A stretch of DNA of 64,000 nt from Rotaria sordida (lineage: Eukaryota). The stretch spans positions 208,393 to 272,392 of the forward strand of contig CAJNOH010000087.1 in the NCBI GenBank assembly GCA_905250005.1. The letters are read 5' to 3'. This document shows positions 1 through 64,000 of the stretch, in pieces. The notes beneath the pieces are model-generated. The model was given only the letters and a program-made list of their open reading frames with translations. It searched no databases and was not told the origin of the DNA. Every line of letters starts with the position of its first letter. The first letter of the stretch is position 1. The translations under genes were made by a program, and so were the position numbers.

Positions 1-1969
1 AAATGTGTCGAAGTTAGATCATCATTTTGTTTATCAATTATGAATTTAATGTTCACAAAGTATCTATGAACAGAATATATTCGCAATGCAATACCAAAGT
101 TTACCATTTACCAAGGTCATTTCATAAATAATTATCATTTGTTAATTTGAAAAATTCATTATAGAGAAGAAAAACGCGAAGGATTCAACAGAGTTTTAAT
201 TATTAAAATGTAGATATTAAAAAAAAAAACTTTTTTCTTACTATTAAAAATGTGTACTTCTAGTTCAAGTATTACTTATGAGAGGCTATTGATTTTCTAG
301 AAAAATATTGGTAAAAATTATAGTAATTGTAAGAAGTCTCATTACCAAGTAAAAAGTACATAAACTTCAATCCTTTTGCTTGACAAACCTGATCACAAGC
401 AGAACAACCTGAGGTCGATAGATCTTAATGTAAAAAGATTTTCGATGAAAACACTGACATTTTCCCTAGGATCCTAATTTTTCACTATTTGAATGTGTTA
501 ACATTCATTCTCTCATTAACAAATATAAGTTCGCATGTCTATATTGTGTCACCTATAGAGTACTCAATCTACTGTAATCTCAAGGCGAGAGGAAACCTTC
601 CATTGTCTAGGACTGTCTCAGCATGGACGCTTTCTTCATCGATGGCTGCGATCGTAAAATTTTTCAAGAAAATTTGATTAGAATAGACTATTCATTGCAA
701 ATAGTTCCAAGGTGAATAGTTAAAATTAGCTGGAGATATCGATCACTTTTCGACAATTAGCATCAACTTTCCTGTGAAGATTATCCAAATAATATTTCAT
801 AGATCAGGCAAATTAAAATTGTTTGACATGAAATTTTTATTGTCGATAGAGGCAGTGCTAAACTGTCGAATGAAAGATCTAACGTGATGAGATTTGTTTT
901 CGATGGTGGGATATTCTTGTCTGAAGAAAAAAAATCTATGTTGACCTTCTAGCTCGTCTGTTTGAAGACCGATCAGAGTTCAACATACTCTATTTGTAGT
1001 CAAACTATGAGACTAAAGGATTAAACTTCAAGTGCTTTTTACCTGATAGCGAGACTTTTTGCGACTAATGTATCATTACTTCAAAATGAAAGGAAAATGA
1101 AAAATTTTTAAAAGTTCAGTCAAAAAACAATTCTTAAACTTGTGTGATTGAGACTTAGTTTTACTATATTTCCTATGCATTGACTACCAATCATACGGAA
1201 ACGAAACAGTGATTGAATTGTAATGAAGTACGAGCTAGAATTCGACTGATTCATAATTTCTAAGTGAATTCAGTAATATTTTTTTAGTTAATATGTGTGG
1301 CTTACTTCCTATGACTTGATTACACAGTAGAAAACATATGGATTGCTTTTTCCTGTTAGATATTTTATAGAAAAGGAATGAAACTTTACATTTCGTACTA
1401 TCTGTATTGATGCATGAGTTAAATTTTATTTTATCCATTCTCTTTTAAAGTCTCGTTAACAGATGTCAACACATATTTTTCTATATACACTTTTAGCTGA
1501 AATTTTCAAATCTTTCTCATAATCTCCTTTATGAATTTATATGCATCTTGATAATTAGAATCTTAATTTGTAGAATCGAAAATTTTAATTGAATATCTTC
1601 CCATATCTTTTTCTAAAATATTAATATCACTACTACAATAAACTGTACATTACCTATAAAAAAAAAAGAGATGTTTCTCTTATTTCGTTCAAAAGTGAAT
1701 CATTAAAATTTTGAATAGCGATACAATATAATACTCTTTATGACTGAAATCATTCACATAGATTTATTTTGAAAGAAATGCTCACAAAGGAACATGTACA
1801 ACTTTTTGTATACATATGTATTAATGTATATATTTGATAGACGAAAAGATTTAAAAACTAATATTATAGATTTTTGAAAACAAGTTAGTTAACAATAGAA
1901 CAGTTAATATAAAAATATAATCAATTAGTAATACATAAAAAAGAGAAAAATAGGGAAATATATTTTAAA

Positions 1970-4516
1970 TTACATGATATCACAAATAGCTGATGTTGGA
2001 TTCAATCGATCGTCAGTTTTATATGGTATGTAGATTTTTATTTCTTCGAGAAAAGTAAGATAATCCTTCAAACTAAGTGTTATCGTCAGTTGAGATCTAG
2101 CAATGTCCTCCTTTAGTGAAGAAAACATAGCTTGTTGGCTTGCTTGGCACATATCATAAACTTTATGCAATAACCGACCGTTCATTCCTTCGAAAGCTGG
2201 TAGAAAAATACTAAGTTCTTTATCAAGAAGAAAAGATTTGACATGATCTTTAGTCCACATATCGATACAATGTGGATATTCCCTACAATAAAAAAAACCA
2301 ATTGATTATAGTTTCATGTGATCTAATGTTGAAGTTTTCCTATAATAAGTAGAAGTGTCAGTTAATGCATAGATAGGCAACAATGGATAAAAACATACTG
2401 GTAAAACATTTTACAAAGACATTTTAAAAAATTATTCTGGTAATGGGGACTCAGCCGATTGCATTGTACGTTTAATAAGTGCCAGTACAAAAATTTCTGA
2501 GATTTATTGAATAGAAATCTCGGTGTCAATAAATGTGAATCTGAAGAATCGTTTTGTTATATTTCAGTTGACACAAATGTTACAATGGTAATGCTTTTTT
2601 TTTCATTTTCTAAGCATTGCTATGTCCTTAAAGTGTTTGTCGATGAAAAGTATAAGATAAAGTAAATTTACTAATTAAATTTCCATAATCACTAAACATC
2701 ACTATCTATACAAGTTATCAAGAAGAGTACCTCATGTCTAGAATAACAACTTTCACCCTCAAAAAAAAAAAGACTTACACAACTGGACGCGGTTCTTTAT
2801 TATTTTCAACGCTTGAATTTGTTTTTGGTGTACTATCCATTAACGAACTTGAATTGTGATGGACTTGATTTTGTTCGGCAAGTATTAAGTTTGAATTATT
2901 CATTCGAAATAGTCCTATCTGTTTCTTAAGTTCTTGATAAGCTTTATCGAAACCAAGTTTCGGAAAATCAATATAGATCAATGCTGATGTTAACACTCCA
3001 AGCCATCCATCAGCTTTGTAGCTAGTTGTCATAACTAATGGAATAATATGACATCGACGTTTAACTGCATAGCTAGCTTCCATTTCACAGAAAGGACTCT
3101 GTTTGTAAGCATCAGACATACAAACAAGTACAAATTCTGCATTTTCAATAGCTTTAGCCATAGCATCAAATGTAGCACCATGCATCAATCGAGAATCAAT
3201 CCAAACACATAATTGATCTTTCTCGAGAGAACTTAAAATACGATGACACAGTGTTTTATCACTATGTGAGTAACTTATCATGATATCATATTGTTTTTTA
3301 TCAATCATTAATGAAGAAATTGAAGAAGGTTGTTGTTGTTGTTGTTGAACTGTTTTGATTATTGTTTCTGGTTCTTTTTCTAATTTCCATATTAATGCAG
3401 TAGCTATTAGTTGTAGATCTTGTTGTGATGATGAAGTCAATGTTCGAATATGATTCATGAAAGTATCATTGTTTTTGAGAATAGTCGCAAATTCTTTGTT
3501 AAAGACTAATGCAAGAAGAATTTCAAGTGCAGGAAGTTTTGCTTTGAGTGGATTGAATTGATCTTCGAGAGCACATCGAAGAAAAAGAGAATGACCTTTT
3601 TGTTTGATTAATTCTTCTCGAATTTGATCATGTTGTGTTAATACTAAAGAGAAAAAAAATAAATGATTAGTTTCTGAATGAGTGTATTTATAAAAAAATA
3701 TTTTCTTAACTATTATTATTCCTTGGAAGAAGAAGACAACTAAAACTAACCTTTAAGACTTCGAAGACTATTGTGTAGGCGACCTTCTGTACGAATACCT
3801 CCATCAATAACATTTTTAATAAAAGTAATAAAAACCGTAGCGATTCTACTCGAATTTTGAAGTTGTTTTATATCTGCTTCTGCCATAATAACAGCCAGAA
3901 TTCGATAGGCATGTAAATGAATTTCATCATCATTATTTGATTTTCGTATAAGTACATTGATAAGATCGACTAATTGAAGACTTTTAAGATAAATAACAAG
4001 TTCACTATCCAGAGTAAAATAGAAGAGAATTTGAAGAAGTTGTTGAACAAGAGGTATACCAGCTGGATCTATTGTTACTTGATTTGATTCATTGACAGAC
4101 AGTAGAATACGTTTGATAGTATCAGAGATATGTCGACATGCATCACGTGTGCCGTCACTAGTTATTACATCGCCAAGATCCATTCGAAATAATAAGTTAG
4201 TTAGATGTAGTAAGATATTTATCATAGCTGAATTCCATTTGATATATGGTGGCCGACCAGTATAATTCTCACTAAGCCAACTATTGAACCATTTAAGATG
4301 AGTACGTCGAATTCGTTCAATTATCTCTTGACGTCGATTACCTTCATACCAGGCAATTTGATTTGGATAATGTTCAAGTACGGTAAGTTCTTCATATGAA
4401 CGAGAATTGGACTGTTCTTTAGCAATTTTTTCGAACATTTGTGTATATAAAGGAGAACAAACTTGATCAACAGATCTAGCCAACATATCTGTAAACTCTG
4501 TGTAGACATGTGACAT
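1970..4516 (-). CDS. SARM-like protein, copy A (about 647 aa): an N-terminal alpha-helical domain followed by a TIR domain and a C-terminal SAM domain. Exons 3751..4516, 2779..3643 and 1970..2282.
   Basis: ORFs 3746..4516, 2775..3458 and 1970..2260 sit on one strand. Exon 1 ends AAAG|GTTAGT (phase 1). The acceptor is ..ttctctttag at 3644-3649. The exon-2 reading frame is open upstream of its first Met, reading LTQHDQIREEL... The TIR motif is YDIMISYSHSDKTLCHRI...FVLVCMSDAYKQSPFCEMEASYA. A GTAAGT donor overlaps the TAA stop at 2773-2778. A poly-Y plus AG acceptor sits at 2283-2284, in phase with a SAM-like exon (YPHCIDMWTKDHVKSFLLDKEL...GMNGRLL). No homology search was possible. Confidence 0.7.
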
Positions 4517-5989
4517 TGTTAATAACGTTTATTAATTAAAAAAAAAAGTGTTTTAACGTGATGAAAAAAAATATGGAGTAATGTATTTTAAAAGGACATA
4601 TATGAAGTTAGATTTCTTTTCTTTTTCTTGACGACAAAGTCTATATTAGCAACATACAGAAAAAAAAAAGAAAATATTTCAACCATAATGGAACTTTTAA
4701 TGTGTCTTTCATGTTGATTCTTTTATAGAAGTTGTGAAATGACGGCAAGAAAAAAACAACTTCCCTATCAACCTTCGTACAGCGATGAATATAGAACGTA
4801 TAGAAAATAAGTAACTTTTTCTCTACAAAACAGAACAACACATTTACTATAAACAGGAGTAGATAGTTGATTCGAGTTCGAATATAACTGAAGATAAAAA
4901 AAAAACAAAGCATAAGTTAATCATCACGCTTAGCCAAAAATAACATTTAACAGCTGAAGTTTAATAATCAAAGCTATGATTCTCGTCCTCAAAATACTGG
5001 ATATAAAGTTCGACTTTACTGTTCAGATAGACGAGCATTGGTGGTAGCTTTATGGATGGCGATCGCTGTTCTTACACCATTAGTCTCGATTGTAGATGTT
5101 TCAATTATGTTCTTATGGTAAAATATATCTAATACACTTCATTGAAGTTCATCAAATATCCAAAATACTATTTAGAATCATGACAAGATTCGATGAATGT
5201 CATCAATATGCTTTTTCTCAATTCTCAGATTGTCCATTCGAGATATTTCGATACAAAGACTTCAATCTCACTTTTCTGGTACCTCACACAATGTGATACC
5301 CTCGTGTCTCCTTTGTGTAGTATCATCATTAATTTTCCTTTTTTTTTGCAGCTGTTTTATTGATTTTCAAGTCACATTCAGTTTATATTATAATTCATCC
5401 CAAGTTTATTTTTCAGAAGTGATATTTTGACTCTTAAATCTTCATTTATATTCGAACTCGTATATAGACAATTCATGATAACCATAGTTGATTACAATGT
5501 TGCTTTGTTTTGCTTCTAACAATAGGACAATTCGAAATATATATATCAGATTTTATCTAATGACGTGAATGAATATATCAATCAAATAAGTCTATTTCTA
5601 AAATAAAAATGAAGCATTACTTTCTATCTGTAATCTGATTGATAATTTATGTTTTTTACTCATAAAGTGAGCTATTGTAATCATTCAATAAAACATTGAC
5701 TTAAGAGGTTGGGATTACTATTTAGAATAGTACATTAATTTCTCTTTCATTAAAGCAACATTACTGTCTTAAGTTAAGAGAAGCAAAATTATTATATATT
5801 ATCAATGTGAGCTAATTTAAATTTCACCGTTCGAATTTTCCAGTGGTGATAGCATATTAAATTCATCTATTCGATCATATTCATGTATATTAGAGTAAAT
5901 TCTCTCTATAACAATGAAAAAAATATCTAACGACAAAACCTTTCTTGGTGTCAAATCGCTTTTCTACCGAGACTATGTTCATTTAATGA

Positions 5990-6400
5990 GTGCTAGAATG
6001 GTTTAGTTTTCTGGATCTTCGTTCTTGAGATACCGAAATTTTACTGGGTTTTTCAACAAACCAATTGTCGTTTTCGTCAAGTCATGTGAAAAATCAACTT
6101 TCGAGTTTCAACTTCCAACGTTGTACGAATAAAGTTCCTAATGGGATTAATTTATTGTGTAAGTTTTTCTTTTACACATGATGGAGAATATTGAATGTCT
6201 CAGAATAGAACACACTAGAAAAGTTACAATTTGCTCATTAAACAAATGTCATTAAGAATCTTGTTCGTGTCAAGTTTGAAGTCAAAACTCGAAAGTTAAT
6301 TGTCTACATGGTCTGAGGAAGACCACAGCTTTTTGTTGAACAACCTAGTAGAATTGTGATATCTGAAGAACAAAGGCCTGAGAAATCAAACCATTCGAGA
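5990..6400. mobile_element. MITE-like palindromic element of about 410 bp with long imperfect inverted arms.
   Basis: Left arm 5990-6120 and right arm 6265-6400 are reverse complements at about 85% identity. Compare GAATGGTTTAGTTTTCTGG..AAATTTTACTGGGTTTTTCAACAAA with the reverse complement of AAACCATTCGAG. Inner arms match too (AACTTTCGAGTTTCAACTTC versus GAAGTCAAAACTCGAAAGTT). No ORF. Confidence 0.5.
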
Positions 6401-7197
6401 CTTTTCTATTATTCACTAGTAGTCATTAAATGAATATCATCTCGATCGATAAGTGATTTGACACTTCAAGAAGGTCTCTCGTTTATTCATGAATATTTTC
6501 AGATAATTGTAAATACATGTTTTCACATGAAAATGAAAAACTTATCTGCATAATTGTTAACTTATTATTCAAAATGACATCATATTGGACTTGTGTTTTA
6601 GTGTTAGTTTTCTTTTATTACATTTTTAAAAGATCAAATAAAATGATTGATGATGAAGAAATGTATCTCCAAATAGATTGAATAAAACAATTTTCCTGTG
6701 ATGAGCGATAGCAGCTACATCATGTTTCATATTTTAATCCCATCGAAATTGCTCTAACAACTTTTTTTGCCATAAAAACAATTATTTTTTCGATTCATAT
6801 GGAATTTTCATCTACCATATTCTTTGTAACTAGCTTAAAAAACTACTAACAGTCATTCAACATGGTCTTTCGTTATTTTCTTTCTTCAACGATTATAAAA
6901 TATACAAAATTTTATCACTCATAAAAACTTACGTAGTAGTTTTGTTATTCAAAACGTTTAAATATCGTATATGTTCCATTGAAAAGCTAAAAACAATTTA
7001 TAATTACATCAATTTGTTCTATTTCATCTGTTTTCCTAATATCAAGCGGTCACGCAAATTAGATATAGGTAGTGCGGTTCTAATTTTACATATACATAAA
7101 TGAACATGAGTTGAGTAACAATAAAAGAATGAATAAAATTAAAATCTGTCACTGATGTATGCAAAGATGAATGATTTTTTACAAGAAATTTCATAAG

Positions 7198-9473
7198 TCA
7201 GATAAGATTACAAACAGTTGATATTGGATTCAATGAATTGTTAGCTGTGAATGGTATATAGATTTTAATTTCTTCGAGAAAAGTAAGATAGTCTTTTAAA
7301 CTGAGTATTGCATGTTGAGATCTATTAACGTCTTCTTTCAATGATAAAAACATTCCTTGTTGATTGGCTTGACACATGAAATAAGCTTGATGTAGTAATT
7401 TTCCGTTCATTCCGTCTAGGATAGGTAGAAAAGCATCAAGTTCTTTGTCAAGAAGAAACGATTTAACATGATCTTCAGTCCACATATCAATACAATGTGG
7501 GTATTTCCTACAAAAAAAAACAAAAAAAAAAGTTATTTACGTTGGCATTATTCGATCTATAGTTTTCTTATAAATTATACTTTAGATTTTTGATGAAAAT
7601 TGGAAGATAAAATAAATTTACTAATTTAATTTCAAAAATCACTAAACATCATTATCTATACAAGTTATCAAGAAGAGTACCTCATGTCTAGAATAACAAC
7701 TTTCACTCTCAAAAAAAAAAAAGACTTACAAAACTGAACATGGTTCTTCGTTATTTTCTTCACTTGGAACTATTTCCGATGTATTATCCACCAACGAACT
7801 TGAATTATGATGGACTTCATCTTGTTCAGCAAATGTTGAACTTGAATTATCAATTCGAAATAGTTCAATCTGTTTCTTAAGTTCTTGATAAGCTTTATCG
7901 AAACCAAGTTTCGGAAAATCAATATAGATCAATGCTGATGTTAACACTCCAAGCCATCCATCAGCTTTGTATTTAGGTGTCATGACTAATGAAATAATAT
8001 GGCATTGACATTTAACTGCATAACTTGCTTCCATTTCACATAAAGGATTCTGTTTGTAAGCATCAGACATACAAACAAGTACAAATTCTGCATTTTCAAT
8101 AGCTTTAGCCATAGCATCAAATGTAGCACCATGCATCAATCGAGAATCAATCCAAACACATAATTGATCTTTCTCGAGAGAACTTAAAATACGATGACAC
8201 AGTGTTTTATCACTATGTGAGTAACTTATCATGATATCATATTGTTTTTTATCAATCATTAATGAAGAAATTGAAGAAGGTTGTTGTTGTTGTTGTTGTT
8301 GTTGAACTGTTTTGATTATTGTTTCTGGTTCTTTTTCTAATTTCCATATTAATGCAGTAGCTATTAGTTGTAGATCTTGTTGTAATGATGAAGTCAATGT
8401 TCGAATATGATTCATGAAAGTATCATTGTTTTTGAGAATAGTCGCAAATTCTTTGTGAAAGACTAATGCAAGAAGAATTTCAAGTGCAGGAAGTTTTGCT
8501 TTGAGTGGATTGAATTGATCTTCAAGAGCACATCGAAGAAAAAGAGAATGACCTTCTTGTTTGATTAATTCTTCTCGAATTTGATCATGTTGTGTTAATA
8601 CTAAAGAGAAAAAAAAATAAATGATGAACTTCTGAATGAGTGTATTTATAAAATATATTTTCTTAACTATTATTATTCCTTGGAAGAAGAAGAAAACTAA
8701 AACTAACCTTTAAGACTTCGAAGACTATTGTGTAAACGAGCTACATAAGGAACACCACCATCAATAGCTTTCTTAATAAAAGTGATAAAAACAATAGTAA
8801 TTCTATTTGAAATTTGCAGTTGTTTTATATCTGCTTCTGTCATAATAACAGCCAGAATTCGATAGGCTTGTAAATGAATTTCATCATCATTATTTGATTT
8901 TCGTATAAGTACATTCATAAGATCGATTAATTGAAGACTTTTAAGATAAATAACAAGTTTACTATCCAAAGTAAAATAGAAAAGAATCAAAAGAAGTTCT
9001 CGAACAAGAGGTAGAACAGCTGGATCAATGGTTGTTGGATTCGATTTACTAATGTTCAATAAAATACGTTTGATAGTATTAGTGATTTGTTGAAACGCAT
9101 GACGTGTATCATTGCTAGTAATAACATCATCGAGATCCATTCGAAAGAATAAGTTAGTTGCATGCAACATAATATCATTCATAACTGAACTCCATTTAAT
9201 ATATGGTGGTAAACCAGTATATTGCTTACTTAACCAACTATTGAACCATTTAAGATGAGTACGTCGAATTCGTTCAATTATCTCTTCGCGTTTATTTCCT
9301 TTATACCATGTGATCTCATTTGGATAATACATGAGTATAGTACGTTGTTCATTTGAAAGATAATGAGGCTCTTCTCTGGCTACTTTTTGAAACATTTGTG
9401 TATATAAAGAAGAACAAACTTGATCAACCGCTCGAGCAATTTCAACTGTAAACGACGTAGAATTTACAGTCAT
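7198..9473 (-). CDS. SARM-like protein, copy B, the tandem paralog of copy A (helical domain, TIR, SAM). Exons 8708..9473, 7730..8600 and 7198..7507.
   Basis: Exon and intron architecture matches copy A. The donor is AAAG|GTTAGT at 8702-8707. The TIR exon is nearly identical to copy A at nucleotide level. A GTAAGT donor overlaps the stop at 7724-7729. The acceptor before YPHCIDMWTEDHVKSFL (SAM) is present. A (CAA)n polyQ tract codes 7 Q here versus 5 in copy A. Confidence 0.7.
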
Positions 9474-10380
9474 GGTTAACGCACAGTTTATGTCTTAAGA
9501 ATTGTTAAAATGTAATGTTGCAACGTCAAAAAGAAAAAGAAAAAGAAAATTCTTATTTTTCCCTTTGACGTTAATGCCAAGACGATGAAATAGAAAATCG
9601 ACAGAAAGAAAATATGAACGTATTATGCTAGAAGAGTTTCAGTAAAGATAGCATGTTAAACCCATCTTCAACAGTGTGTGTCACGCAGAAATTATGAGAT
9701 GATGTTAAGAAAAAAAACCTACGTATTTCTTTCATTACATTGAGTAGCAAAAAGCGCATTACAAGAAAAACAAAACAAAATTTTTTTTTCTGCAAGATAA
9801 CACGATGAAATTAGTTGTACAACAATTTACTCGTAACTGAAGTTAGTAGTCAATGAAGATCTTTTGAAAAATGAAAACATAAAAAAAGAATTCTTTACTT
9901 TATCAAAGTTATATCATTTTTGTTCCCCAATGATGTACGTGACTACTTTAATCAAGTGCAAACTTAACAGTTTTTATCTGTCAAATGCAATAGCAATGCC
10001 AAGTTACTTTTTTCTTTTTCTTTTTCCATTATAACAGTTGAACAAAACTCATCGAAGGAGTAATTATTATCTAACCATCCATGAAACACCTACTATCTAC
10101 GCAACTTCCTGATGCTTCTACTATATTTAAAACATCATTTACTTCTATTAAAGTATTAAAATAAGACAATTTGTCACAAACATTTATTCTAGAACTTCAA
10201 TGAAGTATATTGATAATTGATGGAAAAATGTTTAATTAAAGACTACTAGAATATTTAATAATCTTAAATATGATTAGTTTGTCTGTTATTTGAGCTAGTT
10301 TTCATAATAGAAAGTGCAAATATGAGTAATATTCTGGACTTTATTTAAAAAAAAAAATAACAAAAAAAAAAAAAGATTTT

Positions 10381-13300
10381 TTAAAAACTTGTTGTATTTT
10401 CATCAATATTTTCATTAAAAATTTCTTTTAGAATTTTTTTTCGTTTAATCGATTCAATATATAATCGATTTTCTACTATATCAGGATGATAGGGTGGTAA
10501 TGTTTTTAAAAATTGTTCAGTTGATTTTTCTATACTTTCTATAGCTTCATCTAATTTTCCTTGACTTGAATAAACAAGTGATATATTAAAAAGTGTTATA
10601 CCAACTATTGAATGATTTTCTGGTAATGATATTGATGCAATTTCAAGACTTTTAAAATAACATTGTAATGCTTCTGAATATTGTTCTTCTCGATAATACA
10701 TTAAACCAATATTATTATAAAGTAATGCAAATGATGAATGTGTTAATGGTAAATATTCTTTTTGACATTCTAAAGCAAGTTTTAAATAATATAATGATTC
10801 ATTAGATCGACCAATTTTTAAATAAACATTTCCTAAAGTATAATAAGAAGAACCTAATGTACTAGAATTACGTGGTACAATACGTTCTTGAATTTCAATT
10901 GATTTTTTATAATTATCTATAGCTTCATTATATTTAAGTTGTGCAAGATATGCATCACCTGTATTATCATAAGTTAATGCAAGTTCACCATCATGTGATT
11001 CAGTTACTTGTTCAAGAATTTTGAAAGTACGTTGAAATGATTGAATAGCTTCAGAATATTTTTCTTGTCTTAAAAAAAGAATACCTATATTATTTGTATA
11101 ATTACTAATTGAAAGTAAATCTGGAGTATTTGTACGAAGTTGTATATTAAGTGCTTTTTGATAATATTCATGAGATTTTTCAAAATTATCTAAACGTAAA
11201 TACATTCCAGCTATATTACCATAAAGTGTAGTTAATTCTAATGTATTTGGTGAAATAAAACGAAGAAATGCATCTAATGAAAGATGATATAATTCAACAG
11301 CACGTTTATAATCATCTTGATTACGATGTGATGTTGCAAGTGCAAGACAACTAGCAGCTATTGAAGTTTGAATATTTACATCTGCTTTTAAAGTTTCATC
11401 ATTAAACATTGTTTCAACTATTTGTTCAGCTAATATGTGTTGATTCATTACAATCATTAATTTTATTAAGGTAATCAATTGAGAAAAACTTTTGATTTCC
11501 GTTCGTTTAGTCTCAAGTATTTGTTGAATTTTTTGTTGATCTTCATATTTAACTAATGTTAAATGAATATAAGGAATTTGATTTTCATTAATATTTTCTT
11601 TTTCAACTTTAATTAAACGTCCCATAATACCCATATTTAATAAAACATCATTATTATTATCAATTAAATATCGACGTGAACTTATATTAGCACATTTAAA
11701 ATGTGCTGGTATATCAATACGAATAAGAATTGGTATATAATCTTCAGTTAAAGTTGGAATTTCTTTAGCAATACGAATAGCTCGTAATTGATCTGTTGAA
11801 CCAAATAAAAATTGAGGAAATACAATGAGATCATCATTTAAAAGATTTTTTTGTAAATTATCAAGATCATCTCTTTGCATTGTTTGTCCAAGATAAACTA
11901 TTATTGAATCTTTTACGGATTCATTTTCTATTTGTTGAAATAAATCTTGAATAAATAAACGAAGTTTATATAAAATATCAGGTTCAGGAGTACGAAGAGC
12001 TTTATTTAACATCTAAAAATAAATGATTTGTTTGTTTTTTTTTTTTCATTTTTAACTTTAATTATTTATAAATAAATAAATTTACTTTTGATAAAAAACA
12101 TTGTCTTGAAAACCAATAAATTGCTTGATTTTTTTGATAATTTTTTTCAAATTCATCAATTATTTTTAATTCTTCATCATTACCATCATATTCTTGACGT
12201 GAAAAATTAATTAATTCTTGTAAATTATTTCTATTTTCATTTTTATCAAGAATTATTTCACTTAATAATTGACAATATATATAAGTTGTAGGAAGTGTAG
12301 TTGAATTTGATGACATATTTATATACATTACTAAATCACGTTTTATTTTATGTATATCTTTTGATATTTGTTCATATATATCATTGAAATTTTTATATAA
12401 ACCTTGAACTTTTAATTGTTTAAATGATGAATAATTAATTTCATTATTATTATCAGATAAAATATAAATAGTAAATATTTGTTGAAGTCCTTCAATTCTT
12501 GGAAGAATTGAATTAACAAATAAATTTGAAAGAATAAAGATAATTTTTTCATTGAATACACCATTTATAAATGCAACACAATCATCAATATCATTGAAAA
12601 TTTTTAAGAAATTAATAAGACTACGAAATTGTTTTATTATTGATTCATCAGGATATGAAGAATGTAAATAAATAAGGGTAAAATATTCAACATTACCTTT
12701 TTCTCGAGGTGCACTATCGAATAAGACTTTTGGACTTTCGATTTGTTGTTCTAATTTTAAAAAGAAAAAGAAATAATAGATATATAATAAAACATAGTGG
12801 AATTTTCTATTGCAGAGAAAGTAAGTTCAATCGATTTGTAAGAAGAACATATTACATTTTATGAAACACGATCTAAAAGGAGTTTTGAAGTATAACAGGA
12901 CAAAAATATGCATCCTCCTTCCCCAGCTGTGGCAGATGCTAGTCAAAGACTATCATAAATCGTGGCTAGAGATATGCTGAATCAAGTTTTTTTTAGCAGC
13001 GGTATCGATCTAGAGAAAACTATTCCAAAATTTATTCGTATGAAAACTAAAATAATTCATTAGCACTTGATTTTTTTATTTATTTAAGCTGCGACTAATA
13101 CTTTTTTGAATCTTCTCTCTTGAATATGAAAAAAAATATATTCCAAAATAGATAAAATAAGACAATTTTTCACCGATTAACAAGAGTAGCTCATTCAATT
13201 ATGTTAATTGAATCAAAGTATTTTAAAACGCTTATTGAGTTATCATGCTGTCTTTTATTGCTAGTGAAATTTGATCTGAATAACAAATCGTGATTTCACT

Positions 13301-24005: not shown

Positions 24006-27000
24006 TATATGTTTTGCTTTTATGTTACGTCAAATGAAATAAAAACAAGTAAATTAAACTGAAATTTATAAATATACAAATAGTATAATCGATAGAAATA
24101 ACTTCTTCACTATCGACTAGTTCTTAATAAAATTCTTTTACAACGAGCATAATCAATCAAACAGTCAAAGATAATTTGATATTATTAAAACTGATGAACT
24201 ATACTCTTCTCAATAAAAGAATAAAGATATATATTACAAGTGTTTAAAATATGCCTACTGGAATTTATTAAAACTATTAAAACTAGTCTACTTATTCTAG
24301 TTAAATAGAAACAAGACACTTCTGAAATATTTTTAGTTTTAGTGTGAGTATAGTGTGATGTACTTTCTGAGTTTTATTAATAGGTCATTCGATTCTTCAT
24401 CGGTCGCATTCTCTAATTAAGCATATAATGTATTAAATTATATCCCCATGGCTAGATTATTTTCCTTATTTTTTTTAATACTACTAAGCTAGTATAGAAT
24501 CTTATTTGAAAAAAGAATCCAAAAGTAACAACATGAACTAAGAAAGGTGATCGATGAAGCATCAAATAACCTATTAACAAATGTTATTCTAAGAATGTAT
24601 TTAAAAAAGAACATAGGAAGTGTATCAATACTTTGTATCTTCATATTTCTTTTTTTTTTTCTTATACTATAAGCTTCATTTAACATTCATTTTTTTAAAT
24701 CAAAATTCAAAAGAATATAAAATCTATTCCAGAACGAAATTATTGTCACTATTTTTCGATCTTATGTAAAAATTCAATAATTCGATAATGAAACAGTATG
24801 ATAACCTAGAGTTTTTAAGCTATATCTCTAGATGTTGGCGGATTAAGTAGACATTAATTATTGAGAATTACTGCCAGTTTGGAAGATTATTCAACTATCT
24901 GCACAATAGCCGGATTACGTATTTTTTCATAAAGTGATGTATTATACTAATTCAATTCTTTCGTCACTTCAATTAGTTTTAATTATGACCAGTTATGTGC
25001 TTTAGATAAAGAATGTATCAATGGTTATAACAATCTGTATAAAATTTTGGTTACACAATCTGAAATAAGGTATGGTATAATAGAGGAGGAGCACGAAATA
25101 GCAAATAGCATTCAACTAAAATAATCGTTTGAAAATTAAAAAACAAATCTTTGAAAAACAATCCTTTTTAAATTGAAATGTTTTCCATAGTAAGTATATT
25201 TTATGGAGAGATCTTTTGTTTGATTTCCAATGAGAATAACTAGTTCCAACATAGATTTCATAACTTAATGAATTTATTCTTTGTCTCTAATTACACTAGG
25301 ATATTTTCAAAATAAAAATATTTTCATCTAGTAGATTTTCTAACAGAATAGAAAGAATATTGCAAAAAAAAAAAAAGAGGTAAGTTTATTTTTTGGATTA
25401 TCCTGTGTATTCCTCATTTTATGTCTTTGCTATCTTTATTTTCCATTCGTTATTATATTGGGTTTTTTTTTTGTATGACATCGCCATTTAATTTCGAAAT
25501 AAACGCTTTTTTTTCTACGAAAGATTCGCATCATTTTTCAGGTTTGCAATATATTTATATACATATATTTGATCATTTTAATGTTAAGGGTAAGATAAAT
25601 GAAAGAGATACTGCAATGATCAACGATACTGATCATTATCGAATAGCATATATATAAACTTTTTTTTGTAATATATTCGTTCTGAAAAACTTTAATTGAT
25701 TAAGGTAATATTTTAAATGAAAAAAAATGATATATATATATTTTGAAAAAATGTTGTGCTTCGCACCACATTAAATAAGATATATACAGATAAACTAAAA
25801 TCCTTGTTAATAATTATGTGATTATTAAACAAAAAATTATGTAGTCTTATAAATGACCTTTCAATGGATCATCTACATACAATTTTTGATCTTTTAATGT
25901 TTTATGACAAACACATGTCAAGAATTTTTACAGCTAATTAAAAAACTAAAATACAAAAAAAAAAGAAAGAAATCTTCTTAGAATCTTATTCATCAGTATA
26001 ACGCTTTTTTGTTATATTAAACTAACCTTTTGATTGCTTTTTTAGTAATATATGTTTTGTATTCGTTTAATTTCAAACTAGTATATAAAACAAAGAATCT
26101 CATTTTCCGGCTTTTATATACGCTCGACAGAACGTTCATATAACAAGTTTGTCAAGCAAGTTATAAATTGAAATATCATCAACTTGTCGTAAAGTGCATG
26201 TTTCTTTGTCTATATAATAATACATATCATTTTGTTTCATTTATTTTGTGATTAAATTTTTATTATCATAGTTCGAAGGATTCTTCTGAAATAGTTCTAT
26301 TTTTTAAATCAATAGTATTATTTAAGAAATAAATGAATTGTTTTACTATCAATAAAATCTTTGTTTTAGTTGTTTCAACAGACATGATGAAGGTCAATAA
26401 TTCAAGTTTCGATTACAATATTGTCTTGTCTAATAATCTATTGTTAAAATATCCTTCTTTAATATTGTTTTAGTGTTTAGACAATCATTGAGCACATTTT
26501 TTTTCCTTCATTTCATCTATCCTTATGAAATCATTTATCTCGATATCCCTGAATTATACTGGCAAGCGTTACTATCGTTGTCCTTCCAATGTCTCCAGTC
26601 ATATCAGCTTTTTCTTTCTGTTCATTAATATCGAATCAAAAAGAAAAAAAATGACGCAATATAGACAGAGCAAGAAGAAAAAAAAATGAGCGCGTCCAAC
26701 CCACCGTTCAGGTAAATGAAGTAGAGGCGTGCCATCGATCACGACTCATAGTACTACCCACCATCTCTCTTCATCATTGCGCCTGTTCACCATCATTCAA
26801 TGGTGAAAGAAAGCCATTAGACTATTAACCGATTCTGTTCGCTCATTCAAAAAAAAAAAAAAAAAAGAAAGAGGACGAAACAAGGAGGAGAGAGAGGGAG
26901 CGAAGAGGACGACGGCGAGAAGAAAGAGAGAAAAAAATGCATTCTTCATTTATTTATTCATTCATTCATTGATCGTCTTGCCGGTATAATGAACAAGCAC

Positions 27001-27440
27001 GGAAGTAGGTATTCAACAAGAGAATAATTTGTTTTCGATCAATTTTTAAATTATTCGTTTTGATCAGGTTTCCATTTTACAAATAAAAAGAAAATTTTGC
27101 TTCATGATTAAATACATACATTTATATATAGTAGACATAAAAATCTTTCAACCTTGTAAGTTGATAAGTATGGATTGATCTTTTTGAAAAGTAGAGAAGC
27201 TTATGAATAAATATTGTCATCAAACTGTGATGATCCTTAGCTTAAAATATAACTTTCTCATAATGAAAATAAAAAAATTTTTTTCTTTCTTCCTTTTTCT
27301 TTTCCATTCGATTAAATCGAATACATTAATACAAATATAATAAATGTGCTATTTTATTTTGGATCAAATATTTTCTTTTAACACATTGATCATTCTGTTT
27401 TGTTTTTCTAGATGTAATTATAAGATATTAAAATATAATC

Positions 27441-29850
27441 ATGTTAACAATTCAGTATTTGATTATTTTAATTGTTTTTCAAATTTGTCATTTATTTGTT
27501 CTTCTTGATATTCCATCACAATCAAATGTATTAAAATATAATGGTGATAAAAAAACATCATCATTCTATTTAAAAAATTCATATTATACAACAAATAATT
27601 CAAGTTCATCATCTTTAATTGATTATATGAGAACATTATATGAACAAGAAAAACAAAATGATATAAAATCTGATTATAATCTTATACGAGCTCTTGCACC
27701 ACGTATCGGTAAGATGATTTTATGAGTTTAATGTATGTCATATTGGATTAGAATTAAAACAAAAAAAGAAATGTTGAGTGCTTTTAGACACCCTTTTGAG
27801 TATGATAATAAATCGATATATATATATATATATATATACTCCGTGAAATAAACCAGACGACGAGACACGTTAGTTTTCATCGTCAGTTCAAAGTAGCATG
27901 CAATCTATGACAATACATTCAATCATCGAAGCTAATTGGTTATAGGAAGCATTGCATTGTTATTAAAAGATTCTAAATGAATGATTCTTTTTTTCTTTGG
28001 TGTAGTTATGTCAATCATAGACACTTTTTCTTTTTAGAGTTAACTATCATTTGACGTAATGAATAGGCGGATCATTTCTTTTCCGTAGTACATAATGATC
28101 AATTGTTGTCTGCTCGTTGACCTATAGTCGCATAATCTTTCTTCTTTTTTTTCCTCTTCATTTACCATTGAACTATTAAACAACAAAAACAGATACTTCT
28201 GTTTTGTTTCGTTAAAGTAATCTATGTTATAATAATATAGATAAACAGTTATGTATTCCATAGGAGTAAATGGACATACTCATCTAAGTCAAGTATCATC
28301 TTAAGTATAGTCATTGAAGAAAAAAGAAAGAATAACATATTGAATTTTTCTCTTTAATCAATTGAAATCTGCTTACCGAAGAAAAAAAATCGATCAAAGG
28401 CACTTCATCTCGATTTATTTTATATTTTTTTTATCAATTGTTTAATATGATATGAGCAATCAAGCTATATGTACGTCCTTCGCTAAAGATCATCTTAGCG
28501 ATTAATTTTTATTAACATTGAATACGATTTTATCACATCTTCTTTATCAAATTCGAGCTCATTGTGACATCTGTCACAAAAAATTTTACAAATCTGACAT
28601 ATTTAATCGATAAATTGACTATCTCTTTTTTTTTTAAGTCTCCATAGAGATAAACATTTTATTTATATTAAAAGAAAAGAAAAGAAAACCATCTGATCTA
28701 TTTTCATACATTATTAATGAATATTTAGGTTTTTTTTTTTGTTAATCTATAAGACAACTTATGAATAAGAAATCAAAGAGTACATAGATAAAAGAAAAGT
28801 TTAATTTTAGTTGAAATCGATAATGTTACACTGTATGTTTTCGATTTAAATGTTATTCATCGTACGGAAAGTATTTATGCTGTTTCATTACATTTTTATA
28901 AACGTCGAACACGTTGGCCAATATCATATTCGTTAAATGAAATTTATTCATCACATCGACTTTCTTCACTTTCTGCTCAAATACATTTAGAATCTGATTC
29001 CTATGGTTGGCAATCATTTCCAATAGGTGATGTTATTCAACGTCAAATTAATTATTTAACATCAATACAAAAATCTGAATATTTTGGTATAACATTTAAA
29101 CCAACAGTAACAACAAAAAATCAACGAAGAAATATAATTGAATTAGAAAAATTTAGTGTTTATACACCATTTTTAATTATTTATTCAAATGATTCAAAAC
29201 AAACAAATATTTTCGAAGAATTTATACCAAAAAATTTTGAACAAGATGTTAAATCTTATGAACAATTTGAAACAGAAGTTAATAAAAGAAACAGGTTATT
29301 TATTTATTTATTTATTAACAAGAGCAAAATCTTCGGACTATATATATATATTTTTTTTTTATGTATTATTCATTTTTAGATTACGACGTTTTATTGAAGA
29401 AAAACAATCAACATTAGATTCAAATATATTTTTATCAAATTGGAATGATTCAATTTCAATACTTGAACCTGAAACATGTTCAGTAAAACCTTTTGTCATT
29501 GATTTTTCTGATTTAGGTTTTACTTCATGGATGATTGAACCAAAAAATTTTGTGGCTAATCTATGTTCAGGTTCATGTCAAACTAAAGTTAGTTTATTTA
29601 TTCTTGATCAAAACAAAAAAAAAACAATGTTTTTTAATATATTTTACTTATTGTTTAGTTAATGACAAATCATGCACTTCTTCAATATTTTCTTCAACGT
29701 TTAGGTATTAGAAATGATATAAATTTACCAAAAGCTGGTTGTGTACCTGAACGTTATTCATCTTTAACTATGTTCTATAAAAGTTCAGACTATAATTATC
29801 TTATTCGTCGTTTACCTAATATGATTGTCGAAGCATGTCATTGTAGATGA
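27441..29850 (+). CDS. TGF-beta superfamily ligand precursor (signal peptide, prodomain, RxxR site and a cystine-knot mature domain), about 383 aa. Exons 27441..27708, 28811..29294, 29380..29587 and 29659..29850.
   Basis: An N-terminal hydrophobic signal reads MLTIQYLIILIVFQICHLFVLL. Donors and acceptors are in phase (G|GTAAGA, ttaattttag, AG|GTTATT, catttttag, AAA|GTTAGT, ttattgtttag). There is an RNRLRR furin-like site. The mature domain reads CSVKPFVIDFSDLGFTSWMIEPKNFVANLCSGSCQ..NHALLQ..AGCVPERYSSLTMFY..MIVEACHCR, the canonical TGF-beta cysteine spacing. Confidence 0.8.
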
Positions 29851-30566
29851 GCATCCTTTTTTTTGTTGTCGCTTCTTTTTTTATGTATATTTGTGTGCTA
29901 ATATATAGATTCGTATTGATAAATGACAAATAAATGTGTGTGTTTAAAATGTTTTATTTTAGAGAGAAGTCGAATGAAATAGTATCATTATTAAGGATAC
30001 CTTCCGCCGTCTTTTTTTTTTGATTATTTCTAGTTCAGAGCTAAAATCATGTATTTGACTTTTAGAATTTTATAAATTCGGATACGAAAGCCAAAAATGA
30101 AAGCAGCTAATTGTATCTCTGAATAATACTTGAATGTATATCTGTGATAAAAACTTCAGGTTGATCAGTTGTACTCTCTTCGAGAATCAGAAGTAGTCAA
30201 ATACGATAGCGGAATACCTTGAATATTGATTCAGGTAAGAATTATACGGAATAAGAATTGTTTGCATGTTTATTTGAAAAAAGAATTGTCTATTGAAAAA
30301 TTAACTTTTTCATATCAATATTCTTGACGTATAAGTGAATGAATTGATTAGCCATACATATTTAATTTATAATTGCCTTTGGGTCAATATGAAAATGAGA
30401 TGAATAAGTGTATAAATACAATCGTGTGTAACTTTTTTCATTATTTATTTAATAGGAAAGAAAACTTAAAATATTACGATCGAAGGACGTAAATTGATTT
30501 GATTTATTCTGGATTACAAAAAAGAAAGAAAGAATATATTTATATAATCAAGCAATGCAAATCATG

Positions 30567-31592
30567 TTATTCCTTTGATTCATTTTTTTCTCGTTGTGCT
30601 TCTAATTTCTTTGTAACAACATCTACAGGATATTTTAATGCTAATTGTCGAATATCATAACTAAATTCTTCAAAAGTTTCACCCCATAAACGAGCTTCTT
30701 CTGGTGTATAATTATAAAAACCATTACCATTTAAAATACCTTTCCCACCGGCTTTAACAATATCATCGATGAGTTTCGGTACTTCAATTCCATTATGAAG
30801 TGTAGGAAATAAATCTTTCATAACACTATGATAAGCTGGAACACCAGTGAGATCCATCCATCGAAAGCATCCAACTAATGTCATCCAATAACCAGTATTA
30901 TTACGACATGCTCGATCAACATCATCAACAGAAGCATATCCGTTTTCGACTAAATAAAAAGCTTCTCGATATAAAGCATACATGAGACGATTAGTAATAA
31001 AACCACGAATATCTTTTCGTACAAGTGTGGGTTCTTTAGCCCAATGATGTGAAAGTTGATATAACCATTCAGCTTTTTTAGGATCACTAGTGTCACCACA
31101 AATAATTTCTAAAAATCGTGTTGTATGAGATGGTACACCCCAATGTAAACCGAAAAAACGACTTGGTATACGAGTTTCTTGTTGAAGAAGACTAATTGGA
31201 ATGGCTGATGTATTACTTGTTATAATCGTATGATCAGTTACAATATTTTCAATATTTTTATATACTTGTCTTTTAATTGTAATATCTTCAAGAGTACATT
31301 CAATAACTAATAAAGTATCTTTGAGGCACGTATAATCTTCGGTAATAGTTAGATTTTTTAAGTAATAGGTTGGTTGTTCTAAACAAATTTTTTGTTCAAA
31401 TGATTGAAGGAGATGTTCATGAATACGAGTTTCACCAGTTTCAAGATCGATTGGAAGTGGTGCAATTGCTACAACTGGATGACCAGCCATTAAAAGACAA
31501 GTAGTAATACTACTGCCCATAAGACCTAAACCAACTACACCGACTGGTATTTGTGCAGGAACGATAGCTGAAATATTTTCTTTAGTATCCAT
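30567..31592 (-). CDS. Single-exon protein of the 3-hydroxyacyl-CoA dehydrogenase family (NAD-binding N domain plus 3HCDH C domain). The likely start is the Met at 31592; the listed ORF extends to 31703.
   Basis: A Rossmann motif VGVVGLGLMGSSI is present. The C-terminal region RGFITNRLMYALYREAFYLVENGYASVDDVDRA...MDLTGV is typical of HCDH, lambda-crystallin or 3-hydroxybutyryl-CoA dehydrogenase enzymes. The reading frame has no introns. Confidence 0.7.
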   Translation of the reverse strand: MDTKENISAIVPAQIPVGVVGLGLMGSSITTCLLMAGHPVVAIAPLPIDLETGETRIHEHLLQSFEQKICLEQPTYYLKNLTITEDYTCLKDTLLVIECTLEDITIKRQVYKNIENIVTDHTIITSNTSAIPISLLQQETRIPSRFFGLHWGVPSHTTRFLEIICGDTSDPKKAEWLYQLSHHWAKEPTLVRKDIRGFITNRLMYALYREAFYLVENGYASVDDVDRACRNNTGYWMTLVGCFRWMDLTGVPAYHSVMKDLFPTLHNGIEVPKLIDDIVKAGGKGILNGNGFYNYTPEEARLWGETFEEFSYDIRQLALKYPVDVVTKKLEAQREKNESKE

Positions 31593-32095
31593 TATTATCC
31601 GTATGTTACTCTTTAAAAAGATTGATTTTTTATGTGACTTATGCAATACGATAGGGTAACTCAAAAGCGAGATAATGACACTTTCGAACACATAAAATAT
31701 CACATGATTTTATAATTTGTAGACGAAAGAATATTTACAGTAGATGGTGTTTGGTTGTCAAATGCGATAAAGAAATGAAACACACACAAAACAGAACAAA
31801 AAAACCTCGTGGCCACTTGTTACAATGAATAACTAGATAAGAAACAAGCCGAGATACAAAATATTTCCCTTTGTTTGTTCATTATTTTATATACAATGTT
31901 AGCGTCAACGGATGTCGCATTATGACGCTAACTTATGTCCAGTGTATTACACATACATATAGGTTTTTTTTCTTTTTCTTTCCTGTCATATATGCATATG
32001 TTCTATTGATCATCATGAGATCATGATAATCTATTTTATATTGCGTCATTCTAGTTTTTCTATTACGTTTGTTTCATTTTTTTTCTTTTCATATT

Positions 32096-32368
32096 CTAGT
32101 GGCGTAACAAGTAAATCGTGGGTGGGTGGGCGGCACCCCATTCTCTTACAAAATGACTTTACTATGCTAGGACAACGAAAATGTCTATGTATTTATTTAA
32201 TATTTTTTCCCGTCGGTGTGTGGACAGAGACCATGTGTGAGGGGCCACTGTCCATTCATACATCCTTTAGATACGCCACTACAAATATTGTTATAAAAAA
32301 ATTACTTTTTAAAAATTATCGGTGAGTGGGCTGAGCCCACTCATGCCCTACCTTGGTTACGCCACTAG
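32096..32368. mobile_element. Small MITE of 273 bp with a perfect 13-bp terminal inverted repeat (CTAGTGGCGTAAC) and a 7-bp target-site duplication (TCATATT).
   Basis: The left terminus is CTAGTGGCGTAAC at 32096-32108. The right terminus is GTTACGCCACTAG at 32356-32368. TCATATT directly flanks both ends (32089-95 and 32369-75). The interior holds a perfect palindrome GAGTGGGCTGAGCCCACTC and a third partial copy of ACGCCACTA. Confidence 0.6.
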
Positions 32369-33253
32369 TCATATTCCATATATGATCTTGTTTTTCTCTC
32401 GTTATGGGGTCATTGTTGTTTTTCTCTTGTCATCATCGTTTTTCTTCTATTATTGTTGGTTATTATTATTTTTTCTGTTATTATCGTTGACCATTATTGT
32501 TATTGATCAACGTCGTTTTCAACATTATATAGATATATATCTGTTATTATTGATCTTCATCAATAAAGATTAGATTGGATTTATATATACATATATTATT
32601 ATTATTATTATTATTCGTTTATTCCAAAGTACGGTAGGCAGTTTTTGACGTGAGATTTCTTATCGTTAGAAATTTTAGATTGGCATACGATTTTTATTTA
32701 GCCTACAATAATTTCGGAGGCTGAAGTCATTTCATACATCGGCAAATTGAAACCTCACATACAATTCGATGGTATGTTGATACCAGTAATTCAAATATTC
32801 ATTGACATCTATCAACGATCTATTCATATTGTAGTTCTCTTTTATTTTTCTGTCGTTTCATTATAGATTGATGTTCAAAAACTTATGTCAACAAACATCT
32901 AAATTTGAAAAAAATATCGACTTTTGAAGTAAAATCTTTTAAGCATATGTTTTCTTCCATGGCTGCTGATTTATTGATTTATGATTTTTCTTTCACATAA
33001 AAATAAAATAAAACATGATAATCTACATATTAAAAGTTGTACATTGAGGAATTTATGATAATCACTAAAATCCTTTGCTGCCACTAGATCAATTCGTAAA
33101 TAAAATTTCTTAGCGTGTTTTATTATGGTGCAACGCAAATTCTTCTTGTTTGTATTGTATTGAAATTACATCAAAGATATTTGTGAAAATGACTAATATG
33201 ATACATAACTAAGTAATTACTTCTTGTTTTGATTGTTGTAATAAATCTCATGA

Positions 33254-34156
33254 TTAAGAGCTAGGAATGGGTTCAAAGATTAATGATAGTTGTGTACCAT
33301 CACGATAAAATCCACCATTTTGTAATTCATTTTGAGAAGTATTAACTGCATGTAGAATAGAATCAGCACCTATTTCAGGAGAACGAGCATTAGATGCATT
33401 TTGAGTCATATCAGTAGCACAAAATCCTGGAGACACTGATACAATGAGTAGATTTTTACTAGTAGACCATTCACGTGCTTCTATTTGAGTAAGTGCATTT
33501 AATGCTGCTTTAGAAATACTATAGATTAGACTGTTCGTTTTATTATGATATCCTAAGTCTTTAAGAGTATTTGTTTCAATAGCTGCAATAAAATCTTCAA
33601 CTAATTGATCAAGTTCTTTTATTGTCAATGTTGATGATGTATATTTATCTTGAAGAATTGCAGAAGATTCATGCAATGCTATGGGGCCCAATTGACTAGA
33701 AACATTGATTATACGTCCATTCTTTCTAATCATTGAAAGCAATTGTTCATTGAGTAATTTGATACTATAATAATTTACGGCAAATGTTTTTCGAGCTGCA
33801 TCAACAGTAAAATCTTTTAAAAGAATTCCAGCATTATTAATAACTATATCCAATTGTCCGCCATATTTTTCTTTGATTTCATTAATTGCTTGATTGATAC
33901 TTTCTATTGATGACATATCCAACTGAAGAATATGAACATTGGATGGAGAGCCAAGTTGTTCAAATGCATCTTGACCACGTTTTAAATCTCGACTACCAAG
34001 AAGAATAACAGTATTATTCGATGATGATTCGTTCAAAAGTTTTTTTACAACATGAAAACCAATGCCTTTGTTAGCACCAGTGACAAGAATTACACATTGT
34101 TGTTTTGTTGCTAACATGTTTGTAGAAGAACAACTAGTAATAATTGATAAGAACAA
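33254..34156 (-). CDS. Single-exon short-chain dehydrogenase/reductase (SDR, carbonyl-reductase-like).
   Basis: A TGxxxGxG motif reads VTGANKGIGFHV. NNAG is present. The catalytic YxxxK reads YSISKAAL. The likely start is Met-14 (MLATKQQ..) near 34117. Confidence 0.8.
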   Translation of the reverse strand: MFLSIITSCSSTNMLATKQQCVILVTGANKGIGFHVVKKLLNESSSNNTVILLGSRDLKRGQDAFEQLGSPSNVHILQLDMSSIESINQAINEIKEKYGGQLDIVINNAGILLKDFTVDAARKTFAVNYYSIKLLNEQLLSMIRKNGRIINVSSQLGPIALHESSAILQDKYTSSTLTIKELDQLVEDFIAAIETNTLKDLGYHNKTNSLIYSISKAALNALTQIEAREWSTSKNLLIVSVSPGFCATDMTQNASNARSPEIGADSILHAVNTSQNELQNGGFYRDGTQLSLIFEPIPSS

Positions 34157-34469
34157 AATAAAGTAACTACTTACTAATGTAAGAAAGAAAAAACTTTGTC
34201 ATAAAATATGAAGCTTTTTATTATCAAATATTAGTGCAAGATAAGATGCAAGAAAACTATCAATGTATTAAATCTTCTTAGGATAAATGTATCTTACATA
34301 GTTAAGTACTAAGAGAAAACAGCCGCTGACAAGTGTGATTTCAAAAATATGAGATATTTTGTGATATCATCAAATAAATATGCACATGCATTAAGATCAC
34401 AACAATAAGTAGAAAAGCTTGTTAGCACATAATAATAATCAATTATCAGCAAATGCTCTGTCCTTTTTG

Positions 34470-36450
34470 TTTTTACATTTCGAACAGAAATTTTATTTTT
34501 CCTTCTGTTTTTTCGACGGTAAAATGGAATTCCGACAAAAAGAATTTCGCCATCTGAATTTGGACAACGTTGTCGAATTTCTACAATTGTGGAAATTCTT
34601 ATGGAGTTACGATAAAATTTTGTTTTTGCTGGCTATTTTATTGTCCATTTTCCATTAGAATTTGAACAATAATTTATTTAAAAAATACATATGGAAGTAT
34701 ATATAACTAGTAAGGCTTTGATTGATACAACATCAAGTGATGTGTGTGCTGTGCTATAACTATTTTTTTTCAAGTAGAGATCTTTTTATTTTTTTAAATT
34801 TTGTATTTTAATCAAAATCACATCATTATTCGATATCCTTAATATTCTTTTTGGTAACGTCTGAACAAGATTTTGTGTTTCTTTTCATTATCACACTAAA
34901 TCATCTTTTAATATCCTCGAATATCTTTGTTAGTGCATGAACTAAATCATCATTCTTCTCGTTATTTAATGCTAGTGAAAACCCGTGCATGCTGCACGAC
35001 TGTTTTTTCTCTCTGCAAAGCTTCGCATCCATGCTTTAATTTTGACCCAGTACAAACAATCAGATACCTTGCATTATATATCAAGACCTTATAATCTTAC
35101 CCTCTTGTAGCGTTACATCCTTATAGCTTTACCTCCTTGGACCCTTATACCCTTCTAGCCTTCCGGTCGCATCTTCTTATAGCTAGGGATACATTAGTGG
35201 ACTTATGACAGCAGTTGACAGTGCACAGTCGTCCGCAAGGGCTATCCTACACAGATATGCATAAGTTTTCAAGGTCTATCCTATAGGGATATACACAGCT
35301 CTTTGAAGTCTATATTACCGAGGTATCCATAAACCTTCAAGGCATATGTTATTGGAGTATCCATAAGTTCTCAAAGGCTAGTCGCCATGGCTGAGTGGTG
35401 AAGTTGTTCGACACAAAATACCAAGGTATTGCGTTCGAACCTCGGCGTCACCAAACATAGAATGACCCTAGATAAGTCACTAACGGCTATTTGTCTCGGA
35501 TTACCCGTACGATAGCACACTGACTACATTGTGACATATATAAGCTTTTATAGCTAGTATATGGTTAGTCAATGGGTATGGGTAGCTAAAATGAGCGGAG
35601 AAACTCTAAGTCACGCCAGCTTTCTGTCCAGAGCTACAGCTAGAAATAGTTGTAGGAAAAATATCGGGCTAATGAAAATGTCCTCGAACATCACCCTATA
35701 CTGAAAGGTAGCCGAAAGGTGGGGTATTCTTCTTCTTCTTCTTCTTCTCAAAGGCTATCCTAGGAATACTCCTAAGTCCTCATGGCTAATCCTATGAGAA
35801 TACGCGTAAGTCATCAAGAGCCATAATATAGATGTTTCCATTAGTGCATATGTGACAGCTACATTTCACGGTGACTTACCTGCTGACCCATTTCAAGCTC
35901 TTGAGGATTTATGAGTGTGTCCATAGCATGGGCTTTGATCACTTATGAGTCCACATTTCATAGGATAGGCCCTAAGGACTAATCCGTACTCTCATAGCAT
36001 AGGCTTTGAGGACTTATGGATATCCCATATAATAGTCATTGAGGATCCATGGGTACTTCCATAGGATAGCCTTATGGTCTTTAGCCTGAATTTTGATTGG
36101 CTAAAATAATTGACCAATGGAAGAAGGACCAGACGTGACAGTCGACATTAGTATACAGATGTAATTGATAAATATGTTGTTATATTGTCAGTGAAAAGTC
36201 GACAATAAAAAAAAATTTAAATCATGCACGTTGTCAAAATTCTAATGGAAAATGGACAAGAAAATTCTCAGCAAAAAGAAATTCTGTCCTAATTCCATAA
36301 GAATTTCGACAATTGTAGAAATTCGACAACGTTGTCCAAATTCTACTAGAATTTCGACATGTTTCAAAATTCTACTAGAATTTGGACATTGTCGAAATTC
36401 AGATGGCGAAATTCCTTTTGTCGATATTCCGTAGAACCTTTTCGACTGAT
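34470..36450. repeat. Complex nested palindrome or foldback structure of about 2 kb. Outer inverted arms of about 150-190 bp enclose a minisatellite of about 35 bp present in both orientations.
   Basis: The outer arm 34500-34650 (GGAATTCCGACAAAAAGAATTTCGCCATCTGAATTTGGACAACGTTGTCGAATTTCTACAATTG...) is the reverse complement of 36250-36430. Tandem units such as GGCTATCCTATAGGGATATACACAGCTCTTTGAAG lie in direct orientation at about 35225-35850 and in inverted orientation at 35895-36100. A tRNA-like or SINE-like GC-rich segment lies at 35385-35460. Confidence 0.6.
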
Positions 36451-37097
36451 GCTCATTTTCGATTTGTCTTGCTGCTATTCACTTAATATCTGTTTTCTTT
36501 TTTTTAAATTATATTTTCAACGTTTATTATTATTAGTCTAATCATTGATTTAATGAACAGATAATCCTGTTGTACACATTCACTATATCTGCAGCAGATC
36601 TTAATAACATATTATGTATCTCGATGAACTCAGAAAGATTGAAATTAATTATTCCCGAAAGCTAGAATTTAATCGGTTCATCGACTCAAATCTACACTCA
36701 CTATTTGTTTTTTTGAAAATATATGTGGATTTCACAAAACCAACCAAGATGGTTATATTCTTTTAGTTTTTATACAAGACGATTTACTTAATTTTGTCTT
36801 TCTATTATGATAAAGATGTCGTTAGATGCATTTTAATGAATTGTATTGACTAGGACAACAAATTATTTCAAGTGTAGAAAACAATGAAATAAAATTTTCC
36901 ACCAATATAACTATCAATAAATGTGATATAAATGAAATGAATTTTGACTTTTGCTAGAACATATAAAAGTTCATGAGAGATTCCAGATTCTCCTCAAAAT
37001 ATGTCCTACACCAAGTTAAGTAGAATTTGAAAGCTCTTTATAAGTCTTTTGTTTTTTTAGAGAATGTAGGATTCATTTTAGATTTGGAATATCAGCA

Positions 37098-37984
37098 GTG
37101 TCACATATCTAGAATCTCGGGCATGCTGGAGAAGTGTAGGGAGATGCGAGAGAAGTGCATACTAGGGCGATGCAATAGAAATGTAGGGAAATGTGAGAGA
37201 AATGTGGGGAGATGTGAGAGAAGTGTAGGGAGATGTGAGAGAAGTGTGGGGAGGTGTGGGAGAAGTGTGGGGAGATGTGGGAGACGTGTGAGGAGATGTG
37301 AGAGAAATGTGGGGACATGTGGGAGAAGTGTAGAGAGATGTTGGAGAAGTGCGGGAGATGTGGGAGGGTGTGAGTGTGGGTGGGTGTGGGTATGGGTAAA
37401 TGTGGGTGTGGGTGGGTGTGGATGCGGGGTGTGTGGGTGTAGATGCGGGTGTGTGGGTGTGGGTATGGGTGAGTGTGGGTGTGGGTGGGTGTGGATGCGG
37501 GGTGTGTGGGTGTAGATGCGGGTGTGTGGGTGTGACTGTGGATAGAGTAAAGAAACACTCACACCCACATCCTCGCATCTCTAGGCATTTCTCTCACATC
37601 TCCTGCATACTTCTCCCGTATCTCCCGCACTTCTTCCACATCTATCCATACTTCTCTTGCATCTCCCCACATTTTTCCTACACCTTCAGACACTTCTCTT
37701 GCATCTCTCACACTTCTCCCGCATCTCTCCGCACTTCTCCCACATCTCCTCACACTTCCCCACATCTCTCCACACTTCTCTCGCATTTTCCTACACTTCT
37801 CGCACATCTCCCCACACTTCTTTCACATCTCCCCACACTTCTTTCACATCTCTCCACACTTCTCTCACATCTCCACGCACTTTTCTCGCGTCGCCCTACA
37901 CTTCTCTTGCATCTCCCTAGTATGCACTTCTCTCGCATCTCCCCACACTTCTCCAGCATGCCCGAGATTCTGGATATGTGACAC
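37098..37984. repeat. Palindromic minisatellite (21-bp units GGGAGATGTGAGAGAAGTGTR) whose inverted arms flank a G-rich telomere-like core.
   Basis: The left arm GTGTCACATATCTAGAATCTCGGGCATGCTGGAGAAG... at 37098- is the reverse complement of the right arm ending ...CTCCAGCATGCCCGAGATTCTGGATATGTGACAC at 37984. Between them lie tandem 21-mers. The overlapping 140-190 aa ORFs on both strands are artefacts of these repeats. Confidence 0.7.
37370..37540 (+). repeat. Interstitial tract of degenerate (TGTGGG)n-like repeats resembling a telomeric repeat.
   Basis: The tract reads GTGTGGGTGGGTGTGGGTATGGGT...GTGTGGGTGTGGGTGGGTGTGG and so on. The G-rich strand is on + only. A higher-order repeat of about 60 bp occurs twice. 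My recollection is that TGTGGG is the bdelloid rotifer telomere unit; this is unverified. Confidence 0.5.
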
Positions 37985-38309
37985 CACTCACTTTTACTAT
38001 TGTTGGAAATTTTACTTCGTAACTCGGGTTTTTTTTACCGTGAGCCATTTAAAGTAGCTTGCATTTCTTTTCAACATTTTGCTAGACGAAAGAAGGTTGG
38101 TGTTGTGCAATAACAAGAAATGAAAGAAAAACATTGAGGTTTTTTCCTTTTCTCTGTAGTGGGACAAACGTGTCGTCCCGCACAAATCTCATCTTCTCTT
38201 CTTACTACTTTCATTCTTCGATTTTTATAAGAAGATATTCGTTGACACGCACACATAATTGTTCATTATCGTTCATATAGATATATATGTATATAGGAAA
38301 AAAATTGAT

Positions 38310-41300
38310 ATGAGTTCGACTTCATCAAGTGCTATCGATGAAAACAATGCTGCAGGACCTGTCTATCGGATTCTACCGTATTATTATATACATGTATTAG
38401 ATCAGAACACCAATATTACACGCCTCGAAAATGGTCCGAAGACTTTTATTAAGCAGGACAATGAAACGGTAACAGTCGGCCCAGAAAAAATGATCATCAT
38501 TCCGTGAGTGCCTGCATGGTAAGGCGAAAAAGTAAAATATAATTTTTTTAAAATTCTTGTAGTCCACTACATTATTGCATTGTCGAATCGCCAGTGATAC
38601 GCAATGAGGAGGGTGAAGTAGAATTCGACCAGAATGGTCAAGCGAAATTGGCCCATGCCGATATCGATATTCGTCTGACACGACCTGATCAAATCCCGTT
38701 TCCTCTCTATCCAGGAGAAATTCTTCGCCAAGTATAAAATTTTGAAAAAGTTGTTTACTCGTATTAACTCTTATTTATAGCCTGTCACTGCACTTACAGT
38801 CGTTCCAGCTAATTCAGCACTGCGATTAAAAGCTGTACTCGATTTTGAAGATTCACATAAGGAACAACGACGAGCTGGTGATGAGTGGATGTTCGAAGGT
38901 CCAGCTACATACATTCCTCGTAAAGAAGTCAATGTCGAACAACAAATTAAAGCAACTATTACAGTCAATGTCCCTAATAACAACACTAAAAAAATTTTCT
39001 TCCTTGTTCAACTCGGTTCTCAGCTATTTTACACTCGACTAAAAATACTTTTATATATGCATAATCTATGGAGTTTCCTCTTTCAAATGGTATAACAGCG
39101 GTCTTTCTCTGAAATGCAATGGCGGAGAAATCAGCGGTCTACGATAACGAACTGCTACTGTTGTTATTAGGGACAGTTTCCCTAATAACAACACTCAGCT
39201 ATTTTTTGTCCCTAGTAACAACACTTAAGCAAAATTTAAGCCAAATCAGACTTTTTAAGAGAAAAAACTTTTTTTTACGCGTTTTCTTTGAAAAACAAGC
39301 AGAGACTCCGCTGACAACTTTGTAGAGCATGTCAAACTCTATCTAAATCTAAAGGTTCATGAGAAAAAAAATTTCCTTTAATGAGATATAAAATCTAAAA
39401 GGAACATGTCTAACAGTGTCCAAAAAATAGGTGACCCTAATAACAACACCAAGCTAATTTTTGTCCCTAATAACAACACCTCCACCGAAATTGGTGTATG
39501 AGTGTGCATAAAACAAAAACTAATTTCCATTTTAATAGCTTGATGGATTGTGATCGTTTTTCACAACTTTATTTCATTTTTCATGATAGGTCAATTTTTT
39601 GTGCCTGGGGTACCCCTCAGGTATTCGAAAAAATATTTTTGTTCTCGTTTGAGTTCTCACATTTATAAATCGATAGAACTCAGTGTTCTGATTACGAATG
39701 TTATGTTATTTTTCAAAATTCATCGAGTAATAAGAAAAATCTAGACCATTCAAGACAGGCATAAAAATCAGTTTTTGGCTTATAAGACCATTATTATCCG
39801 TCTAAAACACGTTGGAAATAAGCTCATTCGACGCAGAAGTTTTTTCTCTATCAGAATGTATATAAGGCTTTAGGAAACAATTATGTTTTTCAATCAATAA
39901 TTATCGAATACCGGGTCCAATGGGTCTCTATGGTCATTTACTATGATTTTTTCCAGCTTGTGGGAATATAGTTTACTCAGGCACATCATCGAGATTTTTT
40001 TACCACAAACATAATTCAATGAGCTCTTTCTCGTAAAACTATTTTCGACTTAAAATTTAAGAATAAAAAAAAGGTCAAAAAAACACTGTTGGGGACTATA
40101 GAGCACCATTGGGCTCGGTATTCAATAATTATCGATTGAAAAACATAATTGTTTCCTAAAGCCTTATATACATTCTGATAGAGAAAAAACTTCTGCGTCG
40201 AATGAGCTTATTTCCAACGTGTTTTAGACGGATAATAATGGTCTTATAAGCCAAAAACTGATTTTTATGCCTGTCTTGAATGGTCTAGATTTTTCTTATT
40301 ACTCGATGAATTTTGAAAAATAACATAACATTCGTAATCAGAACACTGAGTTCTATCGATTTATAAATGTGAGAACTCAAACGAGAACAAAAATATTTTT
40401 TCGAATACCTGAGGGGTACCCCAGGCACAAAAAATTGACCTATCATGAAAAATGAAATAAAGTTGTGAAAAACGATCACAATCCATCAAGCTATTAAAAT
40501 GGAAATTAGTTTTTGTTTTATGCACACTCATACACCAATTTCGGTGGAGGTGTTGTTATTAGGGACAAAAATTAGCTTGGTGTTGTTATTAGGGTCACCT
40601 ATTTTTTGGACACTGTTAGACATGTTCCTTTTAGATTTTGTATCTCATTAAAGGAAATTTTTTTTCTCATGAACCTTTAGATTTAGATAGAGTTTGACAT
40701 GCTCTACAAAGTTGTCAGCGGAGTCTCTGCTTGTTTCTCAAAGAAAACGCGTGAAAAAAAGTTTTTTCTCTTAAAAAGTCTGATTTGGCTTAAATTTTGC
40801 TTAAGTGTTGTTACTAGGGACAAAAAATAGCTGAGTGTTGTTATTAGGGAAACTGTCCCTAATAACAACAGTAGCAGTTCGTTATCGTAGACCGCTGATT
40901 TCTCCGCCATTGCATTTCAGAGAAAGACCGCTGTTATACCATTTGAAAGAGGAAACTCCATAGATTATGCATATATAAAAGTATTTTCAGTCGAGTGTAA
41001 AATAGCTGAGAACCGAGTTGAACAAGGAAGAAAATTTTTTTAGTGTTATTATTAGGGACATTGACTGTATTGGTCCTAATCAAGCTATTCGACTTTGCGC
41101 CGAAAAAGAACTTATTGATCGATCAGGTCAACATCGTGTCACTGGCGAAGAGTGGTTAGTCAAAAAGACCGGTGCTTATTTGCCACTAGCCTATGTAAAT
41201 TCTCTAGTATTTTGTTTTCCTCATTACCTATCTATTTCGATTGTTTAGGAAACGATTGTATTAGTTCAAGATGCCTATGCTTTAACTGAGAAGAAAGCTC

Positions 41301-43513
41301 TTCATCTTCGAGCCCTTAAAACTTTCATTGACGATTTTGGTAAAAAACGTTTGAGTGGAGAAGAATGGCTTGCAACGCATATTGATACGGAAACACACAT
41401 CCTCAGTATATATGAAGAACTTGTTGCCGTTGTCGATGCAATCACACTCAATTCACGACAGTATTGTGTTATTCTCGATCCCGTTATCGATAGTAAACCA
41501 CAACTTGGAAGAAAGGTCGATATTTTATTAAGAGATAAATATAAGAAACTATGATTTAATTATTTTATTTAGAAAATGATCTTTGGTGAAATATCATTCT
41601 TTCTCCAACCGGGCGAAAAACTCTTGACAGGCATTCAAAATATTTTTATTTTGGATGAAGACGAAGGTGTTATTGTCAAATGTAATGAAACATTCGAAGA
41701 TGAACAAGCAAAGAAAATACGTACTCCGGGTGATCTATGGATGATTCGAGGACCAACGTAAGTTACTTTTTCTTTATTAAATAACATTTTGAATATGTAG
41801 CTATTTTATTTGAATTCTTAGTGAATATATTCCACCTACTCAAGTAGAAGTTGTCACTCGACGAAAGGCAATTCCATTAGATGAAAATGAAGGCATCTAT
41901 ATTCGTAATATCAAAAGTGGTCGTGTTCGAGCAGTCATCGGTGAAACTTACATGTTAACACAAGATGAAGAACTTTGGAATAAAGAATTATCCGAACAAA
42001 TCGAATATTTGCTTACGCGTGATCCATTAACCGAACGCTATTCTCTTATGCGTGAATCGGCTTCAGCCAAAAATGCATCGACAGCTACTGCCTTTAATAG
42101 TCAATCAAACAGTTCGAAATCAATTACTACCAAACGTGACAAATGGAAATTGATCACATATCGTGTTCCACATAATGCAGCCGTTCAAATCTATGATTAC
42201 AAACTAAAGAAAGCTCGCATTGTCTTCGGTCCAGAACTTGTCATGCTTGAACCTGATGAACATTTTAGTCTGATTTCTCTAAGTGGTGGCATACCCAAAT
42301 GTCCTAATCAAGTTAACTCCCTTTGTTTACTACTCGGTCCAAATTTCTTTACTGATATCATCGTCATTGAGACGGCCGATCATGCTCGTCTTTCCCTTCA
42401 ACTTGCTTATAGTAAGTCAAAAACACAGCAAAAACATTCAAAAATATACGTGATTGATTATTCTTTATTTTCCAGACTGGCACTTTGAAGTGAAAGACAT
42501 AAATGATAAGAGAGAAGCGGCTAAACTCTTTTCAGTGCCTGATTTTGTCGGGGATACATGCAAAGCTATTGCTTCACGTATTCGTGGTGCTGTAGCTGGT
42601 ACTCAATTTGATGATTTCCATAGGAACTCCGCTCACATCATTCGTGAATCTGTATTCGGTCTTGATGCAAATCAGTGTGTACGTGATCAAATTGTCTTTC
42701 CACAAAATAATCTTGTCATTACATCGATCGACATTCAAAGTGTTGAACCTGTCGATCAACGTACGCGTGATGCGCTACACAAGAGTGTGCAACTGGCCAT
42801 TGAGGTATGATATTGAATTGTTCGTCTCAATCGAAATGCAAGCAACACTTTCTATTTTAGATAACGACGAATTCACAAGAAGCTGCTGCTAAACATGAAG
42901 CTTCACGTCGCGAACAAGAAGCTAGAGGTTTTTTAGAACGACAACGTATCAAAAATGAAGCTGAAGCCGAACAGATTCGACAACTACTACTCGAATCACA
43001 AGCTCTATCGGCGGCAATCGAATTAACTGGTCAAACCAAAGCAGAAGCTATAAGTCGTGCTGAATCGAAGCGTATTGAAGGCGAAACAGCCGTTTACCAA
43101 GGTATATACTTTGTTACATTTAAATAATGAATACCTGAGCTTTTTTTTCTTGGTCCATTGCAGCGCGTCGTAAAGCTGAAGCAACCAAAATCGAAGCTGA
43201 AGCTGAATTGGCCCGTTTAAAATTAGTACGTGAAGCTGAAATCAAGTTTTTACGCGAACAAAACGAACTAGAAATTAAGAAAAAAGCCGAGTTGTCTCGA
43301 ATTGAAACTGAAAAATTCAAATTACAAGTCGAATCAATCGGTACTTCGACTATTCAAAGTATTGCTACATCAGGTCCCGAAACTCAAGTCAAACTTTTGC
43401 AAGCACTCGGAATACAATCGATGCTCGTCACCGATGGCAAAAATCCGATCAATCTCATGGACTTTGGACAAGGTCTACTCGGGAGTTTAACAGCTCGTCA
43501 TGTAATCAACTAA
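38310..43513 (+). CDS. MVP: Major vault protein, about 876 aa, 9 exons. Exon 3 is interrupted by a 2.1-kb foldback element.
   Basis: Colinear match to the MVP sequence I know: [25 protein letters not shown]..; [80 protein letters not shown]..; [14 protein letters not shown]; and the C-terminal coiled coil ..[28 protein letters not shown]. Exons: 38310..38503, 38563..38731, 38781..38961 joined to 41070..41194, 41249..41515 (weak G|GTCGAT donor), 41573..41757, 41822..42411, 42476..42804, 42861..43101 and 43164..43513. Confidence 0.9.
38962..41067. mobile_element. Non-autonomous long-inverted-repeat (foldback) element, Tc1/mariner-like, inserted in the MVP coding exon. It has TA target-site duplications and CAGT termini.
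   Basis: Arms of about 1 kb are near-perfect reverse complements. Identical small ORFs 39119..39325(+)/40704..40910(-) and 39550..39744(+)/40285..40479(-) arise from these arms. The termini are CAGTCAATGTCCCTAATAACAACAC...GTGTTATTATTAGGGACATTGACTG. TA occurs at 38960-61 and 41068-69. A subterminal motif TCCCTAATAACAACAC is repeated at least 4 times per arm. Removing the element while keeping one TA joins ..KATI to [14 protein letters not shown].. in frame, which aligns gap-free with MVP ..[18 protein letters not shown].. Confidence 0.8.
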
Positions 43514-45707
43514 TAGTAAACAATTGCTGCCACTAGTTGCCATATTTCAAGAACGTGCATAAACAGACTATATACTGTTTTACTGGCTTCGTAGAAAAAA
43601 ATTGCTTCTGATATGTCATATTGGTTTTCCAAGTTGTGTTACCTATGTTGCTCGATCGTTGTCTTGTCCTTTTGTAGATTGTTTGAATATTTCAGAAAGA
43701 ATAAAAATCATGAACTATATTTTAAATGAACTACTCGTTATGAAGATGGAGATTGCCTGTATTGTTCACTTAACGATTGATTAGCTCTTTGGGAACGGGT
43801 GACCCTACATGGGGTCACAGTATTTGTTTAGTATTTTAAAATACATAGATTCCTATGTAATATCAGTTTTCATGAAAGCATTTATCAGAGACTTTTCTGA
43901 TATAATTCAGGTTATAATTAGATTATTTTTTCTGATAATCAATAATGGATGATAAATGTAACACAGTTGATTTTTAGAAAAAATTCTGCTAAAGTCTAAA
44001 ATCTTTGCAAGAAGTATTTCAAGTTTTTTCAGCAATTGTTTAAAATTAATTTGAATTGAAACAGATATTGAAACGAATTATTTTTGTTTAGTTATCTAAC
44101 AGTTGTGTGTGAGTGTAGATGATGAGAAGACCGACACTGACAACTATACCTATACCTGCGCACATCCACACCCTTCATAAAACCTATTACATCTATCAAC
44201 GACGTATTTGAAAATTTTTTTTTAAGCTCCTTTAACAGAGGCGTATACGTAAGTAGCTCGAAATTTGACGGTTTGATTTTGCCAGATAACTTATATTATT
44301 CTGAAACATGATTTGAAACTTCGATGTCTAAAGAAGAAACTATCATAAACTCGAAAACTATTATGGTTTTCTATTACTCATCGAAAGCTACTCATTAACA
44401 AAAGCTTCGCTTACAAAGTAACCATCACATGACAAACTGTCTTTGTCAGAAAAAACAAGATTCGACAAAGATGTCATGATGTTAAATACACAAAACAGTA
44501 GAGTAGATATTTATTTATTGGCTGACTGCTTTCATTTGGCTACTGTTCGTGCAGTACTGGTCTTCGTATGACTCTCGATTAATCAACCAGTCTGCTAGAG
44601 TTCTGTATAGAGTGAGTATAGTGTATGTTCTTTAGGTGCTGTACTGTTTTCGATGTCAGCCCATTTCACGTGCTTATCGAATTCTGCAGTTTGAATCCTT
44701 GATAGACTATTGACATTGGCTTTGAAAAACGCGGTTCGTCGGTCAGCCTCTACATCACCAGCATCCTGTTTTTTAGTCTGCTTGTCGCTCGATTGAAAAA
44801 TCTATAACAAAAGACAGAAGAAAAGAATTTATTTCATTCTAACGTCTAAAAATAGTTTCTTCTTTTTTTAACATGATAATATCAAATTGTATCAATTCAT
44901 CGGTTTATTTTCGTTTAAATAGATGCCGAATGATCAACATAGAATATCGAAATGCTTTCCTTCATGTCAAGTTCATTGTTCCGATTAGGGTAGATCCTTA
45001 CATTTTTGAACGTGTATATAAATTTTGTACAAATACACGAACTGTCATTCAAAAATGCTCTAGCAAGCGAGAGATCTATATACATATATACTTTTTTGCT
45101 TAATGAAATACATATGAAGGTGTAGAACTTTAAATTTCATATTCTCAAAATTTCACATTCGATTTAAGTATACAAAAGTGAACAACTAAATAATTTTGAA
45201 GTAACTACATTGACTAGTTCGGATCACGATCAGAGTAGGCCTAAAAATGAATATCTACAGCGCAGAAAATATCAATTTGTTTTTCTTATAATAATTCCAT
45301 AGGTCTTTGAAAATCTGTCGCTCAACCCAATGTATGAAAGTTTTATATCATGAGCGTCAGATGACCTAAACAATTGGGTAAAAATGGTATTATCCAGGTA
45401 ACCCTCGCTGATACTGTTATCATTTCATCGTCTTAATCACATTACATCTTGTCTTCTATTTGGTGCGATCATCTTCTGATAATCTTTTTATTCTACATAT
45501 GGCATAATCATCGTTATATAAAGTATTGTTCCAGATATAGCATGATTCTATAAGTTTATATTCTAACACATATGAAATACATACATTTTCCTTATCTTTT
45601 TCGCTCTTCCTTTTTTCTCTTCCTATTATTATTGTTCTTGGTCCTATACATTTTGATTCTGTTTCTTAATAAACTATATAATCAGTGCTAACAAATGCTA
45701 AGAGTCA

Positions 45708-47929
<2,222 letters not shown>

Positions 47930-50900
47930 TGAATATTTCAGATCTTCTTTCTATATCAATTTCACAAAAACCTAGTGATTTACTTTTTTTAACTACTTGA
48001 ATACATGATGGGCATACGAATAGTTATGATTCGAAATACAGTGATCCACACAAACCTGCTATTTAGAGTCACAAGCATTAAGTCACCTTTTAGTCGTAGT
48101 TGGAACCAATGACACAAGTACTTGTCAAGCATTTTACACAATATAATTCGACTGCAGGAAAACTACTCATATAATCGATATTACATGCGAAGGAACTTAT
48201 ATAAGAATGATCTATAGTGCAATGATCCAAAGTACATCGGAATCATTTCACCAAGATCCTACTAATTGAACTGCCCTTATCTTGTTCTGAAGATCTCACT
48301 AGAAATATAGCATTACAGAAATATGATAACCTTAAAATATTTTCTCAGTGGTTATAGACATTGTCCTGGCATAAACATACTTTTTGGTCAAAAAAAAATT
48401 TATTCATTGCATGTTCCGCCTGGAATCTGTGATATATTTGTACGACTCCAATTGCCAGGCTCCATCCGAAACAGATCTCATTGGGAAGAGAAGTCAACAA
48501 ACGATTTCCATATATTGTTTGAATTGCACCTTGGTAGCTTCTTTTAGAGAACGTATGTCAAAGTGTCGAAATCTCCATACTTTTGAGAAGATACAAAATA
48601 ACATGTTTTGATCGAAGTATGTTGGATCAAAGATACTCATTAAATTAACGATAGAAAATTAAATTTTACCATTGACAAGCGTGCACTAAAAAAGAGGCTC
48701 AAAGCTTCTAGAGTGAATCGATTCCTCGAGACAAGAAACTCAGGTCTGCATCTAAATATCAATATTAATTCAATTTAGAGTGGACATTGTTGTGGCTGCT
48801 TGCGAGCATGTGCCTGATTTTGAAGAGAAAATCCAATCTCAATTTCACCTCCATTCACTCTCACACACCGATACTCACATTGGAGAAAGTATATCTTTAT
48901 TCAGCATATCACGTGTAAGCTGGAATTAGACGGATGACATCATACTATTTCTGACAGCTCTATTGTTGAGAATGAAATATTCATTGAACAACTTCTGCAA
49001 AAAGCACATCTCATTAAGTCTCACTGGCAAAATTAAATCCTATGGAAGCTCATTTCTTAATAGTTCGAAGTTTGATTATCAACTATACCACAGATATGAA
49101 GTGGAGCTTCAAGTTCGAGTAGCATGGGTTGTCTAAGGAAGATCTCTTTTGATTTGGCACATAAAATCTTCATTGCTTCTTCTGACGTATTGGCCATCTG
49201 ACCTGATGAATAACATCCACGCACTTCGAAGAAGAAAAATTATTATCGAATATCGGCGAAGAGCAGACAAATATACAGACTTTCAAGAAGCCGCTCAATT
49301 AGACTGTCAATGTTCAACTGAGAATCATCACCATTGTTTGCCATAATGTATTGTTTGTGTCTGTCAGGAGACGAAATTTTGATAATCTCTGAATTTCTAA
49401 TGTGTATCTTAAATTAAACATAGTTCGTACTATATGTTCATGAAGAAGCATAAATAGAAACAGAACTCATTGATATAAATTTCCTTTTAAAAAATATAAA
49501 CATGCTACCTTTTGTTCAATTCGAGAAGTTTTTGTTAGAAACAAGTAGAAAAATAAAAGCTCCGTATGACTCTGTTCAAAAAGTTTTTTAATCGGATACA
49601 GGAAGGATTACATGTAAGATAAGAAGTCAATAAAACACCATGCATTGTATACAAATAGAATGCATCACTTATTTGCAGTTCAGTACCACAAAAATGATAT
49701 AGTCATCATCAATCTAGTTCTCTCATTATCAGTTTTACCTCTTACGCCATTGTCAATGTAAATACTCTCATCGTTTTCTCAGAATTGTGAATATTCTACA
49801 ATCAAATTATTAATGTATAGCTGCTTCCGACCTGTCCTACCAATACAAATGATAGAAATTGTAACTAAATAAGCAACTGTACTTAAAAATGATAATAGAT
49901 TGGTTAGAGATGCTGGAGGTTACTGATAGTAAGAATTTCTTGTTTTCCATAGAACCATCAACGGATGCAACTGTTCGTCCAATATAAACAATTGATCGAT
50001 TTATCATTTTTCGTACTAAATCCATCAATTGAAGTATTGGAGACACAGTCGTCAAAAATTCCATAAGATATATATGACGAATACTTTAAATATAAGTTTA
50101 CTGTTCCATGTTTTTGCTTCTGCGAGCATACAGAGTAGTGTAGATGAGCTTAGTTTTTCATATGAACTTCGAAACGTAATATAGAGTCGATGGCACTAAT
50201 GATTTTCTATTTTCGTTTCAAAATTCATTAATTTTATTCGTGCTCTTCGCAAGTTTTTGTGCATGCATGAATCTGCACCGAGAAAAACAGAAAACCTTAG
50301 CTTATATCTATATTCCATTTTTCTTCTTTCAAATCGAAAAAAAGAGTTTAGAATGAAAGACAAAGACTCACATAAATTATTGCTGCACATACATGCTTAC
50401 TATTCAAAAACAACAGTGATGCTGACAATAACAAATGAAAACACTATAGAAGCTGACTGGAAAAATGAGCAAGAAGAAACTGGAGGAGAACAGAAAAAGT
50501 AATTGCAGGCAAATGATTGGATGAACCGAAAGAGGTCAGCAAAGTATAGCATTAAACAAGGTATAAATCCAAAATAGTAGTTATTTCGACTACTCTGCTT
50601 TTGCTTTTCGCACTTATCATGGGAAAACACTGCATGCATGAGCTTCGAACCCTTGTTGGCATGCTAAAGAAAAGCGTTAATCTTATGAAACTTGTGAGCT
50701 TTTGTGAACGTGTTCTACGTCCTATGACCTACCACAAGAATCCACAAACTTAATTAGGATTCGATAGTTACTTTTATAGGTTATGTATCAAATTTCTAGA
50801 AGACCTCGTTGTCGTAAAAATTTCCTGATATATTTCTCCATTGCTCAACGGAATCACTATCAGATATTTATTCTTCATCAGTATGTGACTAAAGGAAGAA

Positions 50901-52566
50901 AGCAGCGGATCTCACCTCGTCAAAATTTCAAAGATTTTTCAAAGTCTTGAAGAGATTTTCGCAAACCAGTGATGTCTCTTTTGTTTCTCCTAGGATAATT
51001 ACAAACGATTTATCCTTCAAATCTGATTTCACTTTATCTATACAAGTAAAATATTTTTTCGATTAATTAGTTTTGAATTAAACTAAATTAATTCATGTAT
51101 TTATTTTCTAATCAGAAATATTTTCATCATCATTGTAAAAATGATTTATTTCCTTTTTTTTTTATCTCTGACAAAATCTTCAGTTTTTAAATGATTTTCA
51201 TATTTATCTTGTCGAACAAACATTTTCTCGTTTCATTTTCTATTTGCATAATAATAATTATTTTTTTAAAACTATTCAAACAAATTTTCATCAAGATTTC
51301 TTTATTTGAAGAATCATTGTTAAAGTATATCTATCGTTATGTCGTTTCTTTGTTTTTAAAGAATTTGTTAATGATATATAATGCAAATAATCACAATTGT
51401 GAATAGTATTTTATTCTACAGAATATTTGATAAAGATAAAAGTACGATCATATGATGACAAATCAATTGTTATAATTATTTTATGCAAATTCAGATGGTG
51501 AGACACACTAAGCTTTTTTTGTTTGTAATTATCAGAGCTATTCTAATATACAAGAAGCTAGTCTCGACATCGTCTTAGTCATAGAGAACTTTTGTTTTGC
51601 ATTATTGATGATTATTTCATCGATTTTGTTTCAAATAAAATCAATTCTAAATTTCAGTCTAAGATATAAAATCTGTGCTACTGTCTAAAAGATCATTGGA
51701 TTAGTTAAAAAAAAACCAATATTCTCTATTCACTGTCAATATCATAGATGTAATTATTTTAATACTTCTCACATTCATTATGTGCTTACAGATAAATTCG
51801 TGCTAACAACTTTTTTTCCATTTTTTTGTTATTATTCTGTTCATAGAACACAGTCTGTTTAAATGTTGTGTAATCCTCTTTTTAATGATAAAGAGAAGAA
51901 ACGAATTAATTGTCTATTAAGTCATTTAATCCTCCGACAATGCCGGATTCATATCGATGATTTATCAATAAGTTATTTAATAATAGTGTTCCAAATTATT
52001 GTGAACTGAGTCCGATCTTGAGTTATGGAAGTTAATCATTGGTATCGTTGGAGATAGTTCTTCAGTCGATTACATCAAAGTAGTGAAAGAACGTTGTTAT
52101 TATGCAAATGAATATGATTTGACACAAGATCTATTAGCATCTGTTTATCTTTATAGAATGAAATGGAATGATGATATTTTTTACCGAGTACTTAGTACTG
52201 CTCTTCATACAAAAAGATCAGAATACACTCAAACATTGATTAGCTGTTACCAAGCTCTTTAATATGTTCTGGAAACGACTGCCTCACTTCAAACAAAACA
52301 TTCGGTCTAGACGAAAAATGCAAGAAAGGATATGTGACGTTTTATTCTCAGTTCGATTTAGTACAATTTGATAAAGGAAAGGAGAATGATGAGAGCAATG
52401 ACGTTACTTTTTTTTTCTTTTACTATGCCTCGTCATCTAGGTATGTCCTTCGATCGCTCTTTCTTCCTTTCTCACTTCTGATTTGTTTTTTTGCTCACTC
52501 ATGATTACATATGTATATATCATTCTTATTTAAATAAGGACCTTCTCACATAAAAAATTAAACAAA

Positions 52567-53667
52567 ATGTCTTCGAAACAAATTAATATTTTCTTGACTG
52601 GTGTAACGGGTTATATTGGAGGCTCCATACTGACTGGCCTCCTTCACCATCCAAATGTTTCAAACTTCAAAATAACTGCTCTGATTCGTGGTGATGAAAG
52701 TAGAGTGAAAAAGATTGCATCGCTCGGTGTTACTACTCTCATTGGTACAAATGATTCACATGATATTATCGAGAAAGCAGCAAGTGAATCGCATGTCGTT
52801 ATTCATACGTCCAATTCGGCTGATGATATTCCGTCAACCAGATCGATTATTAGTGGTTTGAATAAACGAACTGAGACGACAGGAAAACCAGCTATTTATA
52901 TTCATACTAGTGGTACTGCTGTTATTTCTGAAGATGTTCGTGGTAAGAAAGGCTCGAATACAGTCTACAGCGATCTTGATCCTGACAAGATCAATAGTGT
53001 ATCCGACGAACAAGCACATCGAAATGTCGATCTCTTAATAATCAACGCAGCACAAGCCAATCCTCTATTGAAGAGTGTCATCGTTATTCCTCCAGCCATC
53101 CATGGCATTGGTACAGGTCTGTTTCATCGCTATTCTGAAACACTTGCAGCATTAATTCGCGCTGCCTTAAAACGTGACAAGGTAGAAATGATTGGGCCAG
53201 GTGAATCGAAGTGGAGCTACAGTCATATCGACGATTCAGTTGATGCTTACATTATTCTTCTTGATCAACTTCTTGCTGTCTATGGACCTAATGCCAAACC
53301 TGATGCGAAGCCCAGTTCATATCTAACTACAGGACGTGAAGGCTACTATTTCACTGAAAATGGACAAGTTTCAGGACAAGAAGTGTCCGAAAAAATTGGT
53401 GAAACTCTTTACAAGAAAGGTGTTCTCAAATCACCTGAAGTTACGAGCTTTCCCGACGATGAAATAGAAAGTGCTTTATTTGGTCCTTTCAGTTGGGTTT
53501 TGGGATGTCAGTCGAATTCCAAAGCCGAGAGATTGGCCAAATTAGGATGGAAACCTCATCGACCCAATATGCTCGACTGTGTTGAAGAACAAGTGGATGC
53601 TTTGCTCAATGATGCAAAGAATGGAGACTCTTGGAATAGGCGTCTTTTCGGACAAGATATCTCATAA
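52567..53667 (+). CDS. Single-exon NAD(P)-binding oxidoreductase of the NmrA-like or atypical SDR/epimerase family, 366 aa.
   Basis: The N-terminal Rossmann motif reads IFLTGVTGYIGGSIL. There is a 366-aa uninterrupted frame. The GC content is moderately higher than that of neighbouring genes. Confidence 0.55.
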   Translation: MSSKQINIFLTGVTGYIGGSILTGLLHHPNVSNFKITALIRGDESRVKKIASLGVTTLIGTNDSHDIIEKAASESHVVIHTSNSADDIPSTRSIISGLNKRTETTGKPAIYIHTSGTAVISEDVRGKKGSNTVYSDLDPDKINSVSDEQAHRNVDLLIINAAQANPLLKSVIVIPPAIHGIGTGLFHRYSETLAALIRAALKRDKVEMIGPGESKWSYSHIDDSVDAYIILLDQLLAVYGPNAKPDAKPSSYLTTGREGYYFTENGQVSGQEVSEKIGETLYKKGVLKSPEVTSFPDDEIESALFGPFSWVLGCQSNSKAERLAKLGWKPHRPNMLDCVEEQVDALLNDAKNGDSWNRRLFGQDIS

Positions 53668-55154
53668 ACTTTTTTTTGCTCATCTTCTATAGTTCATTTG
53701 TTTTTATTTTCATTTTGTCTACTTTTCTTATTCATATTTCAATAAAATCGTTAACATCAAATAAAAAAAATCAGTATTTAGTCATCCACATAAAGAAAAA
53801 AGGTCTCAATTTGCTAAAAAAAAATTTATCTTTCAAGTTCCAAGTATTCTTCAATTGAATTCAAGTATCAAATTGGACATATATGATATTTAGATTCAAA
53901 TACTAGTTTTATCCATGTGAAATGACCTACTCTACTCAATAGACAATGAGAACAAGAGGAAAAATTAAAAGCCGAACAAAAAAATCAGAAATTTCGTTTG
54001 TTACCTTATATTCGACTGCTGCAGCAACGATGCAAAGATAGTTGATGTATTTTCGACGTACAAGATCCTCCAATTTGGCTCCAAAACTGACTATTCGTGT
54101 AGGAATGGTGTGGATGTTAGTGCAACAACAAGCATTATATCAACACCTACTTCCCCACAACGGCACCCGCACCCTAGTTTTAACCTAGGAACTCCGATTT
54201 TTGATTATTTTTTCTGGCTCTTCACATCGACAAATGGTGAATGTAGTACTAGCTCTGTCTTTGATACATTTCCATGTATGACACCAATTCATACTCATCG
54301 GTGTAAGCCGAAACACTGATAAATTAAATTAAAATCGATTAAAATCAGATTTTTTTTGTCAGATTTTTTACATGGGTAATTAGAGTGAAAGCGTTGAATG
54401 CATTTACTGTCTGACGGCTCACTAACTGACGAAGAACAAGGGATGCAGAGAGTACTGCTTGGGTTGAAATTTTTGGGCGACTGATTCTTTTTTCTCTGTC
54501 ACTACTTATGTTGCTGGAAGATCATGCTTATTTATCTTTGCGTGTGTTTGAGATGAAAAAAATGAAAAGAATGGCTAACAGTTGATTGTGTCTAAAAGAA
54601 AATTTTTTTCGTTCTTCATTTCTTTCAATTTGAAGTATTTCATTTGTATAAAGTAAAATTGAATATGACATCGAAGTTTGATTTCTTAGATGACAGATGA
54701 AGGTGAGAATATACAATGTTGAATTGTGATAATTTTGACATGCGAAACCTTACTTCATATATTCGGATTGTATAGGATATTAGATGTGTAAAACATTTCT
54801 TGTTTTGAATAGCATGATTGCAAAATAAATAAGAGAAAATGGTCTGCATGTTGTAAGCTGCATAGCTTCCCTTCGTGAAAGAGAGTGGATGAAATTACTA
54901 CTTGTTTGCATGTATATGTTGTCCCGAAACCATATCAAATAACTGATTCATATGCAATAAGTTATTCTCGCGGTGAAAGCTTGCGTGTGTGCAAGATTCT
55001 ACGTAGATCGGTAAGTGTTTGTACAGAACAAAAGATCATTGTTGTGCCAACGAATAAGTGCAAATCAAGCGAAACAGTATTATGAACATATTCATATAAA
55101 CCGTCAAGAACATAACATATACAATGTACCTTAATTGAATTTCTCCATTTTATA

Positions 55155-55982
55155 TTTCTTACTGTAAACTATTATAGTTTGCTTTTTTTTTTGAATAATG
55201 GGCACACGACGAAAAAGTACAGACATCACTACATCGCATGATACATTAATCATAAATAACCAATAAAAATCAAACAATACAGTATATCAGAAAAAAATAG
55301 GATATTTTTTCCATTACAATATATATTTCATCCGGATTATATAAAAATAAAATACTTATTTAAATAGAGAGTTGATCACAATATACATCAGATTCATATA
55401 TAATGGCATATTTATGGTATGTACTGCTGATTTGCTATCTCGATAATGGATACAAAGTTGATGGGTGTAGTAACGGAAGATTTATTGTTGTGATTGGATA
55501 ATGATTTCGAACGACTTCCTTACGAAAATCCCAAATTGGATTGTCTAAAGAGAGAAGATAAATATAGGATAGAGAACAAATTTTATATTTGATTGAACCT
55601 CGATTCACAACGTAACAAAATATGTACCAATTTCAAGCTGGATTTTTCTTTCGGAATATCTCTATTAATGATATACCATTGCTATGTTTTGTATTAGGCA
55701 GATTGACAGATTTATAATAATGAACTTTTGAATATCTAAAAAATAATTGAACTTATGTCTGTCAATAAGTACAAAAACAAGAGAAAGATAAAAATCTGAT
55801 TTACTCTTACTGCAAATTGTAGTAAAAAAAAACCATCTTTTTTTCTGATATACTTTTTATTGTTTGATTTTTATTGATTATTTATCATTAATATATCATG
55901 CGATGCAGTGATGTCTATACTTTCTTCCTATATGCTCATTACCAGGAAAAAAAAGTAAACTATAATAGTCTACAGTAAGAAA
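55155..55982. mobile_element. Long-inverted-repeat MITE-like element of about 830 bp, flanked by TA.
   Basis: The left arm TTTCTTACTGTAAACTATTATAGTTTGC...AAAAAGTACAGACATCACTACATCGCATGATACATTAATCATAAATAACC (55155-55300) is the reverse complement of 55850-55982, which ends ..CTATAATAGTCTACAGTAAGAAA. TA lies at 55153-54 and 55983-84. Confidence 0.55.
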
Positions 55983-56656
55983 TACAAAATGAAGAAATTC
56001 AATTGAGGTACACTGTAAATAATGAATACTAATAATCTATAGAAATAAATTTGAAAAATATAGATCTGTGCAATATTTACCCAGTGACATAAGACGTGGC
56101 TAGTAACAAGGAACAGGACGAGAAGGTTTGAATATATACTAATCAAGCTCGACATCGTCTAGATACAGGTGCGAAGAAAACTTTTTGCTGATCACTAAAA
56201 CTTTACTCATACAATGATGTTTCTACTTATCTGAAGTTGAGTACAACCTCTAAACTAATCCTAAATACTGATCTAGTCATAGATAGAAGCAGACTATTCT
56301 TTGGAGTACAGCTGTTTTCATTAACTATAATGATACTTAGTCCGAAACGGTGTCAAAATGTAACACAACTTTACTTCTGTTATGTATGGGAACGAAATAT
56401 TATTTTCAGTTGTTTCTCGATCTATGTTACAGTTAGGTACCACAAAACTGTTCATTTTTACAACCAACTATAGTTGTGATTTGTCAATAAAATATGTGGT
56501 AGTTAGTCGGCTGTCTTCACTTCTGGATTCTTGTGATGAACCTATTCTTATTTTCTTTAGAAAGAATTTATATTCATGAATTGATAGAACTATATTTAAG
56601 TATAATATTCACACAATTTTGATGAATTAAATGTAACTTTAGGAAAGTCTATTCGA

Positions 56657-57514
56657 ATGTGGCGGTTAAAGTCAAAATACGTGTACAATTGTATCATCTG
56701 CGAGATTATTGTCGTTACTACCATATTTTCAAATTATTACTTCTGCAAGACTTCATCGATACTGCCAAGGCTGAAAAAACATGATCCAACACTCGTAGCG
56801 TATATTATTACAGTTCCTGGTTATGATCAACGAGTAGCAAGTGTTGTGGATCTTTTTAAAAAATACGCTCATATGAATCTTCGACGTTTCGAGGGCATTC
56901 GATTTTCTCATCAACTTCATGTAAAAAACAACTCTCTGACACTCGGAGAACAGAGTCTACGAGCGACAATGATAATGTTCTACAGCATGATGGTTCGTGA
57001 AAATCATGAAAAAGTATTCGTGTTTGAAGATGATGCGATTCCACATCGTAATTTCAAAGCACTGCTCAGGGAATTGCCTCATCGTTGTGTTGAAGCCGAT
57101 GTTCTATTATTAGGAGCCACTATATGGCATACAAAGCATACAGATTGGCCCAGTGGAGCGTGCTTCGATGCTAGCCGTGCAACATTTGGTGCATTTGCTC
57201 TCTTGCTTAAAAGAGTATCCTACCGTCCTATTCTTCAATGGTTACAAGCTAATACGTCGGAACCGTATGATCATGTTTATCGTCACTTACAACAAAAGAA
57301 ACTCTCTGTTCGAGTAGCATTTCCTCCTTTTCTAGTTATTCCAGATATTTCGCATCCATCTTTAATCAATAATAATCGAACTGCTATCCAATTCGATGTT
57401 ATCAAACGAGCTGAAGTGCATCTTTGGCACTTGAAAGATTATCCAATGGTTCAAATACCGACTCAGATTATGAAGACCAATGTATCGAAGAGGCCAGACT
57501 TTCCAGGAAGATAG
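56657..57514 (+). CDS. Single-exon type II membrane glycosyltransferase, GT25-like, 285 aa.
   Basis: An N-terminal hydrophobic anchor reads CIICEIIVVTTIF. The central region includes YIITVPGYDQRVASVVDLFKK..RRFEGI...VFVFEDDAIPHRNF, a DxD-like EDD motif typical of the Glyco_transf_25 family. The reading frame is uninterrupted. Confidence 0.5.
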   Translation: MWRLKSKYVYNCIICEIIVVTTIFSNYYFCKTSSILPRLKKHDPTLVAYIITVPGYDQRVASVVDLFKKYAHMNLRRFEGIRFSHQLHVKNNSLTLGEQSLRATMIMFYSMMVRENHEKVFVFEDDAIPHRNFKALLRELPHRCVEADVLLLGATIWHTKHTDWPSGACFDASRATFGAFALLLKRVSYRPILQWLQANTSEPYDHVYRHLQQKKLSVRVAFPPFLVIPDISHPSLINNNRTAIQFDVIKRAEVHLWHLKDYPMVQIPTQIMKTNVSKRPDFPGR

Positions 57515-59713
57515 TGAATACACACACGTAAGCTAATTTAAAAAGATAATCCACAATCAGCTGTACCATTCAGAAAGGATTCAAGAACAACATGCTATGG
57601 TCAGACTAATTAAATTATCAAATAAAGTCTTTTGTTTCCTTTCAATTGCACTTATGATTCTGATTTCTTCAATCTGATACTCAATGTAGTGTATACTGGT
57701 GGTCAGGATGTGGATCAGTCTAGATGGATGTACGAGAGGCAGGGTTGAATCCGAAAATGGTAAACGATCGGCTCGGTTCAATCCAGTAGAAAATTCCTTA
57801 CCAATCGCTAGACACAACTTTTCTCTATCGACTAGTATGAGTCTTTGGAGTTTTTTGCATGTTTTGTTCTTTAAATAGTACATAAGAGTGTCTTTTTCGT
57901 AAATGAAACGCTTTTAATGATGTCAAGGACTATTTCTATGAGAAAAAATGCAATAAACTATTCTATTCAGATAAAATTTATAATAACTTGCTTATCACAT
58001 TTTATCAATCTACTTTTATATCAAAACAATTGAATGATAGTTTAGTATTGAAGTTTATCATATATTTACTTATGTTTTTCCTAGTGCTTATGGATATATT
58101 TTGCACAGACACAAGAGATAGCAAAGCGAATAAAATCTGGGAAGTAAATTAAATATACAACTATGTTCGTGGAACTAATTTGAATTATGCATATTTTGAT
58201 ATAGGAACAAAAAAAAATTCATTTATGCAGTCGTTCGAATATGAATCCATTTTCTTTCAAAATAATTTGCATGAACTTTATCATTTGAACTATACGCGAT
58301 TTATCAATAATTTTTCATATAAATAAAAATGCTAGTGTGTGTTGATTGAATGAGGACTTGATATCATGATGGTTATCAAAGACACAACATTGAACACGAT
58401 ATGACTTATTGTTCTCATACCATTTTTAACAAAACCGCTGAAATCACATCTGATTTCGACTGGTTTTGTTAATTTTATTAGTGTCTTATTCGTTGTTATG
58501 TAATTCCTAAATATCATGAAGATCAATATAAACTGTGAAACTGTATATCATCATCATCATCATCTGTATTGATTATTTATTTGATTAATCTCAAATACAT
58601 GTTTATATTCAACTGTATTATCCTTTCTTTAGCATTTCTAGGTTGTACAATTCTCAAAAAAACTCCTTTACTTCTTATTTTTATGAAGATACTTTCATCA
58701 TTAGGATACTTGTTCATGAGTTCTTATTGTATTATTTCTGTATCGATGAAAGTACGAATAGCTTTATTCGAATGAAATCAACTAGAGAACTGTTGGAAAT
58801 TTTTTCCGCTTTGAAATGACTTGTGTGAACAATTCTTTTAAAGAAGAATTGAGCTCTCTCCAAAAGTTGTTGTTCTATTACCGGGAACAGTATTCTTCAA
58901 ACAGTTTCATTGTAAAAAGATGGTTACTAAATATTAGTTTTCCTCAAAAGAATTGCAAATATTTTGTTATTTGACCCCTCATTTTTATCTACTGATAGTC
59001 TACACGATAGAAATATATTTCTTTAATCGTTTAATGCTCATACATTCCTTATCTGTTTTTGTGTCAACTATATTTAAAAAATATAGTTAATGCTATACTT
59101 CCAATAGTAATAAAACTAGGCACTTTGATGCGACCACAGGTTGTTAGAAGGATGTTACATCTCTAGCAACCATTTAGAACTTGACGACACTATTTAAGAC
59201 TACTCCCATTGTGTTCTCAACATCGTTGCACGTAAATGTGTATAATAAAAAATACAATGTGTTCTAAGATGATCCTATGTGACTGAAGTATCATTTTTTG
59301 TCAAAAATTATATTTTTATCAGTTTATGATAACCACAGCTAAGTGAACAAATAAATTAATCCAATATAAAATCATAATGATAGTGACATGCAAAATGTTT
59401 TTGAATGTCATCATTGTAATGTTAGGTTTTTTTTTATTTCGTTCATCATGACGCAAGAGTTTCTTTTCTTTATCTTCACTCTTTATCAATTACTCTAGGA
59501 AATTTGCAGATTCCACTGCTTTTTTCTTCAAGAAAAAAAAAAACATATCAAATATCAGATTTTCATTTATTATAAGTCATAGAAGATAATAAACAAACTA
59601 TTTCTAATGTGAACTAGATTGTTAATGATTTAAAGATAGTTAGTTCATCAAGTATGATGAGAATTTACAACAATCATAGGATTAAATTAGAGATATTTTA
59701 TCAAACAATACTA

Positions 59714-62416
59714 CTACAGAATATTACATAAAGCAGATTCTTCTTTTAATCTTGATTGATTGACAAGTTTTTTCAAACCACTCAAAAATCGACTATATTC
59801 ATCGAGATGAAAAAGATCTTTTCCAATCTTATTTCTCAATCGATTATATTCTTCTTCAATACGTAATGGTGAATCAATAATTAATTGTCCATAAATAATA
59901 AGTTGAGATCCATCAATAAAATTCAATGCATTTAATAAATAATCAGATAAATGATTTTGTTGAAACCAATATTTTATGTCATTACGTGTCCATTGATCAG
60001 GTAATTTAGTTGATATTGTTTGGGCATCATTTAATGAAAGAATTGATGTAAATGATGATATTAAATTAGAAAATTGTTCTCTACTTACACAATGATCACG
60101 CATTCGATGTTCATATTCATCATATTGTGCATCATCATGTGATAATAACTTCATATATGTTAGTAAAGCTCGACCAGATGATAGTTGAAGAGTAGATGGT
60201 GGTAAATGAAGCCATTGTTGTACTTCTTCACAAGTCCATTGTTCGATTGGAGAAGTAGGTATAATGTCTGATACAGTAAGATTTGATTGTAATTGTATGT
60301 CAGAAATTTCTATAATTGGATTGGTGTTTACATGTAATGATGATGTTTCAATAGTTTGAATATTAGTAATTGTGTTTGAATCAATTTCTGATTTTGATTT
60401 AAGTTTTAAATGAGATCCATGTGAATAAGCAAGCTTGTTATTATTTTGTGGTACTTCATCTCGTACAGTAATTAAACCTAAAAGAGTTTCCATAACTTCT
60501 TCATCATTTTTCTCACCTCCAAAACGAACCCATGTTGCGGAACCAGCACGAATTTCAAACCAATCTTCTGGTATATAATCTTTTCCTATATAAACAGGTA
60601 CCATACGTTTGTTACGTTTATCAGCATGAACGACTTCCCTTCGACAGCTTTTTGAACCACAATAATTTTCTGTTACAATCATTACAATAACATTACATTG
60701 AGTTATTGCTTTAGCAATTTCTTCCCAATCATCTTCATATGGTGGTGATAATTTATTAAAATCTACCCAAATATCACCTTGATAATGTTCTTGAATTTTT
60801 GTAACAAGGTTTTTACAAAATTTGGCGTCTTTATGTGAATAAGAAATCATAACTTTTATTTGATTATCATCATCATCATCATGATTATGATTATCTTCAA
60901 TTGGTTGTATATCCATTTGTATACAATCAAGATTAAAAAGAATTCCTTTAGCTGCGCGTTTCATGTCTAATTCATATTCATCATTTGATTGATTTTTTGC
61001 TCTTTGTTCAACGAATGAAAGAAATTCATTATTTAATTTTAATTTAATAGAATATTCAGATAAAAAACTAATTGACCAAAATATTGTATAAAGTGATGAA
61101 CAAATAATTGTATTAAGTACTGTTGATTCACATATGTTATTAAATAAAAGAAATTTTTCAATAAATAATTCATATATATTGTCACGTGAAATAATATAAG
61201 TAAGCAATGCATCATTAACAACTAATTTAACTAGTCCCTCTAAATATTCACAAACATTATATGGACCACAGGTAAGATCAACAGAATCAAATGCTTTCAT
61301 TGTTTGTTCAAGAATATAATCAAGAATTGTTTGAATATTAGAGACACTTTCATTTTTTAATTCCTTCGGTTCCAATAATTTTGCATAAAGAAGATAATAA
61401 GCCATACGAATATCTTTATCGTCTTCGTTATAATCAATAACTGACGATTCGGATAAATATTGTTCTTTCCATTGCTTAATACTATCAATCATTTTTAATT
61501 CATTTAGTGCTTTTACACCAATGGGATGTCGAGCTAGATTATGTAATATATTAATAATGCAAGACCATGATTCAAGAGAAATATATTTTATATGATCTCG
61601 TTCAATTGATATCCATTGTAAAATAGCATTTGGATAACCAATTTGAACAAAATAGGGAACAAATCCATAGATATCTGTCATGTTAAGAATCCATTTAAAA
61701 ATTGATGTATAGACTTGAGATTGTTGATCATTATTTAAAAAATAATTATTTATATAAGTTATAAATGCTTGTAAAAGTCGTTCGGTTGAATTATTTAATT
61801 GAAAAAATGTTGGAATATTTTTATGTGAAACAAATATTGAATAAGAAATACCTCTTCTTGTATAAAGCGATCGTGCACCAATAGAAGCAAACAAATGAAG
61901 AAAATATTCATCCATATTTGATAGAATATGTTTTTTATTAATAAGATAATTAATTGTTGAATCATTAATTAAATAAGTAAGTGATAAATCAAAATAATAA
62001 TCACATAACACTGGATATATTGCCATATTTATATACATTTGAAAACGAATTGCATCGAATAGAGCTTCTAAGAGATTAGATGGAATTATTGAAGAATATC
62101 GTTTGATAAAATGAGAAAAGGAATTTATTTCAAAATAATTAAGAGTAGACATCCGTTTCTGATTTTCATCAATTGTTCTTATATCCCATTCATCATCGAT
62201 TTTTTGCAATTGATCACGAAGATTAATTAATGGATGAGACTCGATTTTCTTCAGCATATCATCGTGAAATAGAAGAGTTTCTAGTTGATGAATACAATTA
62301 AATATTGGATCGTTGTTAGTAGTCATACTGCTCGCACGAAAACAACAAATAATCAAGTGTACGTTTTTTGTCCTTCGTTTTTTTTTCTTTCTACAAATAT
62401 GAAAGGTATATTTCAT
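59714..62416 (-). CDS. SARM-like single-exon protein with an N-terminal alpha-helical (ARM/HEAT-like) region of about 500 aa, a TIR domain and two tandem SAM domains. The likely start is MTTNNDP near 62326.
   Basis: The TIR motif reads IKVMISYSHKDAKFCKNLVTKIQEHYQGDIWVDF..VIVMIVTENYCGSKSCRREVVHA..MVPVYI. SAM1 reads IEQWTCEEVQQWLHLPP..GRALLTYM. SAM2 reads DQWTRNDIKYWFQQNHLSDYLLNALNFIDGSQLI. The first 30 codons of the listed ORF (MKYTFHICRKKKKRRTK..) look like translated A-rich leader. Confidence 0.75.
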   Translation of the reverse strand: MKYTFHICRKKKKRRTKNVHLIICCFRASSMTTNNDPIFNCIHQLETLLFHDDMLKKIESHPLINLRDQLQKIDDEWDIRTIDENQKRMSTLNYFEINSFSHFIKRYSSIIPSNLLEALFDAIRFQMYINMAIYPVLCDYYFDLSLTYLINDSTINYLINKKHILSNMDEYFLHLFASIGARSLYTRRGISYSIFVSHKNIPTFFQLNNSTERLLQAFITYINNYFLNNDQQSQVYTSIFKWILNMTDIYGFVPYFVQIGYPNAILQWISIERDHIKYISLESWSCIINILHNLARHPIGVKALNELKMIDSIKQWKEQYLSESSVIDYNEDDKDIRMAYYLLYAKLLEPKELKNESVSNIQTILDYILEQTMKAFDSVDLTCGPYNVCEYLEGLVKLVVNDALLTYIISRDNIYELFIEKFLLFNNICESTVLNTIICSSLYTIFWSISFLSEYSIKLKLNNEFLSFVEQRAKNQSNDEYELDMKRAAKGILFNLDCIQMDIQPIEDNHNHDDDDDNQIKVMISYSHKDAKFCKNLVTKIQEHYQGDIWVDFNKLSPPYEDDWEEIAKAITQCNVIVMIVTENYCGSKSCRREVVHADKRNKRMVPVYIGKDYIPEDWFEIRAGSATWVRFGGEKNDEEVMETLLGLITVRDEVPQNNNKLAYSHGSHLKLKSKSEIDSNTITNIQTIETSSLHVNTNPIIEISDIQLQSNLTVSDIIPTSPIEQWTCEEVQQWLHLPPSTLQLSSGRALLTYMKLLSHDDAQYDEYEHRMRDHCVSREQFSNLISSFTSILSLNDAQTISTKLPDQWTRNDIKYWFQQNHLSDYLLNALNFIDGSQLIIYGQLIIDSPLRIEEEYNRLRNKIGKDLFHLDEYSRFLSGLKKLVNQSRLKEESALCNIL

Positions 62417-63306
62417 TTCAACGACAGCATGTAAAGATAATTAAACGATTTATGCGCCTGATAAAAATATCGTTTCTCCTTTTGCACTGAAGAGAATATT
62501 ATAGAATACGACACTCATTATTTATATTAACCCTTTCGGGACGGGTGGTACACCTTATATACCACAGCCTTTTTTTTTAAAAGAAACATGTTATGTATTG
62601 ACGATGGGAGGTAGTTGTGTACGCATTAGAATATGCTTATAGTAGTGATGTATATCTAATATGACTTGCATGATTATACCCTATTTTCCACCTTTTCTTC
62701 TCTACATCAACCTATCATGATGTACCTTCCCTGATTTATTTTCTCGCATACGCAGGTGCACGTGGTGTTGTTAGGTGGCATCGTCATTTATACATTATCC
62801 TTTTCTTTCTATGATCACCATGATGTCATCATATATGTGTATTTTTTTTTTTTTTTTTTATTATGCTCGTGAATGTAACACTCGGAAGTGCTTACATAAG
62901 AAAAAGAGAAATATATATGTATAAGCGAAAAGCAGCATCATTAAAGCAAAGCGTTACAATTTGTGCCAACAATATATTGTGCTGCGTACCAATTTTTGCT
63001 TATAGAGATATTTAGGGAGTAAATAAATGAAAACACGAATAAAAAAGTGTAAAAAGAAAGAGAGAGAGCGAGAAGTACTGATTATAAGCGGCAGCGGAGA
63101 TACGTGAGTATAGCGAACAGCTAGAAAAAAAACAAAAAAGAAGAACAAGCTAAAAGAAACGAACGAGAGAGAAAAAGAAAGAAGAAGAGAGAATGCGAAC
63201 AGAACCGAAAGTGAATAACTAAAAAGAAGAAGAGAAAAAGAGAGAAAAAAAAAGAGGAAGAAAATTGCGTAAAGACTACATTACATTTATGCGTCTTTCT
63301 GTGATG

Positions 63307-64000
63307 TTAATTCGTATCAACAAAGTACAACCACTTAAAAAGGAACGATTCGTGTCGATCTTTCAATTGTCGCACACGACGTGTGCGAAAAAATTGACCA
63401 AGGCGATCGTTTTTCCTTTTAAAAAAATTATCCCAACCAAATATATCTTCATAGAAGAATGAAGAACCAAGATCAGTTGTGAACATAGTTTTTAATCTTC
63501 GTTGAATATATTTTTTAACGTAAAATTGTAAGGGCTGTTCAGAAGTGACTTTAAACAGATTATTCGCAGAAATGAAGGGACAGCGATGCACCAACCGAAG
63601 TCCTACACGGAATTTTTGTTCCAATACATGCTGTAGAGATTCTGGGAGGAGAGGAAAAAGCGGGAATAGCCACGCGAAATGCGGAAAAGTGTACGCGAAG
63701 AAACATTGACGAAGAGCTTTACGTGACATTTTGCGACCGGACTTCATCCATTTCAGTTTTCCTAGCGATCTCTGAATAAATCCTATGGTTTTATCGACTG
63801 TCGGTTTCAACGAAAGTTTATCCGTCCAAGTAAACCCTAGGTATTTGAATTCTTTGACTAACTCGATTTTATTTCCGTCTATTGTTACGTTTACTATAGG
63901 TCTTTTAACTTGTGTATGAAATAGTTGTACTACAGTTTTTGAAACATTTAACGGCTGTTTCCACTTTTTTGAGTACATAAAAACCTGATTACAAACTCGT
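63307..64000 (-). mobile_element. Non-LTR (LINE-type) retrotransposon. Only the 3' part of the reverse-transcriptase ORF is present, truncated by the window edge.
   Basis: ORF 63307..63978 (and the open frame beyond it) reads ..IDGNKIELVKEFKYLGFTWTDKLSLKPTVDK...LRQCFFAYTFPHFAWLFP. This has the KYLGV..D..L.W..H and LY..LVRP.LEY layout of the C-terminal RT or thumb region in CR1/jockey-like LINEs. Confidence 0.55.

Follow-up and report, generated by a model that had tools for sequence, protein, structure and literature searches.

In the mammalian tandem paralogs TLR1 and TLR6, the N-terminal parts group by ortholog, whereas a defined region of about 300 amino acids, with most of the TIR inside it, groups by species owing to independent, recurrent gene conversion in every species examined (Kruithof et al. 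2007, PMC2077338). Gene conversion is also well documented in bdelloid rotifers, where the published work mainly concerns allelic or homologous copies (PMC5916493, PMC7749112). TIR proteins of all kinds number 120 to 133 in the genomes of Adineta (bioRxiv 10.1101/2021.09.04.458992). In PMC9334734 and PMC6321704 (citing Gerdol et al. 2017), the 'ARM-TIR' / ecTIR-DC families are described as uncharacterised TIR families that are widespread in invertebrates and absent from vertebrates.

Here we describe a pair of genes from the bdelloid rotifer Rotaria sordida, referred to as A and B, in which recurrent interlocus gene conversion very probably homogenises the centre of the 2 copies. The pair resembles TLR1/TLR6 in that the genes are tandem TIR-containing paralogs and that part of the adjoining repeat domain is co-converted with the TIR. 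However, TLR1/TLR6 are transmembrane LRR–TM–TIR proteins, whereas A and B encode cytosolic ARM–TIR–SAM proteins, and the A/B tract lies centrally in the gene between diverged flanks, includes an intron in R. sordida, has boundaries that vary between close relatives, and resides in an asexual host. As in known cases of bdelloid conversion, the process would be homology-directed copying between similar sequences, but here it is interlocus, between tandem paralogs, and yields a domain-scale mosaic. The gene pair is a new example of an already known process.

Gene models and domain architecture

The window, by which we mean the whole stretch of 64,000 nucleotides that was analysed, contained genes A and B as 2 intact genes on the minus strand with a start-to-start distance of 4957 nt, in line with an earlier note on this DNA, in which they had been described as a head-to-tail tandem pair about 5 kb apart. 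The gene models were inferred from open reading frames, GT-AG junctions, and frame, and comprised 3 exons per gene with every intron bounded by GT-AG:

1970-4516, minus strand, gene A (647 amino acids, span 2547 nt)
4516-3751, 3643-2779 and 2282-1970, minus strand, exons 1, 2 and 3 of gene A
3750-3644 (107 nt) and 2778-2283 (496 nt), minus strand, introns 1 and 2 of gene A
7198-9473, minus strand, gene B (648 amino acids, span 2276 nt)
9473-8708, 8600-7730 and 7507-7198, minus strand, exons 1, 2 and 3 of gene B
8707-8601 (107 nt) and 7729-7508 (222 nt), minus strand, introns 1 and 2 of gene B

The product of gene A matched P0001, a protein of R. sordida, at 98% identity, and gene B was identified as the counterpart of the R. 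sordida protein P0003. An NCBIfam search of 2 bacterial-looking intronless ORFs gave no useful match.

Read from the N-terminus, both products have an ARM-like helical domain, then a TIR, a disordered linker, a single SAM-fold domain, and finally a CaaX-like end. According to the AF2 model and the searches, the ARM domain occupies residues 1-359 and the TIR residues 374-505, followed by the disordered linker and a single SAM domain at residues 550-626. The domains and motifs were located as follows:

2895-3290, minus strand, TIR of A (aa 374-505; Pfam TIR_2 E = 1e-19)
7846-8241, minus strand, TIR of B (aa 376-507; Pfam TIR_2 E = 9e-17)
3078-3080, minus strand, catalytic-type Glu E444 of A, just outside the recent homogenised tract (Glu of B at 8029-8031)
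2036-2266, minus strand, SAM-fold domain of A (aa 550-626; B counterpart at 7264-7491)
1973-1984, minus strand, C-terminal CaaX-like box CDIM of A (CNLI in B at 7201-7212)

The Pfam TIR_2 scores were 71.7 and 62.1 bits against a gathering cutoff of 28, and the AF2 model had an alpha/beta TIR fold at residues 374-505. The closest sequence matches to the TIR were bacterial Cat1 and plant RPS4, and E444, which was invariant in 35 family members, aligned with the Glu of the C-x-x-E motif in the RPS4 TIR as well as with the Glu of the Cat1 TIR. We take the equivalent Glu to be the catalytic residue of TIR NADases, and consider A and B to be putative NAD+-cleaving TIR enzymes.

Searches against Pfam with A and B alone recovered the TIR only, with no SAM or ARM match at E <= 1, and the assignment of these 2 domains needed a family profile and structure prediction. 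The five-helix fold of a SAM domain was recognised, a few of 17 family members matched SAM_1/2/3/PNT, and the family profile matched the Liprin-beta SAM (9e-7) and ETV6 (1e-4). For the ARM part, Foldseek gave a probability of 1.0 to importin-alpha, APC-ARM, designed ARM proteins, and the SARM1/TIR-1 ARM, with TIR-1/SARM1 as the top matches for this fold, and some homologs carried PF00514, PF03224 or PF24768. The TIR and the C-terminal ARM repeats were the best-conserved parts of the family-wide alignment. The CaaX-like end (Cys at -4, aliphatic at -2, at the exact C-terminus) was present in 25 of the 29 bdelloid family members examined, and the same ARM–TIR–SAM-like layout was observed in detectable homologs of Mytilus, Styela, a coral, and a sea urchin.

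The earlier note had called the genes SARM-like, which holds for their domain composition but not for the domain order. SARM1 and TIR-1 are organised as ARM–SAM–SAM–TIR, whereas the order in A and B is ARM–TIR–linker–SAM, with one SAM domain rather than 2 and with a CaaX-like C-terminus that sets them apart from SARM1/TIR-1. A phmmer search against PDB gave no match to SARM1, and only the C-terminal family profile touched the SAM of SARM1, weakly (E = 0.15). Like the invertebrate 'ARM-TIR' / ecTIR-DC proteins, A and B combine an ARM fold with a TIR, but the bdelloid N-termini have diverged, with no Pfam ARM match in A or B, and a CaaX-like end has been added. We infer that A and B encode TIR enzymes or adaptors that would be tethered to a membrane, oligomerise through the SAM domain, and be regulated by the ARM part; the CaaX-like ends are putative prenylation sites.

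Mosaic identity and silent-site divergence

A plot of identity in sliding windows, as proposed in the earlier note, revealed a mosaic rather than a uniform divergence between A and B. The amino acid sequence identity was 70.6% for exon 1 (65.5% for residues 1-171), 89.6% for exon 2, and 70.6% for exon 3; within exon 2 it was 97% for the helical part, 92.6% for the TIR, and 55% for the linker. The earlier note had given about 65% for the N-terminal exons and about 75% for the SAM exons. The segments 2880-3640 and 7830-8600, reported as nearly identical, were 96.6% identical with 20 mismatches and one 6-nt gap, and the near-identical block proper was 3098-3778 in A and 8049-8735 in B. The polyQ repeat, previously given as (CAA)5 versus (CAA)7, was counted as 6 and 8 units. 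The homogenised segments and the repeat are:

3098-3778, minus strand, core homogenised tract in gene A (from sliding windows, dS, trees and haplotype comparison)
8049-8735, minus strand, core homogenised tract in gene B (counterpart of 3098-3778 in A)
3330-3347, minus strand, (CAA)6 polyQ microsatellite in A ((CAA)8 in B at 8281-8304)
3860-4003, minus strand, secondary homogenised patch in exon 1 of A (B counterpart 8817-8960; 92-97% identity, dS 0.033)
2641-2778, minus strand, homogenised 5' part of intron 2 of A (B counterpart 7591-7729; 92-94% identity)

The last 28 nt of exon 1 belong to the core tract in gene A, as do intron 1 and the 5' 546 nt of exon 2. The exon 2 portion codes for the end of the ARM-like domain, for the polyQ tract, and for the first half of the TIR. 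Identity in sliding windows was 98-100% over exon 2 and 94-95% over intron 1, and the core contained a run of 329 nt without any difference between A and B (3098-3426). About half of the recent tract codes for the end of the helical domain rather than for the TIR, and the tract ends mid-TIR at 3097/3098, 6 codons upstream of the catalytic-type Glu, which leaves the second half of the TIR and the linker outside (dS of 0.13 and 0.48, respectively). The suggestion that conversion is confined to the TIR exon fails in the window, where the tract crosses intron 1 and stops mid-TIR, but fits the observations in Rotaria sp. Silwood1 and Rotaria sp. Silwood2 presented below.

It was also noted that the patches in exon 1 (3860-4003) and intron 2 (2641-2778) are high-identity stretches that were absent from the earlier note. 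In the exon 1 patch, the p-distance was 0.035-0.06 between A and B versus 0.09-0.13 between orthologs. The homogenised first ~140 nt of intron 2 in A were of the B type, and the remainder of this intron was unalignable.

The dS values between A and B were 0.61 for residues 1-171 of exon 1, 0.53 for the end of exon 1, 0.48 for the linker, and 0.88 for exon 3, as compared to 0.017 across the core, with a value of 0.000 for the first half of the TIR. Noncoding sequence was also homogenised, both in intron 1, which is 107 nt in the 2 copies, and in the 5' part of intron 2. Conversion tracts were tested for with 10000 shuffles of the columns in the A/B alignment, with the longest identical run being scored. 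The run of 329 columns was reached in 0 of the 10000 shuffles (maximum 97), and the run of 158 columns observed at silent sites only was likewise reached in none (maximum 87), which places the homogenised stretch beyond chance.

The divergence of the N-terminal domains claimed in the earlier note was confirmed but has occurred under purifying selection, and at this coarse level no gross signal of positive selection on the N-terminal domain was detected (pairwise omega of 0.16-0.34 between orthologs and 0.30-0.35 between paralogs). Given these ortholog values and the intact reading frames, we regard both genes as functional. GC-biased conversion was considered as a supporting signature and rejected, since GC3 drops rather than rises in the tract (0.15 in the core and 0.18-0.26 in the flanks).

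Haplotypes and related species

Three R. sordida haplotypes, namely the window and the contigs L001 and L002, with mutual identities of about 98.3-98.6%, were compared. All 3 had the layout TPR–B–A, and L001 and L002 run on into an Ariadne gene that is located past the end of the window. Over 677 columns of the core, there were 2 fixed differences between A and B, 5 polymorphisms common to both paralogs, and 24 polymorphisms in one paralog that matched the other paralog. The corresponding numbers for the 5' part of exon 1 were 108 fixed differences and 0 shared polymorphisms. The length of the (CAA)n tract was polymorphic in both paralogs (5, 6 or 8 units). We further noted a candidate tract in the six-sequence alignment:

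minimum 3102-3273, maximum 3098-3499, minus strand, candidate B-to-A conversion tract private to the window haplotype

At 8 linked sites in this tract, gene A of the window had the B state, whereas gene A in the other 2 R. sordida assemblies had the A state, and the protein sequences agreed (SHSDKTLCH in A of the window and in B versus SHNDKELCH in P0001). The segment at 3102-3273 could be a private B-to-A conversion, but could instead have arisen if reads within the repeat were mis-phased. In a near-identical repeat of ~680 nt, short-read assemblers can attribute variants of one copy to the other, and less trust can therefore be placed in the shared polymorphisms, the apparent reciprocal swaps (e.g. 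3668-3671), and the private tract than in the low divergence.

Neighbour-joining (NJ) trees with bootstrap values were inferred for R. sordida, Rotaria sp. Silwood1, and Rotaria sp. Silwood2. Sequences from the 5' part of exon 1 clustered by ortholog (bootstrap 1.0 for the A clade and 1.0 for the B clade), those from the 5' 546 nt of exon 2 by species (1.0 for each of R. sordida, Silwood2, and Silwood1), and those from exon 3 by type (0.96 and 1.0). The p-distances in the core of the 3 species were 0.004-0.028 between paralogs within species versus 0.09-0.11 between species. The A and B types of exon 1 were orthologous across all 3 species, with an interspecies dS of 0.25-0.46, and the exon 3 types were orthologous where recovered (A3 in R. 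sordida and Silwood2, B3 in all 3 species). Two features confined to R. sordida were shared by both paralogs, namely an intron 1 of the B type with 107 nt and the (CAA)n tract, the repeat being absent from the Silwood1 and Silwood2 orthologs. Exon 3 of B joined exon 3 of a dispersed paralog, C (L009), with a bootstrap of 1.0, whereas exon 1 did not.

In Silwood1, the identity between A and B jumped exactly at the junction of intron 1 and exon 2 and was 93-100% up to the end of the A contig within exon 2. The Silwood2 paralogs were near-identical in the first as well as in the second half of exon 2. The Silwood1 contigs ended within exon 2, and the Silwood2 contigs broke or switched there, resulting in the reciprocal combinations B1–A3 and A1–B3. 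One Silwood2 contig, L005, corresponded to exactly one repeat period, and its ends abut. A real unequal crossover was considered for these chimeras and set aside, as a loop contig from a collapsed repeat is the simpler reading of L005, although the assemblies alone are indecisive. R. socialis contained a single gene at the syntenic locus (L007), on a long branch with weak affinities, which could represent the ancestral state or a B/A fusion.

Origin and meaning of the near-identical centre

A and B are very probably old tandem duplicates that arose before R. sordida, Silwood1, and Silwood2 split. In each species independently, non-allelic (interlocus) conversion has very probably replaced the central part of one copy by that of the other time and again, and in R. 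sordida it has done so in both directions. The frequency of conversion is highest in exon 2 and falls off outward, and the result is concerted evolution of the gene centre, whereas exon 3 and the 5' part of exon 1 each keep to distinct A and B lines of orthologs. A heteroduplex may be unable to extend beyond the tract because of the divergence of the flanks and the large indels in the introns, and selection that keeps the diverged N-terminal and SAM ends from being homogenised may further restrict the tract.

Of the 2 explanations offered in the earlier note, gene conversion accounts for the low dS in the core, the homogenised introns, and the near-identity of paralogs within species. The other, that strong purifying selection on the TIR module has kept the central block unchanged with no conversion, has next to no probability: the TIR and the C-terminal ARM repeats are indeed the most conserved parts family-wide, and dN is low there, but dS falls about 35-fold in the core (0.017 versus 0.6), homogenisation extends to intron 1 and to part of intron 2, and the block differs by 9-11% between species and by less than 3% between paralogs within each species. 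Because intron 1 is homogenised, dS in the core is low, and the core has diverged normally between species, we rule out purifying selection as the cause of the near-identity. An assembly artefact, by repeat collapse or cross-polishing of 2 copies that are truly more different, might be suspected from the Silwood1 contigs that stop in exon 2 and from the reciprocal chimeras and the one-period contig in the Silwood2 assembly. However, copies that are 20% divergent would not confuse an assembler, and the confusion itself thus argues that the near-identity is real. The comparison of haplotypes proposed in the earlier note points the same way: 3 independent R. sordida assemblies have the same two-copy layout and the same tract boundaries along with private differences of their own, and copy-specific fixed differences persist within the core. 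Since the 2 other assemblies share both the layout and the polymorphisms common to the paralogs, a collapse is not supported, and we consider an artefact extremely unlikely.

It is also very unlikely that the centre is young and the ends foreign, as would be the case if, after a recent duplication or cycles of unequal crossing-over, sequence from dispersed paralogs had taken the place of exon 1 and/or exon 3. Such exon shuffling could explain the affinity between exon 3, but not exon 1, of B and paralog C, as well as the mixed combinations of ends on the Silwood2 contigs. But the types of exon 1 and exon 3 are orthologous across species at ordinary interspecies divergence, so that the flanks are older than the species and the centre is younger than each species; the same replacements would be needed 3 times over, and the simplest account of the Silwood2 chimeras is a loop contig from a collapsed tandem repeat. 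Recurrent interlocus conversion is very probably the correct reading.

An extension of this reading, which we consider unlikely, is that A and B work together as membrane-anchored sensors with an ARM–TIR–SAM layout and NADase activity, which must co-assemble or bind a common partner via the TIR and the adjoining ARM repeats. Selection would then favour conversion that keeps the interface identical, whereas the N-terminal ARM repeats and the SAM/CaaX ends would specify different inputs or assemblies. The core would also serve as a recombination cassette, and the reciprocal B1–A3 and A1–B3 combinations in Silwood2 would be real products of unequal crossover. If so, an asexual animal could reshuffle immune-receptor modules.

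None of the existing ideas is overturned by the A/B findings. A practical lesson concerns public Rotaria assemblies, in which contigs break off or are wrongly joined at the near-identical exon and the gene models for P0001, P0007, P0009, and P0010 are truncated and lack exon 3. ARM–TIR–SAM–CaaX emerges from the analysis as the layout of a large bdelloid TIR family that has no name yet and that is, by its domain composition, related to SARM1 in permuted form. The A/B pair represents a very clean case of domain-scale concerted evolution, replicated in 3 species, with tract limits that shift between sister species, and indicates that interlocus conversion very probably acts on tandem paralogs in bdelloids and not only between homologous copies.

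The gene pair, its neighbors and the encoded proteins

The window DNA was AT-rich and eukaryotic, with a GC content of about 0.30. Direct reading of the sequence together with a listing of ORFs revealed 2 sets of 3 minus-strand ORFs in positions 1-11000, separated by canonical introns (AAAG/GTTAGT…TTTAG/ and GT/GTAAGT…TTGTAG/), which we refer to as genes A and B.

Features of the window
4516-3751, 3643-2779 and 2282-1970, minus strand: exons of gene A (647 aa), from ORFs and canonical introns
9473-8708, 8600-7730 and 7507-7198, minus strand: exons of gene B (648 aa), from ORFs and canonical introns
10381-12012 plus upstream exons, minus strand: neighboring gene for a large TPR_12-rich protein
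30570-31703, minus strand: 3-hydroxyacyl-CoA dehydrogenase ORF or exon
33257-34156, minus strand: short-chain dehydrogenase ORF or exon
41952-42485, plus strand: ORF or exon with major vault protein repeats
52567-53664, plus strand: intronless ORF, NAD-dependent epimerase/NmrA
56657-57511, plus strand: intronless ORF, glycosyltransferase family 25, LPS biosynthesis
59717-62416, minus strand: third TIR gene, a single 900-aa ORF with TIR_2 at aa 522-645 (E = 2e-16)

Genes A and B had the same orientation, with a start-to-start distance of 4957 nt and 2681 nt between the genes, and a self-BLAST of the window identified no further close copy of them. Database searches placed both with bdelloid rotifer genes, the best matches being Rotaria sordida proteins annotated as "TIR domain-containing" or "unnamed" (98% for A, about 98% for B). 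The TPR neighbor, whose protein has about 1143 aa in other assemblies, the TIR pair and an Ariadne/IBR E3 gene were syntenic in R. sordida and Rotaria sp. Silwood1, and the gene order TPR – TIR gene – Ariadne was also found on contigs of Rotaria sp. Silwood2 and R. socialis.

The only Pfam match in A and B was TIR_2 (E = 1e-19 and 9e-17). An AF2 model of the A protein, built on 35 homologs (pLDDT 82, pTM 0.70), contained a helical repeat domain (1-359), the TIR domain (374-505), a disordered linker (507-543) and a five-helix domain (550-626). Foldseek searches against the PDB returned C. elegans TIR-1 and human SARM1 at the top, followed by importin-alpha, APC and designed ARM proteins, and the profile of the C-terminal domain matched the SAM domains of Liprin-beta (9e-7), ETV6 (1e-4) and SARM1 (0.15). 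The domain composition is therefore SARM1-like, but the proteins differ from SARM1 in the order ARM–TIR–SAM, the single SAM domain and the lack of sequence orthology. Glu444 in SPFCEMEASYAV was invariant across the family and aligned with the C-x-x-E glutamate of the RPS4 and Cat1 TIR domains, which is the NADase catalytic residue. The proteins ended with a CaaX-like box (CDIM in A, 1973-1984; CNLI in B, 7201-7212), a feature that 25 of the 29 bdelloid members of the family carried, mostly as CNLM (homologs P0002-P0058). The mollusc, tunicate, coral and urchin homologs lacked it, which suggests a putative bdelloid-specific prenyl membrane anchor. Distant homologs of the same layout were identified in a mussel, a tunicate, a coral and a sea urchin. 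This layout and the invertebrate homologs agree with the uncharacterized invertebrate "ARM-TIR" or ecTIR-DC class (PMC9334734, PMC6321704).

The third TIR gene encoded a helical N-terminus, 2 SAM-like "W..e.V..W" motifs after the TIR domain and the C-terminus CNIL. Its identity to A over the TIR domain was only 24%, which makes it a remote relative within the same helical–TIR–SAM–CaaX superfamily. The 2 intronless ORFs belonged to enzyme families typical of bacteria, were surrounded by a slightly GC-richer stretch (0.35-0.36) and may have been horizontally acquired; an NCBIfam search of both gave no decisive match.

Recurrent gene conversion centered on exon 2

An earlier note had described a mosaic of identity between the 2 genes, and a global alignment read in sliding windows bore this out.

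Identity between A and B by region, in gene A coordinates
Upstream of the ATG: <55%
Remaining exon 1 as far as the ATG: 67-87%
Second identity peak, 3860-4003: 92-97%
End of exon 1: 81-84%
Intron 1: 94-95%
3098-3640: 98-100%
TIR, second half: 89-96%
Linker: 76-87%
First ~140 nt of intron 2: 92-94%
Most of intron 2 (496 versus 222 nt): unalignable
Exon 3: 70-86%

The value of about 65% noted for the N-terminal exon held for aa 1-171 (65.5%), with 70.6% for the whole of exon 1, and the SAM exon (about 75% in the note) came close at 70.6%. The polyQ microsatellite (3330-3347 in A, 8281-8304 in B) did differ in length, the units being (CAA)6 and (CAA)8 rather than 5 and 7. This tract was specific to R. 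sordida among the Rotaria species compared, occurred in both paralogs, and varied among 3 R. sordida haplotypes (6, 5 and 8 units in A; 8, 5 and 5 in B). The longest identical run, 329 nt, was reached in none of 10000 column shuffles, and the same was true for third positions plus introns only.

The note had offered gene conversion or strong purifying selection on the TIR module as explanations. Nei-Gojobori estimates of dS between A and B were 0.61 for aa 1-171 of exon 1, 0.033 for the exon 1 patch, 0.53 for the end of exon 1, 0.017 for the core (A 3098-3778, B 8049-8735), 0.000 for the first half of the TIR domain within it, 0.13 for the second half, 0.48 for the linker and 0.88 for exon 3. 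Because silent-site divergence drops 35-fold and intron sequence is homogenized as well, selection at the protein level cannot explain the core and is ruled out as its cause. Silent sites, introns and the species-wise grouping of exon 2 (described below) all favor conversion. Both genes are under purifying selection, as seen from ortholog omega values of 0.16-0.34. No signature of GC-biased gene conversion was seen in GC3, the trend being opposite to expectation (0.12-0.15 in the converted center versus 0.18-0.26 in the unconverted ends).

The other haplotypes, which the note had proposed to inspect, reproduced the mosaic of the 2 genes. In 2 other R. sordida assemblies (L001, L002), the genes of this locus followed one another in the order TPR, B, A and Ariadne-type E3; since the 3 sequences were 98.3-98.6% identical over 14 kb, they represent different haplotypes or strains with a reproducible structure. 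An alignment of the 6 gene sequences contained 108 fixed A/B differences and no shared polymorphism in the 5' part of exon 1. The core contained 2 fixed differences, 5 polymorphisms common to both paralogs and 24 with one allele equal to the other paralog, although observations at this resolution are less reliable than the low divergence itself, as short-read assemblies can mis-phase variants inside the ~680-nt repeat. Eight linked sites (3249-3273 and 3102) had the B state in the window copy of A and the A state in the other 2 haplotypes. This block appears to be a B-to-A tract private to the window haplotype, which would account for the 100% identity of the first TIR half in the window.

Homogenization in other Rotaria species

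Segment distances and NJ bootstraps were obtained for loci from Silwood2 (L003, L005), Silwood1 (L004, L006), R. socialis (L007, L008) and C, a paralog in another genomic context of R. sordida (L009). In the 5' part of exon 1, orthologs clustered together (1.0 for the A clade and 1.0 for the B clade), with p = 0.23 between A and B versus 0.10-0.13 between orthologs, and exon 3 clustered by type (0.96 and 1.0). For the 546 nt at the 5' end of exon 2, clustering was by species (1.0, 1.0, 1.0), with A-versus-B p of 0.004-0.028 within species versus 0.09-0.11 between species. These sequence comparisons indicate that the duplication predates R. sordida, Silwood1 and Silwood2, and that the center was homogenized separately in each.

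The tract limits varied between species. In Silwood1 and Silwood2, exon 2 was near-identical in both halves (3' part distances 0.008 and 0.025) and the intron 1 lengths were unlike (about 275 versus about 455 nt); in Silwood1, the junction between intron 1 and exon 2 was precisely where identity rose, from about 50% to 97-100%. The R. sordida genes had re-diverged in the 3' part of exon 2 (0.125-0.144 between A and B), and their intron 1 (107 nt) and the start of intron 2 were both of B type, copied into A. The suggestion that conversion was confined to the TIR exon thus fits the Silwood1 junction but not the R. sordida tract, which also takes in intron 1. A-versus-B dS was 0.19-0.30 for aa 172-255 of exon 1, roughly equal to interspecies dS, and 0.61-0.76 for aa 1-171 in all 3 species, so the frequency of conversion declines with distance from exon 2.

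Exon 3 of B (7198-7507) grouped with that of C (L009 12144-12446) with a bootstrap of 1.0 (p = 0.155, versus 0.226 between B and A), and exon 1 of B showed no matching grouping in the NJ tree. This affinity points either to mosaicism of an earlier date or to exchange among members of the family at dispersed sites. In R. socialis, the syntenic interval (L007 8847-11667) contained a single, fast-evolving TIR gene, with exon 1 leaning to B and exon 3 to A, which represents either an ancestral single copy or a fusion of B and A.

On a 777-kb contig of Silwood2 (L003 10001-12759), a single TIR gene, combining exon 1 of type B with exon 3 of type A, was located between the TPR and Ariadne genes, and a 6480-nt contig (L005 1-6480) contained the reciprocal combination. 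The latter is as long as a single period of the tandem array (6423 nt in Silwood1), and mapping it on Silwood1 places its two ends next to each other, so the pair most likely reflects a tandem repeat that was collapsed in assembly and gave rise to a loop contig. If real, the combinations would be products of unequal crossing-over that reshuffles receptor modules, and they are the most interesting loose end. The public Silwood1 contigs stop inside the homogenized exon 2 (L004 17562-17786; L006 4898-5671), and the deposited gene models P0001, P0007, P0009 and P0010 end after exon 2, without the SAM exon. The homogenized repeat impairs both assembly and annotation.

Mechanism and precedent

The data show recurrent, bidirectional interlocus gene conversion, centered on exon 2. 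Conversion tracts would stop where homology fails, in the diverged flanks and the indel-rich introns. The limitation may be self-reinforcing, because the segment most conserved in the family, made up of the last part of the ARM domain and the TIR domain, stays similar enough for further recombination. Selection may contribute as well, both by favoring a shared TIR/ARM interface and by opposing homogenization of the diverged ends, as proposed for TLR1/TLR6 (PMC2077338).

These mammalian tandem paralogs are the closest precedent, with the same mosaic pattern: their N-terminal parts cluster by ortholog, and a region including most of the TIR domain has been homogenized by independent conversion in 9 species (PMC2077338). 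A and B differ from them in protein architecture and in their asexual host. The conversion result is solid and well replicated, and its surprise value is modest, the A/B case being another instance of a process known from TLR1/TLR6. By analogy with SARM1, the A and B proteins would function through SAM-mediated oligomerization, ARM-mediated regulation and TIR-dependent NAD+ cleavage or signaling at the membrane.

Follow-up and report, generated by a model that had tools for sequence, protein, structure and literature searches.

Does a stop codon that lies inside a splice donor make the last exon of a gene optional? Two tandem paralogues from Rotaria sordida raise this question. Both lie on the minus strand of the window, by which we mean the whole 64-kb stretch of DNA analyzed here, with copy A at positions 1970-4516 and copy B at 7198-9473. 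The window is eukaryotic and AT-rich (~30% GC), and R. sordida contig CAJNOL010000893.1 (GCA_905250125.1) matches it with 0 mismatches over 16,276 nt. Each copy comprises three exons, and a TPR-repeat gene is located upstream of the pair. The first-pass annotation had noticed that the TIR-encoding exon of both copies ends at a donor containing an in-frame TAA, and it interpreted this overlap as a special device that renders a following SAM-domain exon optional. The two genes are built as follows.

3751-4516, minus strand: copy A exon 1, with the ATG at 4516-4514, encoding the first part of the armadillo-repeat N-terminal domain.
3644-3750, minus strand: copy A intron 1, a phase-1 intron of 107 nt with a GTTAGT donor; if retained it would read GGT TAG, and it serves as an internal control.
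2779-3643, minus strand: copy A exon 2, which encodes the end of the armadillo domain and, after a Q-rich linker, the TIR domain (aa 376-494), followed by a disordered linker.
2283-2778, minus strand: copy A intron 2, 496 nt, phase 2, GT..AG, with a T-rich tract before TGTAG.
2773-2778, minus strand: the GTAAGT donor of copy A intron 2, with the in-frame TAA at 2777-2775.
1970-2282, minus strand: copy A exon 3, encoding the SAM-like C-terminal domain and tail, with the stop TAA at 1972-1970.
8708-9473, minus strand: copy B exon 1, for which the exact protein is public.
8601-8707, minus strand: copy B intron 1, likewise a phase-1 intron of 107 nt, with the donor GTTAGT and an immediate TAG on retention.
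7730-8600, minus strand: copy B exon 2, with the TIR domain at aa 378-496 (Pfam TIR_2, E=9e-17).
7508-7729, minus strand: copy B intron 2, a phase-2 intron of 222 nt; its GTAAGT donor lies at 7729-7724 and the in-frame TAA at 7728-7726.
7198-7507, minus strand: copy B exon 3, encoding the SAM-like domain, with the stop at 7200-7198; the public 648-aa model uses the junction.

The sequence-level description given in the first-pass annotation is accurate. Exon 2 of copy A ends in ...CCA GTT GT/GTAAGTC and that of copy B in ...TCA GTT TT/GTAAGTC (the slash marks the exon end), which places the TAA within a perfect GTAAGT donor in both. The polypyrimidine-AG acceptors described ahead of the SAM-like exon, ttttttttattgtag and tttttttttgtag, are each followed by G, and reading across the junctions confirms that the donor phase is 2 and that the acceptor side supplies 1 nt. 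Removal of intron 2 gives ...PRPVV-EYPHCIDMWTKDHVKSF... and yields open frames of 647 aa (copy A) and 648 aa (copy B). The predicted junctions, 2778^2283 and 7729^7508, are exact, and CAF0855538.1 (UniRef A0A814YNR7) is identical to the protein that spliced copy B encodes, meaning that the copy B intron 2 junction is already annotated publicly. An unspliced mRNA would indeed end translation after the TIR exon, as had been proposed; with intron 2 retained, the frame of either copy closes after one extra codon. Intron 2 itself is unremarkable, a U2-type GT-AG intron of phase 2 at the boundary between the disordered linker and the SAM-like domain. Its splice sites are strong in both copies, combining the perfect donor with a T8-T10 tract before (T)GTAG.

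The encoded proteins have the domain order armadillo-TIR-SAM-like. The TIR domain of copy A is detected by Pfam TIR_2 at aa 376-494 (E=1e-19), and the armadillo and TIR folds are both supported. In an AlphaFold model of P0003, an allele of copy B (pLDDT 82), residues 1-347 form an all-helical repeat domain, which a disordered Q-rich linker joins to the TIR domain (373-505); a further disordered linker (506-542) leads to a small helical bundle at ~545-625, making five segments in all. The SAM domain assigned to the last exon by the first-pass annotation holds at the level of fold, as this C-terminal domain folds into a compact bundle of helices that can be superposed on solved SAM structures, with those of SARM1 among its structural matches. 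At the level of sequence the assignment finds no counterpart: exon 3 alone gave no Pfam match at E<=10 to SAM_1, SAM_2 or SAM_PNT, phmmer against PDB sequences returned no SAM match, and a 20-sequence family profile searched against PDB sequences likewise returned no SAM, its best matches being S100 and nsp12 noise. The SAM-like domain is thus a divergent one that sequence profiles miss. Within the TIR domain, 31 family members share an invariant Glu in a C-E-M-E motif (E443 in P0003), which lines up with the wC..E motif of the Cat1 TIR. This residue may correspond to the TIR catalytic Glu, and its invariance is consistent with an NADase-type catalytic residue.

The overlap between stop and donor requires no special explanation. 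When an exon ends after codon position 2 and is followed by the consensus donor, read G/TAA/GT, the result is always NNG TAA; more generally, any phase-2 donor of the form GT(A/G)A puts a TAA or TGA one codon past the exon. In-frame stops arising from the 5' splice-site consensus, through GTGAGT and GTAAGT in phase-2 introns, have been described genome-wide in Yarrowia lipolytica (PMC2911113). Two internal comparisons behave in the same way. Intron 1 of copies A and B, with its phase-1 GTTAGT donor, reads GGT TAG and likewise produces an immediate stop, at a place where no domain switch would be proposed. The second is an intron of an unrelated gene in the window:

41758-41821, plus strand: control intron in a major vault protein gene, 64 nt, phase 2, donor GTAAGT, in-frame TAA at 41759-41761.

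This intron was validated by a Pfam Vault repeat (aa 25-67, covering profile positions 1-42 of 42) that spans the inferred junction at aa 62/63. Donor statistics were taken from an annotation-free count of the ends of long ORFs in the window together with this one Pfam-validated control; a heuristic that joins ORFs was avoided, as it would favor donors near a stop. A stop inside GT[AG]AG also closes four more ORFs in the window, each at least 60 codons long, and these are not confirmed introns. Since the overlap follows automatically from phase and donor consensus, it is unfit as evidence of regulation, here or in other sequences, and the reading of it as a special device is not supported. The TAA embedded in the intron 2 donor would have no designed role.

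To place the introns in a family context, eleven related gene models were mapped exactly onto genomic loci, and 12 loci were compared. Intron 1 keeps its position and phase in all 12, and 10 of the 11 other family loci share the position and phase of copy A intron 2. Besides copies A and B, nine loci keep intron 2, including the distant paralogues L010 and L011. Both introns are old in the family, since neither position nor phase has shifted even in these ~35-40% identical paralogues. The sequence of the intron 2 donor is more variable than its position. In copies A and B and seven other loci, a phase-2 GTAAG gives TAA, and in L011 a phase-2 GTGAGT gives TGA, such that 10 of the 11 loci with intron 2 carry a donor stop. 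The remaining locus, the Adineta vaga paralogue L010, has a GTATGT donor and an intron of 63 nt (3n) with no in-frame stop. Among the phase-1 donors of intron 1, GTTAG gives TAG, and GTAAG or GTGAG gives no stop, leaving 5 of 12 stop-free. Across the 12 loci, donor sequence and phase together account for every presence or absence of a donor stop.

Three relatives bear directly on whether a TIR-only product is needed. The A. vaga orthologue (P0014, locus L001) has lost intron 2, leaving its TIR and SAM-like domains on a single exon. The L010 intron, being 3n and stop-free, would still give a TIR-SAM protein if retained. The third is a distant member of the family found in the window itself:

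59714-62416, minus strand: third, distant family member, one uninterrupted 900-codon ORF in which no intron separates the TIR from the SAM-like part.

In this third paralogue the N-terminus is helical, the TIR domain spans aa 522-645, the SAM-like domain covers aa 807-887, and there may be a second SAM-like domain near aa 722. From these gene structures, the fused TIR-SAM-like protein would be obligatory in all three relatives. With intron 2 either absent or stop-free in such members, a TIR-only form made by retention is dispensable for the family. Conservation of the overlap, which the first-pass annotation had proposed to compare across orthologues, breaks down in these three relatives. Where intron 2 is present its length also differs, with 218-618 nt in Rotaria versus 48-63 nt in Adineta (48 nt in A. 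steineri, 61 nt in A. ricciae). Orthologues that are full length continue across the intron 2 junction, and the C-terminal domain follows directly after the TIR in 51 of 100 retrieved family proteins. The family is strongly expanded in bdelloids; outside this group its homologues come from molluscs, a tunicate, a coral and an echinoderm and have an ARM-TIR architecture.

The first-pass annotation had further argued that conservation of the arrangement in two diverged copies indicates function. The divergence between copies A and B is, in fact, highly uneven. Synonymous divergence is high in the N-terminal third (dS 0.61), falls to 0.06-0.08 in the gene center (aa 171-494), where nucleotide identity is mostly 96-100%, and rises again in the linker codons (dS 0.40) and the SAM-like exon (dS 1.19). 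The central tract includes intron 1, which is 95% identical between the copies, and identity over the opening ~130 nt of intron 2 is about 91-95%. This pattern suggests an old duplication followed by gene conversion that homogenized parts of both copies, non-coding sequence included; the ~95% identity at the start of intron 2 may be attributed to a patchy conversion tract. Because conversion has acted between the copies, which are 95-100% identical across the gene center with introns included, their identical donors are not independent evidence of selection, and the argument from paralogue agreement lapses. For exon 3, the dN/dS of 0.11 between the copies points clearly to strong purifying selection, as would befit a constrained coding exon of the gene.

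Signals that would accompany a regulated switch were sought in and around intron 2. Regulated intron retention usually goes with weak splice sites. Counts of AATAAA and ATTAAA in intron 2 equal chance expectation, no hexamer position is shared between copies A and B, and six of the 11 introns lack these hexamers altogether; an intronic poly(A) signal was rejected on the grounds of these chance-level counts and varying positions. The first ~130 nt of intron 2 can be aligned across Rotaria loci (z 6-25), and intron 1 cannot. Identity in this 5' part, however, is 0.58-0.69 between Rotaria loci compared with 0.70-0.80 at 4-fold sites (dS about 0.5), and a constrained element was therefore rejected. 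An Rfam scan of positions 1900-9600 at E<=1 placed nothing in intron 2. Its only matches were two sub-threshold snoRNA-like matches (ceN69, 25.6 bits versus a gathering score of 45), both within coding exon 2, and an intron-encoded RNA was rejected for this reason.

Given these results, we consider it highly probable that intron 2 is an ordinary, constitutively removed intron, that the gene makes the full armadillo-TIR-SAM-like product, and that the donor TAA is without designed role. On this account the full-length protein would be the functional product. By analogy with SARM1, the SAM-like domain would probably oligomerize the protein such that the TIR domains assemble, and the armadillo domain would probably regulate that assembly. 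The TIR domains of armadillo-TIR-SAM-like proteins may be enzymatically active.

The alternative that fares best builds on the one put forward in the first-pass annotation and has intron 2 under regulation. Retention, or polyadenylation within the intron, would use the donor TAA to give an armadillo-TIR protein that lacks the SAM-like domain, splicing would give an oligomerizable TIR-SAM protein, and the choice would act as a switch for TIR assembly resembling the truncated isoforms of the plant genes RPS4 and N. Several observations fit this scheme. The stop falls directly after the TIR domain and linker in copies A and B, most intron-bearing loci have such a stop (10 of 11), the Rotaria introns are long with an alignable 5' part, and plant TIR-NLR genes need intron-retaining transcripts for full resistance (PMC4100160). 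Moreover, intron 2 is the last intron, and a retained transcript need not be a target of exon-junction-dependent NMD, which would spare it and in principle allow translation into an armadillo-TIR protein. Against the scheme stand findings already described: the stop is a by-product shared with the intron 1 and vault controls, the intron is lost, stop-free or absent in three relatives and only 48-63 nt long in Adineta, the 5' part is no better conserved than synonymous sites, and gene conversion accounts for what the paralogues have in common here. With strong splice sites and no conserved poly(A) signal in addition, the switch is left unsupported and we regard it as unlikely. A biologically meaningful TIR-only isoform is likewise unlikely. 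It is doubtful even for Rotaria, with its introns of 218-618 nt, that some transcripts retain intron 2 or polyadenylate within it to give an armadillo-TIR protein devoid of the SAM-like domain; we rate this as quite improbable. Were it true, the armadillo-TIR form could modulate SARM1-like assembly of the full-length protein as a dominant-negative or a primer, and it would constitute an animal counterpart of the truncated plant RPS4/N isoforms within a bdelloid-specific expansion of permuted ARM-TIR-SAM proteins.

Alternatively, the immediate stop might be selected as a generic fail-safe for quality control and not as an isoform switch: on a splicing failure, translation would halt immediately, and the transcript would be cleared or its product would do no harm. 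Genome-wide analyses have argued that donor, branch-point and acceptor consensus sequences supply in-frame stops that favor NMD of unspliced transcripts (PMC2911113), and 10 of 11 phase-2 donors in this family give a stop. Such selection, however, is inseparable from pressure on the donor simply to pair with U1. An intron that is 3n and stop-free is tolerated in L010, five of the 12 intron 1 donors are stop-free, and exon-junction-dependent NMD would not apply to the last intron in any case. We view a selected fail-safe as very improbable.

The public copy A model is a 534-aa protein that runs from Met11 (window position 4486) to the donor TAA at 2777-2775, leaving exon 3 intact and in no public gene model. 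A second R. sordida assembly is alike, with a 546-aa model (P0001) and an intact exon 3 located 495 nt downstream, and P0007 and P0010 from other Rotaria assemblies also end at '...PVV'. Exact copy-A proteins, either spliced or unspliced, were absent from the protein collection searched. That copy A is truly a TIR-only gene ending at 2775, as the models from two assemblies and the missing exon 3 gene call would have it, with the SAM-like exon a separate gene or a decaying remnant, is scarcely credible: exon 3 is intact in both assemblies under a dN/dS of 0.11, is preceded by a strong acceptor in matching phase, and has invariant Y-P residues upstream of its only early Met, no in-frame ATG occurs between the upstream stop and the acceptor (which argues against a stand-alone SAM gene), and the identically organized copy B is modeled as spliced in the same annotation, with orthologues full length. 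The TIR-only public models (copy A, P0001, P0007 and P0010) are probably gene-finder truncations at the first in-frame stop.

Copy A should be corrected to a three-exon gene comprising 4516-3751, 3643-2779 and 2282-1970. The R. sordida annotation currently cuts it at the donor TAA and leaves a conserved exon that is under selection unannotated, and related Rotaria loci are treated likewise. More broadly, at least 50 bdelloid entries named 'TIR domain-containing proteins' include a SAM-like domain that goes undetected by sequence profiles. A literature search on bdelloid TIR or SARM1-like genes found nothing specific. The ARM-TIR-SAM arrangement, as a permuted relative of SARM1, may interest those who work on animal TIR NADase immunity.

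Compared with known systems, the splicing of copies A and B is generic. The phase-2 GTRAGT introns described previously (PMC2911113) have the same GT-AG borders, the same GTAAGT donor and the same NNG TAA read-through, and nothing sets copies A and B apart from them; the rotifer introns are particular only in lying at a domain boundary and in being the last of the gene.

The domain architecture is more distinctive. The SAM domains of SARM1 form a ring that scaffolds its TIR domains. As outlined in PMC7688312, the ARM domain of SARM1 keeps the TIR domains inhibited within an octameric ring. SARM1 and C. elegans TIR-1 are NAD+ hydrolases of the order ARM-SAM-SAM-TIR, whereas copies A and B are ARM-TIR-SAM proteins with a single SAM-like domain, their segments running from ARM (1-347) through TIR (373-505) to the SAM-like bundle (545-625). 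SARM1 and TIR-1 are single-copy, in contrast to the strongly expanded bdelloid family. A phmmer search against PDB sequences did not return SARM1, with bacterial Cat1 TIR as the only match (E 1.6e-4). Considering this result, the permuted order and the lack of a SAM profile match, the rotifer family is not an orthologue of SARM1.

The plant TIR-NLR genes RPS4, N and RCT1 offer the closest parallel for the retained transcript, as their intron-retaining transcripts encode truncated TIR-containing proteins that are needed for full resistance (PMC4100160). Copies A and B are likewise TIR-containing genes of an immune type, and retention in them would shorten the protein with its TIR domain preserved. 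In the plant genes, the alternative transcripts have been observed and genetically shown to matter, whereas those of copies A and B are hypothetical. The loss of the intron in one relative, its stop-free form in another and the existence of intronless paralogues argue that the truncated form is not required in this family.

Public R. sordida annotations from two assemblies cut off the copy A models, at 534 and 546 aa, at the TAA within the intron-2 donor. The SAM-like exon of this copy is intact and under selection, yet appears in no public model from either assembly. For the adjoining copy B, the public model is spliced; models P0007 and P0010, from other Rotaria assemblies, end in "...PVV", as do the truncated copy A models. 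The truncated models and the annotation gap are located as follows:

Window 1970-2282 and 2775-4486, minus strand: copy A, annotation gap/truncation.
L009 (locus in the second R. sordida assembly), 6001-7747 and 8241 onward: copy A, annotation gap/truncation.

An independent control for a donor with an in-frame stop was available in the window, where a Pfam Vault repeat extends across the splice junction and so validates it:

Window 41758-41821, plus strand: intron of 64 nt in the major vault protein gene; phase 2, donor GTAAGT, TAA in frame.

In Adineta vaga, intron 2 has been lost from the orthologue (L001:1501-3469), and in a paralogue (L010:501-3015) it measures 63 nt (3n), has GTATGT as its donor and contains no in-frame stop. 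Its length is 218-618 nt in Rotaria versus 48-63 nt in Adineta.

The tandem paralogues were compared along their length:

Window 1970-4516, minus strand: copy A.
Window 7198-9473, minus strand: copy B.

Synonymous divergence (dS) between the copies starts at 0.61 for the N-terminal third, drops to 0.06-0.08 for the central part (within which intron 1 is 95% identical), and is 0.40 in the linker and 1.19 in the SAM-like exon. Intron 2 is about 95% identical over its first 130 nt. This mosaic divergence shows that the duplication is old and that gene conversion has since acted on it in patches. A gene of another species resembles both copies in part:

L008:1501-4259, Rotaria sp. Silwood2: gene encoding P0002.

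The N-terminus of P0002, judged by eye, resembles copy B, whereas its exon 3 and the 3' part of intron 2 resemble copy A, with a SAM-exon dS of 0.30 to copy A compared with the 1.19 separating A from B. This combination suggests that the tandem paralogues have recombined or undergone conversion in Rotaria sp. Silwood2.

Other features of the window include weak Rfam matches and a further family member:

Window 3191-3287 and 8142-8238, minus strand: ceN69-like (C/D-box snoRNA family) matches within coding exon 2 of both copies.
Window 59714-62416, minus strand: distant third paralogue, one uninterrupted 900-codon ORF.

The ceN69 matches fall below threshold, scoring 25.6 bits where the gathering score is 45 (E 0.13), and are almost certainly due to chance, duplicated along with the gene. 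The third paralogue encodes a helical N-terminus followed by a TIR domain (aa 522-645) and a clear SAM-like domain (aa 807-887), with a possible, weaker second SAM-like domain near aa 722; it would be an intronless ARM-TIR-SAM(-SAM) gene. Separately, overlapping ORFs of 138-193 codons cluster on both strands at 37027-37981, the GC-richest part of the window (about 0.40 versus about 0.30 elsewhere).

The TIR domain contains a conserved motif:

Copy A aa ~438-441: C-E-M-E motif (E443 in P0003, the copy-B allele).

The Glu of this C-x-x-E motif is invariant among 31 members of the family. It lines up with the wC..E motif in the TIR of bacterial Cat1, and both observations are consistent with a candidate NADase-type catalytic Glu.

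Across the family (P0002-P0088), a SAM-like domain comes after the TIR in 51 of the 100 bdelloid "TIR domain-containing proteins" retrieved, and both window copies carry it in exon 3. It goes undetected in Pfam and PDB sequence searches, and its profile had no match in the retrieved non-bdelloid homologues (mollusc, tunicate, coral, and echinoderm). Relative to SARM1, in which the order is ARM-SAM-SAM-TIR, the proteins with this domain are permuted to ARM-TIR-SAM.

Follow-up and report, generated by a model that had tools for sequence, protein, structure and literature searches.

A probable foldback-type inverted-repeat element with a telomere-like centre, upstream of an MVP gene in the bdelloid Rotaria sordida

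Introduction

Why should a long inverted repeat that lies next to a gene in Rotaria sordida carry host telomeric hexamers in both of its arms and at its centre? The element in question occupies positions 37098-37984 of the window, the 64-kb stretch of DNA analysed here in full. An earlier note had described it as a palindromic 21-bp minisatellite with a telomere-like core, and had linked it to telomere-associated retroelements and to a subtelomere-like setting. The telomere repeat of bdelloids is (TGTGGG)n (PMC7943196, PMC8494291); since R. sordida is a bdelloid, the label "telomere-like" is correct, and the earlier note's own reservation, that the host repeat might prove unrelated to TGTGGG, falls away.

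Several kinds of origin come into consideration in these animals. Bdelloid subtelomeres are rich in repeats and transposable elements (PMC2861651, PMC8494291), low-copy DNA transposons with terminal inverted repeats dominate the transposable elements reported for Adineta vaga (PMC8494291), and a passage of PMC2861651 reports a foldback-like insertion in gene-rich bdelloid DNA. For A. vaga, the formation of neotelomeres at breaks has recently been proposed (PMC13564844).

Results

The 887-bp inverted repeat was recovered at exactly the coordinates first given for it, and its 21-bp units, inverted arms and telomere-like core were all confirmed. Its parts, together with two short stretches at its edges, are as follows:

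37091..37098, + strand: 8-nt motif ATCAGCAG, just outside the left terminal repeat, with a 1-nt overlap with that repeat
37098..37129, + strand: left terminal inverted repeat, unique sequence GTGTCACATATCTAGAATCTCGGGCATGCTGG
37127..37366, + strand: left arm, ~11 copies of the 21-bp unit, G-rich strand (TRF, unit matches, autocorrelation)
37359..37535, + strand: degenerate telomere-like G-strand tract, 2.4 copies of a 73-bp higher-order repeat
37536..37557, no strand: central unique spacer CTGTGGATAGAGTAAAGAAACA, 22 nt, which holds the 15-nt apical loop of the hairpin
37558..37572, + strand: short C-strand telomere-like piece CTCACACCCACATCC, 15 nt, mirroring the inner end of the G tract
37573..37953, - strand: right arm, ~17 inverted copies of the 21-bp unit (TRF, 12 unit matches, in-register alignment to the left arm)
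37953..37984, - strand: right terminal inverted repeat, with 1 mismatch to the left repeat here and 2 in the other haplotypes
37985..37989, + strand: CACTC, which may extend the right end by a few bases (GAGTG when reverse-complemented; the relative L023, described below, has GAGAG there); a weak assignment

The arms measure 438 and 427 nt on either side of the 22-nt spacer, and their outer 226 nt (37098-37323 against 37759-37984) are 87% complementary. The 32-nt terminus GTGTCACATATCYAGAATCTCGGGCATGCTGG was found solely at 37098-37129 (+) and 37953-37984 (-), with 0 occurrences expected by chance. The right arm is C-rich on the + strand, and its inner unit copies are more degenerate. One strand could form a hairpin stem of ~430 bp: as single-stranded DNA the element is predicted to fold into one long hairpin of -316.5 kcal/mol, compared with -132 ± 4.8 for shuffled sequences (z = -38.8), in agreement with the earlier description of it as hairpin-forming. 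Open reading frames within the element are translations of the repeats only, and a six-frame search with the arms over 8000 candidates returned 0 homologues.

The unit GGGAGATGTGAGAGAAGTGT matched 20 sites at ≤3 mismatches, 8 on the + strand (37139-37331) and 12 on the - strand (37585-37943); the remainder of the 64 kb had no match, nor did any of 100 shuffles. TRF detected arrays of 21, 42 and 63 bp at 37127-37366 and 37589-37953, and the autocorrelation of the left arm at a lag of 21 was 0.76. The unit reads GAGA, TGTGRG, AGAAG and TGTRGG; that is, every 21-bp unit consists of two telomeric hexamers with purine spacers (AGA or AGAAG). Seven perfect TGTGGG hexamers were counted in the left arm, against 0.4 expected. 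The two hexamers per unit, the unique terminal inverted repeats and the relative at another locus had all been missing from the earlier note.

At the centre, the G tract (37359-37535, 177 nt; 59% G and 30% T) contains 12 perfect TGTGGG hexamers, and 11 of them fall within 37366-37535 (170 nt), where base composition predicts 1.8. Perfect hexamers cover only ~40% of the bases of the tract, which is a mixture of TGTGGG, TGGG, TATGGG, TGTGGA, TGCGGG and TGTAGA. The element holds 26 of the 30 TGTGGG/CCCACA hexamers of the window, and the 4 outside it do not make up a second telomeric cluster anywhere in the window. Across the 22-nt spacer, CTCACACCCACATCC mirrors the last 12-15 nt of the G tract. 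The arrangement at the core is head-to-head and very lopsided, 177 vs 15 nt. The tract had been described as running in a single orientation, which holds for the long G-strand part and overlooks the 15-nt C-strand piece that opposes it.

The G tract also resembles the arms. Its autocorrelation is 0.66 at lag 6, a weak hexamer periodicity, and 0.90 at lag 73; TRF found periods of 20-22 bp inside it, and the motif AGATGCGGG is common to the tract and the arm units. An alignment of the tract to a perfect (TGTGGG)n array in which gaps cost little was uninformative, since shuffles reached the same score. On the strength of the 20-22-bp periods, AGATGCGGG, the weak hexamer periodicity and the TGTGGG-rich arms, we conclude that the tract is related to the arms.

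The element lies at the identical site in 6 R. sordida assemblies, in which it occurs as three sequence variants. What separates them is one 73-bp higher-order unit of the G tract plus roughly one additional 21-bp unit; one 73-bp copy is present in the assembly of the window only and missing from the other haplotypes. This change of length by whole repeat units is minisatellite-like behaviour. Neither presence/absence polymorphism nor an empty site was detected among the six assemblies that cover the site. Assembly of palindromes and G-rich repeats is difficult, and the extra 73-bp copy is unique to one assembly, but it is scarcely credible that the element is a collapsed or chimeric palindrome: the same termini, structure and flanks recur in six separate R. 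sordida assemblies and three variants, and the arms are imperfect (87%) and unequal in unit number, unlike those of a chimeric fold-back. The suspicion of an assembly artefact voiced in the earlier note can thus be set aside.

The likely ATG of MVP is at 38310, 325 bp downstream of the element, close to the ~300 bp first estimated. The adjoining 2-kb palindrome noted at the same time is also real (38955-41074, with 998-nt arms that are 98% complementary); this neighbouring 2.1-kb inverted-repeat element is a haplotype-specific insertion with a clean TA duplication. Counting the element itself, three inverted-repeat elements lie within 7 kb. On both sides the element is flanked by ordinary single-copy gene DNA whose colinearity holds in every haplotype. 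The window is gene-dense, within a surrounding contig of 96 kb, and given this density and the lack of a second telomeric cluster we found no evidence for the subtelomeric setting that had been proposed, although three inverted-repeat elements so close together would be in keeping with it. The gene neighbourhoods of the MVP homologues P0001 and P0003 differ from that of the window, so that neither homologue serves as an orthologous empty site.

This setting bears on whether the element is a junction or remnant of an Athena/Terminon-type Penelope-like retroelement, or else a former chromosome end or a fusion point that has become internal. Both proposals could draw on TGTGGG being the true telomere motif and on the repeat- and transposon-rich subtelomeres of bdelloids, and an open reading frame at 63307-63978 resembles, by eye, the tail of a reverse-transcriptase frame. 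Pfam, however, found no domain in this frame, and an exact look-up gave no record. Athena/Terminon elements carry a reverse-transcriptase frame and, at the 3' end, a hammerhead ribozyme followed by (ACACCC)n (PMC6431247). Here no reverse-transcriptase, GIY-YIG or other frame lies within or next to the element, and an Rfam search found no hammerhead ribozyme, either at the gathering threshold over the whole window or at E≤1 over 36000-39000. The repeats of Athena/Terminon would moreover be same-oriented at both ends rather than G strand then C strand, as we reason from PMC6431247. The two sides of the tract mirror each other and are not unrelated DNA, the flanks are colinear single-copy gene DNA, and there is no second telomeric cluster in the 64 kb. 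We therefore consider an origin from a retroelement or a chromosome end very improbable, and the earlier suggestion of a telomere-associated retroelement finds no footing in the frames, the ribozyme search or the orientation of the repeats. A test for a fusion relic pointed the same way: the halves on either side of the tract belong to one element and mirror each other, and every haplotype has colinear gene DNA beyond them. The statement that this is not a head-to-head fusion was right in that respect, and needs amendment in that the core itself is a lopsided head-to-head. The telomere-like centre is most likely not the relic of an old chromosome end.

The proximity to MVP raises a further possibility, that of a co-opted cis-element of its promoter, acting through a putative G-quadruplex or cruciform, or of a source of hairpin RNA or small RNA. 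The element is kept 325 bp upstream of the ATG in all haplotypes, the + strand of its G tract holds two G-quadruplex-type motifs that are the sole ones in the 64-kb window, and a strong hairpin is predicted. Nevertheless, its Rfam matches are generic hairpins at sub-threshold scores only, and the variation in length between haplotypes suggests weak constraint, so that we give such a role little chance.

One relative of the element was found. At positions 675-820 of locus L023, a 146-bp inverted repeat with the terminus TGTCACATATCCAGAA is built from the same units, in another bdelloid and at an unrelated locus. The L023 contig was assigned to a bdelloid because all species-named matches of its NHL frame are from Rotaria or Adineta. 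L023 and the element are 81-86% identical over 58-92 nt, with E-values down to 7.5e-15. They have in common the terminal TGTCACATATCYAGAA, unique and non-repetitive termini of 32 or more nt at the two ends, correctly inverted, and the irregular stretch that follows the first unit. The flanks and adjacent genes of L023 are unrelated to those of the window element. The motif ATCAGCAG also abuts the matching end of L023, and beyond it the sequences of the two loci are unrelated; ATCAGCAG either belongs to the end of the element or marks a favoured target site. L023 lacks a telomere-like centre, and the core of the window element may therefore be a secondary event.

These two members make up the family as found. 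No further copy was present in ~0.45 Mb of other bdelloid DNA, and an nhmmer profile built from the four element ends gave no new copies in the sampled bdelloid loci. Metagenome, prokaryote-genome and viral collections held no copy apart from L023: of the 92 metagenome loci that matched a degenerate unit pattern, almost all had just one match, due to chance, and L023 was the only true relative, and scans with the terminal 20-mer gave two chance matches in 57%-GC Acidobacteriota MAGs and 0 in viral contigs. L033 and L036 were rejected as relatives, because their GA-rich arrays of 11/22 bp belong to a different element; L095 was rejected as unrelated. No target-site duplication of 2-10 bp was found at the element or at L023 with several candidate boundaries. 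The flanks read ...GGAATATCAGCA, then the element, then CACTCACTTTT, with CA alone in common. Old age, or a family that inserts without duplication, could explain this lack. The CAGTG start suits neither a hAT-like (8 bp) nor a Tc1/mariner-like (TA) reading, given that L023 conserves the AG before it and that TA is absent; both were rejected.

The relative at an unrelated locus points to a low-copy foldback or MITE-like family. We therefore favour, as the probable identity of the locus, a non-coding foldback-type (long inverted repeat, MITE-like) element of R. sordida, fixed in intergenic DNA upstream of MVP. It could instead be a locus-bound palindromic minisatellite that was never mobile, its likeness to L023 reflecting an old duplicated segment or the convergence of simple repeats. 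The absence of a target-site duplication, fixation in six assemblies with variation in repeat number only, and the lack of a further copy in the sampled DNA would suit that account. It is unlikely all the same, as L023 has 32 or more nt of unique termini at both ends, properly inverted, and shares the 8-nt motif outside one end despite unrelated flanks and neighbouring genes.

Paired telomere-like tracts were also collected from R. sordida, R. socialis, Rotaria sp. Silwood1 and Adineta steineri. In the non-redundant set, all 10 (the window core and nine sampled bdelloid loci) were head-to-head, and 0 had the opposite orientation. The centre of the element belongs to the type of head-to-head telomere-like hairpin module found again at these other bdelloid loci. 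In A. steineri, the hairpin of L127 starts exactly where colinearity with L126 and L128 stops, and its repeats are added onto a TGG seed (...TTCTTTATGG|GTGTGGGTGTGGG... vs ...TTCTTTATGG|CTCACTTTCG...). Some non-telomeric sequence is common to hairpin centres as well: GGGTGTGGGTGTAGATCT occurs in L114 and L127, and GTAAAGA in the window and L114; the window spacer is partly similar to the hairpin spacers of L114 and L105. The Silwood1 loci L115 and L116 were compared for an empty site at the hairpin, and their scaffolds proved gapped and rearranged.

Discussion

If the element is of the foldback type, its family would have spread as a non-autonomous DNA element mobilised in trans by a transposase. 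What the enzyme recognised may have been the termini or else the subterminal repeats, on the model of foldback elements and MITEs; no transposase partner was identified. The copy in the window would by now be old and immobile. For the telomere-like centre we lean slightly towards growth in place, through slippage or unequal exchange, from the hexamer-bearing units. Counting against this, the core architecture and sequence such as GGGTGTAGATG are common to hairpins elsewhere that lack the 21-bp arms. Pure drift in place does not predict such sharing.

The core alone might have formed differently. The palindrome would have been cut at its centre, the place at which hairpins or cruciforms get cut, both ends extended by telomerase into neotelomeres, and the two then rejoined head-to-head. 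The exposed 3' ends would be the G-rich, TGTGGG-bearing strand of the arms, and rejoining would leave a G tract, filler and a C tract; later slippage would have made the tract lopsided and degenerate, and the outer foldback element would stay a repeat element. Consistent with this course of events, the core runs G strand then C strand at the centre of symmetry, all 10 paired tracts are head-to-head, the opposite orientation not being producible by telomerase at a break, and the L127 hairpin sits, TGG-seeded, at a break in haplotype colinearity. In A. vaga, telomeric repeats occur at deletion breakpoints, and transient neotelomeres are said to 'leave scars' (PMC13564844). Other features fit it less well. 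The tract combines higher-order repetition at 73 bp with 20-22-bp TRF periods and unit-like motifs, perfect hexamers make up only ~40% of it, and the two sides of the core are extremely unequal (177 vs 15 nt). Shared non-telomeric centres fit a homologous repeat family better than independent scars, and a uniform orientation is equally expected if the hairpins are one family. The L127 junction comes from one short-read assembly, and may reflect a misjoin or the border of a large insertion. On balance, break healing is a possible but doubtful source of the core.

A wider form of this idea is more speculative still: that the bdelloid head-to-head telomere hairpins, with spacers of 15-55 nt and this centre included, are scars of double-strand breaks capped by telomerase and rejoined. 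If that were true, the genome would hold in these hairpins a legible record of breaks and their healing, in animals able to withstand desiccation and radiation, and palindromes of telomere hexamers would be built-in healing sites, since their units offer telomerase seeds on both ends.

Taken alone, a probable foldback-type element here is one more low-copy, non-autonomous bdelloid repeat element, with no effect on MVP shown. Its hexamer-built unit, in addition, places ~26 hexamers resembling telomerase seeds, in mirror orientation, in ordinary gene-dense DNA. The core architecture is shared with every other paired tract in the sampled bdelloid DNA, one of them at a break in haplotype colinearity, and such hairpins may bear on whether the healing of breaks by telomerase leaves lasting marks in bdelloid genomes.

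The closest known systems are foldback DNA transposons and long-TIR MITEs (Drosophila FB and Galileo, sea-urchin TU, plant SoFT), in which, as here, two long inverted arms take up nearly all of the element. Like them, the element has arms of short tandem sub-repeats inside unique termini, is non-coding and varies in length; they are low-copy and dispersed, and here a relative lies at an unrelated locus. It differs in having no visible target-site duplication and no assigned autonomous partner or superfamily, in a sub-repeat derived from the host telomeric hexamer, and in a head-to-head telomere-like module at its centre. To our knowledge, neither such a sub-repeat nor such a centre has been described for FB elements.

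With Athena/Terminon (PMC6431247) the element has in common a bdelloid host and the association of a repeat element with TGTGGG/ACACCC stretches. It is without reverse transcriptase and hammerhead ribozyme, and its telomeric stretches are inverted, whereas theirs are uniform in orientation. It is also 0.9 kb long and lies in gene-dense DNA, compared with 4-40 kb for those elements.

Interstitial telomeric sequences include short ones inserted during the repair of double-strand breaks and relics of head-to-head fusion such as human 2q13. The core resembles them as an internal, degenerate tract of host telomere repeat, G strand then C strand. In contrast to them, it is centred in a repeat element whose arms extend the palindrome, it is 177 vs 15 nt with 73-bp and ~20-bp higher-order structure, and what flanks it is colinear single-copy DNA instead of two chromosome arms.

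Finally, the telomere-bearing transposons of ciliates, Oxytricha TBE1 and Tetrahymena Tel-1, contain the host telomeric repeat in their inverted repeats, a transposon-like arrangement that the element shares. In TBE1 and Tel-1 this repeat is at the outermost tips and is oriented as at a free linear end, whereas in the R. sordida element it is internal, in the subterminal units and the centre, and faces inwards, G strand first.

Structure of the inverted-repeat element

The element at 37098-37984 is an 887-bp inverted repeat. Both of its ends carry GTGTCACATATCYAGAATCTCGGGCATGCTGG, a 32-nt unique sequence, in opposite orientation and with 1 base differing between them; this sequence is absent elsewhere in the window (0 expected by chance). 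The features between the termini are as follows.

Features of the element
37127-37366, + strand: left arm, ~11 tandem 21-bp units (TRF periods 21/42/63)
37359-37535: G tract, 177 nt of G/T from the left arm to the symmetry centre, with 12 perfect TGTGGG
37536-37557: central unique spacer, 22 nt, directly after the G tract
37558-37572: C-strand piece CTCACACCCACATCC, a short mirror of the G tract's inner end
37589-37953, inverted: right arm, ~17 tandem 21-bp units (TRF periods 21/42/63)

The termini, the TRF arrays and the unit matches confirmed the palindromic 21-bp minisatellite described in the earlier note: its unit consensus gave 20 matches at ≤3 mismatches, every one within the element, and 0 in 100 shuffles. 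Over their outer 226 nt the two arms are 87% paired without loss of register, the register is kept up to ~37366, and the whole-arm lengths are near-equal (438 vs 427 nt), with the G tract placed where the right arm has more degenerate 21-bp units. The proposal that the element forms a hairpin was borne out: folded as single-stranded DNA, it gave one hairpin of -316.5 kcal/mol (shuffles, -132 ± 4.8; z = -38.8). The core had been described as single-orientation and not head-to-head. The G tract indeed dominates, but the C-strand mirror at 37558-37572 makes the core a very lopsided head-to-head arrangement, i.e., a G-strand tract followed by a C-strand tract. A chromosome-end or fusion relic was rejected: each side mirrors the other as a copy of a single element, and colinear gene DNA lies beyond both. 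No coding capacity was found in the element.

Telomeric hexamers in the units and the G tract

(TGTGGG)n is the established telomeric repeat of bdelloids; in the A. vaga AV20 assembly, all chromosome ends bear it (PMC7943196, PMC8494291). Rotaria sordida is a bdelloid, and the TGTGGG motif thus matches the host's telomere repeat. The 21-bp unit reads GAGA-TGTGRG-AGAAG-TGTRGG, that is, two telomeric hexamers plus purine spacers. Perfect TGTGGG occurs 7 times in the left arm units (37127-37358) and 6 times in the right arm units (37589-37953), vs 0.4 expected from composition in each, and 11 times in the G tract (37366-37535), vs 1.8 expected. The element holds 26 of the 30 TGTGGG/CCCACA hexamers of the window.

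Perfect hexamers make up only ~40% of the G tract, whose variants include TGGG, TATGGG, TGTGGA, TGCGGG and TGTAGA. Its autocorrelation was strongest at 73 bp (0.90), with 0.66 at 6 bp, and TRF additionally found 20-22 bp periods. This higher-order and ~20-bp structure, together with the motif AGATGCGGG common to the G tract and the arm units, would fit a sub-array diverged in place. These features favour in-place divergence and expansion of 21-bp units as one possible origin of the core.

The element is fixed in sampled R. sordida and varies in length

A search for exact matches to the short-chain dehydrogenase next to it retrieved the same locus in seven R. sordida assemblies, six of which span the element site. 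The element was present in all six, with matching position, termini and flanks, and in three variants. In the window's haplotype the G tract has one extra copy of the 73-bp higher-order repeat, a second variant carries roughly one 21-bp unit more, and the remaining differences are a few point differences. We conclude that: i) the element is no artefact and has become fixed among the sampled R. sordida, and ii) its length changes by whole repeat units, not hexamers. A collapsed or chimeric palindrome, a concern raised in the earlier note, was rejected on the basis of the six assemblies, the three variants and the imperfect, unequal arms.

Genomic setting and neighbouring elements

The likely MVP start, at 38310, is 325 bp downstream of the element, in agreement with the ~300 bp noted before; a regulatory or hairpin-RNA role is possible but unlikely. 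In the deposited MVP gene model, translation begins at an internal ATG, 38490 (MIIIP...). An in-frame ATG lies further upstream, at 38310, and the N-terminal stretch encoded from there is similar by eye to the conserved N-terminus of MVP, so that the annotation looks N-terminally truncated. The downstream exons encode major vault protein, with Adineta steineri as the best species-named match.

Three inverted-repeat elements lie within 7 kb. The adjacent 2-kb palindrome reported earlier is real, and both neighbours are listed here.

Neighbouring inverted-repeat elements
34526-36430: ~1.9-kb element between the dehydrogenase gene and the 37098-37984 element
38962-41067: 2106-bp foldback element, 998-nt arms 98% complementary, 124-nt loop, termini CAGTCAATGTCCC...

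The 2106-bp element is flanked by TA at 38960-38961 and 41068-41069, and sits at a TA in coding sequence of MVP, where it splits an exon between ...QQIKATI and IGPNQAIRL. In the other R. sordida assemblies this site is empty (AACTATTATTGGTCC); hence, the insertion is haplotype-specific and of Tc1/mariner style, with the TA duplicated. MVP as deposited has 795 aa here vs 816 aa elsewhere. The ~1.9-kb element has imperfect ~145-nt terminal repeats (GGAATTCCGACAAAAAG...) and internal 29-bp and 34-bp tandem repeats, and no flanking duplication was evident. Since the spacing is constant across all R. sordida loci, each of them should carry this ~1.9-kb element.

The window is gene-dense (TIR-domain, TPR genes, dehydrogenases, TGF-beta-like, MVP, PP1-type phosphatase, epimerase, GT25 glycosyltransferase), and no telomeric cluster besides the element was found in its 64 kb. 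The description of the region as subtelomere-like is therefore unsupported. The intronless epimerase gene has an exact match in GCA_905250125.1 (contig CAJNOL010000893.1, 96 kb), and its cluster members are all Rotaria sordida. A tandemly duplicated gene pair lies on the - strand at 2775-4516 and 7726-9473, each copy with a TIR-domain ORF (227/229 aa) and a 256-aa ORF. Pfam was run on the TIR-domain ORF of the first copy only, the second being near-identical; the 256-aa ORF of the first copy had no Pfam match. A TPR gene is found at 10381-12012 and a 900-aa TIR-domain gene at 59714-62416. At 63307-63978 (- strand), a 223-aa ORF resembles by eye the C-terminal portion of ORF2 from a non-LTR retrotransposon; Pfam gave no match to it, and the assemblies index contained no identical entry.

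A relative of the element in another bdelloid contig

When metagenomes were scanned with a degenerate unit pattern, 92 loci came up; almost all were lone chance matches, and one was a true relative. In this metagenome contig (L023), positions 675-820 form a 146-bp inverted repeat with TGTCACATATCCAGAA at its start and end. Past TGTCACATATCCAGAA its sequence follows that of the window's termini, down to the irregular stretch behind the first unit, and it has the same units inside (81-86% identity over 58-92 nt, E down to 7.5e-15). Neither its flanks nor the gene beside it, an NHL-repeat ORF, is related to those of the window. The species-named homologues of this ORF are all Rotaria or Adineta, so the contig is bdelloid. 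ATCAGCAG stands directly outside one terminus in both copies, as either part of the true element end or a preferred target.

Two non-coding copies with common unique termini and unrelated flanks match, on sequence grounds, the pattern expected of a non-autonomous foldback/MITE-type element, which would be mobilised in trans. Two points weaken this reading: no target-site duplication was readable at either copy, and no further copies were found in ~0.45 Mb of other bdelloid loci, nor in the prokaryote or viral collections. The window's copy is probably old and fixed, and belongs to a low-copy element of foldback/MITE-like type with the telomeric hexamer built into its sub-repeats; at its present site it acts like a palindromic minisatellite.

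In two other metagenome contigs, a GA-rich unit of 11/22 bp, ATGTGAGAGAGATGTGAGAGAG, is repeated in long arrays (L033, 1271-2525; L036, 405-1028). These sit in a different inverted-repeat element with CTGCAACACA 10-mers on its flanks, and the likeness to the 21-bp unit is superficial.

Head-to-head telomere-like hairpins in bdelloids

While bdelloid contigs were sampled for more copies, the layout of the window's core (G-strand tract, 15-55-nt spacer, C-strand tract) was met at nine further non-redundant loci.

Further hairpins
L114 594-739: R. sordida
L105 ~5907-5996: R. socialis, in six assemblies
L116 2490-2640: Rotaria sp. Silwood1
L116 4540-4665: Rotaria sp. Silwood1
L115 9560-9835: Rotaria sp. 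Silwood1
L126 4853-4906: A. steineri
L126 6641-6745: A. steineri
L126 7004-7135: A. steineri
L127 13806-13870: A. steineri

With the window included, 10 paired tracts were head-to-head and 0 tail-to-tail in the sampled bdelloid DNA of four species; four more telomere-like tracts were solitary or adjoined gaps. Short hairpins with AT-rich spacers (all but L127) recur close to NHL-repeat genes in four bdelloid species. One A. steineri hairpin has a G arm ~40 nt longer in L127 (6962-7059) than in L126 (7004-7060) and a third assembly; A. steineri tracts are thus length-polymorphic, comparable to the window's 73-bp difference.

The L127 hairpin starts, on a TGG seed, exactly where colinearity with two other A. 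steineri assemblies of the region ends (L127 13790-13880 vs L126/L128 13780-13800). The junction is ...TTCTTTATGG|CTCACTTTCG in L126/L128, and ...TTCTTTATGG|GTGTGGGTGTGGGTGTGGG...CACCCACACCCATCC|TTTGTTT followed by unrelated DNA in L127. No RT ORF was found past the hairpin. This is the pattern that a break would be expected to leave after telomere addition and a subsequent head-to-head join. The junction is present in one short-read assembly only, however, and may instead reflect a misjoin or mark where a large insertion begins or ends. For A. vaga, a 2026 study reported telomeric repeats and Athena fragments at deletion breakpoints and proposed transient neotelomeres (PMC13564844).

A break at the palindrome centre, telomerase extension of both G-rich 3' ends and rejoining is a possible, though less favoured, origin of the window's core. 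Its place at the symmetry centre, its head-to-head orientation, as in every other pair, the L127 breakpoint and the A. vaga proposal speak for such healing, whereas the degeneracy of the tract and its 177:15 asymmetry speak against it. So do motifs common to several spacers, as would be expected of one homologous family more than of scars that arose independently: the non-telomeric centre sequence GGGTGTGGGTGTAGATCT occurs in L114 and, as reverse complement, in L127, GTAAAGA is common to the window and L114 centres, and the L105 spacer is ~68% identical to the window's. The C arms of many hairpins, including the window's, end CCCATCC or CACATCC, then T. That bdelloid head-to-head hairpins as a class, with the window's core, are scars of breaks capped by telomerase and then rejoined appears less probable still.

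Comparison with known elements

Foldback-like elements are already known in bdelloids, as are interstitial telomeric repeats. To our knowledge, descriptions of foldback elements include neither one with telomeric-hexamer units and a head-to-head telomere-like centre nor tracts of this kind that are head-to-head throughout in different species. The likeness to telomere-associated retroelements suggested in the earlier note did not hold. No RT and no hammerhead ribozyme were found at the element, and an Athena/Terminon junction was rejected. In Athena/Terminon the telomeric stretches have one orientation, as reasoned from PMC6431247, whereas the window's core runs G then C.

What the first reader, a model, noticed from the sequence alone, without database searches (positions are those of the whole stretch)
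38962..41067. A foldback element with TA target-site duplications sits precisely inside a coding exon of the major vault protein gene; clean excision restores the MVP frame.
A 2,106-bp perfect long palindrome (termini CAGTCAATGTCCC.../...GGGACATTGACTG) is bounded by TA on both sides and interrupts MVP exon 3. Deleting it while keeping one TA gives ..[36 protein letters not shown]. This aligns with the MVP I know ([33 protein letters not shown]) without any gap. The insertion is therefore in formerly continuous coding sequence, not in an intron. No canonical GT/AG pair within the element preserves phase, so this allele is probably null, unless the hairpin is removed at the RNA or DNA level. TA duplication plus CAGT ends point to a Tc1/mariner-derived foldback MITE.
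Basis: partly seen in the sequence, partly recalled or inferred. Interest (0 to 1): 0.8.

Follow-up and report, generated by a model that had tools for sequence, protein, structure and literature searches.

The report
Foldback transposon interrupting a rotifer vault gene
One of the two copies of a major vault protein gene in a cultured clone of the asexual rotifer Rotaria sordida is broken by a recently inserted 2.1-kb hairpin-shaped DNA transposon; this is a real but ordinary case of a jumping gene knocking out a gene.

Summary
The element is real and lies exactly at 38962-41067. It has two 991-nt inverted arms (98% complementary overall, 99.5% in the outer 934 nt), a 124-nt spacer, CAGT termini and TA on both sides. 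It is not a perfect palindrome.

The window is Rotaria sordida, a bdelloid rotifer, from the diploid 10x assembly GCA_905250125. The element splits exon 3 of a 9-exon major vault protein (MVP) gene. Removing it plus one TA gives an intact 876-aa MVP.

The predicted empty site, GCAACTATTATTGGTCC, exists in three places:
- the other haplotype of the same clone;
- assemblies of three wild individuals;
- the orthologue in a sister species.

So the insertion is derived and heterozygous, with a 2-bp TA duplication. Unspliced, it truncates MVP at residue 181.

Two metagenome contigs carry the same 28-nt terminus next to TA, and the same ordered set of 15-nt motifs. This points to a family of non-autonomous, Tc1/mariner-like foldback transposons. 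No transposase was found.

In-frame GT..AG pairs do exist, and the public gene model uses one, but none restores the native protein.

Verdict: a new member of a known kind, of modest interest.

The parts
38310..43513 (+). Major vault protein gene: 9 exons, introns 49-64 nt, all GT..AG
   Evidence: Exon model built. With the element removed it gives an 876-aa product. Pfam Vault/MVP_shoulder families match. It is 99% identical to R. sordida MVP P0001 and 89% to the 876-aa Silwood-2 MVP P0002.
38781..38961 (+). Exon 3, part upstream of the insertion (ends ...ACT ATT A, includes the left TA)
38960..38961 (.). Left copy of the TA target-site duplication
   Evidence: Empty sites carry a single TA: GCAACTAT-TA-TTGGTCC.
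38962..41067 (.). Foldback-type non-autonomous DNA transposon, 2106 bp
   Evidence: No ORF longer than 68 aa. Predicted RNA hairpin MFE is -1702 kcal/mol.
38962..39952 (.). Left arm, 991 nt
   Evidence: There are 19 mismatches to the right arm, 5 of them in the outer 934 nt.
39953..40076 (.). Central non-palindromic spacer, 124 nt
40077..41067 (.). Right arm, 991 nt
41068..41069 (.). Right copy of the TA target-site duplication
41070..41194 (+). Exon 3, part downstream of the insertion
39093..39095 (+). First in-frame stop (TAA) if the element is retained in the mRNA. The product is 181 MVP residues plus 44 element-encoded residues.
38972..38986 (+). 15-nt motif CCCTAATAACAACAC, copy 1 of the left arm (inside the terminus)
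   Evidence: 12 copies found against 0.07 expected. Positions are collinear with L009.
39158..39172 (-). Motif copy 2 of the left arm (inverted orientation)
39180..39194 (+). Motif copy 3 of the left arm
39210..39224 (+). Motif copy 4 of the left arm
39435..39449 (+). Motif copy 5 of the left arm
39465..39479 (+). Motif copy 6 of the left arm
40550..40564 (-). Motif copy, right arm (mirror of 39465)
40580..40594 (-). Motif copy, right arm (mirror of 39435)
40805..40819 (-). Motif copy, right arm (mirror of 39210)
40835..40849 (-). Motif copy, right arm (mirror of 39180)
40857..40871 (+). Motif copy, right arm (mirror of 39158)
41043..41057 (-). Motif copy inside the right terminus (1 mismatch)
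38885..41055 (+). Computationally predicted 2171-nt 'intron' of the public gene model (protein P0003, 795 aa). It hides the insertion, deletes 21 MVP residues and adds DIDC.
   Evidence: The model was made with BRAKER. There is no evidence that this intron is actually used.

Best explanation
The feature is a non-autonomous, foldback-shaped cut-and-paste DNA transposon. It inserted at a TA dinucleotide in exon 3 of one haplotype of an MVP gene in Rotaria sordida.

Shown:
- An exact 2-bp TA duplication.
- Empty sites in the homologous haplotype of the same clone, in three conspecific individuals and in a sister species.
- An otherwise intact host gene that has been under purifying selection.
- Related copies elsewhere with an identical 28-nt terminus flanked by TA.

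Inferred:
- The element is moved in trans by a Tc1/mariner-type (IS630-Tc1-mariner) transposase. That enzyme would bind the 15-nt motif CCCTAATAACAACAC, which occurs six times per arm, once inside each terminus.
- A transcript that retains the element stops 44 codons into it, after MVP residue 181. It lacks most vault repeats, the shoulder and the cap-helix. This haplotype is therefore a null allele and its mRNA is probably a target of nonsense-mediated decay.
- The loss is tolerated because the insertion is heterozygous and R. sordida has further MVP paralogues at 78-79% identity.
For: - Anatomy.
- Host gene and repaired frame.
- Organism and locus: R. sordida, with window 28490-53513 100% identical to L003 of GCA_905250125, the diploid 10x assembly of one clonal culture.
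- Empty sites: GCAACTATTATTGGTCC in L007 (same assembly, other haplotype) and in L001, L002 and L004-L006 (individuals RSOR410, RSOR504, RSOR408). The Silwood-2 orthologue L010 also has it.
- Selection: dN/dS against Silwood-2 is 0.15, with dS 0.34.
- Truncation: the retained-element product is 225 aa.
- Family: L008 and L009 share the 28-nt terminus, are flanked by TA, and are 277/278 identical to each other at two different sites. Their arms are about 72% identical to the window element. The six motif positions are collinear, and motif columns are 88% identical against 65% elsewhere.
- Paralogues: P0005 and P0016.
Against: - No transposase was found. The element has no ORF above 68 aa. Six-frame Pfam scans of the 2.2-kb relative L009 gave nothing. 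A search with the element's pseudo-ORFs found nothing. The superfamily assignment is therefore indirect.
- Copy number in the R. sordida genome could not be measured with these tools.
- No transcript data were examined, so 'null allele' is an inference. In-frame cryptic GT..AG pairs exist.
- The two assemblies that carry the insertion derive from one 10x/Supernova data set. The insertion therefore has no independent read-level confirmation.
- The wild individuals' assemblies show only the other haplotype group. Absence of the insertion from their matching haplotype is not proven.
Confidence: 0.8

Rival explanations
1. The segment is removed as an intron. A cryptic donor in exon 3 and an acceptor in the right terminus (38885..41055, as in the public gene model), or another in-frame pair, yield a slightly altered but functional MVP.
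For: - Several in-frame GT..AG pairs exist.
- The deposited model P0003 (795 aa, UniProt A0A814YLY4) uses 38885/41055.
- The acceptor TGTTATTATTAG looks like genuine acceptors of this gene.
Against: - The model is a BRAKER/AUGUSTUS prediction, not a transcript.
- The intron would be 2171 nt in a gene whose eight real introns are 49-64 nt.
- The donor GTGGAT is unlike the gene's donors, which are GTAAGT, GTGAGT, GTATxx and similar.
- The acceptor lies inside a roughly 1-kb RNA stem with MFE -1702 kcal/mol.
- The product would lose 21 conserved residues of a vault repeat and gain 4 foreign ones.
Confidence: 0.07
2. The palindrome, or its placement in MVP, is an assembly or library artefact of the 10x/Supernova data.
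For: - The insertion is seen only in the two assemblies made from one 10x data set.
- Inverted chimeras are a known artefact class (own knowledge).
- No junction-spanning ORF is on record in other read-derived collections.
Against: - There is an exact TA duplication at a site that is TA in all empty alleles.
- The arms differ at 19 positions and are joined by a unique 124-nt spacer. An artefact would be expected to give a perfect, spacer-less palindrome.
- The same 28-nt terminus next to TA occurs in independent metagenome contigs, with the same ordered internal motifs.
Confidence: 0.05
3. The element is removed precisely at the DNA or RNA level, through programmed excision as with ciliate internal eliminated sequences or through hairpin-directed processing. 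The interrupted gene would then stay functional, and the family could live in exons.
For: - The ends TA-CAGTCA fit the ciliate end consensus TAYAGYNR, which itself resembles Tc1/mariner ends (own knowledge).
- A second family member (L008) also lies where homologous carboxylesterases have continuous coding sequence.
Against: - No such process is known in rotifers (own knowledge).
- Bdelloid gene-rich DNA is about 50% coding (PMC2861651). Two exon hits out of two assessable copies are therefore not significant.
- The empty allele in the same clone is a different haplotype, with 45-69 differences per 5.4 kb. It is not an excision product.
Confidence: 0.03
4. It is an old, fixed or domesticated structure of the MVP locus.
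For: None found.
Against: - Empty sites occur in the homologous haplotype, in three conspecific individuals and in the Silwood-2 orthologue.
- Silwood-1 and Silwood-2 proteins read straight through the site.
Confidence: 0.01

Closest known systems
Non-autonomous Tc1/mariner (IS630-Tc1-mariner) elements with long inverted ends carrying repeated transposase-binding direct repeats, such as Bari2/Bari3 and Bari-derived MITEs (PMC4877112)
   Same: - 2-bp TA target duplication.
- Terminal inverted repeats starting with CAGT.
- A short motif repeated several times in each end, including inside the terminus.
- No coding capacity.
   Different: - The arms are about 1 kb, against about 250 bp in Bari, and make up 94% of the element.
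- There are six motif copies per arm, one of them inverted, against three in Bari.
- No cognate transposase has been identified, so membership of the superfamily is inferred.
Drosophila Foldback (FB) elements
   Same: Architecture only: very long inverted arms around a short loop, able to form a hairpin.
   Different: - FB arms are built from tandem subrepeats and FB makes 9-bp duplications (own knowledge).
- Here the arms are mostly unique sequence with dispersed 15-mers, and the duplication is TA.
Foldback-like DNA transposon indel reported in bdelloid gene-rich contigs (Adineta vaga / Philodina roseola), cited in PMC2861651
   Same: [quoted passage not shown]
   Different: The sequence of that element was not available here, so relatedness is unknown. 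It was not reported to lie in a coding exon.
LTR retrotransposon insertion into a midasin-like coding sequence in Rotaria magnacalcarata (Nowell et al. 2021, PMC7943196)
   Same: A recent transposon insertion, polymorphic within a species, that puts a premature stop into a bdelloid protein-coding gene.
   Different: That case is an 8.1-kb class I element. This one is a 2.1-kb class II foldback element, shown to be heterozygous within one clone.
Introner elements and ciliate internal eliminated sequences
   Same: Transposon-derived segments lying in coding sequence. The ciliate sequences are also bounded by TA.
   Different: - No GT..AG pair removes exactly the element plus one TA.
- There is no evidence of programmed elimination, and the host is a metazoan.

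Membership tests
Tc1/mariner (IS630-Tc1-mariner) superfamily, non-autonomous derivative | Insertion at TA with a 2-bp TA target-site duplication | tested here: met
   The filled site is TA-element-TA. Seven empty sites carry a single TA. The related copies L008 and L009 are also preceded by TA.
Tc1/mariner (IS630-Tc1-mariner) superfamily, non-autonomous derivative | Terminal inverted repeats with Tc1/pogo-type 5'-CAGT ends | tested here: met
   The termini are CAGTCAATGTCCC... and ...GGGACATTGACTG. That CAGT is typical of Tc1/pogo ends comes from my own knowledge.
Tc1/mariner (IS630-Tc1-mariner) superfamily, non-autonomous derivative | DD(E/D) transposase of the superfamily, in the element or in an autonomous partner with the same ends | tested here: inconclusive
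   - No ORF above 68 aa in the element.
- No Pfam match in six frames of L009.
- No protein hits to the element's pseudo-ORFs.
- No transposase in the 64-kb window.
- The R. sordida genome could not be searched by DNA with these tools.
Tc1/mariner (IS630-Tc1-mariner) superfamily, non-autonomous derivative | Repeated transposase-binding motifs in the ends (IR-DR type) | tested here: inconclusive
   The 15-mer occurs 12 times against 0.07 expected. Its positions are collinear in a relative with 72% arm identity, and motif columns are better conserved than the rest, 88% against 65%. Binding itself was not tested.
Drosophila-type Foldback (FB) family | Arms composed of tandem subrepeats | tested here: not met
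   No tandem arrays lie within 38962-41067. The arms carry only dispersed 15-mers.
Drosophila-type Foldback (FB) family | 9-bp target-site duplication | tested here: not met
   The duplication is 2 bp (TA).
MITE (miniature inverted-repeat transposable element) | Small size (roughly under 800 bp) and high copy number | tested here: not met
   The element is 2106 bp. Copy number is unknown: one copy in the window and in the fetched R. sordida loci.
Introner elements | The element supplies or recruits splice sites so that the element plus one duplication copy is spliced out exactly | tested here: not met
   The three equivalent 2108-nt removals start with TA, AC or CA and end with TG, GT or TA. 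No GT..AG pair gives the native sequence.
Ciliate-type internal eliminated sequences | Developmentally programmed precise excision at TA | not testable with these tools
   The host is a rotifer. The empty allele in the clone is a distinct haplotype, not an excision product.
Major vault protein (host gene) | Vault repeats, shoulder domain and C-terminal cap-helix, full length | tested here: met
   Five Pfam MVP families match the repaired 876-aa product. It is 64-66% identical to annotated MVPs of molluscs, cnidarians and echinoderms.

The most novel reading that the evidence does not exclude
This foldback family may be tolerated in coding exons because host cells remove it. Removal could be precise excision at the TA boundaries, or processing of the roughly 1-kb RNA hairpin. 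Two of the two copies whose flanks could be assessed lie in coding sequence: MVP here and a carboxylesterase in L008. A weaker version is that the transcribed hairpin acts as an endogenous double-stranded RNA source, feeding the expanded bdelloid RNA-interference machinery to silence the family.
Probability: 0.04. Interest if true: 0.85.

Novelty: new member of a known kind. Interest (0 to 1): 0.3.

Why it matters
- Bdelloid rotifers are the textbook ancient asexuals, in which theory predicts that transposons should go extinct or be tamed.
- This locus shows a class II element that moved recently enough to be heterozygous within one clone, and that landed in a conserved, selected coding exon.
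- It complements the single retrotransposon case highlighted by Nowell et al. 2021.
- It supplies a terminus and a motif with which the family and its transposase can be found.
- It shows how automatic annotation can hide such insertions as false introns. The 795-aa 'MVP' in public databases is such a model.

Tried and rejected
- Old or domesticated structure: rejected, because empty sites occur in the other haplotype, in three conspecific individuals and in a sister species.
- Exact splicing, introner-like: rejected, because no GT..AG pair removes 2108 nt.
- Other superfamilies judged by duplication length (3-bp TWA, 4-bp TTAA, 8-9 bp): rejected, because the filled and empty sites differ by exactly the element plus TA.
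- Search for coding capacity or a partner transposase, all negative:
  - ORF list;
  - Pfam on six frames of L009 (a first attempt failed because of stop codons);
  - protein-database search with concatenated element ORFs;
  - Pfam on all long ORFs of the window.
- Search for more copies:
  - The terminus is absent from the bacterial/archaeal genome collection and from viral contigs.
  - Only two metagenome contigs match it.
  - Junction-spanning ORFs are not on record in read-derived assemblies.
- The supplementary files of Nowell et al. held as text contain no element sequence.
- Rfam: no family matches anywhere in the window.

Full report
**1. Observation**

The sequence at 38962-41067 is as described, with two corrections.
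- It begins CAGTCAATGTCCCTAATAACAACAC and ends with the reverse complement of that sequence, with one mismatch.
- TA lies immediately outside both ends, at 38960-61 and 41068-69.
- The repeat finder reports arms of 998 nt at 98% complementarity with 124 nt between them. Seven nt of each reported arm are flanking sequence, so within the element the arms are 991 nt each.
- Position by position there are 19 arm mismatches: 5 in the outer 934 nt and 14 in the inner 57 nt. The central 124 nt (39953-40076) are not palindromic.
- So the palindrome is long and nearly perfect, not perfect.
- As RNA it would fold into a stem of about 1 kb, with MFE -1702 kcal/mol.
- A 15-nt motif, CCCTAATAACAACAC, occurs 12 times in the element and nowhere else in the 64-kb window. 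That is six per arm, one of them inverted and one inside each terminus, against 0.07 expected by chance.
- The element has no ORF longer than 68 aa.

**2. Host gene**

- I built a 9-exon model for 38310-43513 on the + strand. Every intron is GT..AG and 49-64 nt long.
- With the element and one TA removed, the model encodes an 876-aa protein without stops.
- That protein matches all five Pfam MVP families. It is 64-66% identical to annotated MVPs across animals.
- With the element retained, the frame runs 44 codons into the element and stops at 39093-39095. The product has 225 aa, only 181 of them MVP.

**3. Origin of the window**

- The best protein hits are from Rotaria sordida, a bdelloid rotifer.
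- Window 28490-53513 is 100% identical to contig CAJNOL010000893.1 of GCA_905250125 (L003).
- The supplement of Nowell et al. 2021 (PMC7943196) identifies that assembly as Rd_10x_m. It is the diploid 'megabubbles' Supernova assembly of 10x linked reads from one clonal culture.
- The public protein for this allele (P0003, 795 aa) reads ...[15 protein letters not shown].... The annotation pipeline, BRAKER, bridged the insertion with an invented 2171-nt intron from GT at 38885 to AG at 41055. This drops 21 conserved residues and adds four residues encoded by the element's terminus.

**4. Empty sites**

The sequence GCAACTATTATTGGTCC, with a single TA and no element, is present in:
- L007, contig CAJNOL010000929.1 of the same diploid assembly, which is the other haplotype of the same clone;
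- L001 and L002, individual RSOR410;
- L004 and L005, individual RSOR504;
- L006, individual RSOR408;
- L010, the orthologue in Rotaria sp. Silwood-2.

Consequences:
- The flanks of these loci are 98.7-99.6% identical to the window.
- The insertion is therefore derived, it made a 2-bp TA duplication, and it is heterozygous in the sequenced clone.
- Across 5.4 kb of flank, the window haplotype differs from all the others by 45-69 substitutions. L004-L007 differ among themselves by 3-12.
- The wild individuals' largely collapsed assemblies thus show only the other haplotype group. Whether their matching haplotype carries the element is not known.
- The gene was functional until recently. dN/dS against the Silwood-2 orthologue is 0.15, at dS 0.34.

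**5. The element belongs to a family**

- A scan of metagenome contigs with the 25-nt terminus found two contigs, L008 and L009.
- Both have the identical 28-nt end, CAGTCAATGTCCCTAATAACAACACTAA, directly preceded by TA.
- Their element parts are 277/278 identical to each other although the flanks differ. That genome therefore holds at least two young copies.
- Their arms are only about 72% identical to the window element. Yet the six motif copies sit at the same relative positions and orientations: 11, 197(-), 219, 249/250, 474 and 504.
- Motif columns are 88% identical, against 65% for the rest. This is what is expected of protein-binding sites. In Bari elements of the Tc1-mariner superfamily, repeated 18-nt direct repeats in long inverted ends are the transposase-binding sites, and a TA duplication is the superfamily's hallmark (PMC4877112).
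- L009 continues for 2.1 kb beyond the terminus without folding back and without any Pfam match in six frames.
- In L008 the element abuts an ORF that matches the C-terminal third of carboxylesterases. The closest named homologue is from the bdelloid Adineta steineri, at 61% identity. Homologues read straight through the insertion point. That copy too appears to sit in coding sequence.

**6. Mechanism**

Shown: a cut-and-paste-type insertion with a TA duplication, no coding capacity, and a truncated reading frame.

Inferred:
- mobilisation in trans by a Tc1/mariner-type transposase that recognises the 15-mer;
- loss of function of this haplotype;
- probable nonsense-mediated decay, since six introns lie downstream of the stop;
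- tolerance of the loss, because the other haplotype is present and R. sordida has further MVP genes at 78-79% identity (P0005, P0016).

The foldback shape is most simply explained as two copies of one transposon end joined head to head. That is inference, not something tested here.

**7. Splicing**

- GT at 38964, 38970, 39006 or 39090 paired with AG ending at 41005, 41017 or 41026 keeps the frame open. So do 38885 or 38891 paired with 41043 or 41055.
- None of these reproduces the native protein.
- Each would make an intron of about 1.9-2.2 kb in a gene whose real introns are 49-64 nt.
- The better-looking acceptors lie inside the RNA stem.
- I rate productive splicing as unlikely, but it was not tested.

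**8. Comparison and novelty**

- The element behaves like a non-autonomous Tc1/mariner derivative with extreme inverted-repeat/direct-repeat (IR-DR) ends.
- It is 'foldback' in shape only. It fails two defining features of Drosophila FB elements: arms made of tandem subrepeats, and a 9-bp duplication.
- It is too large to be called a MITE.
- Foldback-like indels in bdelloid gene-rich DNA have been mentioned before (PMC2861651).
- Recent insertions that disrupt coding sequence have been documented for an LTR element (PMC7943196).
- This is therefore a new member of a known kind. It is a clean, well-controlled example, not a new phenomenon.

**9. Limits**

- I could not search the R. sordida genome by DNA, so copy number and the autonomous partner are unknown.
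- No reads or transcripts were examined.
- Both assemblies with the insertion come from one data set.
- An artefact is nevertheless unlikely, given the exact TA duplication, the non-identical arms, the spacer and the independent family members.

Noticed in passing
window 42977-43053 (exon 8 of MVP), compared with L007 5380-5385: The other haplotype of the same clone (L007) has no transposon but lacks 77 nt of exon 8, which is a frameshift. Its public gene model (P0122, 758 aa) skips 58 residues. If the deletion is real, both haplotypes of this MVP copy are damaged in the cultured clone. The deletion is absent from the wild individuals (L005).
   Followed up: partly
window 37098-37984: A second foldback-like structure of about 890 nt lies about 330 nt upstream of the MVP start codon. 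Its arms are made of 21-nt tandem repeats (GGAGAAGTGTAGGGAGATGTGA and its complement) around a G-rich core. It is present in all haplotypes, but there it aligns at only about 95% with many gaps.
   Followed up: partly
L001 2614-3551, corresponding to window ~31996: Individual RSOR410 carries an element of about 940 nt that the window lacks. It has terminal inverted repeats of about 31 nt or more (CAATGGTTTGCAAAAAAACTTGGAACAAA...) and TA on both sides. This is a second polymorphic TA-flanked DNA transposon within 7 kb of the MVP gene.
   Followed up: partly
L008 329-971 (metagenome contig Ga0116229_10357769): A related copy of the same transposon family abuts the C-terminal third of a carboxylesterase reading frame. 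Homologous proteins, including one from Adineta steineri, are continuous across that point, so this copy also appears to interrupt coding sequence.
   Followed up: partly
window 38310-38503 (MVP exon 1): All public R. sordida gene models for this MVP start at MIIIPP and omit exon 1 (60-64 residues). That exon is open in the window and is present in the 876-aa Silwood-2 protein P0002.
   Followed up: partly
window 2089-4516 and 7314-9473: A tandem duplication with a period of about 4.95 kb (78-99% identity in blocks) holds TIR-domain ORFs.
   Followed up: partly
window 10381-12012 (-) and 59714-62416 (-): Two long intronless ORFs lie elsewhere in the window: a 543-aa TPR-repeat ORF at 10381-12012 (-) and a 900-aa TIR-domain ORF at 59714-62416 (-).
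   Followed up: partly
window 36316-36404: A 29-nt tandem repeat of 2.9 copies. Haplotype L007 differs here by an indel of about 43 nt.
   Followed up: no

Follow-up and report, generated by a model that had tools for sequence, protein, structure and literature searches.

The window analysed here, a stretch of 64,000 nucleotides from the bdelloid rotifer Rotaria sordida, carries on its minus strand an intact gene for a probable NAD+-cleaving TIR enzyme. The reading favoured here, to which a probability of roughly 60% is assigned, is that the gene encodes an 870-residue cytoplasmic protein of architecture ARM/HEAT-TIR-linker-SAM-SAM-CaaX, which would be prenylated, oligomerised through its SAM domains and able to cleave NAD+. 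It would belong to a family restricted to bdelloids and work like SARM1 in outline without being its orthologue.

A preliminary description of this DNA had reported a single-exon open reading frame of 900 amino acids, and the ORF list confirms it at exactly 59714..62416 on the minus strand of the window; the motifs quoted from it, VMISYSHKD and CRREVVHA, are both present in the translation. The R. sordida protein A0A814YPW1 (CAF0855709.1) is identical to the ORF product over 870 residues (100% identity), and its annotated start corresponds to Met31 of the ORF. Because the annotated protein and, as seen in the alignment, its homologues begin at this methionine, the true coding sequence is most likely 59714..62326 (minus strand), a single exon of 870 codons plus stop whose translation was checked. 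Neither the annotated protein nor any of the 23 aligned homologues includes the 30 in-frame upstream codons (MKYTFHICRKKKKRR..., 62327..62416, minus strand), which are probably 5' UTR rather than coding sequence. The absence of introns is unusual in long animal genes. A retrotransposon-like ORF is located at 63307-63978, about 900 bp upstream of the gene.

The domains of the 870-residue protein are arranged in the order ARM (residues 1–468), TIR (491–620), SAM (691–770), SAM (776–860) and CaaX. The proposed order helical-TIR-SAM-SAM is thus borne out, and its helical part proves to be ARM-like. In the structure model the N-terminus (60923..62326, minus strand) is an all-helical solenoid with pLDDT values of 80–95, forming the right-handed superhelix of ARM/HEAT proteins, which are also its structural matches. 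By structural comparison WAPL and beta-catenin are at least as near to this solenoid as the SARM1 ARM is. The TIR domain (60467..60856, minus strand) was identified by Pfam TIR_2 (PF13676) at E 2.2e-16 over ORF residues 522–645, with a score of 60.9 bits against a curated cut-off of 28, and the same model matched 23/23 of the homologues tested. In the full-length model the TIR part is of low confidence (pLDDT 45–65). It is followed by a disordered linker of roughly 70 residues (621–690; 60257..60466, minus strand; pLDDT 24–37) leading to the first SAM domain. Conservation is strongly domain-dependent: it is highest in the TIR (75% identity), the solenoid is the least conserved domain and the most variable folded part (41%), and the linker is poorly conserved, with a mean pairwise identity of 21%.

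The protein is considered to end in two SAM-like domains, an assignment that is confirmed with the caveat that it was made by fold and not by significant HMM matches. In the structure model the SAM fold, a compact bundle of five helices, matches solved SAM domains, with Aveugle and CNK giving better structural matches than the SARM1 SAMs. SAM-like domain 2 (59747..60001, minus strand) has the canonical five helices and is the SAM common to the whole family. SAM-like domain 1 (60017..60256, minus strand), supported by the helices of the model and by hhalign comparison with domain 2, has diverged and lost the short second helix, so the earlier phrase 'two well-formed SAM domains' stands for domain 2 but is overstated for domain 1. 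The two domains are homologues, as the hhalign comparison shows (probability 96%, E 1.3e-9). In Pfam searches no SAM model (SAM_1, SAM_2, SAM_PNT or SAM_3) exceeded its threshold in the protein or in 23 homologues; the best scores were E 0.023 for SAM_PNT (15 bits, cut-off 24) and E 0.008 for SAM_3 in a homologue, and such sub-threshold matches recur in 8–13 of the 23 members.

Profile searches of the PDB gave a similar picture. Profiles of the C-terminal and SAM regions retrieved the liprin-beta and ETV6 SAM domains at E 0.005–0.4; for the start of SAM-like domain 1 the best natural sequence match was the liprin-beta SAM, and for the wider SAM profile the natural matches were the ETV6 and liprin SAMs at a marginal E of 0.005–0.01. 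De novo designed helical repeats, the top PDB matches of the wider SAM profile, were rejected as compositional artefacts, and a fungal chorismate mutase (6fpf, E 0.006), the top match of the C-terminal profile, was treated as a chance hit, with liprin-beta at 0.36 in the same search. A PDB sequence search with the whole protein found nothing, and one with the whole-family profile returned noise and MyD88 at E about 0.8.

At its extreme C-terminus the protein carries the sequence CNIL (59717..59728, minus strand), which conforms to a CaaX box and is a predicted prenylation site. The box had been missed in the first reading of the sequence. A cysteine occupies position -4 in 19/23 close homologues and in 45/146 family representatives, compared with a background cysteine frequency of 1.9%. 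Across the family the final residue of the box is L in 19 cases, M in 11, S in 5 and I in 4. From the known CaaX rule the cysteine would be prenylated, and the final Leu of CNIL suggests geranylgeranylation. A literature search found no paper on a TIR protein that natively bears a CaaX box.

When proteins are clustered at 50% identity, a search at E <= 1e-30 recovered no fewer than 85 clusters with an ARM-TIR-SAM(-SAM)-CaaX layout. Twenty clusters were looked up; 14 were named, and all 14 came from Rotaria, Adineta or Didymodactylos. As judged from these searches, the protein is a member of a large bdelloid-restricted family. Across Rotaria and Adineta species the identity is 39–80% from end to end, and about 100 columns, found in every domain, are invariant; SAM-like domain 1 or the CaaX tail is missing from some of the homologue gene models. 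A single SAM is the rule in the family and two SAMs are the exception. Because most members have a single SAM, the pair seen here suggests an internal duplication that gave rise to a second SAM. Neither the restriction to bdelloids nor the single-SAM rule had been noticed when the sequence was first read. Among more distant relatives, the TIR of Adineta steineri A0A814VN55 is 51% identical to P0240 (A0A8S2IKR5), which shares a 90% cluster with P0099, a protein of layout ARM-TIR-SAM-CaaX.

Two further genes of the window, tandem paralogues A (1970..4516) and B (7198..9473), both on the minus strand, are likewise assigned by sequence to the ARM-TIR-SAM(-SAM)-CaaX family. Their three-exon structures are our own reading of the frames, with approximate splice sites. 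Each begins with a helical exon taken from the ORF list (A, 3746-4516; B, 8703-9473; minus strand), for which no similarity to the family profile was detectable (hhalign probability 1%). In each, this is followed by an exon for the TIR (TIR_2 E 1.6e-20, 74 bits). That of A, which also holds the end of the ARM region, lies within the open frame 2778-3752 (listed ORF 2775-3458; TIR_2 E 1.6e-20), and that of B within the open frame 7729-8709 (listed ORF 7726-8415; family profile E 1.7e-18), both on the minus strand. Gene A matched positions 414–636 of the family profile at E 8e-23, and in both genes the match to this profile is limited to the last ARM helices and the TIR, together with the exon found by the SAM profile. 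The latter, a SAM-like terminal exon on the minus strand, lies within 1973-2305 in A and 7201-7536 in B, with SAM profile E-values of 0.004 and 0.003, respectively. Among 984 six-frame segments of the window, these two terminal exons matched the SAM profile of the family from end to end (E about 0.004), and no further segment matched it. The helical-TIR-SAM order claimed for the tandem genes is therefore upheld by the TIR_2 exon and the SAM-profile exon in each. All three genes have CaaX-type ends: CNIL in the gene at 59714..62326, CDIM in A and CNLI in B. The earlier picture of three TIR-SAM proteins at one locus is correct as to the proteins, but they do not form a tight cluster, with about 50 kb of ordinary genes separating the tandem pair from the third gene. 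A protein search with the tandem TIR exon retrieved for the most part exon-sized ORFs called on metagenome contigs; a full-length R. sordida model was not among its results.

The predicted catalytic residue of the TIR domain is Glu564 (ORF Glu594; codon checked at 60635..60637, minus strand) in the motif SKSCRRE. In the alignment it falls in the column of SARM1 E642, dSarm E919, AbTIR E208, BdTIR E127 and A. steineri E440, and this column is invariant across the 23 homologues and both paralogue groups. The second Glu of CEMEA occupies the same column; in the tandem genes the predicted catalytic Glu codons are 3078-3080 in A and 8029-8031 in B (minus strand). The suggestion that a putative catalytic Glu is retained, in CRREVV and in FCEMEA, is accordingly borne out by alignment. 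Biochemical data are available for a relative: the TIR of A. steineri A0A814VN55 (E440, SKSCQQE) is marked as active and as a cADPR producer in Table S4 of a 2026 preprint (bioRxiv 10.64898/2026.04.20.719644), an assay that used the isolated TIR only, in E. coli lysate, and in which cADPR production is marked and NAD+ depletion is not. This TIR shares the motif SKSCxxE with that of the R. sordida protein and is 32% identical to it. In the same preprint, point mutation of the catalytic Glu ended cADPR production in all cases (bioRxiv 10.64898/2026.04.20.719644). Since the Glu is conserved and the TIR of a relative has published activity, the TIR domain is a probable NAD+-cleaving enzyme. The preprint catalogues further rotifer proteins that combine a solenoid with a TIR; its main text contains no occurrence of SAM domains, and A0A814YPW1, A0A813ZEL8 and A0A814ZBE3 were not found in the examined parts of its tables (bioRxiv 10.64898/2026.04.20.719644).

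The TIR might instead be a non-enzymatic adaptor, with the protein acting, like MyD88 or TIRAP, as a membrane-tethered scaffold through TIR-TIR and SAM-SAM contacts. Three observations are in keeping with this account. In PDB searches with the family TIR profile MyD88 was among the best matches (E 1e-7); Table S4 carries no mark of activity for a second family TIR that was assayed, from R. socialis A0A820I9F2 (bioRxiv 10.64898/2026.04.20.719644); and the Trp that lies four residues before the catalytic Glu in SARM1 (Trp638) is absent, its place being taken by Ser; the active A. steineri TIR, however, also has Ser at this position. At the position of Glu564, moreover, the non-enzymatic MyD88 has Gln, whereas Cat1 has the Glu of its CWDE motif. 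The invariance of this Glu, the cADPR made by the SKSCxxE relative and the loss of cADPR on Glu mutation all speak against a purely structural role, and the adaptor account is judged improbable, if by no means negligible.

The preliminary description saw a SARM1 domain repertoire in permuted order, consistent with lineage-specific shuffling, and in its strongest form this idea would make the gene a rotifer SARM1, an orthologue or direct derivative permuted from ARM-SAM-SAM-TIR to ARM-TIR-SAM-SAM that has kept its NMN/NAD+-sensing, NAD+-depleting destruction role. The analysis does not support such an origin. The TIR is only 18% identical to that of SARM1, compared with 32% to that of A. steineri A0A814VN55, and in the PDB the family TIR profile ranked Cat1, MyD88, TLRs and plant TIRs (1e-7 to 1e-3) ahead of SARM1, which came up at no better than E 0.05. 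In the examined parts of the preprint's tables the TIRs of A0A814VN55 and SARM1 also have different cluster representatives, A0A8S2IKR5_1 and T1J6E6_2, respectively (bioRxiv 10.64898/2026.04.20.719644). The ARM-SAM-SAM-TIR layout with a C-terminal TIR was not found, nor did the TIR and ARM show any special closeness to those of SARM1; the nearness of the SAMs to Aveugle and CNK, and the single SAM of most family members, with the duplication that it suggests, point the same way. To our knowledge, SARM1 has no CaaX box. On these grounds the protein is not an orthologue of SARM1 and bears no sign of having arisen by its rearrangement, and a permuted SARM1 is very unlikely.

The notion that annotation or assembly has misled here, and that the ORF is a pseudogene in decay, neighbouring genes fused by read-through or a piece of a mobile element by the ORF at 63307-63978, could draw on that retrotransposon-like neighbour, the lack of introns and the homologue models without SAM-like domain 1 or a CaaX tail, but it is largely refuted by an uninterrupted 870-codon frame kept from end to end in Rotaria and Adineta, by the same domain order in dozens of diverged paralogue clusters and by conservation that follows the domains, from the TIR to the linker.

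Under the favoured reading of a prenylated, SAM-oligomerised TIR enzyme, a working scheme can be drawn. Prenylation of the CaaX cysteine, predicted from the motif, would tether the C-terminus to a membrane, where the SAM-like domains, by analogy with SAM roles in SARM1 and elsewhere, would oligomerise the protein. Oligomerisation would bring the TIRs together into composite active sites that cleave NAD+ to ADPR or cADPR-type products. More speculatively, the SARM1 analogy and the conservation gradient suggest that the variable solenoid beside the TIR may be a sensing or auto-inhibitory module. Bdelloids lack canonical TLRs (PMC8609888, PMC6043800), and, according to a 2018 review, rotifers had no reported immune pathways (PMC6043800). 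The family pattern is what an enlarged set of innate-immune or cell-death proteins would look like in animals without Toll-like receptors. As a tentative extension, and one more apt to fail than to hold, bdelloids may have built their own intracellular immune receptor-effectors: dozens of diverged, lipid-anchored ARM-TIR-SAM proteins in which the solenoid senses pathogen or damage and SAM clustering at the membrane switches on the TIR, leading to a cADPR-type messenger or the burning of NAD+. Such a repertoire, with an evolutionary history separate from that of SARM1, would be to animals what TIR-NLRs are to plants and Thoeris is to bacteria.

Among animal TIR enzymes SARM1 alone is well understood, and models of TIR NADase restraint and activation are built on its ARM-SAM-SAM-TIR layout. 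An independently assembled family with the same parts in another order, plus a membrane anchor, would be a natural experiment on which features of that layout matter: must the SAM ring sit between sensor and enzyme, and can the membrane replace part of the scaffold? The family is also a candidate for an immunity or cell-death system of bdelloid rotifers, which have long posed the puzzle of how they resist pathogens without sex. The proteins themselves were already in the databases as uncharacterised 'TIR domain-containing protein', and the preprint had shown that rotifer TIRs can be catalytic (bioRxiv 10.64898/2026.04.20.719644); what is new here is the recognition of the SAM domains and the CaaX box and of how large the family is. 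The practical value is moderate.

Overall, the protein resembles several known systems in part. Its SAMs are akin in fold to those of Aveugle/Hyphen, CNK, liprin and ETV6, but the likeness in sequence is below Pfam thresholds and the first SAM is without the second helix. A. steineri A0A814VN55 is also a bdelloid protein with the SKSCxxE motif, but, at 666 residues with its TIR at 366–501, it represents a different subfamily. In the catalytic TIR proteins Cat1, AbTIR, BdTIR, RPS4/RUN1 and Thoeris ThsB the partner domains are NB-LRR, CARF or none, and among the matched bacterial and plant catalytic TIRs none pairs an ARM solenoid with a SAM and a prenylation motif. SARM1, dSarm and C. elegans TIR-1 have the same four domain classes: an ARM-type solenoid, two SAM-type domains and a TIR with the equivalent catalytic Glu. 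Here, however, the ARM is followed by the TIR, and the SAMs come last among the domains; the protein carries a CaaX lipid-anchor motif, whereas SARM1 has an N-terminal mitochondrial targeting sequence; Trp638 is replaced in the diverged TIR; and a multi-copy lineage-specific family stands against a single conserved orthologue. What the protein is expected to share with SARM1 is the logic of SAM-driven oligomerisation combined with a solenoid that adjoins the catalytic domain.

The ORF listing of the window contains a minus-strand ORF of 900 codons at exactly 59714..62416, as the preliminary description had reported, although the start codon has to be corrected. A search of a collection of 5.8 billion proteins returned an identical 870-aa protein of the bdelloid rotifer Rotaria sordida (CAF0855709.1; UniProt A0A814YPW1) whose first residue is Met31 of the ORF, and all 23 aligned close homologues start at the same methionine. 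The most likely CDS is therefore a single exon at 59714..62326. A further 30 in-frame codons precede the conserved methionine (62327-62416, minus strand; MKYTFHICRKKKKRRTKN…); they are missing from the annotated protein and from every homologue, and are probably untranslated.

The encoded protein comprises a helical solenoid, a TIR domain, two SAM-like domains and a C-terminal CaaX motif. The TIR assignment is borne out by a Pfam TIR_2 match (E 2.2e-16; score 60.9 bits, cut-off 28), and TIR_2 is also matched by 23/23 homologues. This domain is the weakest part (pLDDT 45-65) of the full-length AlphaFold model, which was built on a shallow alignment of 23 sequences. The window TIRs were aligned with reference TIRs whose catalytic residues are stated in Table S4 of a recent preprint (bioRxiv 10.64898/2026.04.20.719644). 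One column of this alignment is invariant, and contains Glu564 (CRR-E-V) together with SARM1 E642, dSarm E919, AbTIR E208, BdTIR E127 and E440 of an Adineta steineri relative (A0A814VN55). The two tandem TIR-SAM genes of the window (A, 1970..4516; B, 7198..9473; both minus strand) place the second glutamate of CEM-E-A in this column, which is likewise invariant across the 23 homologues and the tandem-type paralogues. In a PDB profile search Glu564 was aligned with the glutamate of the Cat1 CWDE motif, a position occupied by glutamine in the non-enzymatic MyD88. The putative catalytic glutamate proposed initially is thus retained.

Four positions before this glutamate SARM1, Cat1 and AbTIR have a tryptophan, whereas the main protein has a serine. 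The same serine is present in the A. steineri TIR (SKSCQQE, versus SKSCRRE here), which belongs to this family and is marked active for cADPR in Table S4, and this indicates that the tryptophan is not required in this lineage. The text of the preprint states that the catalytic glutamate was needed for activity in all cases; a Rotaria socialis TIR of the family (A0A820I9F2) is listed there without an active mark (bioRxiv 10.64898/2026.04.20.719644). The main gene is, by prediction, a multi-domain TIR NADase.

No Pfam model matched residues 1-468, which AlphaFold modelled in the full-length protein as approximately 25 stacked helices (pLDDT 80-95). In the C-terminal 183 residues no SAM HMM reached threshold (best values SAM_PNT 0.023 and, in a homologue, SAM_3 0.008), so the proposed SAM domains do not pass at the HMM level. 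Sub-threshold SAM matches do recur in 8-13 of the 23 homologues, a separate model of the 183 residues has a pLDDT of 85, and the two halves of the region are homologous to one another (hhalign probability 96%, E 1.3e-9, 70 columns). The SAM assignment thus stands for the modelled fold, but not for HMM matches, which the preliminary description had put forward as the check. The two domains had been described as well formed, which holds for SAM2, with its canonical five helices, but not for SAM1, which has deletions where the second helix is expected. Close homologues share on average 75% pairwise identity in the TIR and 54-60% in the SAMs; in the solenoid the mean is 41-58%, with the minimum at its N-terminal end, and in the linker it falls to 21%.

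The last four residues of the protein are CNIL (59717-59728, minus strand), a CaaX box absent from the preliminary description. CaaX motifs direct prenylation and membrane attachment, and by this rule the main protein is predicted to be prenylated and membrane-attached. Position -4 is a cysteine in 19/23 close homologues, the other four of which look like truncated gene models. Across the family representatives the figure is 45 of 146, where cysteine has a background frequency of 1.9%, and the last residue of the CaaX end is usually L (19), M (11), S (5) or I (4). The tandem genes also carry such ends, CDIM (1973-1984, minus strand) and CNLI (7201-7212, minus strand), and this, with the recurrence of the motif across the bdelloid family, suggests that lipid anchoring may be a family trait. 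A full-text literature search for 'TIR domain' with 'CaaX' returned CaaX only in other contexts, for example as an experimental membrane tag or in Ras methylation.

The family profile was searched exhaustively with HMMER against 1.84 billion representatives. The matches with E <= 1e-30 fall into 85 clusters (50% identity), and relaxing the limit to E <= 1e-10 raises this to 716. When SAM profiles built from the family itself were run over the 146 top representatives, a recurrent layout of solenoid, TIR, one SAM and CaaX emerged; the two-SAM subgroup includes the main protein and Didymodactylos sequences. When 20 clusters were looked up, 14 were named, all from Rotaria, Adineta or Didymodactylos, and the other six were metagenome or read-archive assemblies without names. 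As far as its members are named, the family is confined to bdelloid rotifers and expanded there. It has been sequenced before but is undescribed; the preprint does not refer to its SAM and CaaX modules in the main text, and literature searches did not find them either. One Didymodactylos carnosus member (P0099/P0240, 873 aa), named 'CENP-V/GFA domain-containing protein' in UniProt, has approximately 300 extra residues N-terminal to the solenoid-matching part, so some family members have additional N-terminal modules; a R. socialis member (P0100, 1542 aa) has approximately 700 extra residues.

Within the window (G+C approximately 30%), the family profile matched only the main gene and the two tandem genes, where the match spans the last solenoid helices and the TIR (E 8e-23 and 2e-18), and a wide SAM profile found the same three genes only. 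Approximately 50 kb of unrelated genes separate the tandem pair from the main gene, and, the family being so large, finding its members together in 64 kb does not argue strongly for a functional cluster. Tandem copy B (7726-8415, minus strand) has serine in place of the β-D proline (HIISLVM versus HIIPLVM) found in all other aligned TIRs, and differs from copy A at several further positions; it may be a duplicate that is decaying or diverging. Adjoining the tandem genes is a 543-aa ORF (10381-12012, minus strand) with strong TPR_12 repeats (E 4e-53) and approximately 200 N-terminal residues without an assigned domain. The interval 29189-57514 contains a TGF-β domain, a 3-hydroxyacyl-CoA dehydrogenase, a short-chain dehydrogenase (SDR), a major vault protein exon, an NmrA/epimerase-like ORF and a glycosyltransferase family 25 ORF. 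The Pfam description of the last, LPS biosynthesis, makes horizontal acquisition possible; the TGF-β, dehydrogenase, vault protein and TPR_12 genes are ordinary animal genes. Approximately 900 bp upstream of the main gene lies a 223-aa ORF without a Pfam match (63307-63978, minus strand; …KYLGFTW…), which we take to resemble the post-reverse-transcriptase region of non-LTR retrotransposons.

The preliminary description was therefore confirmed as an observation, once the start codon and the quality of SAM1 are corrected, and its interpretation, lineage-specific shuffling of an NAD+-cleaving cell-death or immune module with the SARM1 domain repertoire, was borne out in part. All the SARM1 domain classes are present in the main protein; however, its TIR is only 18% identical to that of SARM1, which appears in the PDB profile search only at E 0.05, behind Cat1, MyD88, TLRs and plant TIRs, and the best matches of the SAMs are Aveugle and CNK. 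Moreover, the prevalence of single-SAM members and the similarity of SAM1 to SAM2 suggest that the second SAM arose by duplication within the family, rather than as an inherited SARM1 tandem, and the tables of the preprint list one representative for the cluster of the relative's TIR and another for that of SARM1 (bioRxiv 10.64898/2026.04.20.719644). As none of these specific comparisons favours SARM1, a permuted SARM1 is unsupported.

For a bdelloid TIR NADase of this architecture, the prenyl group would anchor the protein, and SAM-mediated oligomerisation would bring the TIRs together so that active sites form, with the solenoid as a possible sensor or auto-inhibitor. The output would be a cADPR-type signal or NAD+ depletion, and the role may lie in immunity or cell death. 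Bdelloids are without canonical TLRs (PMC8609888, PMC6043800). Since the domain classes of the main protein and SARM1 coincide, that the former works like SARM1 is a reasonable analogy.
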